A stretch of DNA of 62,881 bases, counting the filler. It is 6 parts of 6 records of this genome, joined end to end, with 100 filler letters (N's around TTAATTAATTAA, not from the genome) between each part and the next. Parts side by side here need not be neighbours in the genome. Positions count along the whole stretch, not along the records: positions 37,323 to 50,427 come from DRR723986_9399; 5 more parts are not named here. The stretch is one strand, 5' to 3'. Every line of letters starts with the position of its first letter. The stretch's first letter is position 1. Below the pieces are notes generated by a model. The model searched no databases, was not told the DNA's origin, and was given only the letters and a program-made list of their open reading frames with translations. The translations under genes were made by a program, and so were the position numbers. This document shows positions 1 through 62,881 of this stretch, in pieces.

Positions 1-1352
1 CGGCCACCTTCACCAGTGTCGATAACCGCTCCCATGGCACGCAGCGGGTCTGCAACGCGCCCCATGGGCCGCTTCGACAAACTGGCATCGCCCGTCAGTT
101 CGGAATCGAAAGGCTGGGCGGCCAGCAATCCGGCAAAAAGACGCATGGCAGTGCCCGAGTTGCCCAGATACAGCGGGCCACGGGGCGCCTGCAGGCCTTT
201 CATACCTACGCCGTGAATGCGCACAAAACCGTCATCCGGACCTTCAATGGTTACGCCCATATCCCGGAACGCCTGCAGGGTGGCAAGACTGTCCTCCCCC
301 TCCAGGAAGCCCTTCACCTCGGTTGTACCCTCAGCCAGGGCACCGAGCATGATGGAACGGTGAGACATGGATTTGTCGCCCGGAACCCGGATGTCACCTT
401 TGACGGTGCCGCCCGGCTGCATTTGGAAAGTCACCTGTTTATCGCTGTTGTTAGTCACGTACGCCTGTCCTGAAAGCATTTTGGAAAAATGTTCCCGCGC
501 CGCCTTGGCACGGCTGAAAACCCGGAGCAACGTAGGACCATCACCGTTGGCAATGGCAGTACGGAGTTGATCCAGATCTTCGGTAAAATGATCGATCACC
601 CGGAGCACGGCATCCCGATTGGAGAGAAAGATGTCGTGCCACATCACCGGGTCGCTTGCGGCAATCCGGGTAAAATCACGGAACCCACCTGCGGCATAGC
701 GGAAGATATCCATATTCTCATCTTCGCCCGCCAGGGTGTCTACCAGTGAAAAAGCGATCAGGTGGGGCAAATGGCTGGTGGCCGCAAGCACCTCATCGTG
801 GTATCCCACCGACATGGTAAGCACGGTCGCACCGGCACCTTCCCAGACAGCCCGCAAACGATTCAGGCCGGCCTCGTCGGCATTTTGCGCCGGCGTCAGA
901 ATCACCTTGTGCCTGGCGAAGAGATCGGGCCGGGCCGCACGGATACCGCTCTTCTCGGAACCGGCAATGGGATGGCCGGGTATCACCCAGGGCGGCAGCT
1001 CACCAAACACTGCCTCCACATCGGTGACAAAACTGGACTTGGTACTACCCACATCAGAAAGGATGGCGCCCTCTTCGAGAACGGGCCGAATTTGTTCCAG
1101 CACCGCACGGGTGGCTCGCACCGGAACTGCCAACACCACCAGATCACTGCCCTTTACGGCCTGCTCAATAGAGGCCGCCGCCTCGTCAATAACACCCAGT
1201 TCAACACCCAGAGCCAACTCATCCTGACGGGTATCAAAGCCAGTCACCGTACCCGCCAGCCGTTGCGTGCGGATGGCGCTGGCCAGAGATCCACCGATCA
1301 GCCCCAACCCGATAACCGCAACCCTACGAAAAGGCGCACTCGGTACTGTCAC
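1..1352 (-). CDS. Bifunctional prephenate dehydrogenase / EPSP synthase (TyrA-AroA fusion); 3' end runs off the window
   Basis: Missing from the ORF track; translated by hand. GTG start at 1352 gives [24 protein letters not shown] (Rossmann GxGxxG of TyrA). Near 500-330 the same frame reads [24 protein letters not shown]...[22 protein letters not shown] (AroA N-terminal motif). Sits downstream of hisC as in the usual operon. Confidence 0.9.
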
Positions 1353-1353
1353 T

Positions 1354-2478
1354 TCACGCCCCCAACCCTGCTGACGCCAATGCCTCAGCCAGCGCCTCGA
1401 GAAAACGTTCATTCTCTTGCGGAAGGCCGACCGAAACGCGCAGGTGGCGGGGCATGCCATAACCGGCAACCGGGCGCACAATCACGCCATGGGCCAACAA
1501 GGCCTGATAGATACCGGCGGCGGGCTCACCCACTTCCACGGCAATAAAGTTGCCTGCCGAAGGGATGTAGGAAAGCCCCATGCGATCGAAGCCTTCCGCC
1601 AGTTGTTGCAGGCCGACCTCGTTCACCTCCCGGGATTTCTGCAGATAGGCCTCATCCTCGAGAACTGCTGTGGCCGCCGCCAGGGCAACGGTATCGACAT
1701 TGAATGGCTGGCGAACCCGGTTCAGGATGTCAGCAATGGCCGGAGAACTGATGCTGTAGCCCACTCGCAACGCTGCAAGCCCCCACGCCTTGGAAAAGGT
1801 TCGGCAGACAATCAGGTTCGGGTATTTGTCCAGCAGTCGAATACCATCCGGGTACTCGTCACCAACAAGGTATTCGCAGTAGGCTTCATCCAGAACAATC
1901 AAAACCTGTTCAGGGATACGATCCAGAAACGCTTCAATCGCATCGGCGGTGTGCACGGTACCGGTGGGATTATTCGGATTAGCAACAAACACCAGCTTGG
2001 TGCGCTCGGTCACCGCATCGGCCATGGCATCCAGATCGTGCCCCCAGTCTTTTGCAGGCACCGCCACACCTCGGGCGCCAATCGCCTGGGTTACCAGCGG
2101 GTAAACCGCGAAGGCATACTGGGAGAACACCACTTCGCTATCAGAGTCGGCGAAACACCGGGCAATGACTTCCAGCACATCGTTGGAACCATTACCGAGG
2201 GTGATCTGGCTCATTTCCACGCCAAAGCGACGAGCCAGAGCCTGCTTCAGATCAAAGCCATTGCCGTCCGGGTACAGGCACATTTCATCGAGGGCATTTC
2301 GGGCGGCCGATACCGCTTTCTCACTCGGCCCAAGCGGGTTCTCATTGCTGGCCAGCTTGATGATCTCCGACGGATTCAATCCCAGCTCCCGGGCCAGCTC
2401 TTCAATCGGCTTGCCGGGCTGGTACGGAGACAGAGCCTGAACACCTTTTACCGCAAGACTCTGGTAATCCACTGCCAT
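1354..2478 (-). CDS. hisC: Histidinol-phosphate aminotransferase
   Basis: [27 protein letters not shown] and [16 protein letters not shown] (PLP Lys) motifs. Start moved to the ATG at 2478, which follows a GAGGAG RBS. Confidence 0.95.
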
Positions 2479-2507
2479 TGAACTCTCCTCAGGATCGACA
2501 TTCGAAA

Positions 2508-3605
2508 TCAAAGTACGCCGATGGGATAGGACCCCAGGCGCTTCAGCTCCACGGCTTCTTCATCAATTTCAGCCAGTACCTTGCTGATCCTGTCATCCTG
2601 CATGTGACCTTCGAAATCAATGTAGAAAACATAAGCCCAGGTGCCACTGGGCGAAGGCCGCGTTTCAATCCGTGTCAGACTGATGCCGTGACGGTGGAAC
2701 GGCTCCAGCAGCTGATACAGAGCGCCCGGTTTGTTGCGCATGGAGACCAGAATCGAGGACTTGTCCTGGCCACTTGCCGGCACCTCCTCCCGCCCAATGA
2801 TCAGGAAGCGGGTGGTATTGTCCGGGCGATCCTCAATGCTGTTAGCCAGCTTTTCCAGACCGTACAGCTCCGCCGCCATATCTCCGGCAATCGCCGCCGC
2901 GCCCGGCTCTTCAGCCGCGCGGCGCGCCGCCTCGGCATTGCTGGAAACGGTAATACGCTCAATACCGTAGCGATGTGTATCCAGCCACTGCCGGCACTGG
3001 GCGAACGACTGTTGATGGGAATAGATGCGGGTAATTCCCTCATCCTTGTGCTTCGGCGATACCAGCAGATGATGATGAATGCGAAGCTGCACCTCACCGC
3101 AGATTTTCAACGGCGAAGACATGAACATATCCAGGGTGTGATTGATCATACCCTCAGTGGAATTCTCCACCGGCACCACACCGTAATGCGCCGCACCGGA
3201 CTCCACCTCACGGAATACCGCATCAATCGCAGGCAGCGGCACGCTGACGACAGAGTGGCCGAAGTGTTTGAGCGCCGCCGCCTGGGTGAAGGTGCCTACC
3301 GGGCCCAGGAAGGCAATATGCATGGGCTTTTCCAGCGCCAGGCAAGCCGACATGATCTCACGGAACAGCCGCGCCATCTCTTCAGCGGGCAAAGGCCCCG
3401 GGTTCTTTTCCTTGATCCGGCGCAACACCTGAGCTTCGCGCTCAGGCCGGTAAAAGAATACATCCTCACCGGGATTGGCCGCCATTTTGACATGGGCCAC
3501 TTCCTGCGCACATTTCGCCCGGGCACTGATCAGCTCCATGATCTGCTGATCGAGGGCGTCGATCTCCTCCCTTAATTCCCCCAGGCGGGTCTTCTCATCC
3601 GTCAT
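2508..3605 (-). CDS. pheA: Chorismate mutase / prephenate dehydratase (P-protein)
   Basis: N-terminal chorismate mutase (LREEIDALDQQIMELISARA), AFLGPVGTFT, PVENSTEG, NTTRF, and ACT domain with LTRIETRPS. Confidence 0.96.
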   Translation of the reverse strand: MTDEKTRLGELREEIDALDQQIMELISARAKCAQEVAHVKMAANPGEDVFFYRPEREAQVLRRIKEKNPGPLPAEEMARLFREIMSACLALEKPMHIAFLGPVGTFTQAAALKHFGHSVVSVPLPAIDAVFREVESGAAHYGVVPVENSTEGMINHTLDMFMSSPLKICGEVQLRIHHHLLVSPKHKDEGITRIYSHQQSFAQCRQWLDTHRYGIERITVSSNAEAARRAAEEPGAAAIAGDMAAELYGLEKLANSIEDRPDNTTRFLIIGREEVPASGQDKSSILVSMRNKPGALYQLLEPFHRHGISLTRIETRPSPSGTWAYVFYIDFEGHMQDDRISKVLAEIDEEAVELKRLGSYPIGVL

Positions 3606-3607
3606 GA

Positions 3608-4690
3608 TCAGCCCCGCTCCTTCGCAAATTCCGCCATGTAGTCGATCAGGGCGTCGACGCCTTCTTCGGGCATGGCGTTGTAGATGCTGGCACGCATACC
3701 ACCGACGGAGCGATGCCCCTGCAGGTTGAGCAGATGCCGGGCTTCAGCGCCTTTCAGAAATTCAGCATTAAGCGCATCATCGGCCAGAGTGAACGGTACG
3801 TTCATCCAGGAGCGGAAGCGTGGTTCAATGGGGTTGGCGTAGAAGTCGTTGGCATCAATGAAGCCATACAGCTTCTTTGCTTTCCGGGCGTTCATCTCGC
3901 CCATGGCCTGGACACCGCCCTGCTCTTTCAGCCACTTGAACACCAGCCCGGACAGGTACCAGGAATAGGTCGCCGGGGTGTTGTACATGGAGCCGTTATC
4001 GGCGATGACCTGATAGTTCATCATGGTCGGCGTCTCTTTCCGGGCCTTACCCAGGAGATCCTTACGGATAATTACCACCACCAAGCCCGAGGGGCCGATG
4101 TTCTTCTGGGCGCCGGCATAGATCAGACCGAATTTGCTGATATCCAGCGGCCGGGACAGCATGGTGGAAGACATATCCGCCACCAGCGGCACATTGCCAC
4201 TGTCCGGAATAAAATCGTATTCCAGGCCACCGATGGTTTCGTTCGGCGTGTAATGCAGGTAAGCGGCATCGGCACTGGTATTCCAGCCGGACTGATCCGG
4301 AATGGTGGTAAACCCGCTGTCTTCAGAGCTGGCAACCACATTCACATTACCGTAGCGCTTGGCTTCGGCAATGGCCTTTTTCGACCAGATACCGGTGTTC
4401 ACGTAATCGGCCGAGGCCTTGTCACCAAGCAGATTCAGCGGAATGGTCGAGAACTGGCTGGAAGCTCCACCCTGCATGAAGAGTACAGCGTAATCATCTG
4501 AAATACCGGCCAATTCACGAAGATCCTTCTCAGCCGCTTCGGCGATGGCAACAAACTCATCGCTGCGATGACTCATCTCCATCACCGACATGCCGGTGCC
4601 GCGCCAATCGAGCATTTCGCTCTGGGCCTGCTTCAGCACAGCTTCCGGCAAGGTGGCCGGACCAGCACAGAAATTGAACGCCCTGCTCAT
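3608..4690 (-). CDS. serC: Phosphoserine aminotransferase
   Basis: FNFCAGPATLP, SVMEMSHRS, YAGAQKNIGPSG and GHRSVGGMRASIYNAM motifs. Confidence 0.97.
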   Translation of the reverse strand: MSRAFNFCAGPATLPEAVLKQAQSEMLDWRGTGMSVMEMSHRSDEFVAIAEAAEKDLRELAGISDDYAVLFMQGGASSQFSTIPLNLLGDKASADYVNTGIWSKKAIAEAKRYGNVNVVASSEDSGFTTIPDQSGWNTSADAAYLHYTPNETIGGLEYDFIPDSGNVPLVADMSSTMLSRPLDISKFGLIYAGAQKNIGPSGLVVVIIRKDLLGKARKETPTMMNYQVIADNGSMYNTPATYSWYLSGLVFKWLKEQGGVQAMGEMNARKAKKLYGFIDANDFYANPIEPRFRSWMNVPFTLADDALNAEFLKGAEARHLLNLQGHRSVGGMRASIYNAMPEEGVDALIDYMAEFAKERG

Positions 4691-5973
4691 TCTTCGGTTT
4701 CCTCGCCTTCCACTTCTTCTTCGTCATCGGATTCTGCAATCCGCTCCACGCCCACCAGGCGCTCATCTTCCTGGGCCAGACGGATCAGACGCACGCCCTG
4801 GGTATTCCGGCTCAGTACCGACACCTCATCAGTGCGGGTACGCACCAGTGTGCCCTTGTCGGAGATCAGCATCATCTGGTCGCCATCAAACAGTTGCAGC
4901 GCAGTCACCAGATTACCGTTTCGCTCGGAGCACTGCATGGCGATAACGCCCTGACTGCCACGGCTGTAGGCCGGGAATTCATCAATGGCCGTGCGCTTGC
5001 CATAACCATGCTCACTGGCCGTCAGAATCACACCGCCTTCCTGCGGAATGATCAGGGACACGACATGGTGCCCTTCCGGCATCTTGATACCGCGGACACC
5101 ACGAGCCGTCCTGCTCATCGGGCGAACCTGCTCTTCCTGGAAGCGCACCGCTTTACCGGCACTGGAGAACAGCATCACTTCGGCAGAACCATCGGTAATG
5201 GCGGCACCAATCAGGGTGTCACCCTCATCGAGATTCAGGGCAATCAGGCCACTGCTGCGTGGGCGCGAGAAGTTCGGCAGCGGTGTCTTCTTGACCACAC
5301 CGGCCGAGGTGGCCATCAGCACAAACTGATCTTCCGGGTAATCCCGTACCGGCAGGAAGGTGGTAATACGCTCTCCTTCGTCCAGCGGCAGAATGTTGAC
5401 CATGGGGCGACCACGGGAGCCACGGCTGCCGCGGGGAATCTCGAACACCCGCAGCCAGTACACCTTACCCTTGTTGGAGAAGCACAGAATGGTGTCGTGG
5501 GAATTCGCAACCAGCAGCTTCTCGATAAAGTCTTCGTCCTTCATCGACGTTGCCGCTTTACCCCGGCCACCACGGCGCTGGGCCTGGTAATCCTCAACGG
5601 CCTGGGTCTTGGCATAGCCACTGTGGGAAATAGTCACCACCAGATCTTCTTCGTCGATCAGGTCTGCAATGGTCAGGTCGCGACGGGAGCTGGTGATCTC
5701 AGTGCGGCGCTCATCGCCATACTGGCTGACAATCTCTGCCAGTTCGTCACGAATCACCTGCATCAGACGCTCGGGGTCGCCGAGGATATCCAGCAGATCG
5801 GCAATCTTCTCCAGGATTTCCTTGTACTCGTTCTGGAGCTTTTCGGTTTCCAGACCGGTCAGGCGGTGCAGTCGCAGATCCAGAATCGCCTGGGCCTGCT
5901 CCGGCGACAGGTGGTACAGGCCGTCTCGCAGGCCATAGATCTCGGGCAGGTCGTCCGGACGACAAGCATCCTC
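4687..5973 (-). CDS. gyrA: DNA gyrase subunit A, C-terminal part (5' end truncated by contig edge)
   Basis: GyrA-box QRRGGRG, beta-pinwheel repeats (RTARGVRG, RNTQGVRL) and an acidic tail; upstream of serC. Confidence 0.95.
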   Translation of the reverse strand, partial: EDACRPDDLPEIYGLRDGLYHLSPEQAQAILDLRLHRLTGLETEKLQNEYKEILEKIADLLDILGDPERLMQVIRDELAEIVSQYGDERRTEITSSRRDLTIADLIDEEDLVVTISHSGYAKTQAVEDYQAQRRGGRGKAATSMKDEDFIEKLLVANSHDTILCFSNKGKVYWLRVFEIPRGSRGSRGRPMVNILPLDEGERITTFLPVRDYPEDQFVLMATSAGVVKKTPLPNFSRPRSSGLIALNLDEGDTLIGAAITDGSAEVMLFSSAGKAVRFQEEQVRPMSRTARGVRGIKMPEGHHVVSLIIPQEGGVILTASEHGYGKRTAIDEFPAYSRGSQGVIAMQCSERNGNLVTALQLFDGDQMMLISDKGTLVRTRTDEVSVLSRNTQGVRLIRLAQEDERLVGVERIAESDDEEEVEGEETEE

Positions 5974-6073
5974 NNNNNNNNNNNNNNNNNNNNNNNNNNN
6001 NNNNNNNNNNNNNNNNNTTAATTAATTAANNNNNNNNNNNNNNNNNNNNNNNNNNNNNNNNNNNNNNNNNNNN
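5974..6073. other. Artificial contig linker (N44-TTAATTAATTAA-N44)
   Basis: N runs flank a 12-mer that gives stops in all frames; genes are truncated on both sides. Confidence 0.99.
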
Positions 6074-6760
6074 GCCCAGCATGGTTTCCGGGCGGGTGGT
6101 GGCCACGGTCAGGTGGGTCAAGCCTTTGACTGGGTCTGCTTCGACGAGGGGGTACTTCAATTCCCAAAGGTGACCTTCGGTTTCTACGCTTTCCACTTCC
6201 AGATCAGACACGGCTGTTTTCAGTACTGGGTCCCAGTTCACCAGGCGCTTGCCACGGTAAATCAGGCCTTGTTCATACAAACGCACAAACACCTCGGACA
6301 CCGATTTGGACAGGGCAGGGTCCATGGTGAAATACTCGCGTTGCCAATCTACGCTGGCACCCATGCGACGCATTTGCTCGGTAATTTTGCTGCCGCTTTC
6401 GTTTTTCCATTCCCAAATTTTTTCCACGAATTTTTCGCGGCCCAAATCGTGGCGGGTAATGTTCTTGCCGGCCAACTGGCGCTCCACCACAATTTGCGTG
6501 GCAATACCTGCGTGGTCGGTGCCGGGTTGCCACAGGGTATTGTGGCCACGCATGCGGTAATAGCGCGTTAGCCCATCCATGATGGTTTGGTTAAACGCAT
6601 GGCCCATGTGCAGCGTACCCGTCACATTCGGTGGTGGCAGTTGAATGCAAAAGTCTGGTTTGCCTTCCACAGTGGTGGCCTTGGCGTGGCCTTGGCGCTC
6701 CCATTCAGGGCCCCAGTGGGATTCAATGGCATTCGGGTCAAAACTTTTGGCAAGGGTCAT
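6074..6760 (-). CDS. valS: Valyl-tRNA synthetase, N-terminal part (truncated)
   Basis: [14 protein letters not shown] (HIGH motif), [15 protein letters not shown] and [10 protein letters not shown]. Confidence 0.97.
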
Positions 6761-7021
6761 GGCAGTGGTACTTGAAAATGAACAACGTCAACAATGGCTT
6801 AGCCCGACATTATAGCGTTTGCGGGGGTGTTCCCGGCTTTGAGTTGTTTGGTCTGGACCATGAAAGCCCCTTTATTCCCCAATTTCGGTCCCCCCCTTGT
6901 ACTGCACAATGTTCATACGTCCGACTGGGTGGCTGTCTTCTATTAGCCCTGTTCGAGTGAGGCTTTTTTAGAAATACAACGTTATGTTGTGAACCAATGA
7001 CAGTTCAAAGAGGGGTGTCTC

Positions 7022-8647
7022 ATGTTGAGTTCAATTAGTGCCAAATTCAGTGCCAGCCTGGTCACGGTGATTCTGCTGGGCGTGGTGGTCGGTGGCTTGG
7101 GTGTATTTAACAGCAAGCGGATTATGGATGCCAATGCCAAAAACGACTTCACCCACGAGGTGATCGAGAATGTGCTGGGTGTTCGCGAGAACTTGCTAAA
7201 CATCGAAACGGGCGAACGCGGGTTTTTGCTGCGTGGTGACGAAGCTTACCTGACTCCATACAATGTTGGGAAGGAGCAGGTTCGCAAACACCTGGACAAG
7301 GCCTCCGAACTTACCGCCCACAACCCGGTGGTTACTGAGGAATTGCGCCTATTCAATGCACACTATCGCACCTGGCTGAATTCAGTGATTGATCCGTTGA
7401 TCGACGCCAAACGACTGGTGATTGAGGGCAATATGGCCCCGGAAGATTTCAACGCCCTGGTGGATTCCACGCCGGGCAAGCCACTGATGGACAAAATGCG
7501 CCAGGCCTTGGCCAAAATTGAAGCTGAAGAATACCGTTTGCTCAAGCAACGCCAACAGGCCAGTCAGGGTGTGTACCTGCAATCCATCTGGATTACCGTG
7601 GCCATTACCTTGTTTGCCTTGTTCACGGGGTTGACTTTGAATTTCCTGATTTCCCGAATGTTCAAACGCAAGTTGGGAACAGCCACGACCCACATCAACG
7701 CTTTGGCAGAGGGAAGGCTGAACAGCAACATCAAGGTTGAGGGCAAAGACGAAGTGGACGGATTGCTACAGGCACTGGGCAAGGCTCAAACGAATTTGCG
7801 TGGCTTGATCGAGGGTATTCGTGGTTCGACTGCATCGATGAACGAGAGCGCAAGTGCTGTGCGTACCTCGTCTGACGAAATGAACAAGGCAGCCTCTGAA
7901 CAGGCTGACGCGACGTCATCGATGGCTGCAGCTGTTGAGCAATTGACCGTGTCGATCAGTCAGATCACCGAGAATTCAAATGATGCGTCCCACACAGCCA
8001 TGCAGGCCAAGCAGTCGGCCGACCAAGGCAGCGTGACCTTGGGTCAGGTGGTGGAGGGCATTCGAAAAATTGCCAGCTCGGTGCAAGGCAGTGCCAGTAC
8101 CGTTCGCTCACTTGAGCAACAGTCCAACGAGATTTCCGAGATCATTTCAACCATTACCGACATTGCAGATCGCACCAACTTGTTGGCCCTGAATGCGGCA
8201 ATTGAGGCGGCAAGGGCTGGCGAAAGTGGCCGTGGGTTTGCTGTGGTGGCCGATGAAGTTCGAAAACTGGCCGAGCAAACCAAGGGCTCTTCTGAGCGAA
8301 TTTCAACCATGGTGTTCCAGATTCAGAGCATTACCCAGCAGGCCTCCAAATCCATGGAAGATTCAGTGGGTATGGTCAAGCAGGGTATTGAGCAAGCTGA
8401 TTCAGTGTCGGAGACCATTGACCAGATCAAGGCCAATGCCGACCGTGTGAATGAGGCCATTCAGGCGATTACCGTGTCGATGAAAGAACAAAGCAATGTG
8501 AGTGTGGAAATCAGCCGCAACGTGGAGCGGGTTGCGCAAATGACTGAAGAAAACACAGCTGCGATTGCACAAAACAAGTATGTGGCTCAGCAAATTTCAG
8601 ACTTGGCCGGCAGTTTGACCCAGTCTGTGCAAGTGTTCAAAACCTGA
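7022..8647 (+). CDS. Methyl-accepting chemotaxis protein with CHASE3-like sensor and HAMP domain
   Basis: Two TM segments, [19 protein letters not shown] (CHASE3-like), and [38 protein letters not shown] signalling hairpin. Confidence 0.95.
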
Positions 8648-8878
8648 TCATTTTTTCAGCGCGTCCAGCACCACTTTTTCAAACTCTTGCATCAGTTGAG
8701 GTTTGATCCGGAGCAGGGCGCGTTCGAACAGTTCGGGCAACTGTGCCCGCAAAATTTCAATCTGCGGGTCGCTCAAATTGCCACCCAGGCGGCTGCCCGT
8801 GGATTGTTCAATTTCCCGCAAACCTGACTCGATTACTTCAGTCAACAGGGGCGGGCCACCATCAAAATGTTCACTCAT
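8648..8878 (-). CDS. Small hypothetical protein downstream of holC
   Basis: ATG at 8878 after an AAGGA RBS; PLLTEVI motif resembles small proteins commonly found next to holC. Confidence 0.6.
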   Translation of the reverse strand: MSEHFDGGPPLLTEVIESGLREIEQSTGSRLGGNLSDPQIEILRAQLPELFERALLRIKPQLMQEFEKVVLDALKK

Positions 8879-8899
8879 GTTGTTGTCCTTAAGCCCCAA

Positions 8900-9322
8900 T
8901 CAACCGTTGGCGCGGTCAAAGGTATTCAGCGGGTAACCCCGTTCCTTGTAAAACTTGTAGCGTTGCCGCGCCAATGCCTTGTTGTCCTCGTCGGTGCCCA
9001 CAATTTCGACCAGTCGTTCAAACCGCGCAAAAAACGGTGGCCATTGCTCGTCCAGATTAATCAATAAATCGTAGTGGGCAATGTCATCGGCCTTGTCGGT
9101 TAACACAATGGGCGTGTCGGCCACACCAGGGTGGCCAGTGACCACATGGGGTAAAAAGTCCTCTTCTGAAAATGTCCACAGCAGCTTGTCCAGGTTTTCG
9201 AGTACCTCGGGGCGGGTGCTGTAGCACACAATTTTCAGGCCGCTGCCGTACGCCTTTCGAATCAATCGACAGGTGTACAGCAGGTGGTCTGACACATTGA
9301 GGTGAAAGTCAATTCGGGTCAA
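8900..9322 (-). CDS. holC: DNA polymerase III chi subunit
   Basis: (M)TRIDFH start at TTG 9322, LDKLLWTFSEEDFLPH and ARQRYKFYKERGY; directly downstream of pepA. Confidence 0.93.
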   Translation of the reverse strand: MTRIDFHLNVSDHLLYTCRLIRKAYGSGLKIVCYSTRPEVLENLDKLLWTFSEEDFLPHVVTGHPGVADTPIVLTDKADDIAHYDLLINLDEQWPPFFARFERLVEIVGTDEDNKALARQRYKFYKERGYPLNTFDRANG

Positions 9323-9332
9323 TTCACAACCC

Positions 9333-10934
9333 TCAGGCTTTTGCACGCTTCATGACAAATTCTGCCAGCAGTGGCACCGGGCGGCCACTGGCGCCCTTGG
9401 CTTTGCCGGAATGCCAGGCTGTGCCGGCAATATCCAGGTGAGCCCAGCTGTAGGCCTTGGTGTACTTTTGCAAGAAGCAGGCCGCAGTCACGCTGCCCGC
9501 GGGGGGGCCGCCAATATTGGCCATGTCGGCAAAGTTGCTTTTCAGTTGCTCATGGTATTCCTCGTCCAATGGCATGCGCCAAGCGGTGTCCAAGGCGTTT
9601 TGCCCCGCCTTGAACAACTCATTGGCGAGCTCGTCATCGGGGCTGAACAATCCACTGTTGACGTGGCCAAGCGCCACAATGCAGGCACCGGTCAGTGTGG
9701 CGACATCAACCACTGCGGCGGGGTTGAACCGCTCAACGTAGGTGAGTGCGTCACACAGAATAAGGCGGCCCTCTGCATCGGTATTCAGAATTTCAATGGT
9801 TTGGCCACTCATGGAGACCACCACATCGCCCGGCTTGCTGGCGTTGCCGGCCGGCATGTTTTCGGCCGTGGGTACCACCACAATCAGGTTCAGGGCCAAT
9901 TTCATTTCAGCCGCTGCTTTCATGGTGCCTAACACGCTGGCTGCGCCACACATGTCGTATTTCATTTCGTCCATATTGGCGCCCGGCTTGAGCGAAATGC
10001 CGCCGGTGTCAAAGGTAATACCCTTGCCAACCAAAACCACGGGTGCTTCTTTGGGGTCTTTTGCGCCGTTGTACTTCAGCACGATCAGTTTGGGGGGTTC
10101 ACTGGACGCTTTACCCACTGACAACAGGCTGAACATGCCCAGCGCTTCCATTTTTTTGTGGTCCAGCACGTCAACGCCCAGCTTGTATTGTTTGGCCAGG
10201 GCTTTGGCTGTTTCAGCCAGATAATTCGGGGTGCAAATATTGCCGGGCAAGTTGCCCAGGTCTTTGGTCAGCTGCATACCATTGCCAATCGCCTGACCAA
10301 TGGCGGCGCCTTTCTCGACAGCCTCCTGGGTTGGTTTGGTGCAGGCCAGCTCAAAGGCGGGCGGTGCAACAGCGTCTTCGTCCTGCTTTTTGCAGGCTGA
10401 AAAGCTGTAAAAGCTCTCGGTGATGGTGCGTGCACACAAGGCTGCGATGTCTTTGTCACTGCTTTTCTTGGGTACTTCCTGATTCACGGCAAAAAACACC
10501 TTGGCGGGCTTCAGGCCTTTGATTGCCTCGCAGGCTGCGCTGGTGGCTTTTCGCAGGGTTTTGGTGTTCAGTTTGTCTGCCTCATCCAGACCCACCAGCA
10601 CATAAACAGGCGCACCAGCTTTCGCGGTGTTGAATACCACGCGGCAACTGCCAGCATTTCCCAGGTTTTTGTCGGTTTTGCAGGCATTGGCCACCAAGCC
10701 TTCTGTGTCAATGTCCGCCCGTTTTGCGGCAGCGGTCAGTTCACCGTCCTTGTACACCGCAACCACAGCCACATCGCAACCCTTCGATGGCACCGGTCCA
10801 CCTGCGGTCACTTTGGCAACGGCGCCTGTACCCGCCTTGAAGCTGAACATGGGCGGTGGTGTGGGCGCTGCCTTTTTGGAAGTGCGGGGTGTGGCTGGTT
10901 TTTTGGCTTTGGGTGTGGCGGGTGTTGCTGTCAT
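9333..10934 (-). CDS. pepA: Leucyl aminopeptidase (M17)
   Basis: [37 protein letters not shown] and HLDIAGTAW; divergent from lptFG. Confidence 0.96.
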
Positions 10935-11044
10935 GGTGTTCCTTCTTGCGATTAATGCTCGACCATTCAAAACGAATGCATGCGACAATCTACCATTATT
11001 AACAAGCTGGGTTGGCGAGTCAAAGCACAGCCCAACTGCATTGC

Positions 11045-12184
11045 ATGCTGTTTCGATCCACTTTTCGAAAAGACTTTGCCCAAACTGCCGGGGCCACTTT
11101 TGTGGCCCTGTTCACCATTATCGTGACCACGGTGCTTGTACGTACCTTGGGTCAGGCTGCGGGCGGCAAGGTTGACAATGCCGAGGTGTTCACGCTCATC
11201 TTGTTGGGCGGGCTTCAATACCTGCCAGCCGCCTTGGTCATCACTGTGTTCATTGCCGTCATGGGTGTGGTATCGCGTGCCTTCAAGGAGCAGGAAATGA
11301 CGGCCTGGTTTGCATCGGGCGTTTCGCTGTTCTCGCTGGTGCGACCGGTGCTGCGTTTTGCCGTGCCGCTCACTGTGTTGGCCATGGTGTGCTCGGTGTG
11401 GCTTACGCCGTGGGCCAAAGCCGAACTGGATGCTGCCAAAGATCGTTTTGCCAAACGCAGCGATGTGAGCAAAGTCAGCGCGGGCCAGTTCAGGGAATCG
11501 GGTGAAGGCAACCGCGTGTTTTTCGTGGAGCGTCAATCCGAAGTCACCAAGCAGGTTGAAAACGTATTTGTGGTCGACTCCAAAGGCGACACCCGAACAG
11601 TGGTCTCTGCTGCGCGTGGCAGCGTTGAGGTGGATGCCAACGGTCAGCCATACCTGGTGTTGAGTGGCGGACGACGCGCCACTCTGGATGGCACCGGCGA
11701 GCGCTTCACCACAACCGAGTTTGAAACCTATGGTCTGGCCATTGACAACACTCTGGGTGCAGCCCCCAGCTTTCAGTTGCAGCACCGCCGTGTTGATTTG
11801 CTGATTGCCGATTTTTCACCCGCCGCTCAAGGCGAACTGTTGTGGCGTGTCAGCTTGCCATTGTCCGCCCTGGCGCTGGGCTTGCTGGCCATTCCATTGG
11901 CCTTTGTGAATCCGCGCGGTGGCAATTCACTTAACCAGCTTTTTGCCTTGTTGATTTATCTGACATACAGCAACATCGTGTCGGTCACCCAAAGCATGGT
12001 GACGAAGGAAACACTCGACTTCTGGGTGGCTTTGGTACTACCCCATGCCAGTGTTCTATTGATGTTTTATCTCTTGATGGTCAAGCGTAACCGCCCGGCG
12101 GGAGCACCTTTGTTTCGCTGGCGCAGACCAGTTCGCTCGCTTGACCTGCAAGATGTGGTGGCAGGGCAGGAGATCAAACAATGA
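11045..12184 (+). CDS. lptF: LPS export ABC transporter permease LptF
   Basis: [11 protein letters not shown] and [10 protein letters not shown]...[13 protein letters not shown] motifs; pepA-lptFG synteny. Confidence 0.92.
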
Positions 12185-13419
12185 AAATGTCCTCCCGCGA
12201 TGTTCGTAAACAGGTCAGCAAACCATTTCAGGTACCCCATTCGCTGTTGGTGTATTTTCGCAGCGAACTCTACAAAGCCATCAGTTTTGTGATGGTTGCG
12301 TTTGTTGGTTTGTTCGCATTTTTTGATTTGATCGCCGAAGTAGACCGTTTGAGTTTGCCCGGCACCAGCTGGTTTTATTATTTTATTGCCGTGTTGCTGG
12401 GCCTGCCCGCACGGGTTTACGAAATAGCGCCCATCGCCGCGCTGATTGGCTCGATATACGCCTTGGTCCAATTGGCCGCCAGCAGCGAACTCACCGCCAT
12501 GCGAGCCGCAGGTCTAAGCACCACCAGTATGCTGAAAATGCTGGTTCGAATTGCAGCGGGCGTGGTGGTCATTACGGTGTTGTTTGGCGAGGCAGTGGCA
12601 CCCTTGGCCGAAAGGGCGGCGGTGCCCATGCGAGCCAAGGCACTGGGTTACGAGGTAGATCGAGATTTCCGCAGTGGTTACTGGATGCGCGACACCTACA
12701 GTGCCCCCGATGCCGAGTCGAGGGTGCGTTTCGTGAATTTTGATTCATTCAACAAAGACGGCGAGTTGCTCAAACTTGAATACTATGAGCTTGACCCTGA
12801 GTCCAGAATTCGCGCTTGGGTTCGCGCTGAAAGTGCGAAGTTTGATCCGGACAGTGGTGATTGGGAGCTGCGCAATGTTCTGGTTCAGCGCTATTTCGAT
12901 GAGGCAGTCAACAACCCCGATGCGGCGCGCGCAGGTTTAACCATTCAGGCCAGCGAATTCGAGTCGCTTGAGACCATGCGATGGACTTCGAACCTGTCCC
13001 CCGAATTGCTCACGGGTTTATTCGTTCGCCCAGACCGTATGAGTGCCTGGCAGTTGTACAACTATTCGAACTTCTTGAGCAGTAATTTGCAGGCCACTGA
13101 CAACATTGATTTGGCCTTTGCCAAAAAAATAATGTATCCCTTTGCCATTCTCATCATGATGATGATTTCGCTGCCTTTCGCTTACCTGCATTTCCGTTCG
13201 GGCAGTGTCAGCGTGAAGGTCTTTGCCGGCGTCATGATTGGCGTGGGTTTCCACTTGGTCAACAACCTCTTTTCCCATCTCAGCATGGTGGCCAGTTTCC
13301 CGCCGTTTGTGAGCGCCGCTTTGCCCAGCCTGCTGGGATTTGTGGTGGGCATGGGGGCACTGTGGTGGGTGTCGCAACCAGCGCCTTGGCGTACTTTGAA
13401 TGTATTGAGGAACCGATGA
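12181..13419 (+). CDS. lptG: LPS export ABC transporter permease LptG
   Basis: LAASSELTAMRAAGLS motif; ATGA overlap with lptF. Confidence 0.92.
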   Translation: MKMSSRDVRKQVSKPFQVPHSLLVYFRSELYKAISFVMVAFVGLFAFFDLIAEVDRLSLPGTSWFYYFIAVLLGLPARVYEIAPIAALIGSIYALVQLAASSELTAMRAAGLSTTSMLKMLVRIAAGVVVITVLFGEAVAPLAERAAVPMRAKALGYEVDRDFRSGYWMRDTYSAPDAESRVRFVNFDSFNKDGELLKLEYYELDPESRIRAWVRAESAKFDPDSGDWELRNVLVQRYFDEAVNNPDAARAGLTIQASEFESLETMRWTSNLSPELLTGLFVRPDRMSAWQLYNYSNFLSSNLQATDNIDLAFAKKIMYPFAILIMMMISLPFAYLHFRSGSVSVKVFAGVMIGVGFHLVNNLFSHLSMVASFPPFVSAALPSLLGFVVGMGALWWVSQPAPWRTLNVLRNR

Positions 13420-13793
13420 GCAGTACCGGAAAAAAAGCAATCGTATTGTTTGGCCACGGCGCGCGCGATCCGCAGTGGGCCGAGCCCATGAAACATTTGC
13501 AGAGCCTGTTGTTGGCGCGGTTACCTGATGTGCAGGTGGAACTGGCCTTTCTGGAACTGATGGCCCCAAGCTTGCCTGACACCGTGGATTGCATGGCACA
13601 AGGAGGGGTAAAGCACATTCAAGTGGTGCCTATTTTCTTTGGTCGGGGTGGACACTTGAAAAATGATTTCCCGGTGATCATGGCTGAGATGAAAGCACGG
13701 CACCCGGGTTTGAACATTGAAGCCACAACAGCTGTGGGTCAGTGGGATGCAGTGTGGCAAGCAATTGCCACTGAAATTGTTCAGCAAGTTTAA
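13416..13793 (+). CDS. CbiX/SirB-family sirohydrochlorin chelatase
   Basis: LFGHGARDPQW, AFLELMAPSL and PIFFGRGGHLKND; ATGA overlap with the lptG stop; near cobA and the cys genes (siroheme synthesis). Confidence 0.88.
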   Translation: MSSTGKKAIVLFGHGARDPQWAEPMKHLQSLLLARLPDVQVELAFLELMAPSLPDTVDCMAQGGVKHIQVVPIFFGRGGHLKNDFPVIMAEMKARHPGLNIEATTAVGQWDAVWQAIATEIVQQV

Positions 13794-13815
13794 TCAAAAC
13801 AACTGGAGATACAAC

Positions 13816-14076
13816 ATGAAGAAATGGTTGCTGTTGGCTGCGCTGTGTTTTTCCATTCCCGCCCACGCACAATCGACCGAAGCCGCTTGTCAGGCCAAGG
13901 CAGTGAGCAAAGAGGGTAAGCCCCTGGCAGGTGCGGCAAAAAATTCGTTCATGAAAAAATGCCTGGCTGAAAACAAGGCCAGCTGCGAAGAACGCGCAGT
14001 GGGTAAAGACGGAAAGAAGCTGGCCGGTGCAGCCAAGAACTCATTCATGAAGAAGTGCGAGGCCGCTGCGGGTTAA
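13816..14076 (+). CDS. Small secreted protein with two Cys-bounded repeats (PsiF-like)
   Basis: GGAG RBS, signal peptide ending AHA, two copies of C-x-AVxKxGKxLAGAAKNSFMKKC. Confidence 0.75.
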   Translation: MKKWLLLAALCFSIPAHAQSTEAACQAKAVSKEGKPLAGAAKNSFMKKCLAENKASCEERAVGKDGKKLAGAAKNSFMKKCEAAAG

Positions 14077-14094
14077 CGGGTGCCTGACAGGCAA

Positions 14095-14889
14095 TCAAGC
14101 GGCTTTGTTCGATTCCAATAACGACCCGGTCAATGCAATGTTGGCCGGGTTTTTATTACCGGCGAGCAATTCAGCCTGCGCCTTGGCCAGAGCTTGGCCA
14201 ATCAGGATAAGGCAAGGCCCATCAGTCAGCTGTTCCGCAGAAAACGACGGCAACTTCCCCAGGTTCAGAGGTGTGAATTTCTCGGCGGGCAATGAAACGC
14301 TTTCGCACAGAATGACCGGAGTGGCGGCATTGCGGCCTTTTTCAAGCAAGGCAGCCGCCCAAGGTCCAGCCTGACGCAGCCCCATGTACACGGCCACAGT
14401 GTCGTTTTCTGTGCCAGTGAACAATTCAGTGCTGGGCACCTCATCGGCGCCCACGGACGGGGTGGTCAAGGTTAGGCTGCGGGCTACGCCACGCAGGGTG
14501 AGTGAGGCTTGCAGGCTGCTGGCCGCGGCCAGTGCAGCAGTCACACCAGGTACCACTTCAACGGTGTGGCCCGCGGTTTTCAAGGCGGTGATTTCCTCAT
14601 CAGCACGGCCGAATACCATGGGGTCGCCACCTTTCAGGCGCACAACCAAGTGGTATTTCTCAGCCGCTTCAACAAGCTGTTTGTTGATGAAGTGTTGTGC
14701 AGTGGATTTCTTGCCGCAGCGTTTTCCAACAGCGACAAGCTTGGCATCGGAGCGGGCTTCAGAAAGAAGAGAGGGACTGACCAGCGCGTCGTAAAACACA
14801 CAGTCTGCCTGCATCAACAGCTTCAGGCCGCGAACGGTGATTAAATCCTCCGCTCCTGGTCCTGCACCAATCAATACAACGCGTCCCAT
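14095..14889 (-). CDS. cobA: Uroporphyrinogen-III C-methyltransferase
   Basis: LIGAGPGAEDLITVRG, VVRLKGGDPMVFGR and VVPGVTAA. Confidence 0.93.
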   Translation of the reverse strand: MGRVVLIGAGPGAEDLITVRGLKLLMQADCVFYDALVSPSLLSEARSDAKLVAVGKRCGKKSTAQHFINKQLVEAAEKYHLVVRLKGGDPMVFGRADEEITALKTAGHTVEVVPGVTAALAAASSLQASLTLRGVARSLTLTTPSVGADEVPSTELFTGTENDTVAVYMGLRQAGPWAAALLEKGRNAATPVILCESVSLPAEKFTPLNLGKLPSFSAEQLTDGPCLILIGQALAKAQAELLAGNKNPANIALTGSLLESNKAA

Positions 14890-14944
14890 CTCAAAAGTCC
14901 CTATTTAAGAACAAGCAACCAACAACCGGGTGAAGGGTCGTTGC

Positions 14945-16303
14945 TTAGTTCTTTGCAACGATCATGCCAGCGGCCACAGTTTGGTTGGTAGCACCGTCAA
15001 TCAGGATAAAACTGCCTGTTGCACGGCATTCGGTGTACAAATCCGCCACGATGGGCTGGGCCAGCACCAATTCAATCTGTGCGATGTCGTTCATTTGCAC
15101 CGTTTTGGTGCTTTCACCGTGCAGCAGGGTGTGAATGTCGAGCACCAAATTCACCGATTTTATTTTGGCTTGGGTTTGGCGAGTGGTCTGCTTGATCCAG
15201 TACTTGCGAGCAGGGTTCAATGGTTCATTGTCCAGCCAGCAAATGTCGGCCGTCAATGCCTTCACCGGGGCATGGTTGACCGTGTCACCACTGCTGACAA
15301 TTTGATCCCCACGGGACACATCTACATCGCGGTCCAGCACCAGTGTGACGCACTGACCCAAGTGGGCTTCTGGCAAGTCGTCGTTCAAAAAGACGATGCG
15401 AGATACCACGGCGCTTTGGCCTGAAGGATGCACCACCACCGTGTCGCCAACTTTCACGCTGCCGCCTTCGACTCGGCCCATGTAGCCGCGGAAATCTTCG
15501 GCTTTGTGCCCATCGTGGCGGGCCACCAACTGCACCGGGAAACGGAAACCCACCTTGTGAGCAGCCTCTGCGCGGTCAGCGCGGCTGGGAATGTTTTCCA
15601 GGATGGGCAGCAAGGGCTGGCCTGTGTACCAAGGCGTTTTGGGGCTGGCAGTGACCACGTTGTCACCTGTGAGGGCGGAAATGGGCAGTACCAGCGCTTC
15701 TTGCACGCCAACGGTAACAGCCAGTTCTCGCACGGCTTTTTCGGTGGCAATGAATTTGGCCTGATCAAAATCAACCAAGTCCATTTTGTTCACCGCAAAC
15801 AAAATAGCGGGAATACCCAGCTTGCCAGCAATCGCACTGTGACGTTTGGTTTGCGCCAGCAGGCTTGCTTTCAGGCCTTCTGCACTTTCTTCAAAAGTAA
15901 CGCGTGTAATGTCGACCAGCACAATCGCTACGTCGGCTGTGGATGCACCAGTCACCATGTTGCGGGTGTACTGCTCGTGGCCCGGTGTGTCGGCCACAAT
16001 AAACTTGCGCGCAGGCGTGGCGAAGTAGCGGTAAGCCACGTCAATAGTAATGCCTTGCTCACGCTCGGCTTCCAAGCCATCGGTTAACAATGAAAAGTCG
16101 ATGGTGTCGCCAGCAGTGCGTTTGTTTTTGGCCTTGGAAATGGCGGCAAGCTGGTCAGCAAAAATACCTTTGCTGTCGAATAGCAGGCGACCAATCAGGG
16201 TGGACTTTCCGTCGTCGACAGAACCAGCGGTGATGAAGCGCAGCACGCCGTGGTCTTGGGTGCTTAGTTTCAGGGCTTCGTTAATTGCGTTCATGGTATT
16301 CAT
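14945..16303 (-). CDS. cysN: Sulfate adenylyltransferase subunit 1 (GTPase)
   Basis: AGSVDDGKSTLIGRLL, EREQGITIDVAYRYF, DTPGHEQYTRNMVTGAS and NKMD; no fused kinase domain. Confidence 0.96.
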   Translation of the reverse strand: MNTMNAINEALKLSTQDHGVLRFITAGSVDDGKSTLIGRLLFDSKGIFADQLAAISKAKNKRTAGDTIDFSLLTDGLEAEREQGITIDVAYRYFATPARKFIVADTPGHEQYTRNMVTGASTADVAIVLVDITRVTFEESAEGLKASLLAQTKRHSAIAGKLGIPAILFAVNKMDLVDFDQAKFIATEKAVRELAVTVGVQEALVLPISALTGDNVVTASPKTPWYTGQPLLPILENIPSRADRAEAAHKVGFRFPVQLVARHDGHKAEDFRGYMGRVEGGSVKVGDTVVVHPSGQSAVVSRIVFLNDDLPEAHLGQCVTLVLDRDVDVSRGDQIVSSGDTVNHAPVKALTADICWLDNEPLNPARKYWIKQTTRQTQAKIKSVNLVLDIHTLLHGESTKTVQMNDIAQIELVLAQPIVADLYTECRATGSFILIDGATNQTVAAGMIVAKN

Positions 16304-16309
16304 CTCGAT

Positions 16310-17233
16310 TTAGAAATAGCCTTCTTTCTTGCGGCGCTCCATGGAGGCCTCGGAAGTTTGATCATCCATGCGGGTTGCGCCGCGCTCGGTAATGTCGGTC
16401 ACAGCTGTTTCAGTAATGATTTCAGCTGGCGTGGCTGCAGTGCTGGCCACTGGGCAGGTGCAGGTAATATCGCCTACAGTGCGGAAGCGAACCACACGTG
16501 TTGTGACTGTTTCACCAGCCTTGGGTTGGGTCATCTCGGTAACAGGCACCAACAAACCATTGCGCTCGATAATCTCGCGTTCATGGGCGTAGTAAATGTT
16601 GGGTAGTTCCAGTTTTTCGCGTTCAATGTATTGCCACACGTCCAGTTCAGTCCAGTTGGAAATCGGGAAGACACGCATGTGTTCGCCGGGGTGAACGCGG
16701 GTGTTGTACAGGTCCCAAAGTTCAGGACGCTGGTTTTTTGGGTCCCATTGACCAAAGCCATCGCGGAACGAAAAAATACGTTCTTTCGCACGTGCTTTTT
16801 CTTCATCACGGCGTGCGCCGCCCATCAGTGCGTCAAAGCCAAATTCTTCCTGTGTTTCAAGCAGAGTTACACTTTGAAATGCGTTGCGTGAAGCGTCGGG
16901 GTGCGGCAGGCGAATGGTGCCTTTTTTGATGGAGCCTTCCAGTGAACGAACAATCAGTTCTTCACCCAATTGCTTGGCTTTCCAGTCACGAAACTCGATC
17001 ACTTCCGGGAAGTTGTGTTCGGTGTCAATGTGCACCAAGGGAAATGGAAACTTGCCGGGGCGAAATGCTTTTTCTGCAAGGCGCAACATCACGATGGAAT
17101 CTTTGCCGCCTGAGAACAACATGGCGGGGCGAGCGCATTCAGCGGCCACTTCGCGCATGATGTAAATTGCTTCTGCTTCAAGCCAGTCCAGGTGGGACAT
17201 GGTGTGTTTTTGCGTGCTCACTTGCGTGCTCAT
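16310..17233 (-). CDS. cysD: Sulfate adenylyltransferase subunit 2
   Basis: FSGGKDS, GGARRDEEKARAKERIFS and MERRKKEGYF. Confidence 0.97.
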   Translation of the reverse strand: MSTQVSTQKHTMSHLDWLEAEAIYIMREVAAECARPAMLFSGGKDSIVMLRLAEKAFRPGKFPFPLVHIDTEHNFPEVIEFRDWKAKQLGEELIVRSLEGSIKKGTIRLPHPDASRNAFQSVTLLETQEEFGFDALMGGARRDEEKARAKERIFSFRDGFGQWDPKNQRPELWDLYNTRVHPGEHMRVFPISNWTELDVWQYIEREKLELPNIYYAHEREIIERNGLLVPVTEMTQPKAGETVTTRVVRFRTVGDITCTCPVASTAATPAEIITETAVTDITERGATRMDDQTSEASMERRKKEGYF

Positions 17234-17273
17234 GATTGTTCTCGACTTGTGTTCTTCAATGGTTGAATTCAGT

Positions 17274-18071
17274 TCATTTTTTCAGGTTGGCGTTGTGCAA
17301 ACCGCATTCCTTGCTGCTTGGGTCTTCCCACCACCAGCGGCCCGCCCGAATGTCTTCACCAATGGTGATGGCGCGGGTGCAGGGTTCACAGCCAATCGAC
17401 GGAAAACCCTCGAAGTGCAGCTTGTTGACAGGCACATCAAACTGGCGAACATAGGTCCACACATCGGCCTCGCTCCAGTCAGCCAGCGGGTTGAATTTTT
17501 CAATACCGCGGTCAGTATCGAATTCGCGCACCGGCAAGGCGGCACGAGTGGCTGCCTGCGCCTGGCGTTGGCCGGTTACCCAGGCTTTGGCACCCTTCAG
17601 TGCTCGGGCCAAAGGTTCTACCTTGCGAATACCGCAGCATTCTTTGCGCAGCGCGGTGCTTTCGTAAAAAGCATCCTTACCCTTGGTGTTCACGTAGGTT
17701 TCAACAGCTTGCGCTTGTGGTTCAAACCATTGCACTGTTTGACCATACTTGGCTTGCAAGGCTGGGGCTACATCCAGGGTTTGCTGGTGCAGGCGACCGG
17801 TGTTCAGGCTGAATACGCGAATGTTCAGCTTCAAGCGTGCGATTACATCGAACAACACATTGTCCTCAGCCGCAAGGCTGCTGGCCAGTGCGATGTTGTC
17901 GAACTCTTGCGCGGCTCGGGTCAACAGGGTTTCCAGTGCCTGCACTTTGCCTGCGATATCGGTGGCAGGCTGGTGGGGGCCACGAAACACAGCAATCACT
18001 TGCTCGAATGCAGCGCTGTTTTCAGGGCTTGCTTCAACACTGTGAAAGCGTGAAGTGTTCACTGCATTCAT
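17274..18071 (-). CDS. cysH: APS/PAPS reductase, [4Fe-4S] APS-reductase type
   Basis: ECCGIRKVEPL, SIGCEPCT and KECGLH; the CC and CxxC cluster ligands are present. Confidence 0.95.
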   Translation of the reverse strand: MNAVNTSRFHSVEASPENSAAFEQVIAVFRGPHQPATDIAGKVQALETLLTRAAQEFDNIALASSLAAEDNVLFDVIARLKLNIRVFSLNTGRLHQQTLDVAPALQAKYGQTVQWFEPQAQAVETYVNTKGKDAFYESTALRKECCGIRKVEPLARALKGAKAWVTGQRQAQAATRAALPVREFDTDRGIEKFNPLADWSEADVWTYVRQFDVPVNKLHFEGFPSIGCEPCTRAITIGEDIRAGRWWWEDPSSKECGLHNANLKK

Positions 18072-18073
18072 GC

Positions 18074-18613
18074 TTATGCTCCCGCGGCGGCTGCCCTGCG
18101 ATTGAACACAGGCAGCGAGCCGTCGGCACTGGTTTGGTATGGAATGGTGAAATCGGAAAACGCATTCAATGCGTCTTCAAGCGACTTGCCTTCCTTGATA
18201 TCGAATTGCGTGAAGCCGCAACGCGCCAGGTAGAAAAACTGATCGCGCCAAATGTCGCCAAATGCGCGAATTTCGCCTTTGAAGCCATAGCGTGTGCGAA
18301 GCAATACTGCGCCTGAATAACCCTGGCCGTATTTGAACACCGGGAAGTGAAATGCAATCAGCTTGAGCACATTCATGTCGCCCTGCAATTGTTCCGGGTT
18401 GTCTTCGGGGTTCAGGTACACACCCAAATCGCCCGCTTTGGCGCGTGCAGTCAATTCTGCCTTGCTTGCTTCCCACACGGACAAGTGCACCAGCACTTTG
18501 CTCCCGGAGGGAACTGCCACAGGTGCTTCAGCCGTACCCACTTCAACAACCACAAATTCATCGGCAACAATTGCGGCTTCACCGTTTAACGGCTTAACAA
18601 TAATTTGGCTCAT
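18074..18613 (-). CDS. DUF934-family protein (sulfite reductase partner)
   Basis: FPVFKYGQGYSGAVLLRTRYGFKGEIRAFGD...RCGF; lies between cysI and cysH. Confidence 0.88.
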   Translation of the reverse strand: MSQIIVKPLNGEAAIVADEFVVVEVGTAEAPVAVPSGSKVLVHLSVWEASKAELTARAKAGDLGVYLNPEDNPEQLQGDMNVLKLIAFHFPVFKYGQGYSGAVLLRTRYGFKGEIRAFGDIWRDQFFYLARCGFTQFDIKEGKSLEDALNAFSDFTIPYQTSADGSLPVFNRRAAAAGA

Positions 18614-19024
18614 TTATGCAGCCTCCTTGTTGGCGTACACGTGGTCTTTGAAGGGCTCGGCGCCAATGCGGTCTAGGGTGTCGATGAACAGTTCATCTTC
18701 ATGACGCTCGCGCACATACACTTCAAGCAGCTTCACCACAACACCGGGTACATCTTCGGCGTAAAACGATTTGCCGATCACCTTACCGATGGATGCATCG
18801 TTTCCTTGGCGGCCGCCCAGCGTAACCTGGTACCACTCCTCACCGTTTTTATCGACACCCAAAATACCGATATTGCCAATGTGGTGATGACCACAGGAGT
18901 TGATACATCCCGAGATGTTCAAGCTAAGATCGCCCAAATCAAACTGGTAATCGAGGTTGTCCACGGCTTCCTGAATGCCCAAGGCAATCGGAATGGACTT
19001 GGCGTTGGCCAGTGAACAGAAATC
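18614..19024 (-). CDS. cysI: Sulfite/nitrite reductase hemoprotein, C-terminal part (truncated)
   Basis: FCSLANAKS and NISGCINSCGHHHIGNIGILG siroheme/[4Fe-4S] motifs. Confidence 0.9.
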   Translation of the reverse strand, partial: DFCSLANAKSIPIALGIQEAVDNLDYQFDLGDLSLNISGCINSCGHHHIGNIGILGVDKNGEEWYQVTLGGRQGNDASIGKVIGKSFYAEDVPGVVVKLLEVYVRERHEDELFIDTLDRIGAEPFKDHVYANKEAA

Positions 19025-19124
19025 NNNNNNNNNNNNNNNNNNNNNNNNNNNNNNNNNNNNNNNNNNNNTTAATTAATTAANNNNNNNNNNNNNNNNNNNN
19101 NNNNNNNNNNNNNNNNNNNNNNNN
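19025..19124. other. Artificial contig linker
   Basis: N44-TTAATTAATTAA-N44. Confidence 0.99.
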
Positions 19125-19151
19125 GGCTCACAGCCCTAAGGGCTGTGAGCC
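19125..19151. repeat. Perfect palindrome, REP-like, at contig end
   Basis: GGCTCACAGCCCT-A-AGGGCTGTGAGCC (13-bp arms). Confidence 0.6.
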
Positions 19152-19195
19152 GGATTCTTACACCTCTCAAAGACGCATCTCACTCAATTCCCCAC

Positions 19196-19234
19196 AAAAA
19201 AAAGCGCCCTGCCTCATTCAAAAGACAGGACGCT
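19196..19234 (-). terminator. Rho-independent terminator
   Basis: Minus strand reads AGCGTCCTGTC...GGCAGGGCGC followed by a run of 8 T, downstream of 19302..20366. Confidence 0.8.
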
Positions 19235-19301
19235 CAAGTTTCCTGTACTCCAACAATAATGCTGAAATACAAATCACACACGTTTCGATTTGGACAGCAG
19301 A

Positions 19302-20366
19302 TCAGGTGCCGAATTTGACGCGGAAGGACGAGACCATATTAGTGCTTTTGTCCAACTCGGATATACTGGCACCCGCATTGACATCAATCCAGATGCCGTC
19401 GTAAATTCGGAGTTCGGCGCCTCCCGTCAACAGCAGGTTGTTCGCATTGTCCATGAACTCACCCTGCGCCTCAAAGTAAGATTTGAGGAAATTGGTCCCC
19501 ACGTAGATTCGCGCAGCGGCTTTGATAGACGTCTCAAAGTCAGTAGCAGGCAGAACACGCATACTCTGAAAGTGACCACCCAGGAAGACTTGCCCCCAGG
19601 TGCCCAAAGGCACGCCAAAGGTCAACCACGCTGAATAGTTATCAACCTTAAGATCCTTGCCCAGTGAATCAGGCGAAGAACCACCAACCGCAAAGGCCAG
19701 ATCCAAAGCCATTTGATTCCAGAGCGAATCCTGCACGCTTTCAGGTCCCGTCAGCGTCGTGTTGATCAGGCTCTTCAGCGAGTCAATTGAGCTTTGAGCC
19801 GCAGGTGTTAACTGCCCAGCATTTGTGAGGCGTGGATCTCCACTGGCATTCAGACGGATATCCAAAATCTGGCTGGCGTAACCGTTGACCTTATCAATAA
19901 TCGCGTCGTTCGTGCGCAAGTCCGCCTTATCAATCAGTGGAATACGTAATCCCACAGCCAGACTGGTAGCACCTGTGATGGAATTTTCACGGTCGGTTCC
20001 CACCGAGAGACGCGTGCGGTAGAGCCACGGCGCATCGCGATATTCAGCCAGCGTCAAGTCATTGCCGCCAATCAACAATCCCGGCGAGACTTCCATGGCA
20101 AAATTGGATGGCAAAGTCACGCGTGCATCATTTCCAAGAAAATCAGAAGCAGCAACGGCAACCGCACGCGCACTGCTGGGACGCAAAATTGTGGAAGGCG
20201 ACTCCTGCAGCACTACAAATGCCGGTGCGTCTGGAACAGCATAATCCTGCATCAGTTGCTTAAGAGTCAGTGTGCTATCCGAAAATATCTGAGCCTGCAT
20301 CGCCGGGCCGAAACCGAAGGCCGTCAACAGAAAAAGTGCAGTTAAAGTGTAGGCGAATCTTTTCAT
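19302..20366 (-). CDS. Secreted hypothetical protein, possibly an outer-membrane beta-barrel
   Basis: Signal peptide MKRFAYTLTALFLLTAFGFGPAMQA; the C-terminal half has alternating amphipathic strands ending SSFRVKFGT. Confidence 0.7.
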   Translation of the reverse strand: MKRFAYTLTALFLLTAFGFGPAMQAQIFSDSTLTLKQLMQDYAVPDAPAFVVLQESPSTILRPSSARAVAVAASDFLGNDARVTLPSNFAMEVSPGLLIGGNDLTLAEYRDAPWLYRTRLSVGTDRENSITGATSLAVGLRIPLIDKADLRTNDAIIDKVNGYASQILDIRLNASGDPRLTNAGQLTPAAQSSIDSLKSLINTTLTGPESVQDSLWNQMALDLAFAVGGSSPDSLGKDLKVDNYSAWLTFGVPLGTWGQVFLGGHFQSMRVLPATDFETSIKAAARIYVGTNFLKSYFEAQGEFMDNANNLLLTGGAELRIYDGIWIDVNAGASISELDKSTNMVSSFRVKFGT

Positions 20367-20761
20367 GCGGATGCCTCTTCAAATGAAATTTGCAGGCGCA
20401 CACTTTGTACGGAGTTTGTGACTGTGCCTGACGCCACTAAAGTAGCCAAGGTATTACCGTCCTGACTTGCCGTCAACGTGACGCTGTAATCAGTCTGCGG
20501 TGGTACCGCAATAACTTCAACTAAACAATCGACCATTGCCCCAGCATTGCCACTATTGGAATTGGAAGCGTCGCGTGGTAATTCAATGCTCGGGTCGTCG
20601 CTATCCTTAAACTCGCCGCGTTTTTCGATTTCGGCTTTAGTGGTTGACTTGCCCCAAAGTCGGAGCGCATAGGCTCCGGCATTAGCAAGTCCATTGCGCA
20701 ATGTAACTGTGATTGGCCCGCCGTCGGCTACAAAACTGGCGGTTTTTTTGGTGTCGCTCAT
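20363..20761 (-). CDS. Hypothetical beta-rich protein
   Basis: ATG at 20761 (MSDTKK); its stop overlaps the next start (ATGA). Confidence 0.65.
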   Translation of the reverse strand: MSDTKKTASFVADGGPITVTLRNGLANAGAYALRLWGKSTTKAEIEKRGEFKDSDDPSIELPRDASNSNSGNAGAMVDCLVEVIAVPPQTDYSVTLTASQDGNTLATLVASGTVTNSVQSVRLQISFEEASA

Positions 20762-20898
20762 ACTACCCGTCCTGATAGTCCAAAATACCCGCGGCGATGA
20801 GTCCGCGTTGGAATTATTGCGGGCCAATCTACAAAACAAACAGCGCTAAACACAAAAAAACACAGGATTTGTTACCTGGGTTTTGACGTCATGCGACT

Positions 20899-22296
20899 TT
20901 ACTCACAGCCAAGGAATTCACGTGCCGACTTAAACAAGTCGTGAATATGTGTGTATTTGAACTCGGCACCACGGCCGATAATGTTTAAACCCTCGATGCC
21001 GTCCAGGTAGTTGCGCACCAACTCCAAATCGGCCTGGTTTGACAGTTGTGGAACGGGATATGCGTTAAACAACTTGAGAGACATAGAGTCGAGGACATCG
21101 GCACGCCGCAGCAATCCCAACTCTACCAGAGTGCTGATTCCATTGCTAATTAACTGTCCATCGCTACACTGCCAGGCGCGCTCATCAGTAAAACAGGGAT
21201 ACTCAACGACAATCGCTGTTTTGTCAGGTGGTGCCATCGCCGCAGATCGATTCTTGGACTCGTAGATGCGTGTGAAGGGCACATCAGCGGCAGGCACGTA
21301 CACTGATGCGTTCTGTGAAAAATGCGGCATGTCAAGCGCCAGAATCAGCAGGCGCATATGCCGGAATTTCAGGCGTTGTGCGGCCTGCAGGACTGCGTCC
21401 GGCGGCGCAGGGCGCATCAGTTTTAACATAAGGCCGGCCGGCAGCGTGCAACACAACTCAGAACAGCTGATGCGCTCAGCGTTGTCCAACTCAAAACCAC
21501 TGATGCGCGAACCATCCAGATTAATTGCCGTGACGCGCGTATTCAGTTTAACAAACTGCGCACCGGCCTGCTGCACGATATTTTCAAACAGCTGGCCAAT
21601 GCCCAGCCGCGGATAGTGAAAACGTCCATCCAGATGGCGCGTCTTGGCGCGGCTGCCGCGCAGACCTTCAACCAGAAATGTGCGTAAGTCCAGCCCTTTA
21701 AGGCGGCCACCGGCGGCGCTGGGGTCCAGGTCCTCCAGATCTACGCCCCACAGTTTGTGGCTGTAGTTAAGCAGCACACTCCCGGCAAGCGTGGGGCCAT
21801 AGGCTCTGATGGCGCGGTCGCGGAACGAGTCTCCCCCACCGCGTAGACGCTGGGGCAACAAATTTTCGCGAATAATACGCATCAACAGTTTGCGGGGCAG
21901 ACGCCGCAGCAAATCCAGTGGCGCCAGCGGAAAATCCAGGAAACGGCCCTCAAACCAAATCTGGCTGGGCGAATCCACGGCACGCATGTCATCCCCCAGC
22001 AAAGCGCCAAAGTCCCGCATACTGCGCACATCTTTGTGATGTAAACGGTGCGCACCGCTGTCAAAACGAAACTCCCCCCACTGAATCGTGCGCGCATTTC
22101 CACCCACGTGGGGAGCGGCCTCATAGACACACAAATCCAGGTCGAGTTGGCGTGCGTAATGCAAGATCGCCATACCCGCCGGGCCGCCACCAAGGACATG
22201 TAATTTTGAGGAAGTCTTCAGAACATCACCTTGTTTTAACGCGACTCCGCGGAACTGGAAGTAGCCGGAAACTGACGCACAACTACTTGTGGCCAC
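20899..22296 (-). CDS. FAD-dependent oxidoreductase (protoporphyrinogen oxidase / UDP-galactopyranose mutase-like); start uncertain
   Basis: VLGGGPAGM, YEAAPHVGGNA, FDSGAHRLH, FHYPRLGIGQL and IGRGAEFKY. Confidence 0.8.
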   Translation of the reverse strand: MATSSCASVSGYFQFRGVALKQGDVLKTSSKLHVLGGGPAGMAILHYARQLDLDLCVYEAAPHVGGNARTIQWGEFRFDSGAHRLHHKDVRSMRDFGALLGDDMRAVDSPSQIWFEGRFLDFPLAPLDLLRRLPRKLLMRIIRENLLPQRLRGGGDSFRDRAIRAYGPTLAGSVLLNYSHKLWGVDLEDLDPSAAGGRLKGLDLRTFLVEGLRGSRAKTRHLDGRFHYPRLGIGQLFENIVQQAGAQFVKLNTRVTAINLDGSRISGFELDNAERISCSELCCTLPAGLMLKLMRPAPPDAVLQAAQRLKFRHMRLLILALDMPHFSQNASVYVPAADVPFTRIYESKNRSAAMAPPDKTAIVVEYPCFTDERAWQCSDGQLISNGISTLVELGLLRRADVLDSMSLKLFNAYPVPQLSNQADLELVRNYLDGIEGLNIIGRGAEFKYTHIHDLFKSAREFLGCE

Positions 22297-23675
22297 ATGC
22301 GGTTAACAAATGGATTGTGATAATACACAGTATCATGACTTGGTCTGCCGCCGGTAATCAGCGCTTGCTCACCTACGACAAACACGGCCTGGTCAATTTT
22401 TGAGATGTCGAGGCTGCCAGGCTGTAGCGGATCAACACTTAAACAGGCAACATCGATGCCCTGGCGGCGCATAAAAGTGCAAACCAGCTCAGTGGATACA
22501 AGCGTGATTGTAGCATTCTGCTCTGCGTCCAAAGCCCTTAATTCCTGCGTGGCCTGCGCCATTGCCGACGGCATGCGATGCTGCCAGGCGAGCACTCCAC
22601 TAAAACAACAGATAATTACGGCATATAGCAGCGGGAGGGCACGCAAATACTTGTGCCTGCTTTCCAACAGTTGATTCGCGCCGTAAAACAATCCGAGTGT
22701 AAGAAATGGCAACAGCGGCAAAACATGCCGTGGTTTGTAGACCACATTTTGGTAGAAGTAAATCCACAGAGTATACAAGACACATGCGCTCAGAACCAGA
22801 ATCACATCACGCCTGGCTTGCCGGCCTTGTGCGCCAAACTTGCGCACTGCCGCATAAGCCAAAGACAGAAGCGCAATAGTCGGTGCCAGACTAAGCCAAC
22901 TGCGCCCGGGCCAGAATGCCCCCAGTCCATCAGCCCACAATGACTGCGTCATGCCCAGGAAACGTGTGCCGTAATTTGGAATAGTACCAATTGTGCCGCC
23001 GAATTCACTGAAATGTCCGCTGCTCTGGCGCTGCGCCAGCTCAACTAATTCTTGCGCGCCGGTTAAAAGTACGAGCGGAATTAACCAGATGAGAACGCCT
23101 GAAAGTCCGGCCAGGAATAGACGCACACGTTGCGGAGACTGGTAAAAAGCCCAAAGCAGCGGAATCAATATTAATGGCAGGTTCGATAAACGCACCCCCG
23201 CCAGGAGACCACTCAGAAAAACACTTAACAGTATGACTCTCTGGTCACGGGAACGCACAAAGTTAATGACGCAGATAAAAACAAGCGCTGCTCCCAATAA
23301 ATCCGGCATGTATCGAGTGGCTGTTAACAGAATCAGTGGCTGAGCAGTGATGATAAGCAACAACAGAATTTCAGCCCCCGAACCAGACAGCCGCAAGACG
23401 CGGCGTGACATGTCAAAGATGCTGAAAATTGCCAGCCCGCCGATAAATGCGAAGGTCAGACTGAGTTTATTGAATACCAGATACAAGACCTTGGCCAGCA
23501 AACAATAAACCGCATAACCGGGAAAGTGCGGCTGCAGGAGTGACAGGTCGTACTCATGGACGGCCAGGGCAAAACGCATGCTGTCCGGATCTTCGATGTA
23601 ACTGATCGAAAACCCAAGAATAATCGCTTGCAGAGCGACAAACAGAAGCACGTTCCAGAGGATCTTTTTCTGCAT
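22236..23675 (-). CDS. Polytopic membrane protein, possible GT-C-fold glycosyltransferase
   Basis: About 10 hydrophobic segments; first loop EDPDSMRFALA...QPHFPGY and later KPRHVLPLLP are reminiscent of GT-C/PMT-like proteins. Confidence 0.6.
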   Translation of the reverse strand: MQKKILWNVLLFVALQAIILGFSISYIEDPDSMRFALAVHEYDLSLLQPHFPGYAVYCLLAKVLYLVFNKLSLTFAFIGGLAIFSIFDMSRRVLRLSGSGAEILLLLIITAQPLILLTATRYMPDLLGAALVFICVINFVRSRDQRVILLSVFLSGLLAGVRLSNLPLILIPLLWAFYQSPQRVRLFLAGLSGVLIWLIPLVLLTGAQELVELAQRQSSGHFSEFGGTIGTIPNYGTRFLGMTQSLWADGLGAFWPGRSWLSLAPTIALLSLAYAAVRKFGAQGRQARRDVILVLSACVLYTLWIYFYQNVVYKPRHVLPLLPFLTLGLFYGANQLLESRHKYLRALPLLYAVIICCFSGVLAWQHRMPSAMAQATQELRALDAEQNATITLVSTELVCTFMRRQGIDVACLSVDPLQPGSLDISKIDQAVFVVGEQALITGGRPSHDTVYYHNPFVNRMWPQVVVRQFPATSSSAESR

Positions 23676-23773
23676 GAACCCAGACCTGTAGCCCGCGTGC
23701 GGGACAAGCAAAAACATTACCCAAGCCTGCTTGCCGGGCAAGCAAAGCGCCGATTAAACACTCCAATCTACAC

Positions 23774-23803
23774 AAAAGCCGTCACCCACGCGGAATGACG
23801 GCT
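23774..23803 (-). terminator. Rho-independent terminator after the DUF4856 gene
   Basis: Minus strand AGCCGTCA-TTCCGCGTGGG-TGACGGCT-TTT. Confidence 0.65.
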
Positions 23804-23894
23804 CTGGAAAATTGCGGAACCTGCTGCCAGGCCTTGTCAGATTAACAGCTTGGCGACACTTAACAGGAACTAGTTTGCTCAGGTTTTAACTGAC

Positions 23895-25229
23895 TTACCA
23901 ATTTTCCATGTTATCGGCACTGAAGCCGTAAGCGGACTGCAAAATCGTTTTGATTTCGTTGTAATCTGCAATAAACTGCTGATAACCCTCTTGGCCCGGA
24001 CCTGTAGTCGGTGGCGCCAGTTGCATGATTTCGGCAATACGCTGCAGCTGCGCATCCGTAATTTGTTTAAGCGGGTTGTACTGCAATGCCATCGTGAATC
24101 CACGCGCTTCAGCCCAGTGCTTGCGCAAGGCTACAAAATCTTCGGAGATTCCACCGACGGAAGAGTAGTCGTCCAGAACTTCGTTAATATAATGCACAAC
24201 TGTAGCGGCAATAACTTCTTCCCACTTGTCGGCAAAGGTTTGCTGGAGGATACGAATCTCAGCGATAGTTGCCTGGTTAACAATCAGTGTACGGCCGTTA
24301 AGTGCTGCGGCAAAAACATCTGCGGTGTAGTCGACACCTGAGCCGCCTTTATCGCGTTTACCGGCATTGCGCGAGAAACCAAAGTTGTACTCGGAGGAGA
24401 AATCGATGCGGCCGTCGGAGTTGGCATCACGTGCAAACGGAATTACACCGGCACTGAGTTTGCCGGCCAGATCATCATCGCTAAACACGCTGTAATTGCG
24501 CGCCGCACCAAAGTAACCGAAGGCTTCATCCCATGCGTGTTCCATGTCCGTAAACGGATCGGTATTGCCGTCGCGGACACGCGCAATGCTGTTGTCACGA
24601 TCAGTCACACCATCCAGGTAAACACCCGTTCCCTGGTAATATGGCACAGCACCAAGGAGCAATTTGTTAATCATTTGTGTTAAGTCAACGCCGTCGTCCG
24701 TAGTGTACACGGCGGGAGTGCCGAGTTTATCACTGTCGTTTGAGTTGTCAACAATGATTTGAAACCACTCGCGCACGAGTTCGTCGGCAGTTTTGTTCGT
24801 ACCGATTACGGTGGCGGAGGAGATTTTTCCAACCAGGTTTTTACCGGTGGAGATACTGCTGTAGGCAGGTTCCAGGATTGGCGTTGTTCCCGCAGTAGTC
24901 AAGGAATTGAGGTTAAGTGCATCGTTGTACTCATAGAAGTTCATCAGATCCTGCATTGTGATCGGACCGGTGACTGACTCAGTCGCCAAATTGTCGATGA
25001 AAATCTTGAGATCCTGCAACAAGAGGTTGCGTACGGTCTGGCCTCCATAACTTACGGAACTGACGCCGTCTTCAAAACGACTTTCAAAGACGTAAGCCGT
25101 AGGCACAGGAATGTCAGTATCACCACCGTTATCGGAAGGAGTTTCATCGTCATCGCAGGCGACAAATGCGCTGCTGATAAACGCCAGCGCCAGAAGTGCG
25201 CTAAGTTTGCGAAGGAGCGAATTTTGCAT
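23895..25229 (-). CDS. DUF4856-family lipoprotein (imelysin-like, iron-uptake associated)
   Basis: Lipobox FVA-C-DDD, SSVSYGGQTVR, MEHAWDEAFGYFG and HWAEARGF; directly downstream of a TonB receptor. Confidence 0.8.
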   Translation of the reverse strand: MQNSLLRKLSALLALAFISSAFVACDDDETPSDNGGDTDIPVPTAYVFESRFEDGVSSVSYGGQTVRNLLLQDLKIFIDNLATESVTGPITMQDLMNFYEYNDALNLNSLTTAGTTPILEPAYSSISTGKNLVGKISSATVIGTNKTADELVREWFQIIVDNSNDSDKLGTPAVYTTDDGVDLTQMINKLLLGAVPYYQGTGVYLDGVTDRDNSIARVRDGNTDPFTDMEHAWDEAFGYFGAARNYSVFSDDDLAGKLSAGVIPFARDANSDGRIDFSSEYNFGFSRNAGKRDKGGSGVDYTADVFAAALNGRTLIVNQATIAEIRILQQTFADKWEEVIAATVVHYINEVLDDYSSVGGISEDFVALRKHWAEARGFTMALQYNPLKQITDAQLQRIAEIMQLAPPTTGPGQEGYQQFIADYNEIKTILQSAYGFSADNMENW

Positions 25230-25349
25230 AATTATATCTGGAGTTTAAGTTAAGCCGACCTCAAATAGAGTTTAATCGGCCGGGGAGAAATGTTAAGTTT
25301 TCAGGTTTATTCCACTGTTTGGAACAGTCACCGCACAAAAGGCGGCGGC

Positions 25350-27929
25350 TTAGAAGTCATACTGCAGACCAGCCGTAATCTGGCGGCGCGCGCCCACCAG
25401 AATCCCGGAGGAAGCGGAGGCTTCCGGCTGCCCAGGATTTGAGTGCAAACGCGAGGCGATGTAAATCTCGTCCGTGACGTTTTTGACCGATGCGAAAAAT
25501 CGCCAGGTGTCATCCAGCTGGTAGTTTGCCGAGGCGTTAAAAATTGTGAAGGCCGGAACCGGCCCGGAGTCACCGCGATTTGTCGTCGCCAGAATATTTT
25601 CAAAGTCAGTAAACACGCGGCTCACATAGCGCACGTCAGCCCGCAACGTCAATCCAAAATCAAATGATTTGCTCAGCCCGGCCGAAAGTGTGTGCGTCGG
25701 CGCGTAGGGCAGCTGATTGCCCGCCAGGTTAACATCCACGCCGGCACGCAAACCCGATCGCACAATGCCGCTGATGATTTCAGTCGTTAAGTGCGTATAC
25801 GCAAAGTCCAGATCCGGCAGGTGTTTCCAAAGTGCCGAAGTGCGCACCGCACCGCCCGTTTCCAGGCCGTACGTCCGCGCCTGCCCCAGGTTCTTAAATG
25901 CCGTGCCACGCCCTGCAGCTACCAGATCTTCAATCTCGAGCAGGAAGCCGGTGGCCTCAAGCGCATACCATGAATCCAGCACGCGGAAACCGGCTTCAAA
26001 GTTCCAGCTCTGCTCCGAGCGCAGATCCAGCGCGTCGGGCGCCGTATTCTGATCAAAGTTAACTATCCGCAGTGTGCCGCTTGACGGCGGCGTAAAACCG
26101 CGATGCACACCACCGTAAAAGTTAAACTGCTGCCACTGGTAGTTGAGCCCCAGGCCCGGCAGCAGCACGTTGCTCGACTTATCCTGGTACAAACTGCCCA
26201 GCAGACGATCTACACGCTGCTGTTCAAAGATTTCAGCACGCAAACCAACACGCACGGTTAAGGCGCCCAAGTGCAGACGCTCCTGCAGGAAGAGCGAAAG
26301 CGCCGTCGTCTCATAGTGATGGCTCTGCCCCAGAATGGTTATCGTAGAATCTTCTGGGTTTTCGGTGAAATAAACACCATCGCGCGCATCCGTCGTAGCA
26401 CCGTCCTGGCGGTCGTCAATAAAACGTTCAAAGTGCAGGCGCGCGCCAACGTCCATGTACCCTTCCGCACCGGCAATTGTGTGCTGCCAATTATAGGAAT
26501 GCTCCACGCCGATGACCGAAAAGGTCCGCAGAATGCCAAAATTGTTCTCGGCACCTCCAACACGGATCAGGTCACCCAGCTCAAAATATGGCACCGGGTT
26601 GACGTCGTTCGGACGCACCGGATCATATTCGGAGGCTTTAACAAAAATGTCGTATTCGCGCCACCAGCGCCGGTCAAAGTGGCTGGCGTAGGCTTTGGAA
26701 ACGGCAATGACCTGATCGCCCACATTCCGCGTATAGATCAGGTCCAGTGAATAGCGTTTAACACTGAAGAGATCATCTTCTTTGGGGTTGAAGTTCGGGT
26801 CGTTGGCAAAGGAATATTCCGTCAGTCCGGTGTAGGTCGCCTCCGACTCTTCCAGGTTAACATTGGCTTTAATGTAGAGCATCGCATCGGCGCTGAGCTG
26901 TACATTGGTTTTGGCCGTGGCGTTAAACTGTTCAAAGGCATTATTCTCGCGGTAGCCGTCACCACGCTTAAACAGCAGCTGCAACTCGGGGTTAATTTTT
27001 TTGCTGCCCCAGCCGCCCACTTCGGCAAAAACTGAAGCAAAGCCATTTTCACCACCGGCGGCACGCATAAATCCACCAAACTCTTTGCGTGGACGGCGCG
27101 TGACGTAGTTAATAACACCACCCATGGTTTGTGGGCCGTGAACGATGGACGCCGAACCTTTGAGGATTTCCAGATTGTCGATGCGTTCAACAGGTGGATT
27201 ATAGTACATGTTGGGATACACGTAAATCGCCGGCTGCACGGGAATGCCATCTTCCAGGACAAGCACACGCGAAGAACGACGCGGATTCAGGCCGCGTATC
27301 CCAATATTCATACGCGAATTTCCAAAGCCGTCGTCACCAAATCCAATCACTCCCGGCACCTGGCGCAGAATCTCTTGTGTGCCAAGCGGCTGCACTTGTT
27401 TAATGGTCGCTTCGGAAATAATCTCGGCCGCGCCGGTTAAACGTTTATAGACTATTGGAGATTCGCCAATAATCTCAACCGGCTCCTGGTAAAAGGTCGC
27501 CGGCTGCAGCTCAATGTTTAATGTAATCTCTTCAAATTCGAGGACTTCAAATTCCTGACGGTGCACATCGTAGCCCAGGTAGCGCACTTCAATCACCAGT
27601 TTGCCGGCGTCGAGGTTAACGATTTTGTAGCTGCCGCTGTTATCACTCAGCGCGCCGGCTACCGTTTTGTCATTATCCAGAATGCGGATCGTAACTCCCA
27701 CGAGCGCTTGCTGCGTCGAAGCATCACGCACAAGTCCGGTAATCCCACCCTTGGTCAGCGGTTCAATGGCATTTCCCGGTGAGCTGGGCGTCGCTGCCAC
27801 AGCGGGAGCCGGTTTTGCGGCTGCAAGTGGAGCAGTTTGTGCTTCACCAGCGCTAAGCTTATCTGGACAAAGTCCAAATAGTGAAGTCAGACACAGAATC
27901 AGGCAAAATGCGAACGACTGAGAGCGCAC
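25350..27929 (-). CDS. TonB-dependent receptor (FecA-like) with N-terminal carboxypeptidase-regulatory-like domain
   Basis: Plug motifs NIGIRGLNPRRSSRVLVLEDGIP and LEILKGSASIVHGPQTMGGVINY; C-terminal LQYDF. Confidence 0.93.
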   Translation of the reverse strand: MRSQSFAFCLILCLTSLFGLCPDKLSAGEAQTAPLAAAKPAPAVAATPSSPGNAIEPLTKGGITGLVRDASTQQALVGVTIRILDNDKTVAGALSDNSGSYKIVNLDAGKLVIEVRYLGYDVHRQEFEVLEFEEITLNIELQPATFYQEPVEIIGESPIVYKRLTGAAEIISEATIKQVQPLGTQEILRQVPGVIGFGDDGFGNSRMNIGIRGLNPRRSSRVLVLEDGIPVQPAIYVYPNMYYNPPVERIDNLEILKGSASIVHGPQTMGGVINYVTRRPRKEFGGFMRAAGGENGFASVFAEVGGWGSKKINPELQLLFKRGDGYRENNAFEQFNATAKTNVQLSADAMLYIKANVNLEESEATYTGLTEYSFANDPNFNPKEDDLFSVKRYSLDLIYTRNVGDQVIAVSKAYASHFDRRWWREYDIFVKASEYDPVRPNDVNPVPYFELGDLIRVGGAENNFGILRTFSVIGVEHSYNWQHTIAGAEGYMDVGARLHFERFIDDRQDGATTDARDGVYFTENPEDSTITILGQSHHYETTALSLFLQERLHLGALTVRVGLRAEIFEQQRVDRLLGSLYQDKSSNVLLPGLGLNYQWQQFNFYGGVHRGFTPPSSGTLRIVNFDQNTAPDALDLRSEQSWNFEAGFRVLDSWYALEATGFLLEIEDLVAAGRGTAFKNLGQARTYGLETGGAVRTSALWKHLPDLDFAYTHLTTEIISGIVRSGLRAGVDVNLAGNQLPYAPTHTLSAGLSKSFDFGLTLRADVRYVSRVFTDFENILATTNRGDSGPVPAFTIFNASANYQLDDTWRFFASVKNVTDEIYIASRLHSNPGQPEASASSGILVGARRQITAGLQYDF

Positions 27930-27940
27930 GGTATGGATGC

Positions 27941-28135
27941 TCAGAATGTTTTGGGATTAGCGGAGATATCGCGCGGATCGGGCAGATTACTTTGTGCCGT
28001 GTCCAGATTGATTATGCCGTAACTGCCGCCGCCGTCATCTTGCGAACTTCCCGGCTGCAGGATCGGGTCGTCCTCACAGGACGTGAGGGCGCACAGTAGA
28101 ACTATGGCGGAGCAAATCAGGGATATTCGACGCAT
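27941..28135 (-). CDS. Small lipoprotein (64 aa)
   Basis: MRR plus hydrophobic stretch plus LTS-C-EDD lipobox; 11 nt upstream of the receptor gene. Confidence 0.7.
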   Translation of the reverse strand: MRRISLICSAIVLLCALTSCEDDPILQPGSSQDDGGGSYGIINLDTAQSNLPDPRDISANPKTF

Positions 28136-28144
28136 ATGGTCTTT

Positions 28145-28205
28145 TTATCTGGATTCAGTATAAATAAGAATACAAATATACGTCGCTTGCCTATCGGAAA
28201 ACAAA
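28145..28205 (-). promoter_or_regulatory. Bacteroidota-type promoter (-33 TTTG / -7 TAnnTTTG) with a downstream imperfect palindromic operator
   Basis: Minus strand: TTTG (28205-28202), 21 nt, TATATTTG (28180-28173), then TTATTTATACTGAATCCAGATAA (28167-28145). Confidence 0.7.
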
Positions 28206-28473
28206 CGCGCTTTATGCATAGCGGCGATTCTAGCTCAAAATCGGCGTTTTTACGCTATTTGACACAAATTTTTTACGTCTTGGTAATACTTGGATCATGT
28301 CCAGATAACGATAGTGGTGCCCTATTGTATTCATAATGCTGCGGCTATGGCTACAAATATCTTGGGATTTGGCCTGTTGACCAGGGCTTTCTGCACGGAC
28401 ATTGAGCCATCATTTGTGGCAGATTGCAGCGCCCTCTTTGAGGTCGGGCTTGCCTTTTGAGCTTCTTGTTTGT

Positions 28474-28573
28474 NNNNNNNNNNNNNNNNNNNNNNNNNNN
28501 NNNNNNNNNNNNNNNNNTTAATTAATTAANNNNNNNNNNNNNNNNNNNNNNNNNNNNNNNNNNNNNNNNNNNN
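28474..28573. other. Artificial contig linker
   Basis: N44-TTAATTAATTAA-N44. Confidence 0.99.
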
Positions 28574-30283
28574 GTAGGTGGTGGGCATGTACATCAGGTC
28601 GCCTTCATCCAGTGGCGGGATGAATTCACTGCCGATTTTGGTGGCTGGCCAAAGGCCCACAGCCAATGCCAGCAACGCAACAATAACCGTCGTTTTCGGG
28701 AAGCGTAACACCAGCTTCAGCACCGGCATATAAACGCCAACCAGCAGGCGGTTCACGGGGTTCTTGTGCTCCGGCAGCACCTTGCCGCGAATGAAATAGC
28801 CCATCAGCACCGGCACCAGCGTCACCGCCAGGGCCGCACTCGCCGCCATGGCGTAGGTTTTGGTGAACGCCAGGGGAGAAAACATCCGCCCTTCCTGCGC
28901 CTCCAGGGCAAACACCGGCACAAAACTGACGGTAATGATCAGGAGCGAGAAAAACAGCGCGGGCCCGACCTCAGAGGCTGACCGTGCAACGACTTCCCAT
29001 CGGTTCTCAGACGTTAACGGGGTTCGCTCCATGTGTTTGTGCATGTTCTCGATCATTACAATAGCACCATCAATCATGGCGCCGATAGCGATGGCAATCC
29101 CCCCGAGTGACATGATGTTGGCATTGATGCCTTGCCAGTGCATGACGATAAAGGCCGCCAGAATACCCACGGGAAGGCTAAGAATCGCCACCAGCGACGA
29201 GCGCACGTGGAACAGGAAGACGATGCACACCAGGCCCACCACCAGAAACTCTTCAAGCAGCTTGAAGCCGAGATTATTGACCGCCCGCTCAATCAGGCCA
29301 GAGCGATCGTAAACCGTCACCACCTCGACGCCTTCAGGCAAACTGGATTTCAGGTCTTCCAGTTTCGCCTTCACGCCATTAATGGTTGCCTGAGCGTTCT
29401 CACCAAAGCGCATCACCACAACACCGCCGACGGTTTCACCTTCCCCATTCAGTTCGGCAACCCCACGCCGCATCTGCGGGCCAACTTCAACGGTGGCCAC
29501 ATCTTTCAGCAATATGGGGGTACCGTTGTCATCGAGTCCTAATGGAATCGACAGAAGATCCTCACGGGACTTTATATAGCCAGACGTGCGCACCATGTAT
29601 TCCGCCTCGGCCATCTCGATGACGGAGGCGCCCACTTCCTGGTTGCCTCTCTTAATGGCGTTCTGGATGTGAGCCAGAGGAATTCCCAGCGCCCTGAGTT
29701 TTTCCGGGCTGACCTTGACCTGGTACTGCTTCACCATACCGCCTAGCGCAGCCACCTCAGAGACACCCGGCACCGTTTGCAGTTCGTACTTCAGGAACCA
29801 GTCCTGCAGGCTGCGCAACTGGCTTAGGTCCTGGTTCCCAGTGCGGTCTACCAGCGCATACAGGTAAACCCAGCCAACTCCGGTAGCGTCTGGCCCGAGC
29901 TGAGGCCTTGCAGAGTCTGGAAGGCTGGGCGCAACCTGGGACAGGTATTCCAGTACCCGGGAGCGGGCCCAGTACATGTCGGTGTCTTCATCGAAGATCA
30001 CGTAAACATAGGAGTCACCGAAGAACGAGTATCCCCTGACCGTTTTCGCGCCCGGTACCGAGAGCATGGCTGTCGTCATCGGGTAGGTGACTTGGTCTTC
30101 CACCACCTGCGGCGCCTGGCCCGGGAAACTGGTTTTGATAATGACCTGCACATCGGACAGATCCGGCAGAGCATCCACCGGCGTTTGTTTCAGCGAATAA
30201 AGGCCGAGCCCTGTGATAAGCAACGTCGCCAGCAACACCAGGAAGCGGTTACGAATAGACCAGTGAATAATAGCGGCAATCAT
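28574..30283 (-). CDS. cusA: Cu/Ag efflux RND permease, N-terminal part (truncated)
   Basis: [51 protein letters not shown] and [15 protein letters not shown]. Confidence 0.95.
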
Positions 30284-31575
30284 GACTCGCCCCCGCCATG
30301 GCTCATGGTGCTGTGATCCATGCCTTCATGATCCATCCCCTGCTCATCCATATCCTGAGGCGATGACATCCGTTGGAAGTCCGAGGTTTTGCTGGATTCC
30401 GAATCGATCAGGAACTGGGCGGATGTGACCACCGTGTCGCCTGGCGAGAGGCCATTGAGTATTTCCGCATACTTGTCGCCGACGCGCCCAACGGTCACGT
30501 TAACCGACTTGAAGGCGCCCTCTTCCATCGCCAGAACCAGTCGGTCGCTCTGTCCGGTGCGGATGACCGACTCCCGTGGCACCAGAAACTGCCGCTGTCC
30601 CCGTTCGCCCTGAACATCCAGGCGAGCGAACATGCCTGGCATCAGGACACCATCATCGTTATCAAAGCGCATCCGCACTTGCGCCGTCCGGGTTTTCGGG
30701 TTCACTTCGGGGTAGACGTAATCCACGTTTCCGCGCCACTCGCGACCGGGCATGTAATCCAGCGTCATCTGCACCCGGTTACCAGCCTCTACGGCGGAAA
30801 GCTGGCTTTCAAACACTTCGCCGATCACCCAGACCTCATCCAGCGCGGCAATCGATAAAACCCGGTTTCCGGGCTTGATGAACATACCCTCACGAACATT
30901 CAGATTCTCGATCACCCCGGAACCCGGAGCGTAAACCGTCATGGTTCTCTGGACTTCGCGCTTCTGGCGCAGTTGGCTGATCAGACTAGCCGGTACGTTC
31001 AGCGCCAACAATCGCTCGGTAGCAGCATCAACCAGTCTCTGATTGCCACGGTTCATCGCGAGAAGCAGTTCTTCCTGCGCATTCACAAGGGTGGGCGAGT
31101 ACAGCGTGTACAAAGGCTTGCCTTGCTCAACAGGCTCGCCCTCGGCTTTGACATAAAGCGCTTCGATCCAGCCTTCAACACGAGGGTGCACGTGGGCCAT
31201 CTCGTCTTCGTTGTACTGCACGTAGCCTACGGTAGTAATGTTGTTAGGCAGGCGCCCCTGAATCACCGGCTCCGTTCGAACCCCAAGGTTGTTGACGACC
31301 GTTGGTGAAATTCGGACCGTGCCGGCTGGATCCTCAGCTGACCCACCCTCCTCGTATACCGGGATCAGATCCATCCCCATCGGGGATTTTCCGGGTTTGT
31401 CACTTTTGAAATTGGGGTCCATCGGGGCTACCCAATACAGCGGCTCCTTTGGGCCAGAAGCGGCCATTTCAGCTGCAGGCGTCGAAGTCGCGTCAGTGTC
31501 AAGCCAGTACGTGGCCCCTGCACCGGCGAGGCCGCCGAGCAATACAAAGCCCAAAGGGCGAGCAAAATTAGCCAT
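30280..31575 (-). CDS. cusB: Cu/Ag efflux RND periplasmic adaptor
   Basis: [26 protein letters not shown] metal-binding motif, [10 protein letters not shown] and a Met/His-rich tail. Confidence 0.93.
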
Positions 31576-31580
31576 GATGG

Positions 31581-32900
31581 TCAGTCCTGGTAATGATTCA
31601 GTGAAAAGGAAGGTATGTCGGAAGTGTCGGACGTCAGATAACGGAAACTCGCCAGATTCTTGGCCCGCTCGGCCTTCATCTGTATCAATTCAACCTGGGT
31701 ATTAAGCTCTGCAATTCGCGCTCGTACCGCTTCGGCGAAGTCGCCGTCATCGTTGTTGTAAGCAGTCAATGCTGCGCTTGCCTGCGCCTCCATTTGCGGC
31801 AGCAGGGTCTGTTCATAGAGCTCTATGCGGTCATCCAGTCGTTCGATCCGGGCCACGGCCGCACGGGCTTTGGCCTGAAGTCCCCGGATCTGCAAAATAC
31901 GTTCTGTTTTTGCCACCTCCAGTCGCGCCACTGATGCATTCAGTTTTCGATCCTGCCGGTTGCCTGTAAAGATCGGGAGATCAAAGCCAATGCCTACAGA
32001 GAACAGGTCGGCCCTGTCCTGACCGTTTGGTGCCCGCTCCCTGTATCCATATTGTGCAGATACTGACCATTCCGGCTTGTAGGCCTGGCGAGCCAGGTCA
32101 ACGTCAACACTCTGGGCATCAATCAACTGATCAGTCGCGCGGATTGACGGATGACGGATCAGTGCCTCTGCGGATGTTTCAGCCCAGCCCAGAGGAAACA
32201 CTCTCAGCAACTCGTTGGGTACATCTTTACTGACAGCCAGCTTGGCCTGGTCCGGGCCTATCCACTCTGCCAGCGCTTCGCGGTTCGATGCCTGTTGCAA
32301 ATGCAGCACCGTCAGCCGGTCCTCAAGTCGCGTCAGTTCCAGCGAGGCACGGATTACATCCTGCTGCCTGGAACCTATGCTTGCTGAGGTATACCCGGCC
32401 TCGGCGACATCCTCTAACTGCTGAAACAGAGCACGATTATCTTCAATCAGTTCGATGCTTTGCTGGGTTCGCCAGACCTCAAGCCAGAGATGCGCTACCG
32501 ATTCCATGACCTGCGCCCGGCGGTTCTCGCGTCGAAAAGGCTGAACGCCTGCCATTTCCTCTTTTTTTGCGCTGGCCAACTGACGGCTATTACCTCGCGG
32601 AATTCGCTGGGTAAATCCAATGGTGGCCTGAGTCATTGGCTCCTGTCCGGTATCGAAAGTATCCGTGGGCAAATTCGCGGCACCAAGCGTCATCCGGGGG
32701 TCCGGGAGTGCCCCATCGGCAACAGCTTCTTCCAACAGAGCATCTTGCATCTGCACACTCTGACGCAGCCACGGATCGTTCTCGATGGCCGCATCAATCG
32801 CGCCGGTTAACTCAAGTCTGGTTGCCGTCCAAGCGGGCAAACTGGTCAAAACCAGAGCACCGAGAAAGGCCGGCTTTATAAGGTGAGGAAGAATGGACAA
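31581..32900 (-). CDS. TolC/CusC-family outer-membrane efflux channel
   Basis: ALPDPRMTLG, QEPMTQ and FDLPIFTGNRQDR; TTG start at 32900 after a GGAG RBS; upstream of cusB. Confidence 0.88.
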   Translation of the reverse strand: MSILPHLIKPAFLGALVLTSLPAWTATRLELTGAIDAAIENDPWLRQSVQMQDALLEEAVADGALPDPRMTLGAANLPTDTFDTGQEPMTQATIGFTQRIPRGNSRQLASAKKEEMAGVQPFRRENRRAQVMESVAHLWLEVWRTQQSIELIEDNRALFQQLEDVAEAGYTSASIGSRQQDVIRASLELTRLEDRLTVLHLQQASNREALAEWIGPDQAKLAVSKDVPNELLRVFPLGWAETSAEALIRHPSIRATDQLIDAQSVDVDLARQAYKPEWSVSAQYGYRERAPNGQDRADLFSVGIGFDLPIFTGNRQDRKLNASVARLEVAKTERILQIRGLQAKARAAVARIERLDDRIELYEQTLLPQMEAQASAALTAYNNDDGDFAEAVRARIAELNTQVELIQMKAERAKNLASFRYLTSDTSDIPSFSLNHYQD

Positions 32901-32950
32901 CGTTATATCTCCATTGAAATGTTTCTGACTCGCAATCTTATAGCGATTAT

Positions 32951-32966
32951 CTGAAACCAAACTGAA
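32951..32966. promoter_or_regulatory. Tandem direct-repeat motif CTGAA-N6-CTGAA (copy 1)
   Basis: CTGAAACCAAACTGAA, about 50 nt upstream of the TolC-family start. Confidence 0.55.
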
Positions 32967-33053
32967 TTTCAGAACGAAAATGCACAATTTGATTTATATC
33001 AAGATACTGTTATTCCTGAAAAAAATTACTTTATTTTAAATTTTCTTATTTCT

Positions 33054-33069
33054 TTCAGGATCAATTCAG
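33054..33069. promoter_or_regulatory. Tandem direct-repeat motif CTGAA-N6-CTGAA (copy 2, on minus strand)
   Basis: Plus strand TTCAGGATCAATTCAG, about 47 nt upstream of 33116. Confidence 0.5.
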
Positions 33070-33115
33070 AAACCGATGTTTTAATTAACTCACCAACCAA
33101 CTAGGAGGTGTAAGA

Positions 33116-33400
33116 ATGAAAAATTTACTTATATTTGCAGCAGCAGTTACTGTTTCAACGTCCGTACTCGCCGGCAACATGTCAGACAACAAGGAAATGA
33201 GGGCCATGCACAGCCAAATGATGGACAAATCATCCATTGAAGAAATACTTAAGAATGAAGAGATGCAGCGCTTGCACAGAGACATGACACGTAATGCGAT
33301 GTCCGAAGGGGGCTTTGAGGCTCGCGTGCAAATGATGACGGAAGAAGGCCGGGCTTATCACAACGCTCTGAAACAAAGGCAAAAAAATACCGCAGGGTAA
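33116..33400 (+). CDS. Small secreted Met/His-rich protein (putative Cu-binding)
   Basis: AGGAGG RBS, signal peptide ending VLA, EMRAMHSQMM, EMQRLHRDM and QMM. Confidence 0.75.
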   Translation: MKNLLIFAAAVTVSTSVLAGNMSDNKEMRAMHSQMMDKSSIEEILKNEEMQRLHRDMTRNAMSEGGFEARVQMMTEEGRAYHNALKQRQKNTAG

Positions 33401-33497
33401 TTCCTGCGGCAAAGTCAACTCGTGGAGACGCAAGCGTCGGCTGGCTCGGGCTTCGAGCAGTCGACGTCCTGATCACGCTCAAGTAAATCACAGAAAA

Positions 33498-33513
33498 CTG
33501 AAACTGAACTGAA
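33498..33513. promoter_or_regulatory. Tandem direct-repeat motif CTGAA-N6-CTGAA (copy 3)
   Basis: CTGAAACTGAACTGAA; with the following TTTC it matches copy 1 at 18 of 20 nt; upstream of 33550. Confidence 0.55.
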
Positions 33514-33549
33514 TTTCTTGAACGGTTTAAGGTAATTAAGGAGAGCATC

Positions 33550-33789
33550 ATGAAAAAAATCATTATCGCTGCGGCAGCCGCCACTTTATTTTCTACAATG
33601 GCCACTGCCAATTCAGGATTGGCCGATCGAATTAATGAAGCGCGCACTTACCCGAACAAAACAGCCGACGCAAAAACCAGAATGATGACCTGCATGAAAG
33701 AAATGCAATCTCAAAAATCAATGAACGGGTCCAATGTCAATAAGCAGCAAAAAATATCAGTCAGAAACACACACCACAATCATACTTAA
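33550..33789 (+). CDS. Small secreted Met/His-rich protein
   Basis: AAGGAG RBS, signal peptide ending ATA, RMMTCMKEMQ and C-terminal HHNHT. Confidence 0.7.
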   Translation: MKKIIIAAAAATLFSTMATANSGLADRINEARTYPNKTADAKTRMMTCMKEMQSQKSMNGSNVNKQQKISVRNTHHNHT

Positions 33790-33818
33790 ATAAATCCAGC
33801 GCGTTAGAGAATAACCAG

Positions 33819-33857
33819 TAGTCGACTGTCTCTTAGAACGACAGTCGACTATTTATT
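33819..33857 (+). terminator. Rho-independent terminator
   Basis: TAGTCGACTGTC-N9-GACAGTCGACTA (12-bp stem) followed by TTTATT. Confidence 0.7.
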
Positions 33858-34052
33858 AAATATTGAAAATACAGAAAGTAATTTACTTCACTTCCACGAT
33901 GCCTCTTCATTTGGCTCTCAGAGTCAACCACCCAAGAAACATCCATTTGACAATCAGGCCCGTTATCGGTGGCAAGAAAACCCATTGTGCAAGAGGAATT
34001 ACCCCTGTGCCTGTCCATGTGACTACCGGCATTAACTCGCTATAATTCCATC

Positions 34053-34256
34053 TTAAACCTGCCGAACCATCCAGGCCTCCAGGTCCGGTTCCCAGGTCCA
34101 GTATTCGGTTTCGATACGCATGGTGAAACGGCCGTGGTTGCTGTCCGACCACAGGGTGGCCTCCATCCCCTCAATCAATGATTCCGCCGAGGGCGCACCA
34201 CCCAGCGCACTGCCCGGAAAAACACTTAGAAAAGCCACCACCCATAAGCATTTCAT
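34053..34256 (-). pseudogene. Truncated 5' fragment of an outer-membrane lipoprotein-sorting (LolA-like) gene
   Basis: AAGGAGG RBS, signal peptide, then LWSDSNHGRFTMRIETEYW...LEAWM typical of that family's N-terminus, but it stops after 67 aa. Confidence 0.5.
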
Positions 34257-34298
34257 ACGCTGGCCTCCTTGAGTTAATCGTCTGATTACCCAGAGAAA

Positions 34299-34721
34299 TC
34301 AGAGCCCACTCCTTTCAGACCATGCCTCATAGATCCGCTTGTCCCATTTGCTCTGGAAATAGGCGATAGCGGCTTTTTGATCGTCCCTGGAGAGCTCGTC
34401 TGCGAAGGCCGGCATTTTCCCACCCATGGGGGCGCCACCTTGACTAATTGTACCCATCAGCGTGTCGAAGGAATGGTGCCAGGCATGACCTGTTCCGTTG
34501 AGCGGTGGCGGCGGGTAAGAGCCATCCTTCAGAGTCTTTTTCCAATTGAAAGCGCCTTGGGCATTGCCGCCATGGCAGCTTGCGCAGTTGTCGTCGAACA
34601 CCACTGCGCCGCGCTCGACCTCAGCCTGTGTGTACCAGCGATCATCCACCGTCTGTTTACCGCAGCCGCTGATTAGTGCGACTGCAAGAACGCCTACTGA
34701 GATAGTTGCCCGATGCATCAT
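34299..34721 (-). CDS. Cytochrome c lipoprotein (copper-resistance-associated type)
   Basis: Lipobox ISG-C, CASCHG haem motif, PPPLNGTGHAWHH and axial MPAF. Confidence 0.9.
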   Translation of the reverse strand: MMHRATISVGVLAVALISGCGKQTVDDRWYTQAEVERGAVVFDDNCASCHGGNAQGAFNWKKTLKDGSYPPPPLNGTGHAWHHSFDTLMGTISQGGAPMGGKMPAFADELSRDDQKAAIAYFQSKWDKRIYEAWSERSGL

Positions 34722-34810
34722 TCTTTTTCCTCGATTTCCTTGCGCCTCAAATTCCTCAATCGCGGAATAAAACGGGGAGTTCTGGCTGCATAGGCCATCG
34801 TGTATGACAT
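34718..34810 (-). pseudogene. 30-codon remnant ORF, probably an internally deleted isoprenylcysteine-methyltransferase-family gene
   Basis: GGAGG RBS; MSYTMAYAARTPRFIPRLRNLRRKEIEEKE*; ATGA overlap with the cytochrome c start. YAARTPRFIPR resembles the C-terminus of ICMT-family proteins. Confidence 0.45.
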
Positions 34811-34834
34811 AGCTACCTCCAATGATTCAGAAGT

Positions 34835-37195
34835 TCATTGCTTTGACCCCAGTTTCACCACCCTCAAACGCAGCGCATTCACGATCACGCTGACCGAGGA
34901 CAGCGACATGGCGGCCGCTGCAAAAATGGGCGACAGCAGTATCCCGAAAAACGGGTACAAAACCCCTGCCGCTATCGGAACACCGGCGGAGTTGTAAACG
35001 AAGGCGAAAAACAGGTTCTGACGGATATTGCGCATGGTCGCCAGAGACAAACGGCGCGCCTCGACAATGCCCATCAGGTCGCCGCGTAGCAGCGTAATGC
35101 CGGCGCTTTCGATGGCGACATCGGTCCCGGTGCCCATGGCCACACCGACATCCGCCGTTGCCAGTGCAGGCGCATCGTTTACGCCGTCACCCGCCATCAC
35201 GACAACATGGCCTTCGTCTTTCAGGCGCTGGACGATCTTGCCCTTATCTTCCGGCAGGACTTCCGCTTCCACTTCGTCGATATGCAGTTTTCGGGCAACT
35301 GCTTCAGCTGAAGTGCGGTTATCGCCGGTCAGCATGACCACCCGGATGCCGTCTTTTTGCAGCGCGGAAATAGCGGCTTCGGTGGTTTCCTTGATCGGAT
35401 CGGCAATCGCCAGCAACCCTGCGACGTTTCCGTCGACAGCAGCAAAAATCACGGTAGCACCATCTTTTCGGAGCTGGTCGGCGTCGCCGTCAAATCGCGT
35501 GGTGTCGACATTTTCCGACTCCATGAGAAGGCGGTTACCAAGTAGCACCCGCTTGCCGTCTATTCGACCGGTAACCCCTTTACCATTCGGAGAGTCAAAG
35601 TCTTCCGCATCCGGAAGCTTCAGGTCCATGCCCTTGGCTTTATCGAGTATGGCGTGAGCCAGTGGGTGCTCACTGCCTTTCTCCAGGCCGCCTGCATAAC
35701 GCATGAGACTACTGTCATCGAACCCGTTGGCCGCGACAAGCCGGGTGACTTGCGGCTTGCCCTCTGTCAGCGTGCCGGTTTTATCCACCACCACGGTGTC
35801 CACCTTCTCCATACGCTCCAAGGCTTCCGCATCGCGAATCAGAACGCCACTTTGAGCACCGCGTCCGACACCCACCATGATGGACATGGGCGTCGCCAAG
35901 CCAAGTGCGCAAGGGCAGGCAATGATCAGAACACTGACCGCTGCAATCAGCCCGAACGCCATAGGCGGCGTGGGCCCGAAGAATGACCAGGCTATAAAGG
36001 CGATAATGGCGATCACGATCACCGCAGGCACAAAATAACCCGCCACCTTGTCGGCCAGGCCCTGAATGGGCGCGCGGCTGCGCTGGGCGCTCGCCACCAT
36101 CTGCACAATCTGGGACAGCATGGTGTCACGGCCAACCTTGTCGGCCCGCATGATAAAGCTGCCCTGCTGGTTGATACTGCCGCCGATCACCTGGTCGCCG
36201 GATTTTTTGCTGACTGCCAAAGGCTCACCGGTCACCATGGATTCATCCACGTTGGAGCTGCCTTCAAGCACCTCGCCGTCCAACGGCACCTTGTCTCCCG
36301 GACGCACCCGCAAGCGGTCACCGACCTTGACCTGATCAAGCGACACATCGGATTCGCTGCCATCGTCGTCCAGTTTTCTGGCCGTCGCCGGTGCCAGATC
36401 CAGCAGGGCCTTGATGGCACCAGAGGTTTTCTCTCTGGCGCGCAATTCCAGCACCTGCCCCAGCAGCACCAGCACCACGATGACAGCAGCCGCCTCGAAG
36501 TAGACGGCGACCGACCCGTCTTCCTGCCGGAAGGCGCCTGGGAAGATCTGCGGCGCCAGGGTCGCCACCAGGCTGTAGATCAGCGCGACGCCGGTACCAA
36601 TGGCAATGAGCGTAAACATGTTCAAGTTACGGCTAACCACGGATTTCCAACCCCGGACGAAGAAGGGCCAACCGCACCAGAGCACCACAGGCGTTGCCAG
36701 CACCAGTTGAATCCAGTTGGACATCTGCGGGGCTATAATGTGATCGAGTCCGGTGAGGTGCCCACCCATCTCCAGTACCAGTACAGGCAGGGCCAGCACC
36801 AGGCCGATCCAGAATCGGCGGGTCATGTCTTTGAGTTCTTCCGAAGGCCCGTCGTCCAGGCTTACCTGCTCGGGCTCTAGGGCCATGCCGCAGATTGGGC
36901 AGTCCCCTGGCCCTTGCTGCCGAATCTCGGGGTGCATGGGACAGGTATACATAGTGCCCGGCGCTACCGGCTCTTGCTGTTTCTTTTCCCAATCGAGGTA
37001 CTGCTCAGGGTCCTCGTCGAATTTGGACTGGCAACGCGACGAGCAGAAGTACCAGGTTTTACCGCCATGCTGGCTGCGGTGTTCCGCGGTATGCGGATCG
37101 ACTGCCATGCCGCAAACCGGATCCTTGGCGGTGTGCCCGCCAGGTTCTTTATCGGCGTGGTGATCGTGGTCATGGGCGTGATGGTGCTCAGCCAT
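34835..37195 (-). CDS. copA: Cu(I)-translocating P1B-ATPase with His-rich N-terminus, YHS domain and heavy-metal-binding domain
   Basis: DPVCGM (YHS), [39 protein letters not shown] and MSLSS Cu(I) motifs. Confidence 0.95.
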
Positions 37196-37222
37196 TCTGT
37201 TCTCCTGTTTTATCGGCGGGCC

Positions 37223-37322
37223 NNNNNNNNNNNNNNNNNNNNNNNNNNNNNNNNNNNNNNNNNNNNTTAATTAATTAANNNNNNNNNNNNNNNNNNNNNN
37301 NNNNNNNNNNNNNNNNNNNNNN
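37223..37322. other. Artificial contig linker
   Basis: N44-TTAATTAATTAA-N44. Confidence 0.99.
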
Positions 37323-37476
37323 CGCCATCATGATGCTCGGCAATCGCCTGATTTAATGCGCCATCTTCAAACCATAGCCCGTGGCACAGGCGGCAGTCGA
37401 ATATGGAGGGATGGCTGGAGGAGTCCAGGCTTGCGGTATTGCAGGCCGGGCACTGTCGATAGCGGTTTCTGGGCAT
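37323..37476 (-). CDS. Protein with N-terminal zf-TFIIB-like zinc ribbon (truncated by contig end)
   Basis: CPACN...FDCRLCHGLWFEDGAL matches the CPxC...DxCxxCxGxWfDxGEL pattern. Confidence 0.8.
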
Positions 37477-37519
37477 GACGTCCTTTTCCTGGTATAGCGG
37501 TTTCTGAAGCGCCTGGCGA

Positions 37520-37852
37520 TTACTGATCCGAGGCAGTCAGATACTGCCTGGCAAATCCCTGCAACTCCTCCGCCACGCGCTGGCGAATAGCGGCACGATC
37601 CTGCGGATCCAGTTCGTACTTGCTTGCCAGCAGTTCGAAGTCCTCGTCTTTGAGGGTTACCGTCAGCCGCGGGCGGGCACGGCCTTTACGGTAGGGCAGG
37701 TGGAGCACCTTGCGCACCATGTCGGCGGTCGTCATATCCTGCATGGCCGCCGACACGCGAAACGCGCGCTGGATATCGTTGGACAGGTCGAAGGCCATCT
37801 GTACCGCCTGAACGGCCTGTTCTTCTCGGGACCAGTCCTGTTTCTTCGCCAT
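37520..37852 (-). CDS. Hypothetical protein, putative tandem ribbon-helix-helix DNA-binding protein
   Basis: VQMAFDL-SNDIQRAFRVSAA-MTTADMVRKVL and RLTVTL-KDEDFELLASKY each show a strand-helix(-helix) pattern. Confidence 0.6.
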   Translation of the reverse strand: MAKKQDWSREEQAVQAVQMAFDLSNDIQRAFRVSAAMQDMTTADMVRKVLHLPYRKGRARPRLTVTLKDEDFELLASKYELDPQDRAAIRQRVAEELQGFARQYLTASDQ

Positions 37853-37888
37853 GGGGTTGCCTGTGAGAGCGCCTTCGAGGTGCTTGAG

Positions 37889-37914
37889 TGAGCGCCCCGA
37901 TTTCGGGGCGCTCA
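37889..37914. other. GC-rich intergenic hairpin directly after the pspA stop
   Basis: TGAGCGCCCCGA-TT-TCGGGGCGCTCA (12-bp stem); no U-tract on the coding strand. Confidence 0.65.
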
Positions 37915-37918
37915 GGGT

Positions 37919-38617
37919 TTACGGGTTTGCGTTGCCGCCCTTGAGGCGTGCCAACACATCGTTGACGGCATCCTGTTCGCCATCAATGCCGGCGGCTTTC
38001 AGTTTTTCGTCCAGATCTGCGCCGGTCAGCTCTTTTTCCAGGGTGGCGCTGGCGGTCTGGCGGTCTTCTTCCCGGGCCTGGCGCTCGCGAATCCGTTCCA
38101 ATGTCTCTTTCGCGGTGCTCAGGGAGGACTGCTGGCTGTTGATGTTGGTGTCAATCTGCGCGGTGGTGCGTAGCACCCGCTCGTTGGTCTTCACCACTTG
38201 CAGTTCCCGGCGGTAGTCGGCCAGCTGTTTCTCGGCTTTCTGAACTCGCTCTTTCAAGCCCACAATGCGCTGTTGCAGCAGTTCCCGGGTTTGGGTCAGC
38301 TCCGAGGCGCGGCGCTCATGGCCAACAATTCGCTCGGCCACTTCTCGGGCCAGATCTTCCTGGCCAGCCGCGATGGCTTTGCGGGCATCGTCTTCACGCT
38401 TGGCGGCGCTGTCCTGCTCGGTACGGATCTGTCGGGCCAGGGAGGCCGCTTCGGCCATCAGTGACGCCAGCTCCTGCTTGGCCTGTTTCAGCTCATGCTC
38501 GGAATCGCGCAGTTCCTGTTCCAGAATCCGGTTGCCCTGGCCGTCGACAACGGCTTCACCCAGTTCGTTCACACCCCCGCGCATGGCGGTCAGGATTTTT
38601 TTAAGTACGGTTCTCAT
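37919..38617 (-). CDS. PspA/IM30-family protein (YjfJ-like; ESCRT-III superfamily)
   Basis: Amphipathic N-terminus MRTVLKKILTAMRGG, ILEQELRD, ARKAIAAGQEDLAREVA, long coiled coil, and LDEKLKAAGI...VLARLK tail. Confidence 0.92.
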   Translation of the reverse strand: MRTVLKKILTAMRGGVNELGEAVVDGQGNRILEQELRDSEHELKQAKQELASLMAEAASLARQIRTEQDSAAKREDDARKAIAAGQEDLAREVAERIVGHERRASELTQTRELLQQRIVGLKERVQKAEKQLADYRRELQVVKTNERVLRTTAQIDTNINSQQSSLSTAKETLERIRERQAREEDRQTASATLEKELTGADLDEKLKAAGIDGEQDAVNDVLARLKGGNANP

Positions 38618-38631
38618 GTCTCAGCCCTCAC

Positions 38632-39036
38632 TCAAGCCAGGTAGTCTTCAAAAGTCTGTAACAGGTCGATGGCATTCTCGGCGAGGGTTACCAGTTCCTG
38701 CATGATCTCGCTGGTGCCGGACGTGGGGCTCAGTGCGCCATAGACCACATAGTGCTGGCCGGTTTTGCCAAGAGAGCTTAAGGGCATGGGAACACTGATG
38801 CGCAACATGTTTTCATGCAGCTCGTTCAGGCGTTCCGGGGCCAGTTCCTGTTCGTCGAAAAGGTACGCAAGGCACAGAATCTGGGTGTCGGTTACGGTAA
38901 TATACACCGGTGTTTCTTCGGCGCCGGACACGATCACCTGCAGCACCGGTTCTTCGCCGGCAATGGGCATGACATCGAAGGTTCGGCCAGCATGGGTGGC
39001 GTCACCCAGGGCCAGGGTGAGAGATTGGGTATCCAC
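38632..39036 (-). CDS. YjfI-family (DUF2170) protein
   Basis: ITVTDTQILCLAYLF, MPLSSLGK...YVVYGALS; AAGGAG RBS; immediately upstream of the PspA/YjfJ-type gene, as in yjfIJ. Confidence 0.82.
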   Translation of the reverse strand: MDTQSLTLALGDATHAGRTFDVMPIAGEEPVLQVIVSGAEETPVYITVTDTQILCLAYLFDEQELAPERLNELHENMLRISVPMPLSSLGKTGQHYVVYGALSPTSGTSEIMQELVTLAENAIDLLQTFEDYLA

Positions 39037-39099
39037 GAATAGCTCCTTCCTGTGGCGTTGAATCGGTTCGGCCGATCCGGACGAACCTTGTCCTGTCGC

Positions 39100-39180
39100 T
39101 TGACATTTTATGTCAATAATCCGAGTCTATACCTCGCAATTAAACATTTGCAAGAAATAGTTTGTTTACGTTATAAACAA
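39100..39180. promoter_or_regulatory. Divergent promoter region with two palindromes and a candidate sigma70 promoter
   Basis: TTGACAT-TTT-ATGTCAA (39100-39116); TTGTTTA-CGTTA-TAAACAA (39162-39180); TTGCAA (39148)-N18-TATAAA (39172) on the plus strand. Confidence 0.6.
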
Positions 39181-39241
39181 CTCGTCAGTCTGACACGGAC
39201 TGTCGCCCAGTGGATTTACCAGAACGGATGTCTGGTCACGT

Positions 39242-39868
39242 ATGGATACATTCTTTGCAATTGCCTTCTCCTTCCCCACGGTCATTTTTTCCGTATTGCT
39301 GTGCGTGGCCATCGTTTACTGGCTGATTTCCCTTGTGGGTCTGGGCGATATCGAAGCCGATGGCGATATTGATGCCTCCGGCGACTTCTCCGGCCTGATG
39401 GTAACCCTGGGGCTCCAGGGTGTCCCGCTGCCACTCGTGCTTACTCTGTTGTTCCTGATTGCCTGGTTGGCGAGCTATTTTGCGGAGCTGTTGCTCGGTG
39501 CACTGGTGCCTGATGGTTTCCTGCATGCACTGTTCGGGCTGGCGATCATCGCCGGAGCTCTGGTGATGAGTGTTCTGGTGACCGCGGTTGTTATCCGCCC
39601 ACTGCGGCCACTGTTCCGGCGGGCGTATTTACCCCCGCTTCAGAAACGTATTATCGGTACCGCTTGCGTGATTACCTCAGCAACGGTGACGGAAACCAAA
39701 GGCCGGGCAGAAGCGATTCTGGACGGTGCCCATCTGGTGCTGCAGGTCCGCAGCCATACGCCTTTGGCGCATCGCGAGCGCGCGGTGCTGATCGAACATA
39801 TTCCGGACAAGAACGCCTGGTGGGTGGTTCCGGAAGCTGAATTCCATGCCGGCGAATCGGCCGGTTAA
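39242..39868 (+). CDS. YqiJ/DUF1449-like (NfeD-related) membrane protein
   Basis: FPTVIFSVLL, acidic DIEADGDID loop, LGLQGVPLPLVLT, several TM helices and a C-terminal OB-fold-like domain; directly upstream of flotillin. Confidence 0.8.
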   Translation: MDTFFAIAFSFPTVIFSVLLCVAIVYWLISLVGLGDIEADGDIDASGDFSGLMVTLGLQGVPLPLVLTLLFLIAWLASYFAELLLGALVPDGFLHALFGLAIIAGALVMSVLVTAVVIRPLRPLFRRAYLPPLQKRIIGTACVITSATVTETKGRAEAILDGAHLVLQVRSHTPLAHRERAVLIEHIPDKNAWWVVPEAEFHAGESAG

Positions 39869-39911
39869 TCCCCGCACCTACTCCCTTCAATCAGCGCAGG
39901 AGAATGACTAA

Positions 39912-41915
39912 ATGGACTTATCTTGGATGATGCCAGCAATCATGACCGTCGGGGTCCTGGTTCTGCTGATACTGGGCATACTGGCCCTGTTCAAGGCGTT
40001 TTACCGCAAGGTGGACCAGGGCCAGGCCCTGATCGTGAACGACCTGTCGCCCACGCCCAAGGTGTATTTCACCGGGGCCATGGTGCTGCCGGTTATCCAC
40101 CGCGCCGAGACCATGAAAATCTCGGTCATTACCCTGGAGCTTAACCGTACCGGCAAGGAAGGGCTGATCTGTAAGGACAACCTGCGGGCCGACATTACCG
40201 TTGCCTTCTACCTGCGGGTGAATGAAACCCAGGAAGACGTGCTGCGCGTGGCCAAATCGGTGGGTGTGGGCCGTGCCTCAGACCGCGATGCCGTGAACGA
40301 GCTGTTCAATGCCAAGTTCAGTGAAGCGCTGAAGACCGTTGGCAAGAAGCTCGAGTTCATGCAGCTGTTTGAGGAGCGTCAGCGCTTCCGCGATTCCATC
40401 GTCGAGACCATCGGGGAAGACCTGAACGGTTACGTGCTGGAAGACGTGGCCATCGACTACCTGGAGCAGACGCCGAAGACCTCGCTGGATCCGAACAACA
40501 TCCTGGATTCCGAGGGCATCAAGCGGATTACCGAAATCACCGCCCTCCACAATGTGGAAACCAACCGTCTGGAGCGGGACCAGGAGCTGGAAATCCAGCG
40601 CAAAAATGTGTCGGCCCGGGAAGCGTCGCTGGAACTGGAACGCAGCCAGGCCGAAGCCGAAGCGCGCCAGCGCCGGGAAATTGAAACCCTGCAGGCCCGT
40701 GAGACTTCGGAAACCGAGCAGGTGCGTGAGCAGGAGCGGGCCCGTGCCGAAGCCGCTCGCATCAAGACGGATGAAGAACTGGCGATTGCGGACGAAAACA
40801 AGCAACGCCAGATTGAAATGGCCATGAAAGCCCGAGAGCGTGCGGTGCAGATTGAAGAAGTGCGTATTCGCCAGGCCCGGGAGCTCGAGGATGTTAACCG
40901 TGAGCGGGCGGTGGAAATCGAGCGCATTGGCATGGAAAAGGCGCTGGAAGAAGAACGCAAGGAAATTGCCGATATCACCAGCCAGCGTATTGCCGTTGAG
41001 CGCAACGTGGCGGAAGAGGAAGAGAACATCAAGGATGTTCGCAACCGTTCTGAAGCCGACCGCCTGAAGGTGAAGAAAGTGGTGGCGGCCGAAGCCGAAG
41101 CCGAGGAGCTGAAGCTGAAAGATGTGAAAGCGGCGGAAGCGGCATTTGAGCGCTCCAAGCTGGAAGCCGAGCAGGTTCGGGTTACCGCCCAGGCGGAAAT
41201 GGACGCGGCCGAGAAGAAATCGGTGGCTGATGAGAAACTGGCCCGTGGTCGCCAGGCCATGGCGGCTGCCGATGGCCTTGCCGAGGCACAGGTCAAGGAA
41301 GCTCAGGCGTCTGCTATCCGGGCTGATGGTCTGGCCCGCGCCGAGGTCAAATCGGTTACCGCCAAGGCCGATGAAGAAGCCGGCATGGCCGAGGTTCGGG
41401 TGCTTGAGCAGCGTCTGGAAACCGAAGCCATGGGTGAAGAGAAACTGGGTGTTGCCAAGGCCGATGCCCGTAAGGCTATGGTTCTGGCCGAAGCCGAAGG
41501 TGAGCAGCGCATGGGCCACGCCAAAGCCGAAGCCCGCGAAGCCATGGCCAAGGCCGAAGCGGCTGGTCTGGTTGAGAAACTCAAGGCCTACGATGGCATG
41601 TCTGAGGAATCCCGTCACTTTGAAGAGTTCCGCATGAACCTGGAAGTTCATGAGAAGGAAGTGATGGCCCAGATCGACGCCCAGAAGGCTGGCATGCTGG
41701 AAAATGGCCGGGTTATGGCTGCTGCCCTGAAAGACGCCAAGTTCGAAATGATCGGCGGCGACGGCGGCATTTTCGAGAAGTTTGCCCAGGGCCTTGGCTA
41801 CGGCAAGAGTGTTCAGGGCGTGCTGGACAAGTCCCCCTCGCTGCAGGCGGCGCTCTCGAACATTGCCGGCCGGGTGGCAGGTGAAAAGCCTAACCGCAGT
41901 TCCGAGACGGCCTGA
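39912..41915 (+). CDS. Flotillin-family (SPFH/Band-7) protein with extended coiled coil
   Basis: N-terminal TM, YRKVDQGQALIV, GLICKDNLRADITVAFYLRVN, YVLEDVAIDYLEQTP..LDPNNILDSEG, then a long EA/AEAE-rich region. Confidence 0.92.
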   Translation: MDLSWMMPAIMTVGVLVLLILGILALFKAFYRKVDQGQALIVNDLSPTPKVYFTGAMVLPVIHRAETMKISVITLELNRTGKEGLICKDNLRADITVAFYLRVNETQEDVLRVAKSVGVGRASDRDAVNELFNAKFSEALKTVGKKLEFMQLFEERQRFRDSIVETIGEDLNGYVLEDVAIDYLEQTPKTSLDPNNILDSEGIKRITEITALHNVETNRLERDQELEIQRKNVSAREASLELERSQAEAEARQRREIETLQARETSETEQVREQERARAEAARIKTDEELAIADENKQRQIEMAMKARERAVQIEEVRIRQARELEDVNRERAVEIERIGMEKALEEERKEIADITSQRIAVERNVAEEEENIKDVRNRSEADRLKVKKVVAAEAEAEELKLKDVKAAEAAFERSKLEAEQVRVTAQAEMDAAEKKSVADEKLARGRQAMAAADGLAEAQVKEAQASAIRADGLARAEVKSVTAKADEEAGMAEVRVLEQRLETEAMGEEKLGVAKADARKAMVLAEAEGEQRMGHAKAEAREAMAKAEAAGLVEKLKAYDGMSEESRHFEEFRMNLEVHEKEVMAQIDAQKAGMLENGRVMAAALKDAKFEMIGGDGGIFEKFAQGLGYGKSVQGVLDKSPSLQAALSNIAGRVAGEKPNRSSETA

Positions 41916-42004
41916 TAAGGCCGATGGCTCCCGGTACCGGACCCAAGGTGCCGGGAGTGCTTTCCCCTAACCGCATTCCCCTCTTTGGTTCAGGATGATT
42001 TGGT

Positions 42005-45000
42005 ATGTCGACGGATCGCACCGAGCTCGAAAGCATTGTTCAGGAAGGTTCAGCCTTTGAAACCATCAAGCGCCGGCTGAAAGAGCAGGGCGGGCAACTG
42101 CGTGAGCAGGTGTCCGGGCTGAACCAGGCCCGCGAAGAGATCTTTGGCAGTGCCGGCATGAACGTGCTGGGCCGGGCCCGGGTGCGAACCGAAAACAACG
42201 CCATCGCCCGGGATGTGGTGCGTCTGGGCGACAAGCTGTTGTTCGGTTTCAATCTACAGCTGGGCTTGCGCAAGACGCTGGTGATTGAGGACGTGTTCCG
42301 GCTGTACCACCTGAACGACGGCGACAGCGGCTTCGAGATGACCGAAGCGGCCATTGAGGGCTCGTTTCTCAAGGATGAACGCTTCGCCACCGACTTCCGG
42401 GAACTCCAGCAGTACTACAACACCGCCACGCTGTCGCAACTGGTGATTCTCAAAGGTATGTTGCTGATGGCGTTTCGCATCGGTGACAAACTCGATGATC
42501 TTCGGGTGTTTCGCTGGGAACTGAAGCCCGATGGTGAGGTCAGCCGCTACATTGATAATCGCGGCGAGCGCGATCTGTCTTTCCCGGAACGTTTCAGTTT
42601 TCCCTGGAAAACCGTGGGCCGCGACAGCCAGGTTCAGGGTCGCTCTCCGCACCTGAACATTGCCGACACCCTGTTTGTGGATAACCTGCGGGGCAACATT
42701 ACTTTCAAGGTGGAGAACAACACCTCCACCGGCGAAGGCATCTACTCGGACCCGGTGGAGTCCGATTCCCAGTCACTGGACGACGCCAGCTTCGATTTTG
42801 CTGATCTGGGCGAGATTCTGCTGCTGCGGATTCTGCCGTTTAACGAAGAACACTGGCGCTATTACCTGTTCAATCGCACCGAGCGCAAGGTCGAGCGGGT
42901 TGACGCCATGGCCGGTTCCGTCGCGTCGCTGCCGGACAATCACGGACTGATTTTTCCGTCGGGTTACTACCTGAGTACCGGCGAGCTGAAAACCTTCCAG
43001 ATTCCCGACGGGGATTTCCGGCTAAAGCGTACCTTGCGGGCCCCCAACGGTGAAGACATGCTGTATGTCTTCTTTGAACAGCGCACTGGTCAGGTGATCC
43101 TGTTCCGCTACAACCTGATTCGCAAACAGGCGGATGTGCCCCTGATTGGCCACGGCTACGCCCTGTTCGAAAACGGGCATCTGGTGATTTTCAATGCCGA
43201 CAAGGAACCTACGCTGGTGCACCCGTTGCAGGTGTGGGAAACGCCGTTCACTTCTGAAAGTTTCCACGCTGCGGCGAACGTCGCCAACGATTCCGAGCTG
43301 GCGCGCATTGGCAATCCCGAGCTGGTTCGGGGAATTGCCGAGCTGAATACGGTGGTTACCCTGGTGGAGGGCGCCAGCGCCAGTGAGCGGCATTTCACCA
43401 ACCTGATTCGCACCGTGGACCGTATTCTGGACCAGTTTTTCTGGCTGTCAGCGCGCCAGGAAGAAGCCCTGTTTGCCGGGTTAAACCAACAGCTCAGCAC
43501 CATCCGAGGCACCGCAGAGCTGGTGCTGGATGAGTATGAGAAAGTCCAGAGTATTCGCGCCCAGACCGAAGCTGCCATTACCGAGGTCGCTCAGGACCAG
43601 GGCGCGTTGATGCGGGACCTGAAACCGGATAGCTGGAAAGCACCGGATCAGTTTGTCAGTTACCTGGCACGTTTGCGCGATCATCGCGGCCGGGTGCGAA
43701 CTCTCAATGATCGGCGCTATGCCGACAAAGCCCGTATCGACAGTCTTGAAGAGGAGCTGGCCGAGGCCGAGGGCCGGCTGACCGAGCGCACCTTCCGTTT
43801 CCTGGCGTCGCCGGAGGCGCTGGATGGCTACCGCCAGACCCTGACCGAGTTGCAGACTGCGCTGGCCGAGGCCGACAGCCGGGATGCCCTGAAGAAGATT
43901 GTCGATCGCTATCGGGAACTGACTGAAGGCCTGGACATGATCCAGGGCATGCTGGCGTCGATGGGCGGTGACGATGCCGCGCTGGAAACGGCGATCACCG
44001 ATAACATCTCCGGCATCTACGCCACCATCAACCAGCAGCGTTCCGAAGCGGAAATCCGGCTGAAAGAGCAGGGCAGTGCGGAAGCCCGGGCCCAGTTTGC
44101 GGCTCGTATCCGGCTGTTTGAGCAGAGCCTGGCGAACGGCGTCAGCGCGCTGTCGGATGTGCGCGAATGCGATGGTCTGATGACCCGTATGCTGGATCAG
44201 CTGCAGGAGCTGGAAAGCCAGTTTGGCGAATATGACGAGTTCCTGGCAGCTATTCTGGAGCAGCGTGAGAACGCCCATGAGAGCATCGAGGCACGGCGCC
44301 AGCAGCTCCAGGATCAGCAACAGCGCCGGGTAACCACGCTCACCGATGCCGCTGCCCGTATTCTCAAGAATCTGGGCCGCCGTACCGAACGTTTCAGCAG
44401 CCCGGAAGAGCTGCATGCCTTCTTCGCCTCTGATGCCATGGTTAGCCGGTTGCGCAGCATGGCCGGTGAGTTGCGGGAGCTGGGTGCCGCCATGGAGGCG
44501 GATGATTGCCTGGGCCAGCTTAAAGCGGCTCAGGACACGGCCCTGCGCAGCGTTCGGGACAAGGCCGATATCTTTGAGGATGGCGGTGCCGTTATCCGGC
44601 TGGGCAAGCACAAGTTCAGCGTTAACCAGCGGGAGCTGGATCTGACCCTGATTCCCCGGGACGATCATGTCCTGCTGCACCTGACCGGAACCCAGTATTA
44701 CGAGCGCCTGGAGGAGCCCGAGCTGGACCGCCTCCGGGGCTACTGGAACATGAGCCAGCCTTCGGAATCCGACCGGGTGTACCGGGCGGAGTATCTGTCG
44801 GCACTGGTAATCGATGAGTTCCGCAAGGCCGGAGACCTGCCGGTTAACGTCGCGGATCTGGATGAACTGACCGGTTACATCCGCAAGTTTGCTTCGCCCC
44901 GATACCGGGAGGGCTACGAAAAAGGCATCCATGATCACGACGCAGCGCTGATAGTCAGTACGCTGTGGCCGGCGATTCAGAACGCCGGGTTGCTCCGTTT

Positions 45001-47254
45001 CAGCCCCAGGGCGAGGGCACTGGCCATGCTGTTCTGGGCCGGATTGAGCCAGCAACAGAGCGCGGGCCAGCAACTGCGTTCCCGGTGCCTGTCTGCCGGC
45101 ATCCTCAGCCGCATGATGCAGTCCGATGACCTGCTGGAATCCCTGCAACAGGAACTGGAACCGCAGCTCGCAAACTTTGTGGAAGAACAGCAATTGAGCC
45201 TGGCCGGGCCGGGCAGCGATGGTCGCAGCCTGGTGCATTCCGCAGCCCAGTACCTGGTGCGGCAGCTGGCGGAAGAATCCGAAGCCTTCGATATCACTCG
45301 CTATGCCGGGGATCTGGCGACCGGCTTTGTCGAGGCACTGAAACGGGATAACCAGTTTGCCCAGTATCAGCAGGCACTGGAGGTCGTGGCCGATCAGCCG
45401 GCTGCTCGCTGGAGCATCACCAGCCACTGGTTGAAAGCCTGGATGGCCAAGACGGATCAGCAGCATCTGCTGCACTATTTGCCAGAAGCCGTGGCCGTGC
45501 TGAATGTAGGCGACACTGTGAAAACCTCGGTTCGCAGTGTGGAACTGGCGTTCCAGATTGAGGGCCTGCTGGGCCAGCATCCCCGTATCGAAGAACGCAT
45601 TCTCAGCCTGCAGCTGGATGAATTTGACGAGCGTCTGCGATATCACCAGCAGGAGATCATTCCTGGCTGGCAGCAGCTGCAGGAGGTGCGGCAGCAGGTA
45701 CTGGAGAAATGGCGTGGCCAGTTACGGCTGGACGAGTTCAGACCACGCCCGCTGTCGTCCTTCGTACGTAACAAGCTGATCAGCGAGAGTTACCTGCCGA
45801 TCATTGGCGATAACCTGGCCAAGCAGATGGGCACGGCGGGTGAAGACCGCCGCACCGACCAGTCCGGCCTGCTGATGATGATCTCGCCCCCAGGCTACGG
45901 TAAAACCACCCTGATGGAATACGTGGCCAACCGCCTGGGTCTGATCTTCATGAAGATCAACTGCCCGAGCTTGGGTCACGACGTGATGTCGCTGGATCCG
46001 GAGAAGGCACCCCATTCCACCGCCGAAGCGGAGCTGATCAAGCTCAACCTGGCGCTGGAGATGGGCAATAACGTGATGTTGTATCTGGATGATATCCAGC
46101 ATACCCACCCCGAGTTCCTGCAGAAGTTCATCTCCCTGTGTGACGGCACGCGCCGCATTGAAGGGGTGTGGCGCGGCAAGACCAGCACCTACGACATGCG
46201 TGGCAAACGTTTCTGTGTGGTGATGGCGGGTAACCCCTACACCGAGAGCGGCGAAGTCTTCAAGGTCCCCGACATGCTCGCCAACCGGGCCGACATCTAC
46301 AACCTGGGTGACGTGCTCTCGGGCATGGAGCATGCCTTTGCGCTGTCCTACATCGAGAACAGCCTGAGCTCCAACCGGGTGCTGGCACCGCTGGCCACCC
46401 GGGGCATGGCGGACTTTTACCGGTTCGCCGATCTGGCCGAAGGCAAAACGGTGGCGGATTCGGACTTTGAACACGACTACAGTGCCGCCGAGCGCGATGA
46501 AATCGTTGCCCTGCTGAAGAAAATGATCCGGGTGCGGGAAACCGTGTTGCGGGTCAATCAGGCTTACATTGCCTCCAGCGCCCAGGCAGAAGCATACCGT
46601 ACCGAGCCCACCTTCAAGCTGCAGGGCAGCTACCGGAACATGAACAAACTGGCGGAGAAGCTGTCGCCGGTGATGAGTGACCAGGAGCTGGAAGCCCTGA
46701 TTGATGACCACTACCAGGGGGAGGCTCAGCTGCTGACCTACGGTGCCGAAGAAAACCTGCTCAAGCTCAAGCAGATGCGCGGCACCATGAACGACGACGA
46801 AGCGGCACGCTGGCAGGTCATCTGTGAAGAATACCGCCGCCGTCAGCAAGCCGGTGGCGACGAGGAAACCGGGGTGAAAGTGGTTCGCCAGCTGGGCCTG
46901 ATCTCGGAACATTTGCAGCAACTGGGGCAACAGCTGGTTGCCGGACTGGACAACGGAAAACACCCGGAACCCGATCTGGATAAAGCCCTGAGCCAGCTGT
47001 CCCGTTCCCTCGAAACCGGCCTCACCGAAGGCCTGCAATCGGTACAGCTGAATCCCGCTGTCACCGTCAACCTGGACAGCCCGCCCCAGGTGGGCGACGC
47101 GCTGATGGCCTTCGCCCGGATCTTTGAAGAATCCATTGTGCCGCTGGTGAAAACCATGGATGGCAAGCTGGACCTGGATTTGAAAACCCAGAGTGACATG
47201 AGCCGGGTGTTGCGGGTGATCCGGGAGCTGCAGGAGCGTTTGCTGGCCGGTTGA
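42005..47254 (+). CDS. 1749-aa protein: beta-rich N-terminus, long coiled coil and C-terminal AAA+ ATPase (family often labelled 'DNA repair ATPase', DUF3686-like)
   Basis: Walker A SPPGYGKTT (about 45884-45910), Walker B MLYLDDIQH, sensor-1 VVMAGN and Arg-finger-like LANRAD; no TM segment or signal peptide seen. Confidence 0.88.
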   Translation: MSTDRTELESIVQEGSAFETIKRRLKEQGGQLREQVSGLNQAREEIFGSAGMNVLGRARVRTENNAIARDVVRLGDKLLFGFNLQLGLRKTLVIEDVFRLYHLNDGDSGFEMTEAAIEGSFLKDERFATDFRELQQYYNTATLSQLVILKGMLLMAFRIGDKLDDLRVFRWELKPDGEVSRYIDNRGERDLSFPERFSFPWKTVGRDSQVQGRSPHLNIADTLFVDNLRGNITFKVENNTSTGEGIYSDPVESDSQSLDDASFDFADLGEILLLRILPFNEEHWRYYLFNRTERKVERVDAMAGSVASLPDNHGLIFPSGYYLSTGELKTFQIPDGDFRLKRTLRAPNGEDMLYVFFEQRTGQVILFRYNLIRKQADVPLIGHGYALFENGHLVIFNADKEPTLVHPLQVWETPFTSESFHAAANVANDSELARIGNPELVRGIAELNTVVTLVEGASASERHFTNLIRTVDRILDQFFWLSARQEEALFAGLNQQLSTIRGTAELVLDEYEKVQSIRAQTEAAITEVAQDQGALMRDLKPDSWKAPDQFVSYLARLRDHRGRVRTLNDRRYADKARIDSLEEELAEAEGRLTERTFRFLASPEALDGYRQTLTELQTALAEADSRDALKKIVDRYRELTEGLDMIQGMLASMGGDDAALETAITDNISGIYATINQQRSEAEIRLKEQGSAEARAQFAARIRLFEQSLANGVSALSDVRECDGLMTRMLDQLQELESQFGEYDEFLAAILEQRENAHESIEARRQQLQDQQQRRVTTLTDAAARILKNLGRRTERFSSPEELHAFFASDAMVSRLRSMAGELRELGAAMEADDCLGQLKAAQDTALRSVRDKADIFEDGGAVIRLGKHKFSVNQRELDLTLIPRDDHVLLHLTGTQYYERLEEPELDRLRGYWNMSQPSESDRVYRAEYLSALVIDEFRKAGDLPVNVADLDELTGYIRKFASPRYREGYEKGIHDHDAALIVSTLWPAIQNAGLLRFSPRARALAMLFWAGLSQQQSAGQQLRSRCLSAGILSRMMQSDDLLESLQQELEPQLANFVEEQQLSLAGPGSDGRSLVHSAAQYLVRQLAEESEAFDITRYAGDLATGFVEALKRDNQFAQYQQALEVVADQPAARWSITSHWLKAWMAKTDQQHLLHYLPEAVAVLNVGDTVKTSVRSVELAFQIEGLLGQHPRIEERILSLQLDEFDERLRYHQQEIIPGWQQLQEVRQQVLEKWRGQLRLDEFRPRPLSSFVRNKLISESYLPIIGDNLAKQMGTAGEDRRTDQSGLLMMISPPGYGKTTLMEYVANRLGLIFMKINCPSLGHDVMSLDPEKAPHSTAEAELIKLNLALEMGNNVMLYLDDIQHTHPEFLQKFISLCDGTRRIEGVWRGKTSTYDMRGKRFCVVMAGNPYTESGEVFKVPDMLANRADIYNLGDVLSGMEHAFALSYIENSLSSNRVLAPLATRGMADFYRFADLAEGKTVADSDFEHDYSAAERDEIVALLKKMIRVRETVLRVNQAYIASSAQAEAYRTEPTFKLQGSYRNMNKLAEKLSPVMSDQELEALIDDHYQGEAQLLTYGAEENLLKLKQMRGTMNDDEAARWQVICEEYRRRQQAGGDEETGVKVVRQLGLISEHLQQLGQQLVAGLDNGKHPEPDLDKALSQLSRSLETGLTEGLQSVQLNPAVTVNLDSPPQVGDALMAFARIFEESIVPLVKTMDGKLDLDLKTQSDMSRVLRVIRELQERLLAG

Positions 47255-47259
47255 CCACG

Positions 47260-47303
47260 TTGATACCGGGGGCGAATGTCTGGATCGCCCACCCCGGTAT
47301 CAA
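47260..47303. terminator. Hairpin between the convergent ATPase and SPFH genes (likely bidirectional terminator)
   Basis: TTGATACCGGGG...CCCCGGTATCAA 12-bp outer stem. Confidence 0.65.
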
Positions 47304-47313
47304 TGCGTTGGCT

Positions 47314-48723
47314 TTACTGAGGGATGGTCTGTCCTGAAGACCGGCGCAACTGCTCCATAGCACCAAGACTGGTAAATACTTCCAGGCTACTGACTGGGCT
47401 GGCGCCTGCGTCGGCCCCGACATAGTAGTCCGGCATATCGATGGTTACGTCCTTCAGGGCCGGGTACATTACCTGGGCGATATCGCGCTGGATTTCGGCC
47501 ATGTAGATATCCCGGGCGGCCTGTTTGGCCAGCAGGTGTGCCTTGGCGACTTCGGCTTCCGCCAGGCCTTGCTCACGAATGGCTTTTGCAGCGTAGGTGG
47601 CGGCTTCGGCATTGGCTTTCTGGATGTCTCTCTCAGCAACCGAGATTTCCAGCTGCTTCTGTTTCTCCAGCACGGCTACGGCCTTTTCTTTCTCTTTGCG
47701 GACGGTTTCCAGTTCTGCCTGCTGACGCTCCATTTCCACTTCTTTCTGCTTGGAAATAATGGCCAATTCTTTGCTGCGCTGGGCGTCCTGGATGGCCCGG
47801 GCCTTCTCGATCTCTTTTTCCAGCTGCGCAGTTTTGGCTTCGGCGCGGGCGGTTTCCTGGGCCTGGATCGCGGTAATCCGCTTGGCGACCAGGTCCTTCT
47901 TTTTCACCAGCAGCTCATCCAGTCGCTTCTCGGGCAGCGGACGGCCAATGGTCACCTGGCGTACCTGAATGCCATAAGCATCCAGCGGGTTGGCAATGCG
48001 CTTGGCTTGGCCGGCGCTGTCCTGCAGGATGATGTTTTTCCAGACCAGCTGCACTTTCCGCTCCAGCCGGTCGCCGTCGTCGTTGGTTGAAGATACGGCA
48101 GCCAGGTCGGTCTGCTCCACTTCCACCTGCTGTCGCTCGGTTTCGTAAAGGCCATTCTGCAACTGGTCTTCCAGTTGAACCTTGAACTTGTTCAGACCAC
48201 CCTGGAAGAACTCTTCGCCGGTGTACTGGGTGGCGGTCACTACGGTCACGTTCTTGGCGTTCTTGATTAGCAGGGAATCGATCAGGTTGTCGTAGCTACG
48301 GAACTCACGATGCATAGCCACAATCTTTTCGGGATCTGCTGACAGTCGGAACCGGAAAGTGGCCGGAATCCGGGCGGTGTAGGTGTCAGCGAACTGCACC
48401 TCCACTTCGCCCAGCTGCCGGGTGGATTTGATCTTTTCACCACTCTCCTGGTTACCGAAACTCAGGGTCATGGCCTGATTGTAGGTATAAACGTTTGAGA
48501 AGAACGGTACCTTGAAGTGCAGGCCGGGCTCGGTGAACACGCGGATGGTGCCAAACAGGGTGTCCTGAACCACATAGGTGTAGCCCAGCTCCGTGGTAAA
48601 AAAGGAAGACATGGCCAGGAAGACCGCGAACAGCGAGCTTGCGATGGCCAACAGATATTTTTTCAGATTATTCAGAACAGCAGAGAGCAGTTTCTCTGTC
48701 CGTGAGATTGCCGGGGCGTCCAT
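47314..48723 (-). CDS. Second SPFH/Band-7 domain protein with C-terminal coiled coil
   Basis: TM helix, GYTYVVQ..FGTIRVFTEPGLHFKVPFF, YGIQVRQVTI, and a K/E/A-rich tail with REQGLAEAE. Confidence 0.82.
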   Translation of the reverse strand: MDAPAISRTEKLLSAVLNNLKKYLLAIASSLFAVFLAMSSFFTTELGYTYVVQDTLFGTIRVFTEPGLHFKVPFFSNVYTYNQAMTLSFGNQESGEKIKSTRQLGEVEVQFADTYTARIPATFRFRLSADPEKIVAMHREFRSYDNLIDSLLIKNAKNVTVVTATQYTGEEFFQGGLNKFKVQLEDQLQNGLYETERQQVEVEQTDLAAVSSTNDDGDRLERKVQLVWKNIILQDSAGQAKRIANPLDAYGIQVRQVTIGRPLPEKRLDELLVKKKDLVAKRITAIQAQETARAEAKTAQLEKEIEKARAIQDAQRSKELAIISKQKEVEMERQQAELETVRKEKEKAVAVLEKQKQLEISVAERDIQKANAEAATYAAKAIREQGLAEAEVAKAHLLAKQAARDIYMAEIQRDIAQVMYPALKDVTIDMPDYYVGADAGASPVSSLEVFTSLGAMEQLRRSSGQTIPQ

Positions 48724-48924
48724 TCGATACTCCAGATGGGTTCTTGGGGCGGCCGAATGTACCGGAATGTTGTAAATAGTGTGTAGGAAGATCAGTCAGA
48801 TCCTTGTAGGAAAAGTCTGCATATGAGGAGAAGTTGATCGGCTGGTCAAAAAAACGTCATGCGGTGGTCATGGCTCTTGTGAACACTGACGCTGCAGTAT
48901 CATTCATTTCACAAGGAGCAGGTT

Positions 48925-50244
48925 ATGAAGTTACGCGTTATCGCAAGTGTGGTGTTGAGTACTCTGATGGCCGGAGCCGCCAATGCCACACCAGGCTGGC
49001 ATGATGAACGTCAGTGGATGCCGCCTGGGCTGGAAAAGGCATGGCACGATCACCGGGGGCATAAGGGTTGGCACAAGTATCAGGGCAAGCCATCGGTTCA
49101 GGTGGGCGCGAGGCCGTACTGGTTGGTTGAGGATATGGATGACGGCCCGCTCAAGGAACGTCTCAATAGCTGTGACGTGCGCAACTTCCAGGCTACGGAC
49201 TTCTCGATTGGCCACCGGGGAGCGCCCCTGCAGTTCCCGGAACATACCCGGGAGTCCTACATCGCCGCCGCCAGGATGGGCGCTGGCATTCTGGAGTGTG
49301 ATGTTGCTTTCACCAAGGATCGCGAGCTGGTGTGTCGCCACGCCCAGAATGATCTGCACACCACCACCAACATTGTCACCATTCCGGAATTGAACGCGAA
49401 GTGTACCCAGCCGTTCGTCCCTGCTGATCCGGCATCCGGCACTCCGGCCAAGGCTGAATGCCGGACCAGTGACATCACCCTGGCGGAGTTCAAGACCCTC
49501 GAGGGTAAGATGGACGCCTACGATCCGATGGCGACCACACCGGAAGAGTATGTCGGCGGCACTGCTGACTGGCGCACCGATCTGTATGCCAGCCGGGGCA
49601 CCTTGATGACCCACCGCGAGAGTATAGAGCTGTTCAAGTCACTGGGCGCCAAGTTCACACCGGAGCTTAAAACGCCAGTGGTCGATATGCCGTTTGAGGG
49701 CGAGTACAGCCAGCGGGACTACGCCCGTCAGATGATTCAGGATTACATCGACGCTGGCATTAACCCGAAAGATGTGTGGCCGCAATCGTTTAGCCTGGAC
49801 GACGTACTCTTCTGGGTGAATGAAATGCCGCGCTTTGGTGAACAGGCAGTGTTTCTGGATCAGTCGCCGATCACGCCGGATACAGAGTCTCTGGCGCACA
49901 TGGAAAGCCTGAAGTCACGGGGCGTGAACATTCTGGCGCCAGCGCTCTGGAAAATGCTGGCGCTGGATAGTTATGGCGAGATTGAACCGTCTGAGTATGC
50001 CCGCAATGCCCGCATGGCTGGTCTTGATCTGATCGCCTGGACCGTCGAGCGTAGTGGTCCCCTGGCAAATGGCGGTGGCTGGTATTACCAGACAGTTTCG
50101 GATGCCATCAATAACGACGGCGATGTCATGAATGTGATTGATGTGCTGGCTCGGGAGGTGGGCGTCATTGGTGTGTTTTCGGACTGGCCGGCCACGACCA
50201 CCTATTACGCCAACTGCATGATGAACCCGAAAGGGCGCCGTTAG
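48925..50244 (+). CDS. Periplasmic glycerophosphodiester phosphodiesterase
   Basis: Signal peptide, [32 protein letters not shown] and GVFSDWP. Confidence 0.92.
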
Positions 50245-50275
50245 CGGGAGCGGTGACACCTGTCTGATGCCTACA

Positions 50276-50312
50276 TTAAAGCCGGCCTGTAGGTTAGACT
50301 GGCCGGCTTTAA
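50276..50312. terminator. Terminator-like hairpin after the GDPD gene
   Basis: TTAAAGCCGGCC-N13-GGCCGGCTTTAA. Confidence 0.6.
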
Positions 50313-50332
50313 ACTGGCGTAAGGAGCCCAAC

Positions 50333-50427
50333 ATGATCTGGACCGTATACCTCTCCGGCGAAATCCACACCGACTGGCGCGAGCAGATTGCTGCGGGTGC
50401 TGAAGCGGCGGGCCTGCCGGTAGAGTT
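50333..50427 (+). CDS. YtoQ-family protein, N-terminus (truncated)
   Basis: AAGGAG RBS; MIWTVYLSGEIHTDWREQI is the characteristic YtoQ start. Confidence 0.8.
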
Positions 50428-50527
50428 NNNNNNNNNNNNNNNNNNNNNNNNNNNNNNNNNNNNNNNNNNNNTTAATTAATTAANNNNNNNNNNNNNNNNN
50501 NNNNNNNNNNNNNNNNNNNNNNNNNNN
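50428..50527. other. Artificial contig linker
   Basis: N44-TTAATTAATTAA-N44. Confidence 0.99.
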
Positions 50528-51421
50528 TGCCTCCTGGATGAGAAGCAGTCGCCCATCGAAGGTTCCCGCCTCGCTGGAATCGCCGGTCGTCAATGCGCCG
50601 TAGACCCGCTCCTGAAACACCTCGGGCAGGAAATACTGTCCGAACAGGAACAGGGCCGCCAGTGCAAGAGCTCCAATCCCGATGAAAGCCAGGATATGTT
50701 TGGCGGAGCCGTGGAAAAAAGAGATTCCAAATATCCCGACAACCGCGACGATGAACCCTGAATTCGATGCGGACAACAACAGGCCGTAGGCAACGGGTGC
50801 CACCAGTGCCAGGAACACGATGCCGGATATCTGGGAGATGAAGTAAAGCCACATCACGTAGACGATCCCTACTCCAGCCAGGAGACCGACCCCGTTTTCC
50901 CGCTCGATCAGTCCGGTCAGTCGACCGTTTCTGGAAAAGAAACGCGCATCGTCCGGGCTGAACACCGAATAGAGCACTCCGTGCAACATCACGAACACAA
51001 GGGAAAACGCCATCACCTTGCAAAGGAACATCGTCTCCCGCGCAGGACGCCCCAGAAGCAGCAGCGGTATGCATACAAACGAAAAGACGTACTGGATGAC
51101 GCCAACCGCACCCGTAAGCGGATCGCCGTTCAACAACGATCCGGCAATCAGGCCACTGCAAAGAAGCAATACCGAGAACAGCCAGAAAGACGTCATGTCC
51201 GCGAACGGGCGAAGCGGCACGCGCCTGTTTGCAATCATCACGACGAAAGCGGCGCTGGCGACGAGATCGGACAGCGTGAAGAACACGATGTCGGTTCGAA
51301 GATATGTCATTGGCGACAGGAACACCGCAGCGATGACAAGCAGGCGTTCGATTTCCTGGCTTGTCGTGCTCCGAACAGGGGAACCGCTGTGGGAAGAGAT
51401 CGGTATCGCGCTTGGGGTCAA
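50528..51421 (-). CDS. O-antigen ligase / Wzy-type polymerase (truncated)
   Basis: Polytopic; GRLTGLIERENG, LLLSASNSGF and GTFDGRLLL; lies in a polysaccharide cluster. Confidence 0.75.
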
Positions 51422-52755
51422 GCCGGCCTCCTCACGGTGGGCTGTCGGCGCGACCAGTAAAGGACAAACAAGGTGCCTGCCACGAGCGTGCCATTAAACA
51501 GAACATGAGCGACCGAAGCCCCGACCGGCCCCAGCATCCCGACCAGTGGTGCGAAACAGGCCAGGAACATGACGCTTCCGAGCAAGGTCACCCACAGAAG
51601 CTCGCGGTCGCGCCCCATGCTCAACATGGCCGGGTTGAGCACCATGGTTGCCAGGAGAAGTATGACCGCCAGCAACTGGACGTTGACCATGTTGGCGGCT
51701 TCGTTGAAGCCCGCGCCGAACATGACCGACAAGACGTATGGCATCAGGAAAGCGGCAGGAACCAGCACGACCACGCAAAGGCCAGCGATTGCCAGCAGCA
51801 CGCCATTGACGAGCTTGTAAAACCCGCGTTCCTCGCCGGAGCTCCATTTGCGGGCCAGTTCCGGAAAGATCGCCTGGTTCAGCGGGCGTCCCAGCTTGAG
51901 CGCGCTGTCGGCAACCCGGCGGGCTATGTGGAAAAATCCGACGAATTTCTCGTCAACGAGAACCGACAGCAGGATCACGTCAAGACGCTGGACTGTCTGG
52001 CGGATGATGACATTGAAGTTCGAATTCCAGAGAAACCGCAGAATTCCGGGGTTCTCTTCGCGTATGCCCCTGATCGGCAGTTGCATGAACTTGCCGTAGC
52101 CTCGCTGATGGACATATCGGAGCGAATAGACGAATGGCAGCAGACTGTTCGCCAGGCCTTCGATCACCGCAACGAGGACAAACCCCCAAAGGCCATAGCC
52201 CATCAACCATACGCCGGCAGACAGCACCAGACGCATCAGGGCGATACCGACATCAACCTTGGCAAGAACATCAAACCGGTCGAAAATTCTAAGGACCGCG
52301 ACCGCGGTCGGCTTGAGGTTCAAGAGAAGCGCCAGGGAAAACAAAGCCAGATAAGCCGCACTGTCCTCCGGCCAGCCCATCATTCGGGCGGTCACCTGAG
52401 CTGCAAGGATCGAAACCCCGGCAGCCAGCGTGCTGCCTGCAAGGTTCACGTAAACCGAACCCTTCAGCAACCGCATGAACCGGTTGCCGTCATCATCTGA
52501 CAGAGCGTCGACACCGTATTTGATCACGGCTTGCCAGGGCTCCAGCCGCAGCAGCCGGTCGACAATGCGAACATAAGCCTGAAAGATCGCAAACAGGCCG
52601 AGGCCAGCTGGACCAAGCGACTGAGCCATGATGGCGAGGGTCCCGATGCTGATCACCCCGCTGACCGCCTGGGACGAGAAGACCCATGAAAAATTGCGCA
52701 TGAGCCGACCGGCGGTCTGGCTGTCTTCAGCAGAGAGGTTGATCAGGCGGGCCAT
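51418..52755 (-). CDS. Polysaccharide flippase (Wzx/MOP family)
   Basis: AQSLGPAGLGLF, RLDVILL..VGFFHIARR, PLNQAIFPEL and LGPVGASVA; about 12 TM segments. Confidence 0.88.
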   Translation of the reverse strand: MARLINLSAEDSQTAGRLMRNFSWVFSSQAVSGVISIGTLAIMAQSLGPAGLGLFAIFQAYVRIVDRLLRLEPWQAVIKYGVDALSDDDGNRFMRLLKGSVYVNLAGSTLAAGVSILAAQVTARMMGWPEDSAAYLALFSLALLLNLKPTAVAVLRIFDRFDVLAKVDVGIALMRLVLSAGVWLMGYGLWGFVLVAVIEGLANSLLPFVYSLRYVHQRGYGKFMQLPIRGIREENPGILRFLWNSNFNVIIRQTVQRLDVILLSVLVDEKFVGFFHIARRVADSALKLGRPLNQAIFPELARKWSSGEERGFYKLVNGVLLAIAGLCVVVLVPAAFLMPYVLSVMFGAGFNEAANMVNVQLLAVILLLATMVLNPAMLSMGRDRELLWVTLLGSVMFLACFAPLVGMLGPVGASVAHVLFNGTLVAGTLFVLYWSRRQPTVRRPA

Positions 52756-54161
52756 CAGTCATCCAGCTCCCGGTCGCCGGCAAGCTCTGCCAGCCAAAGC
52801 TGAATGTAGGACTGGTCCGTTCCTGCAACGATCTGCCAGGGATCGTCCGGCTGGCCGGCATCAAGCCCCGTTGTTGACTGCTCCCAAGTGTCAGGAAACC
52901 CGTCGCCGTCACTGTCCACGATCCGTTCTTCCGGTTGGAGGTCCGGCCAGCCGCCGACTTCGGATGGGGAATCGATCACCTTGCCTTTGCAATCGCGAAC
53001 GGTTTCGACAAGTTGCTGGTCGAGCGAGTCCCGATGCTGGCCCGATGGCAGGCGATCGCCCACTCCCTCAAGCACAAGGTCGAGCACTTCGCTTGCCTTG
53101 ACGCGCGGGACGGACAGTGCGCCGGTCACACCCTCGATGATCTCCGCTCCGGGATCGGCATCGACTTGCCGAAAGGGGCGGTCTTGGTCGCAGCGTCCAC
53201 GGTCGATTGCGAGAATGTCATCGACCTGAACTTCAAGTCTGTACTGGTCGCTTGCCATGATTGCTTCAACTGCTGCGGGCCGTCTGTCGACGGTGCTCGG
53301 GCCGGTCAGCGCAACATTGCCGGCATAGACGATAAACGCGTTGCCGTAGTAATTTCGAAACTCTCCGAATTGACTGATCGGATTGTAGAATACGCTGTTC
53401 ACGACCTCGACCGGCCCGTCATCATGGCCGTATATATCGGGATTTCGGTCCCGATTGTGAGCGAAGAGGTTTCGCCAGAGGCTCACGCGTCCGCAATCGA
53501 AATCCCGGCCGTCTCCAGAGCAGATCAAGGCCCCCTTGGAGTGGCGCCCTTTCGGGTGGTTGGCATGATCCAGAGCCCAGGCGGAAATGCTGTTGGCGAC
53601 CGTTATGTCGCTGGACCGTTCGCGGGAAACGTGGATGCCGAGGTTCTCGTCGGTCGAGAACATCAGGGACAGATGATCAAGATAAACGCGCGTCGCGTTT
53701 TCAAGCGTCACCGCATCGACCGACGACGAAGGCTGCTCGCTCGGTCCCGGGCGTACCTTGAGAAACCTGACGACGACATCGCTGGCATTCTTGATGATGA
53801 CGGGCGTGGCGCGGGACTTGCCCAGTCTGATCTGGATCCCCTGCCCGGGTGCCGTCTGACCTGCGACGTAGAGGTTTGAGCGAAAAAAGAGCGGGGTGTC
53901 GAGCGTGATCGTTCCGCTCACCTGAAAGACGCAGATCCGAGGCATTTCGCCCTTTTCGACACAGGCTCGCAGAGAGCCGGCGCCAGCATCTGCGAGCGTT
54001 GTGACGGGGATGACCTCGCCTCCGGTCCAGCCGGTTGCAGATGCTCCGAACCCGACCGCCCCCGGAAAGGCTCGAGGCGCGGCCTCGGCCGCCAGCGTTT
54101 GCGACATCAAGAGGCTGAGGACGATAAGGACTGCAGCCTGTGTTCTGTTCCTAGCCATCAT
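52755..54161 (-). CDS. Secreted pectate-lyase-like beta-helix protein
   Basis: Signal peptide, AFPGAVGFG...GGEVIPVTTLADAGAGSLR, AGQTAPGQGI, LDHLS..TDE, HNRDRNP and DSDGDGFPDTWE. Confidence 0.85.
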   Translation of the reverse strand: MMARNRTQAAVLIVLSLLMSQTLAAEAAPRAFPGAVGFGASATGWTGGEVIPVTTLADAGAGSLRACVEKGEMPRICVFQVSGTITLDTPLFFRSNLYVAGQTAPGQGIQIRLGKSRATPVIIKNASDVVVRFLKVRPGPSEQPSSSVDAVTLENATRVYLDHLSLMFSTDENLGIHVSRERSSDITVANSISAWALDHANHPKGRHSKGALICSGDGRDFDCGRVSLWRNLFAHNRDRNPDIYGHDDGPVEVVNSVFYNPISQFGEFRNYYGNAFIVYAGNVALTGPSTVDRRPAAVEAIMASDQYRLEVQVDDILAIDRGRCDQDRPFRQVDADPGAEIIEGVTGALSVPRVKASEVLDLVLEGVGDRLPSGQHRDSLDQQLVETVRDCKGKVIDSPSEVGGWPDLQPEERIVDSDGDGFPDTWEQSTTGLDAGQPDDPWQIVAGTDQSYIQLWLAELAGDRELDD

Positions 54162-55956
54162 TCACCACGATCCCGACGTTTGAGGCGTTGTTCAGTTCGA
54201 GTTGCTGAGCGGCTTTCGAAAGGTCTTCGAAGCGTGTCTTCTTCATGCGCGCGACCAGCAGCACTGCCTGCGCGACACTGCCGAGGCGGCATGACGCGTC
54301 GTCGCTCAGTACCGGTGGGCAATCGACCACAATTAACGAGTACTTGCGGCGCAGAACGCTGAGTGACGCTTCGACACTGGACATGTTGTTGAACCGCATT
54401 GGTACGGGCCCCGGTGCAGGGGCGACTATCGACAGATGCGGATGGCCGGGCAAATGCCACGCGGCTGCATCGATCCGCAGAGGGTTGCTCAGAAGATCGA
54501 GAAATCCGTTCGCAGTGCGTTTGCGCGAGAGGGTCGAGATCAAGTCCCTCGGCGAAGGATCAAGATCGACCAGCAGAACATCTTCACCCCCCGCGGCCGC
54601 ATATGCGGCAAGTGCGAAACTGAGTGTACTCCGGCCCTCCCGGCTCCCCGGTGACGTGATCAGAACCATTGCACCGGTCCCATTCTCGGCCCTGGTGTTT
54701 GTTCGTACGGCGGTGTGCAGGGGTGCGATCTTGTGCAGCGCCCGCCGCAAGTTCCCGCTCCTGGTCGTCCATGCCATACGGTTTACGAATTTCCGTGAAA
54801 GGGGAGGCAATTGCCCCAGAACCGGTGCGCGGAACGCGGTTATCTGCTGCGGCCACCGCAGACGTCCGCGAAGGTTTTCCCGCAAGAGCGCCAGAAGGAA
54901 ACCGAAAGTGAGCCCGCTGATCAGCGCGCCCACCATTTCGGTTTTGGGAGAAGGCGAAACAGGTCTGGTCGTTGGGATAGCGATCGACACTTGCCGCGCG
55001 ACCGGGGTCAGTAGTGCTTCCTGCAATGCGAGTGCTTCAAGCTGATCGAACAAGAGATCATCCTGTCTTCGCATCGATTCCAGTCTCCGTTCGAAGCCGG
55101 TTTTCTCAACTTCGGCCGCTGAACGTGCGTCGAGTTTTGCCAGCGTCGCATCCAGGTCGGCCTTGAGTTCTGCAGACTCTTGCAAGGGTACTCCGCGTTC
55201 TTCTGCCAGCGCCAATTGCGCCTGCAGGCGGCGAAGATTGTTGGTCAGGGTTTCCGTCTCGGTCAGATCGTCGAGATTGTTGGTTCTGGTGAATTCCAGA
55301 AGATTGGCTTCCGCATCTTTCAACGTCTCTTGCAGCGCGGATTGGCGCGACAAGATCGACATCTTGGTTCGTTCGACATCGGCGCGCTGTATCTCAAGCG
55401 TGTAGTCGACATAGTTCCGGGCGACAGCATTCGCGATGTCTGCTGCCAATTGAGGGCTGGCGTCCGTGGCGAGGATGTCCAGGGCGAAGGTCGTGGGATG
55501 CCAGATGATCTGATAGCTCTCCAGAATACGATCGACCGTGCTTTCCCTTCCGGACAAGGCGCTCTGACCCGTCCCGGAAATCTCATCAGGTACGACTTCC
55601 TCCGCTACCCTTGCTGCGAATTCCCGCGACTTCATGACTTCGATTTCGGTGGCCAGTTGAAGCATCGACAAGGTTCTGGCCCGCAACCGGGCACCGAACG
55701 GATCGAGACGCAGGACCGCGTCATCAAGCACCAGCGTGGCCTGCGCACTGTAAGTCGGCACAACAGTGGTGAGCCGGAACCACATCAGGGCACCCGAGGC
55801 CAATATGCACAGGACGATCAGAACCGCATTTCTGAAGATCAGCGTCAGAATCTGGATATTCTCTGGTCTGAAATCGGCAGCACCTTCGGCATGGCGATCA
55901 CGTTTTGACACCTGATCAGCCACCTTTCCGGCGGTTTGAGAGCTGGTGTTGATCAA
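54151..55956 (-). CDS. Wzc/ExoP-like chain-length determinant with a degenerate kinase domain
   Basis: Wzz-like N-terminus (PTYSAQATL), PVSPSP-TM, Walker A variant SREGRST, LLVDLD and VVDCPP; no Tyr tail. Confidence 0.85.
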   Translation of the reverse strand: MINTSSQTAGKVADQVSKRDRHAEGAADFRPENIQILTLIFRNAVLIVLCILASGALMWFRLTTVVPTYSAQATLVLDDAVLRLDPFGARLRARTLSMLQLATEIEVMKSREFAARVAEEVVPDEISGTGQSALSGRESTVDRILESYQIIWHPTTFALDILATDASPQLAADIANAVARNYVDYTLEIQRADVERTKMSILSRQSALQETLKDAEANLLEFTRTNNLDDLTETETLTNNLRRLQAQLALAEERGVPLQESAELKADLDATLAKLDARSAAEVEKTGFERRLESMRRQDDLLFDQLEALALQEALLTPVARQVSIAIPTTRPVSPSPKTEMVGALISGLTFGFLLALLRENLRGRLRWPQQITAFRAPVLGQLPPLSRKFVNRMAWTTRSGNLRRALHKIAPLHTAVRTNTRAENGTGAMVLITSPGSREGRSTLSFALAAYAAAGGEDVLLVDLDPSPRDLISTLSRKRTANGFLDLLSNPLRIDAAAWHLPGHPHLSIVAPAPGPVPMRFNNMSSVEASLSVLRRKYSLIVVDCPPVLSDDASCRLGSVAQAVLLVARMKKTRFEDLSKAAQQLELNNASNVGIVVNDG

Positions 55957-56202
55957 AAACAGGGATCGTCTCCTTCATTGTGTCGCGCGTGTGCGCCGAA
56001 CCATGCGATCGCTTGAAATTGCGGAACACCAGATCAGAACTTGACCGGCGCCGCGGCACTTGATGCAATTTTCATAACCTGCGCGTGAAACACTGGTGCG
56101 CAGCGAAATGTCGAAAAACTCCAGATAAAACAGCATATCAGACACGGCTTTTCGGTGGATCGTGTCGACTGAAAGGGTCGCGCCACCGCGACGGAAGCTG
56201 TT

Positions 56203-58113
56203 TCAACTTGGCGGTTTGTAGATGTAGCCGTTGTTATAGGCGTAGTATCCTCCTGCCCGGTGAGCTCCATAGTCGCGAAGCGAATATCGCCGCATGTCGA
56301 TGTCGTTCAACACCACGCCAGCGAGTGGGATCTGATTGAACCGCAAGGCTTCTGCCGCCGTTCCAAGCGCATCTTCCGACGTGCGTCCCCAGCGGGCGAT
56401 GAGGATCACGAAGTCCGCAAGCGACGCCAGGCGGTTTGCTTCGTCGGCTGCCAAAACGGGGGCCGTATCAATCAGGATGACGTCATAGGACGCGCGCAAT
56501 TTTCTCAAAATCGCCTTGCCACGAGGCGTATTGAACACGCGCCTCGGAATGATGGAATCCTGAGCGAACGACAGGAGATTGATCTGTCCGAAACGGGTGC
56601 AAGGCACTATCTGCGCGTCGAAGACGTTCTGATCCTCCCAGATTTCCTGAGGCGTTTCCTTTGGGATTTCGCAACCTGACATGCGTGTCAGGCCATGCCG
56701 GTGGATGTCGAGGTCGATCAACAGCACCCGGTGTCCTTCCTGGGCGGCGGAAACCGCGAGTGAGAACGTCAGGGTCGTCTTGCCTTCGTTGGCAAGTGCC
56801 GACGTTACGGCCATGACCATGCTGTCCTTTTTCCGGATCTGGTTGGAAAGCAGTGTGAGCAGGCTCCGCAACGCCAGCTGGTACGGTGAATTCTCCTGCC
56901 TGGAGGTTCTGCTCAGAAAGAGTTCCTGCTTGTCCCTCTTCCGCCAGTACCGGATCCGCGGAACGTAGCCGATGGTTCGCAGGCCCAGGTACTGCATCGT
57001 CTGGGTACCGGTCCAGACCCGGCGGTCGAACAATTCGCGCAACAGCACCAAGGCCAGACCGATAATCAGGCCGCCGGCAATCCCAAGCGCAAAAATGACG
57101 GGACGGTTGGGTGTCGCCGGTTTCAGCGGAGCGGAAGCCACCGTCACCTGGCGGGCATCGGGCTGAAGAAAGTCGATCTGTGTTTCCAGTGCGTTACGCC
57201 GGTCTACAAGTGCCTGGTACCTGGCAAGATCCGCATCCAGCGACCTCTGCAGCTTGGACTGTGTCAGTTCGGCGCGCGTTCGCTCCTCAAGCTTCGTTTC
57301 CACCTCGGCAAGGCGCTGTTTGCTTTCATTGATCCGGATGGAAGACGCATTCTGGTCGCGCGCCAGATTGAGGATAGACGTCAATCTGTTCAGCTCTGCC
57401 CTCAACTCGTCGCCGAGGCTGGTGTCGTCCAGTTCGTTTTCGCGAATGAGTTCCGCCAGACGCGCTTCCATCTCGCTCAGGCGACCGCCGAGTAACGTTA
57501 TCCGGTCCCACAATTCTGAGATTGAATACTGTACGGCTTTCTTCTTGTCCCGAAGAGAGTCATCGATGTAGGTGCTTGAGAGTGTATTGGCCAGTTGCGC
57601 AGCCATGACGGCATCGGGATGCCGCACACGAATATCGAGCGCCAGGCTCTCGCCTCGCCGCTCAACCGTGTAGCTGTTGAGCATGCGTACCAGGACCGCT
57701 TCGAATTGCTGTTCATCGGTGGGAACCGGCGTTTCGGTCGCCGAAAGGTACGGATTGAAATAGGTGTCTGAGATCAGGTTCAGTTCGCTGGCGACCTTGC
57801 GGGCGAATTCGACTGAGCGCAGAAAATCGATCTCGGTCTCGATGTGGATAAGCGACGTGTCGGAATTCTCGATTGTCGTCTCTGTCGGATTAATTCTCGT
57901 TTCGACCTTCGCCAGAATGATGGTCGACCGTGCGGCATATTTTGGCTGAATGACCTGAAGAGCAAGATAGGCGGCCCCCAGACCCAGCAACATGGCCAAG
58001 GTCAGCCAGATCCAGTTCCTTCGCAACACCTTGAAAATGGCAAAGAAACCGAACTGTATCGGACGTTCAGCGAATGCATATTGCTCCTGCTGCGAGTCAA
58101 CAATACTGCTCAT
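56203..58113 (-). CDS. Wzc/ExoP-like polysaccharide co-polymerase with tyrosine autokinase
   Basis: PKYAARSTI, PATPNRP-TM, ANEGKTT, LLIDLD, IDTAP and Tyr cluster YSLRDYGAHRAGGYYAYNNGYIY. Confidence 0.9.
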   Translation of the reverse strand: MSSIVDSQQEQYAFAERPIQFGFFAIFKVLRRNWIWLTLAMLLGLGAAYLALQVIQPKYAARSTIILAKVETRINPTETTIENSDTSLIHIETEIDFLRSVEFARKVASELNLISDTYFNPYLSATETPVPTDEQQFEAVLVRMLNSYTVERRGESLALDIRVRHPDAVMAAQLANTLSSTYIDDSLRDKKKAVQYSISELWDRITLLGGRLSEMEARLAELIRENELDDTSLGDELRAELNRLTSILNLARDQNASSIRINESKQRLAEVETKLEERTRAELTQSKLQRSLDADLARYQALVDRRNALETQIDFLQPDARQVTVASAPLKPATPNRPVIFALGIAGGLIIGLALVLLRELFDRRVWTGTQTMQYLGLRTIGYVPRIRYWRKRDKQELFLSRTSRQENSPYQLALRSLLTLLSNQIRKKDSMVMAVTSALANEGKTTLTFSLAVSAAQEGHRVLLIDLDIHRHGLTRMSGCEIPKETPQEIWEDQNVFDAQIVPCTRFGQINLLSFAQDSIIPRRVFNTPRGKAILRKLRASYDVILIDTAPVLAADEANRLASLADFVILIARWGRTSEDALGTAAEALRFNQIPLAGVVLNDIDMRRYSLRDYGAHRAGGYYAYNNGYIYKPPS

Positions 58114-58245
58114 GAAGATCCCCCAAATGCCGACGAATTCCGCCGGATTGTCCTGGTATTGAAGTCGATTTTGCCGGGCGCTCCGATATCGGTCCGCGCC
58201 AGGTCCGTTGCCACGGACATCGCGGTACCTGCAGGGCTGACAGGC

Positions 58246-59373
58246 TCACGCATTCGCATGTGAATAGCCCTCCCCTGCCGGTTTGCCGCGGTTGAATGCT
58301 TCCTTCCGGGCCGCGTCGGAAATCGTCCGGTCCCAGAGGGCTAGAATGGTCTCAGGTGCCAGTTTTTGCTGCAGGCGGACATTCGCATCCGCCATTGCGG
58401 CCCTCAGGGTCGGGTTGGACATCAGACGACCTATCGCGTCGGCCAGTGCCCCGACATTGCCGTCCTGAACCAGAAGTCCGTTCACGCCATCGAAGACCAG
58501 TTCCCTTGGGCCGTAGGCGCAGTCGAACGCCACGACGGGAAGCCCGCTGACGACAGCTTCGGCGACAACGTTCGGAAACCCTTCGAAACGGGACGAAAGA
58601 ACCAGAATGTCGGAAGTCCGGATCCATTCTCCGTGCCTTGCGCTCTTGCCCGGCAGGGAAACAATATCCTGAAGACCAAGACGGTCACGCTGCGCTTCCA
58701 GGGAAGCACGGGCGGTGCCTTCTCCATAGATCGTCAGTCTTGCATCCGGCTGTTTTTCGCGCACCAGAGACATGGCGTCGATGAGCAGATCAAAGCCTTT
58801 CTGGTGATCCAGTCGTCCAACGGCAACGAGCCTCTTTCCACCGGGTGAAGGGGCCACACCGTCGATCGGCGCACAGGGGTTCGGAATCACCTGGGCACAG
58901 GGTTGTACCCGCGCCGGCAGGTCCTGCCGTGCCCGCTCGGTCTGCATGACCATCGCGGCGGCCCTGGGCATCAGCGCATTCTGGGCACGGCGCCAGAGCG
59001 GGTGTGCCTTTTGTGCCAGCGGATTGTTGCGCTCGGACGCGATCACAGGCACCGACGAACCGGTGGCCAGAAGGGTCAGAACGTTGACCTTGGTCAGGAA
59101 CGAGAGGCACACATTCGGCGATAGAGCCCGTACCAGCTTGCGGATACTGGCAAGCCGGCGCAACGGCAGGGGAAGCAGCCCTCTGCCGGTATCCCTGTCG
59201 AGAACGTGCAGGACGACGTTGTCCGGATAGTCGAAATACGATCCTGCATCGGGACAGGTCATTGCTGCGACGTGCACTTCATCGCCAAGCTCAGCACGAT
59301 GTGCCGCCAGCATGGCAACGATCTTTTCCGTGCCGCCTGCGCCAAAACTAGCCTGAACGAAGAGCAGTTTCAT
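58246..59373 (-). CDS. Glycosyltransferase family 4
   Basis: GGTEK, VGRLDHQKGFDLL and SRFEGFPNVVAEA. Confidence 0.93.
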   Translation of the reverse strand: MKLLFVQASFGAGGTEKIVAMLAAHRAELGDEVHVAAMTCPDAGSYFDYPDNVVLHVLDRDTGRGLLPLPLRRLASIRKLVRALSPNVCLSFLTKVNVLTLLATGSSVPVIASERNNPLAQKAHPLWRRAQNALMPRAAAMVMQTERARQDLPARVQPCAQVIPNPCAPIDGVAPSPGGKRLVAVGRLDHQKGFDLLIDAMSLVREKQPDARLTIYGEGTARASLEAQRDRLGLQDIVSLPGKSARHGEWIRTSDILVLSSRFEGFPNVVAEAVVSGLPVVAFDCAYGPRELVFDGVNGLLVQDGNVGALADAIGRLMSNPTLRAAMADANVRLQQKLAPETILALWDRTISDAARKEAFNRGKPAGEGYSHANA

Positions 59374-59376
59374 GGT

Positions 59377-60366
59377 TTATTCCGCAGCCTCCACCATGGT
59401 ACGTCGACCCTTCGGAACCGCATCATTCCGTTGTCCGTTGCCATTCAGTTCGATTTCAACCAATGGCCGGTTCAGGTTCTTCGACTGCAGGAATATCCGT
59501 CCGACATATTCACCCAGAATGCCGAGAAACATCGCGTTGACCGTCATCGAAAGCAGGATCAGCGTCGTGGTCGTCGCAAAACCGGCAGGCCACTCCTGGC
59601 CGAAGACCAGTTTGCCGATGAGGTAGCCCGAAAGCAGCAGGAAGGCGCAGAGGCCGCCCAGAAGGCTGATCAGGGACGCCAGCCGCAACGGCACAAGCGA
59701 ATGGTTGATCAGGCCATCGACCGCGAGGGAAATCATTGCACGGAGCGGGAACTTGGAATCTCCAGCCACGCGAGCGTTTCGGTCGTACTCAAAACCGGTC
59801 TGGTTGAAACCCATGCCACTGATGAGACCGCGGACATAGGGCGAGCGGTCTTCCACGCGGCGCAGCTCATCGAGAATGCGCCGGTCGGTCAGCCGGAATT
59901 CGCCTGCGTTCCGGGGAAGGTCGTCCTCACTGATCGCGTCGATCAGTGCATAGAAGGTTCTGCGCAGCCACGCGACGACCGGACCGTCCGGCAGGCTCCG
60001 CCGGATTCCGTAGACGACGTGGTAGCCCTTGCGCCAGGTATCGAGCATCTGCGGGATCAGTTCGGGCGGATCCTGGAGGTCGCAATCAAGCTGTATGGCG
60101 CAGGCGCCCTCGGCAGCCCTGTAGGCGGTCAGCACCGAAGCCTGGTATCCGACGTTCCGAGAGAACCTTATCACGCGAACCCGTGGGTCCTCGGCAGCGA
60201 TTTCCGTGAGAATGGAAAAGGTCTCATCACTGGAATGATTGTCAGTGAATATGAGTTCCGGCTCATAGTCGGGAAGCTGCTCGAACACGTCCATGACACG
60301 TTTGTAGGTGTTACGAACGTTGTCCTCTTCATTCAGTGCCGGGATCAGGATCGAGACGAGAGTCAT
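59377..60366 (-). CDS. Glycosyltransferase family 2, GtrB/DPM-synthase-like (lipid-carrier glycosylation)
   Basis: IPALNEEDN, FTDNHSSD, FSRNVG, LDCDLQDPPELI, two C-terminal TM helices and LGEYVGRIF. Confidence 0.92.
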   Translation of the reverse strand: MTLVSILIPALNEEDNVRNTYKRVMDVFEQLPDYEPELIFTDNHSSDETFSILTEIAAEDPRVRVIRFSRNVGYQASVLTAYRAAEGACAIQLDCDLQDPPELIPQMLDTWRKGYHVVYGIRRSLPDGPVVAWLRRTFYALIDAISEDDLPRNAGEFRLTDRRILDELRRVEDRSPYVRGLISGMGFNQTGFEYDRNARVAGDSKFPLRAMISLAVDGLINHSLVPLRLASLISLLGGLCAFLLLSGYLIGKLVFGQEWPAGFATTTTLILLSMTVNAMFLGILGEYVGRIFLQSKNLNRPLVEIELNGNGQRNDAVPKGRRTMVEAAE

Positions 60367-61325
60367 GCCTGCATCTCCGTTGCAAGGTTTGGAATGATGT
60401 TCTCTCGTGCCCATTTCACGGTCCTTTCGAGGCCATCTTGAAGCTTGATTTCCGCTGACCAGCCAAGGCGATCGCGGATGCGTTCGGCAGAGACGATCAA
60501 TTCGACGGGATCGCGGACTTGATCGCTGAATTTCACGAGATCGACGTCGGCGTCGGTCAATTTGATCAAGGTCCTCATGACCTCGGCGACCGTCGGGGAA
60601 TCCCCCGTCCCCACATTGACCACCGGTCCGGCTCCTTCGGGATTGTCGCCCAGCATCAAGAGCGCCGTAGTCACGTCATCGACATGGATCAGGTCACGGC
60701 GATCCAGCGGGCTGCGGACACTCACCTTCTGGCCGGCCAGCAACTGAGTGATGGCGCGCGGGATCAGGAAACTTTCCGACTGCCCGGGCCCATAGGTCAG
60801 GGCCAACCGTGCGGTAACGGCAAAAAACGGAAGTCGCGGTTGCGCCATCTCCAGATAATGCGTCCCGGCCAGGAGTGAGGCGGCATAGGATCCGCCCGGT
60901 CTTTCTCGCTCGGTTTCTGTAAAGGGTGTCGGACAATCCCCGTATTCGGCGATCGTCCCCGTCCTGACAAAAGTCCGGGGCGGGCAATCGCAAGCGGCAA
61001 GGGCCGACAGGAGCGGGATCAGCGGCGAGACGTTCTCCTCGACACTGTCGGCGAGATCCTGCAAGTCCGGCCGGTTTTCGAAACGGGTACGCGCACCCAC
61101 ATGGAAAACGATCTCCGGCCTGGCTTTTGCCAGACAGCTGCGAAGAGCCCGAGCGTCGGTGACGTCGAGCCTGTAGAGGTCAACGCGCGACGCAATATCG
61201 GCAATCCGGCCCGTGGACGAACGAGGCCGCAAGATCACACTGACCTCGTCACCTCGCTTCAGGCAGGCCCGGGTCAGGTTTGATCCTATAAAACCGGATG
61301 CTCCGGTTATGAGAACGCGCGCCAT
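60363..61325 (-). CDS. NAD-dependent epimerase/dehydratase/reductase (extended SDR)
   Basis: ITGASGFIGS, YGPGQ, RDLIHVDD and NVGTG; the catalytic motif reads YAASL. Confidence 0.88.
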   Translation of the reverse strand: MARVLITGASGFIGSNLTRACLKRGDEVSVILRPRSSTGRIADIASRVDLYRLDVTDARALRSCLAKARPEIVFHVGARTRFENRPDLQDLADSVEENVSPLIPLLSALAACDCPPRTFVRTGTIAEYGDCPTPFTETERERPGGSYAASLLAGTHYLEMAQPRLPFFAVTARLALTYGPGQSESFLIPRAITQLLAGQKVSVRSPLDRRDLIHVDDVTTALLMLGDNPEGAGPVVNVGTGDSPTVAEVMRTLIKLTDADVDLVKFSDQVRDPVELIVSAERIRDRLGWSAEIKLQDGLERTVKWARENIIPNLATEMQA

Positions 61326-61334
61326 AGTTCTGCC

Positions 61335-62579
61335 TCAGGGAACGATTTTCGGCACCGGAAGGGGAACGATGAACTTGCCGCCCTTCGCTTCGAATTCGGC
61401 CATCTGCTCGCGGATTTCATCCAGGAAATTCCATGCAAGAACCAGCAGGTAATCGGGTTGCCTCTCGGCGACGGCTTCCGGCGAGAGAACCGGAATATGC
61501 ATGCCCGGAGAGAAGAGACCCTGTTTCAGCGTGTTCCTGTCGACCAGGAAATCGAGCGTCTCCGTACCGATCCCGAAAAAGTTGAGCAACGTATTGCCCT
61601 TGGCGGGAGCGCCGTAGCCGGCAATTGATTTGCCCTCTGCCTTCAATTCCGCCAGCAGCCCGGTCAGATCGTTGCGGATCTGGTGAACCCGCTCGGCGAA
61701 ATCCTGATAGGTCGCGGCCTCCGTCATGCCGGCCTGGCGTTCATCTTCAAGCATCTCGTTGACGATTGCCGCGCGTTCCACCTTCAAGGCGGCCGGTTGC
61801 ATGAATACGCGCATCGAGCCTCCGTGCACCGGAAGCTTGGTGACATCGACCACATCAAGGCCGACGCTTTCGCCCAAACGAACAATCGAAAGCAGGCTCA
61901 GTTCCGACAGATGCTCATGGTAGACATTGTCGAATTCATTGGTCTCGAGGATCTCCTTGCCCCACGGCACCTCGATGATGAAGACACCGTCGTCGTCAAG
62001 AAGCGTCAGCACGCCCTCGGTGAAGCCGTGCAAGTCATCGATATGGTTGAAGGTGTTCGAAGTCGTGATCACGGCGGCGGGACCTTCGGACGCCCTCAAT
62101 TCCGCTGCCGTCTCGGGGTTGAAGAATGCCGTGTGCACCCTCACGCCGCGCTCCTGTGCAATTGTCGCAAGGTTCGCAGCCGGATCCACACCAAGCGTCT
62201 TACCGCCCAGCCGGTTGGCGTGGGACAGCATGAGCCCGTCGTTGCAGCCGATATCGACGATCAGCCCTCCGTTCGCCTTGCTAACGGCAACCTCCGCAAG
62301 CTCCGCGAAATGGGAATGCATGGTCGCGGCGCCGGAAGGCACATAAAGGTAGTTGGTGAAGAAATCGGCCGGCACCTGATCCGCAACCTGGATCAATCCG
62401 CAATCGAGGCAGGCTTGCGTGTTGAGCGGAAAGGCAACCTGGGGCTGGTCGCGATCGGCCGCGCTGGCAAACAAGTTGGCCGGCGGATGGGCTCCCATGG
62501 GAAGGAACAGCAAAAGATCCTCGGAACCGCAGGTTCTGCAGGTACGGCGAATGGACTTGTCTAGCTCGAATTTATTCAT
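61335..62579 (-). CDS. NDP-sugar C-methyltransferase (zinc-binding, class I SAM-dependent; TcaB9/NovU-like)
   Basis: CRTCGS...PPANLF...CLDCGLIQ, DIGCNDG, YHEHLS, HGGSMR, GYGAPAKGNTLLN and VLAWNF. Confidence 0.9.
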   Translation of the reverse strand: MNKFELDKSIRRTCRTCGSEDLLLFLPMGAHPPANLFASAADRDQPQVAFPLNTQACLDCGLIQVADQVPADFFTNYLYVPSGAATMHSHFAELAEVAVSKANGGLIVDIGCNDGLMLSHANRLGGKTLGVDPAANLATIAQERGVRVHTAFFNPETAAELRASEGPAAVITTSNTFNHIDDLHGFTEGVLTLLDDDGVFIIEVPWGKEILETNEFDNVYHEHLSELSLLSIVRLGESVGLDVVDVTKLPVHGGSMRVFMQPAALKVERAAIVNEMLEDERQAGMTEAATYQDFAERVHQIRNDLTGLLAELKAEGKSIAGYGAPAKGNTLLNFFGIGTETLDFLVDRNTLKQGLFSPGMHIPVLSPEAVAERQPDYLLVLAWNFLDEIREQMAEFEAKGGKFIVPLPVPKIVP

Positions 62580-62743
62580 TTTTCTCAATCGCTCTTAAAA
62601 TGACTTGCATTGTCAGGTTCAGGTTCATTGCGAATTCCACCAGGCAGAATTCGCGGCAATTCAAGCTTTCGGTGCCGCCCCTTCCCGAAAGTCCCTGCCC
62701 ATCGCCCGACGGGCATCTCCTTAAGGGTGCGGTAGACTTGGCG

Positions 62744-62881
62744 TCATCCAACCCTCTCGTTGCCTGCCGCCATGGCACCGAAACCGGCGGAAAACCGGTT
62801 CAGGAAATCAGATACGCGCGCGTGCATGTACTCGACGTGATCGTCGTTGAGGCCGTGATGGCAGGCCAGAAGGATGCCGCC
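62744..62881 (-). CDS. C-terminus of a DegT/DnrJ/RfbH-family PLP enzyme (truncated by window edge)
   Basis: Manual translation GGILLACHHGLNDDHVEYMHARVSDFL...* with the stop at 62744-62746. Confidence 0.65.
   Translation of the reverse strand, partial: GGILLACHHGLNDDHVEYMHARVSDFLNRFSAGFGAMAAGNERVG

Follow-up and report, generated by a model that had tools for sequence, protein, structure and literature searches.

A DUF3686-family AAA+ ATPase encoded beside a flotillin and a short NfeD-like protein is a candidate remodeller of bacterial membrane scaffolds

Introduction

PspA/Vipp1 proteins and flotillins are the main membrane-repair and membrane-organising scaffolds of bacteria, and ESCRT-III polymers work with Vps4. 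Several described systems come close to the locus analyzed here. From computational analysis, Ravi et al. (2024) described operons that join CesT/Tir, PspA, YqiJ and flotillin genes with the gene of an AAA+ ATPase, and they propose an ATP-dependent remodelling for PspA–AAA+ pairs. In P. aeruginosa, bacABCDEF are co-transcribed, and a bacA mutant showed a 6- to 13-fold rise of BacB to BacF (PMC10948618). Furthermore, the pairing of SPFH scaffolds with AAA+ machines or NfeD-type partners recurs, with HflK/C–FtsH and QmcA–YbbJ as examples (PMC13086221). In the same study, deletion of the P. aeruginosa flotillin paFlo3 lowered biofilm by only approximately 20% and brought about no strong stress phenotype; in view of this weak phenotype, the module may act only under conditions yet to be found.

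Here, we analyzed a DNA stretch of 62,881 nucleotides (the window), along which all coordinates are counted, while residues are numbered on the 1749-aa ATPase that it encodes. The window operon shares its Pfam domains, signature motifs and gene order with the operons of Ravi et al. and with bacABCDEF. The bacD/bacE-junction primers of PMC10948618 map, in related Pseudomonas loci, to the 3′ end of the flotillin gene and approximately 200 nt inside the DUF3686 gene. From this mapping together with synteny, we infer that the P. aeruginosa orthologue of the window ATPase is BacE (PA14_16190). The ATPase family is already catalogued, and the window protein adds one member. In contrast to bacABCDEF, the DUF2170–PspA pair of the window is divergent and not upstream in the operon, as in 5 of the 37 loci with the pair. 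A sigma-54 site was predicted for bacA, whereas no sigma-54 consensus was present in the divergent intergenic region of the window at up to two mismatches, with a window-wide count below the shuffle mean. The window also lacks a downstream gene for a PLD-type or rhomboid protein. The NCBI product name of the orthologues is 'DNA repair ATPase'; a literature search for this name together with flotillin, for DUF3686 or for PF12458 found no paper.

Results and Discussion

Gene and homologues

The ATPase gene spans 42005..47254 on the + strand and encodes 1749 aa, just as a preliminary description drawn from the sequence had proposed. It starts with ATG, with an AGGA-type ribosome-binding site 7–13 nt 5′ of the start. 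The assignment to the DUF3686 family was made from the ORF, its translation, Pfam, the homologues and the primer mapping described above. Pfam DUF3686 (PF12458) covers residues 32–479 with an E-value of 7.7e-171 (569 bits at a cut-off of 25; profile positions 2–448 of 448), and DUF7902 covers residues 604–688 (E 8e-19). At least 8000 homologues were found by word-indexed search, 385 cluster representatives among the 1.84 billion searched matched at E ≤ 1e-30, and in a collection with a single genome for each species, at least 589 of the 600 stretches examined after a pattern match encoded a relative. By its Pfam matches and homologues, this is a genuine gene rather than a chance ORF.

The family occurs in at least seven phyla. 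Its signature motifs SPPGYGKT, DDIQH, AGNPYTE, PDMLANRAD and QGSYRNMNK were all found in the window ATPase and recur in loci of Streptomyces, Hymenobacter, Deinococcus, Myxococcota, Acidobacteriota and Zetaproteobacteria. A blastn search of 5,426 complete E. coli genomes with the Providencia orthologue, which has DNA-level sensitivity only, returned no match. The NCBIfam scan of the ATPase gave nothing above any cut-off, and the best E-value of the whole protein against PDB sequences was only 0.07. By Pfam, the window ATPase combines the DUF7902 stalk with a single C-terminal AAA module and no other domain. The same two parts, without extra domains, were present in all ten long, fragmentary or odd-length representatives scanned for fused forms; DUF3686 was absent or partial in three of these (P0145, P0138 and P0232), which are N-terminally truncated or aberrant.

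Domain architecture

Two AF2 models were used, one of the N-terminal half (mb4e56223eb44, pLDDT 90.4) and one of the C-terminal half (m462a9d56ef18, pLDDT 91.0). As modelled, they show an N-terminal helix, a seven-bladed beta-propeller, a helical stalk, a middle domain, one AAA+ module and a helical tail, in this order. The long N-terminal helix takes up residues 5–47 (42017..42145, +; helices 5–14 and 16–47 in the model). The propeller, the core of DUF3686, follows at residues 53–412 (42161..43240, +), where 28 strands form seven blades of four, mostly at a pLDDT above 90. Foldseek matched the N-terminal half to WD40 propellers such as WDR5 and RACK1 at a target-normalised TM of 0.37, and the beta-strand-rich, propeller-like N-terminus noticed earlier in the sequence is borne out by both model and matches.

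AF2, Pfam and heptad periodicity delimit the helical stalk at residues 437–850 (43313..44554, +), with helices of 50–58 residues and DUF7902 inside it (43814-44068, +). The middle region, residues 851–1239 (44555..45721, +), belongs to no known family; Pfam gave no match to it and the ESM Atlas no usable match, and the model (pLDDT 91) divides it into a small beta domain (863–901), an all-helical domain (927–1170), a small sheet (1174–1203) and a long connecting helix (1204–1240). Stalk and middle domain together amount to approximately 800 residues, with helices at 437–850 and onward to about 1275. The C-terminal tail at residues 1601–1749 (46805..47251, +) is helical in the AF2 model, at lower confidence, and strongly heptad-periodic; it varies between orthologues, many of which match only to about residue 1640. 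The preliminary description had called the helices heptad-rich, and this was partly borne out, as the signal is confined to single helices. For helices 488–538, 547–601, 1204–1275 and 1600–1749, the 3.5-residue hydrophobic periodicity exceeded that of all or nearly all of 500 shuffles, whereas the value of the whole block 437–850 was reached by 57% of the shuffles.

In agreement with the preliminary description, no transmembrane segment was predicted in the ATPase, with no Kyte–Doolittle 19-residue window above 1.6, and neither Pfam nor NCBIfam returned a nuclease, helicase or protease family. The long helical regions combined with an NTPase recall SMC, Rad50 and RecN. However, the NTPase has an AAA+ fold and not an ABC head, the helices do not lie between two head halves, and no nuclease partner accompanies it. 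The NCBIfam scan did contain a weak SMC match at residues 512–692, but SMC_prok_A reached 17 bits at a cut-off of 729.4, and the match is confined to helices.

AAA+ module and active site

Pfam, AF2 and Foldseek place the AAA+ module at residues 1286–1600 (45860..46804, +), with an alpha/beta core, a pre-sensor-1 beta-hairpin at 1384–1397 and a helical lid. Conservation was counted over 149 representatives of 50%-identity clusters plus the query, with the residues present as denominators. Walker A, SPPGYGKT (1294–1301; 45884..45907, +), has Ser in place of the first Gly and is identical in nine distant loci; S1294 was kept in 137 of 139 sequences and K1300 in 138 of 139. Walker B, located as MLYLDDIQH by motif scan and alignment (1358–1366; 46076..46102, +), has Asp-Asp for Asp-Glu, with D1362 in 148/149 and D1363 in 146/149, and Glu was never found at the latter position. 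The conservation of both substitutions had been proposed as a check beforehand, and as judged from the alignment the pair is a fixed signature of the family and not noise.

Strand beta4 with sensor 1, VVMAGN (1405–1410; 46217..46234, +), ends in N1410, which is present in 148 of 150 sequences; the strand spans 1403–1409 in the model. In LANR (1425–1428; 46277..46288, +), R1428 (149/150) ends helix alpha4 at the usual arginine-finger position, with a modelled helix at 1423–1428 ahead of a strand at 1430–1433, and from this position it is the probable arginine finger. Such a conserved arginine finger would imply an oligomer-dependent ATPase site between subunits. Within the lid, GSYR (1541–1544; 46625..46636, +) provides a candidate sensor-2 arginine, R1544, which corresponds to the invariant R694 of alignment A2, and the surrounding QGSYRNMNK was kept in nine of nine distant loci checked. 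Walker A, Walker B, VVMAGN and LANR all lie where the preliminary description had placed them. Across the alignment, all positions assigned to the nucleotide site are shown to be occupied and near-invariant.

The protein also has the general marks of an AAA+ ATPase, namely a P-loop Lys, an acidic Walker B pair, a polar sensor 1, a helix-4 Arg and a core with lid, and Foldseek gave a probability of 1.00 for the core against MCM, RuvB and NorQ. Neither model shows a second P-loop domain, which agrees with the single module described before: only one P-loop/Walker B pair lies in a P-loop fold, while further regex matches (ADLAEGKT at 1475, LVLDE at 506 and LVIDE at 934) fall within stretches modelled as helical. 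Across the 41 orthologues of alignment A3, the AAA module is 65–87% identical to that of the window; over the two whole halves of the protein, identity is 23–68%.

With regard to the clade, a MoxR/dynein/McrB-like origin had been suggested, and this is no more than the nearest fit, with features on both sides. AAA_5 gave the longest Pfam coverage (residues 1290–1413, profile positions 2–125 of 139), but marginally at 24.3 bits with a cut-off of 22, and the scores of AAA (26.7) and AAA_22 (28.3) were similar. The best target-normalised structural matches were the MoxR proteins NorQ (9qh6_B, 0.58) and CbbQ2 (6l1q_A, 0.46), whereas MCM and RuvB had Foldseek E-values equal to or better than these. 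When a profile of the AAA module was searched against the PDB, the matches to classical AAA proteins and RuvB were limited to the P-loop and strand 2 (E 1e-4 to 1e-2), and the ESM Atlas gave generic AAA/AAA_5 clusters only, the nearest of which all carry AAA_5. Between helix 3 and strand 4, the predicted model contains the pre-sensor-1 hairpin as strands 1384–1389 and 1392–1397. At the helix-2 position, it has a near-invariant 14-residue loop (1324–1337) ahead of helix 2 and no strands. After sensor 1, the ATPase carries NP....G....P..L..R and, in the lid, a G-S-x-R motif, both of which we take to be shared with MoxR proteins. The likeness to MoxR proteins (NorQ, CbbQ, RavA; AAA_5/AAA_3) lies in these two motifs, the AAA_5 coverage, the fold match and the pre-sensor-1 hairpin. 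The differences are a roughly five times larger protein, the Walker A Ser, the Walker B DD, a predicted model that shows no helix-2 beta-hairpin, an identity of 13–16% and the absence of a VWA partner, no VWA/MIDAS protein being found among the recurrent neighbour clusters named in 80 loci. As for McrB, a nuclease was absent among the conserved neighbours of the ATPase loci.

Gene neighbourhood

Upstream of the ATPase gene, the + strand operon begins with a 208-aa multi-TM protein of the YqiJ/DUF1449 (short NfeD-like) type at 39242..39868 (+), assigned by hydropathy and by BLASTP (E 4e-8 to a Hymenobacter protein annotated DUF1449). It is followed at 39912..41915 (+) by a 667-aa flotillin-type SPFH protein, identified by Band_7, TM and synteny, with an N-terminal TM (residues 1–34), a Band_7 domain and a long Ala/Glu-rich helix. 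Its residues 1–235 match Band_7 at E 8.1e-11; the full-length protein had no Pfam match even at E 10, and neither the protein nor its profile matched a PDB sequence. On the opposite strand, and divergent, lie a DUF2170 gene (38632..39036, −; YjfI/BacA, CesT/Tir-like chaperone fold, Pfam E 3.5e-33) and the gene of a PspA/IM30-family protein of the YjfJ/BacB type (37919..38617, −; Pfam E 1.3e-43). The operon is surrounded in the window by copper efflux and polysaccharide synthesis genes.

In 64 loci with at least 4.5 kb of upstream DNA, a flotillin gene lay directly upstream of the ATPase gene on the same strand in every case, at a median gap of 98 nt, and a YqiJ/short-NfeD gene lay upstream on the same strand in 63. 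PspA and DUF2170 were each found in 37 of the 64, with PspA on the ATPase strand in 32. Annotations in Streptomyces, Hymenobacter, Deinococcus and plasmid pQBR103 show this gene order too. The link to flotillin and YqiJ is therefore essentially obligate across several phyla, and that to PspA is frequent, so that the gene belongs with membrane complexes, as the preliminary description had suggested; flotillin and PspA had been mentioned there solely as assay partners. The ring and the long, reaching arms proposed in that description would be compatible with the architecture. Downstream, a PLD-type hydrolase (16/72 loci) and a rhomboid protein (13/72) recur, and the recurrent neighbours named in 80 loci were YqiJ-like, flotillin, DUF2170, PspA, PLD, rhomboid, zinc ribbon and RHH proteins. 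A further recurrent cluster, a 460-aa gene without a Pfam family, occurs on the opposite strand in 12 of 72 loci.

Function of the ATPase

The ATPase most likely powers membrane maintenance, because it is always found beside membrane-scaffold genes; conserved gene order indicates a shared function, not a mechanism. As the best explanation, to which we give about an even chance, it would be an ATP-driven remodeller of a flotillin/NfeD/PspA membrane-stress module. The protein would be the subunit that hydrolyses nucleotide in a conserved module of the cytoplasmic membrane, with the short-NfeD/YqiJ membrane protein, the flotillin-type SPFH scaffold and the DUF3686 ATPase as its probable core, which PspA/IM30 and the chaperone-like DUF2170 partner would often join. 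A ring would form through the AAA+ module, with R1428 implying a shared active site, and the propellers on their helical stalks may dock onto the cytoplasmic flotillin/NfeD assembly or onto PspA. ATP turnover would then remodel, build or dismantle the flotillin/PspA scaffolds under membrane stress. A complex prediction of flotillin 36–235 plus 545–667 with ATPase 1–480 gave a score of 0.00 and a mark of 0.34 and, being run without alignments or controls, says nothing on binding. The more specific picture of propeller-tipped arms that grasp flotillin/NfeD cages, with the ring as a motor dismantling and reloading flotillin and PspA polymers in analogy to Vps4 or NSF, is less likely than not.

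Where AAA+ unfoldases that thread their substrates have an aromatic pore loop, the ATPase has an invariant non-aromatic segment, LGH.V.SLDP..AP, and therefore a MoxR-like local remodelling is expected over full unfolding. The combination of an SPFH scaffold with an AAA+ machine and an NfeD-type partner resembles HflK/C–FtsH and QmcA–YbbJ. However, FtsH is anchored in the membrane and combines a protease with an AAA module of the classical type, whereas the window ATPase appears soluble and has a propeller and a stalk but no protease domain.

The remodelling could instead be specific to PspA, with the ATPase as a functional counterpart of Vps4 that disassembles or recycles PspA polymers of the ESCRT-III fold, and with flotillin and YqiJ as a membrane platform only. 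This would suit the 37 of 64 loci, and also the window, in which PspA and DUF2170 adjoin the ATPase gene, as well as the suggestion of Ravi et al. for PspA–AAA+ pairs and the co-regulation of BacB (PspA) and BacE in P. aeruginosa (PMC10948618). A Vps4-like ATPase also appears to be absent in bacteria according to a 2025 review (PMC7619361), so that the role would be vacant. As in the Vps4/ESCRT-III (Snf7/CdvB) systems, an AAA+ protein is linked to an ESCRT-III-superfamily gene, with a similar proposed polymer turnover at membranes. However, PspA and DUF2170 are not adjacent in 27 of the 64 loci, and therefore PspA cannot be the universal target; flotillin is missing in none, which makes it the obligate partner and PspA, counted when adjacent only, a facultative one. 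In addition, Pfam finds no MIT domain in the ATPase, and because the model has a pre-sensor-1 hairpin, the module falls outside the classical Vps4 clade. To our knowledge, AAA modules of that clade lack this hairpin. Overall, we consider a PspA-specific role unlikely.

Also unlikely is a MoxR-like maturation chaperone that serves a client membrane protein or complex in the flotillin microdomain and not the scaffolds themselves. The AAA_5 coverage, the NorQ/CbbQ2 fold matches, the AAA_5 clusters of the ESM Atlas (a lead only) and the lack of an aromatic pore loop are in keeping with it, but the neighbour clusters held neither a VWA/MIDAS partner nor a recurring client gene beyond flotillin, YqiJ, PspA and DUF2170, and the predicted model shows no helix-2 hairpin.

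At the position of the catalytic Glu, 146 of 149 sequences have Asp and none has Glu; hydrolysis may therefore be slow, and a switch would match this more closely than a motor. In its extreme form, the ATPase would be a nucleotide-gated scaffold or tether, in which ATP binding with very slow hydrolysis switches a large assembly whose many arms connect flotillin cages, PspA and membrane without mechanical work; the long stalk and middle domain would suit this, as would the propeller, a fold typical of interaction platforms. We regard this as fairly improbable, as hardly any variation is seen at the arginine-finger, sensor-1 and candidate sensor-2 positions, as expected if hydrolysis matters, and Asp-Asp Walker B motifs occur in ATP-hydrolysing ATPases.

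Defence systems often contain large multi-domain NTPases, and 13 PLSDB records, pQBR103 among them, place copies of the ATPase on large plasmids or secondary replicons, which might point to an anti-phage or other conflict system on mobile DNA. However, 10 of these 13 records are classed as non-mobilizable, the largest measure 4.1 to 11.9 Mb, PADLOC gave no match for the ATPase, the flotillin, the YqiJ-like protein or a second SPFH protein, the surrounding genes are not a defence island, and the ATPase has no nuclease or effector domain, which together render this reading very improbable.

Finally, there is next to no chance that the database label is correct and the protein an SMC/Rad50/RecN-like DNA repair ATPase: it is the name given by the Pfam description and the NCBI product names, the structural matches of the AAA core include RuvB and MCM, and a LexA-family regulator is encoded divergently beside the Hymenobacter operon, but the RuvB/MCM matches reflect the common AAA+ fold at 11–18% identity, a single C-terminal AAA+ domain holds Walker A and, 64 residues on, Walker B, with no split ABC head, the N-terminus is a propeller, Foldseek on both halves found no SMC/Rad50 or nuclease architecture, the conserved neighbours, all of which we class as membrane proteins, include no nuclease, kleisin-type, DNA-binding or recombination gene, and the literature search for DUF3686, PF12458 or the label together with flotillin found no paper. 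The doubt that the preliminary description had cast on this label was thus justified, as no basis for it was found in Pfam, NCBIfam, structure searches or conserved neighbours. Spread over thousands of records, the unsupported name misdirects annotation-based inference.

Returning to the remodeller of membrane scaffolds, a conserved ATPase with an obligate link to flotillin and a frequent one to PspA is the obvious candidate for scaffold assembly and disassembly. If this is true, it would be the missing energy source of bacterial membrane-scaffold dynamics, with its own fixed Ser/Asp-Asp active-site chemistry, and these fixed residues offer ready-made mutants for the question of how the lineage tunes hydrolysis.

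Intergenic regions

Rfam and tRNA scans of the window gave no match. Between 37300 and 49000, three promoter-like sites were found at a shuffle mean of 3.3, none of them in intergenic regions, and there were 17 terminator-like sites compared with 10.8 (sd 3.4) in shuffles. The divergent intergenic region contains a perfect 6-5-6 palindrome, TTGACA TTTTA TGTCAA, at 39100..39116, possibly an operator that overlaps a −35-like hexamer. The same palindrome is also present in two Marinobacter loci (L001 and L043).

The ATPase gene and its homologues

The ATPase gene is an open reading frame of 1749 codons (42005..47254, + strand) that begins with ATG and is preceded by a ribosome-binding site of the AGGA type 7-13 nt 5' of the start codon. 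Antisense ORFs of 721 and 438 aa overlap it, as is usual in DNA of approximately 60% G+C, and the plus-strand frame is the gene. Within the product, Pfam DUF3686 matched residues 32-479 over the whole profile (E 7.7e-171) and DUF7902 matched residues 604-688 (E 8e-19), while a word-indexed protein search returned at least 8000 homologues. These results confirm the reading frame proposed in the preliminary description. Its remarks on absent features also stood, as no 19-residue hydropathy window exceeded 1.6, which leaves no predicted transmembrane segment, and none of the families matched in Pfam and NCBIfam was a nuclease, helicase or protease. With residues 1151-1749 as the query against 1.84 billion cluster representatives, 933 matches were obtained at E ≤ 1e-3, 711 at E ≤ 1e-10 and 385 at E ≤ 1e-30. 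The closest among the listed ATPase matches were Marinobacter proteins labelled 'DNA repair ATPase', and the locus of Marinobacter nauticus DSM 50418 (L043) was 99% identical over the query part. Within a widespread AAA+ family, the protein is an ordinary orthologue; the family is catalogued and described at the operon level, but is biochemically untouched.

Operon structure and conserved neighbourhood

Upstream of the ATPase gene and on the same strand lie the genes of a YqiJ-like multi-TM protein (39242..39868, +; BLASTP match to a DUF1449-annotated protein of Hymenobacter, E 4e-8) and of the flotillin-type protein P0002 (39912..41915, +). The former has three hydrophobic stretches when read from the sequence and at least two in a hydropathy scan; the latter carries an N-terminal TM segment and matches Band_7 with residues 1-235 (E 8e-11). 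The full-length P0002 had no Pfam match even at E 10, and neither the protein nor its 63-sequence profile had a match in the PDB. Its Ala/Glu-rich helix probably trips the bias filter of HMMER. The Hymenobacter and Deinococcus flotillin orthologues are annotated as 'hypothetical protein', and flotillins of this type are a trap for automatic annotation. Divergently oriented are the genes for DUF2170 (38632..39036, -; Pfam E 3.5e-33) and PspA/IM30 (37919..38617, -; Pfam E 1.3e-43), and directly downstream of pspA follows a small gene of 110 aa (37520..37852, -) whose RHH_10 match (E 0.0044) is under the cut-off.

For the wider comparison, a pattern scan with one genome per species gave at least 600 stretches, at least 589 of them with a relative. 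Neighbours were counted in the best 80 of these relatives, which are mostly Pseudomonadota; only a few loci, together with plasmid records, stand for the other phyla. In 64 of the 80, the upstream sequence extended 4.5 kb or more from the gene start. Within 5.5 kb upstream, a flotillin gene was present in 64/64 loci and a YqiJ-like gene in 63/64, always on the same strand as the ATPase gene, whereas PspA and DUF2170 were each found in 37/64 (same strand in 32). The flotillin-to-ATPase gap has a median of 98 nt in the related loci and measures 89 nt in the window. The linkage to flotillin and YqiJ is obligate, and all conserved partners of the ATPase are membrane or membrane-scaffold proteins, none of them DNA-related.

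On the downstream side, 72 loci offered 2.5 kb of sequence or more; 16 of them encoded a PLD-type hydrolase, 13 a rhomboid protein and six a zinc-ribbon protein. In several Pseudomonas chromosomes, rhomboid and PLD-type hydrolase genes both follow the ATPase gene (e.g. 12697..13953 of the related locus L012). In the window, Pfam identified a convergent gene for a second SPFH/Band_7 protein of 469 aa right after the ATPase gene (47314..48723, -) and then a glycerophosphodiester phosphodiesterase (GDPD) gene (48925..50244, +). Since these recur in only 1/80 and 3/80 of the best loci, respectively, they lie outside the conserved module.

The annotated gene orders of more distant loci read hypothetical, flotillin, ATPase in Streptomyces; Tir chaperone, PspA, DUF1449, hypothetical, ATPase in Hymenobacter; and two hypotheticals, ATPase in Deinococcus. 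On the P. fluorescens megaplasmid pQBR103 (L081, 1..11226), genes annotated as rhomboid, DUF2491, DUF350, DUF1190 and glutathionylspermidine synthase precede those for a hypothetical (YqiJ) protein, SPFH and the ATPase. This arrangement unites the two types of PspA-associated operon described by Ravi et al., with no PspA within the stretch examined. Divergent to the Tir-PspA-DUF1449-flotillin-ATPase operon, which in Hymenobacter lies on a plasmid, is a gene for a LexA-family regulator of the HTH plus S24 peptidase type (L083, 601..1386), perhaps a regulator specific to a lineage in Bacteroidota. In Ravi et al. 2024, the row for Dokdonia, their example of the operon, also has 'CHTH+Protease' (PMC11237479).

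The DUF2170-PspA and YqiJ-flotillin-ATPase units diverge from an intergenic region of 205 nt. It contains a perfect palindrome, TTGACA TTTTA TGTCAA (39100..39116), which is identical in the Marinobacter loci L001 and L043 and represents a candidate operator. The 110-aa RHH-like protein, with homologues up to 5.5 kb upstream of the ATPase gene in 7/64 loci, could act as the local regulator that binds it. No sigma-54 consensus was found in this region of the window; P. aeruginosa bacA has a predicted site. An inverted repeat (41928..41957, CTCCCGG ... CCGGGAG) occupies the 89-nt flotillin-ATPase gap. It is GC-rich, with 7 bp, a 16-nt loop and no T-run after it, and could be an element of mRNA stability or attenuation.

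Relation to the bac operon

Ravi et al. 2024 describe exactly this operon and also note shorter operons without PspA (PMC11237479). In P. aeruginosa, bacABCDEF is a single transcript (Wallart et al. 2024, PMC10948618). There, the bacA mutant showed a 6- to 13-fold increase of BacB to BacF, and biofilm, rhamnolipid production and virulence were impaired in the bacA and bacB mutants. A domain assignment for BacE was not found in the accessible portion of that article. In a 2026 paper, PA14_16160 was recognised as a short NfeD; PA14_16180 was found to encode the SPFH protein PaFlo3, whose mutant lost only about 20% of its biofilm (PMC13086221). When the published bacD/bacE junction primers were placed on related Pseudomonas loci, the forward primer mapped in nine loci to the flotillin 3' end (0-2 mismatches). 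The reverse primer fell approximately 200 nt into the DUF3686 gene, with one mismatch in each of two loci (L026 and L044), at a site that encodes a conserved TENNC motif. From this placement on the flotillin/DUF3686 junction, BacE (PA14_16190) is very probably the orthologue of the window ATPase.

Domain architecture and AAA+ lineage

Two AlphaFold2 models on 76-row alignments together span the full protein, one for residues 1-850 (pLDDT 90.4, pTM 0.70) and one for residues 851-1749 (pLDDT 91.0, pTM 0.80). The predicted N-terminal half consists of a long helix (5-47), a propeller of seven four-stranded blades (53-412, 28 strands in total) and a stalk of long helices (437-850), the longest having 58 residues. 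In the second model follow a small beta domain (863-901), an all-helical domain (927-1170) and a small sheet with a connecting helix of 37 residues (up to 1240). The AAA+ alpha/beta core has strands at 1290-1293, 1314-1319, 1357-1362, 1403-1409 and 1430-1433 and a two-strand hairpin before strand 4 (1384-1397); a helical lid extends to about 1600, and the C-terminal helical tail, of lower confidence, ends in a helix of 55 residues. In Foldseek searches of the PDB, the N half matched WD40 propellers and propeller-plus-solenoid proteins; the target TM was 0.37 for WDR5 and RACK1, while IFT-A and nucleoporins matched at E of about 1e-8 with a TM of only about 0.1. Models and Foldseek thus bear out the earlier outline of a propeller, several hundred helical residues and a single AAA+ module. 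The helices had also been called heptad-rich; a 3.5-residue hydrophobic periodicity reached significance in several helices taken singly, but the block 437-850 as a unit did not show it.

The AAA module is without a close solved relative by sequence. Searched against the PDB, the whole ATPase gave a best E of only 0.07, and the matches of a 42-sequence profile to NVL, Rix7, p97 and RuvB (E 1e-4 to 1e-2) went no further than the P-loop and strand 2. The longest Pfam match of the module is AAA_5 (dynein/MoxR type), barely over the cut-off, and the nearest ESM Atlas clusters, which serve as a lead only, all carry AAA plus AAA_5. With Foldseek, the predicted C half resembled MCM, RuvB and the MoxR proteins CbbQ2 and NorQ (E about 1e-5, 11-18% identity; best target TM 0.58 for NorQ), with query-normalised scores lowered by the use of the 899-residue half as a whole. 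Since the classical AAA clade is defined as lacking a pre-sensor-1 hairpin, the hairpin in the model would exclude this clade and fits the RuvB, MCM and MoxR group. No helix-2 hairpin was modelled, and no VWA partner is among the conserved neighbours. The proposed assignment as MoxR/dynein/McrB-like is therefore best kept as the nearest label, short of established membership.

A fixed variant of the nucleotide site

All four motifs of the preliminary description are present: Walker A SPPGYGKT (residues 1294-1301), Walker B MLYLDDIQH (1358-1366), VVMAGN (1405-1410) and LANR (1425-1428). The canonical P-loop reads [AG]-x4-G-K-[ST], and the Walker B Glu is catalytic. To count the residues, the AAA region was excised from 149 matching representatives and aligned with the query, the denominators being the residues present. 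The first Walker A position, S1294, is Ser in 137/139 and K1300 is Lys in 138/139. In Walker B, D1362 is Asp in 148/149 and D1363 in 146/149, with N, A and G once each and never Glu; I1364, Q1365 and H1366 are identical in 146-148/150. Sensor 1 (N1410) is Asn in 148/150, and R1428 is Arg in 149/150. The Ser and Asp-Asp substitutions are thus a fixed family trait, for which no published source was found. The motifs are letter-identical in loci of Streptomyces, Hymenobacter, Deinococcus, Phytomonospora, two Myxococcota, an Acidobacteriota MAG and a Zetaproteobacteria MAG. Across 41 orthologues, the AAA module is 65-87% identical to the window, whereas each half as a whole reaches 23-68%, so that the module is much more conserved than the remainder.

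By position, R1428, at the end of helix 4 immediately before strand 5, would be the arginine finger, and R1544, the invariant arginine of the lid motif QGSYRNMNK, is a candidate for sensor 2. Threading AAA+ unfoldases have their aromatic pore loop between strand 2 and helix 2; the corresponding segment here is a near-invariant non-aromatic stretch.

Proposed mechanism and alternatives

By analogy with HflK/C-FtsH and ESCRT-III-Vps4, the ATPase would oligomerise via its AAA module, its propeller or stalk would dock on the cytoplasmic flotillin/NfeD assembly or on PspA, and ATP would drive remodelling of flotillin/NfeD/PspA scaffolds under membrane stress. Established within this mechanism are the order of the domains, the conservation of the nucleotide site and the obligate linkage to flotillin and YqiJ. 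That the ATPase has some function in the flotillin/NfeD/PspA membrane module is highly probable; direct remodelling of the scaffolds is a tentative proposal, held at somewhat less than even odds, and to the composite of oligomer, docking and ATP-driven remodelling we give an even chance.

Two alternatives appear equally unlikely. The ATPase could be a Vps4 analogue acting on PspA only, and PspA is indeed encoded upstream in more than half of the 64 loci, with flotillin in every one. It could also be a MoxR-like chaperone whose client resides in the microdomain, with NorQ as its best structural match and no VWA partner at hand. Somewhat less likely still is a nucleotide-gated tether with slow hydrolysis; its Walker B lacks the catalytic Glu, and Asp-Asp is used by some hydrolysing AAA+ proteins, e.g. 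DnaA. A defence system is very improbable, and DNA repair even more so: no source was found for the name, searches for 'DUF3686', 'PF12458' or 'DNA repair ATPase' with flotillin yielded no paper, the conserved neighbours are of another kind, and the LexA-family gene beside the Hymenobacter operon is the sole hint of a link to an SOS-type circuit. The database name 'DNA repair ATPase' is wrong. Of the earlier interpretation, the doubt cast on this label and the membrane-module context hold, and the clade membership is reduced to a nearest label.

Other features of the window

Elsewhere, three ORFs resemble fragments. One of 358 aa (4687..5763, -) retains no more of GyrA than the C-terminal propeller repeats, and the ORF abutting it (6026..6760, -; 244 aa) corresponds to an N-terminal part of a class I aminoacyl-tRNA synthetase. 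The third, of the AcrB/CusA family (28526..30283, -), covers profile positions 1-564 of 1021 only. Their truncation points to breakpoints of a rearrangement, to pseudogenes or to a join in the assembly. A copper/silver resistance cluster (30280..37195) lies upstream in the window. It encodes a P-type ATPase of the CopA type that carries YHS and HMBD domains, a CusB-like fusion protein that also contains HMBD, an efflux protein of the outer membrane and a small ORF resembling cytochrome c; the G+C content falls to 0.48 at 32001-34000.
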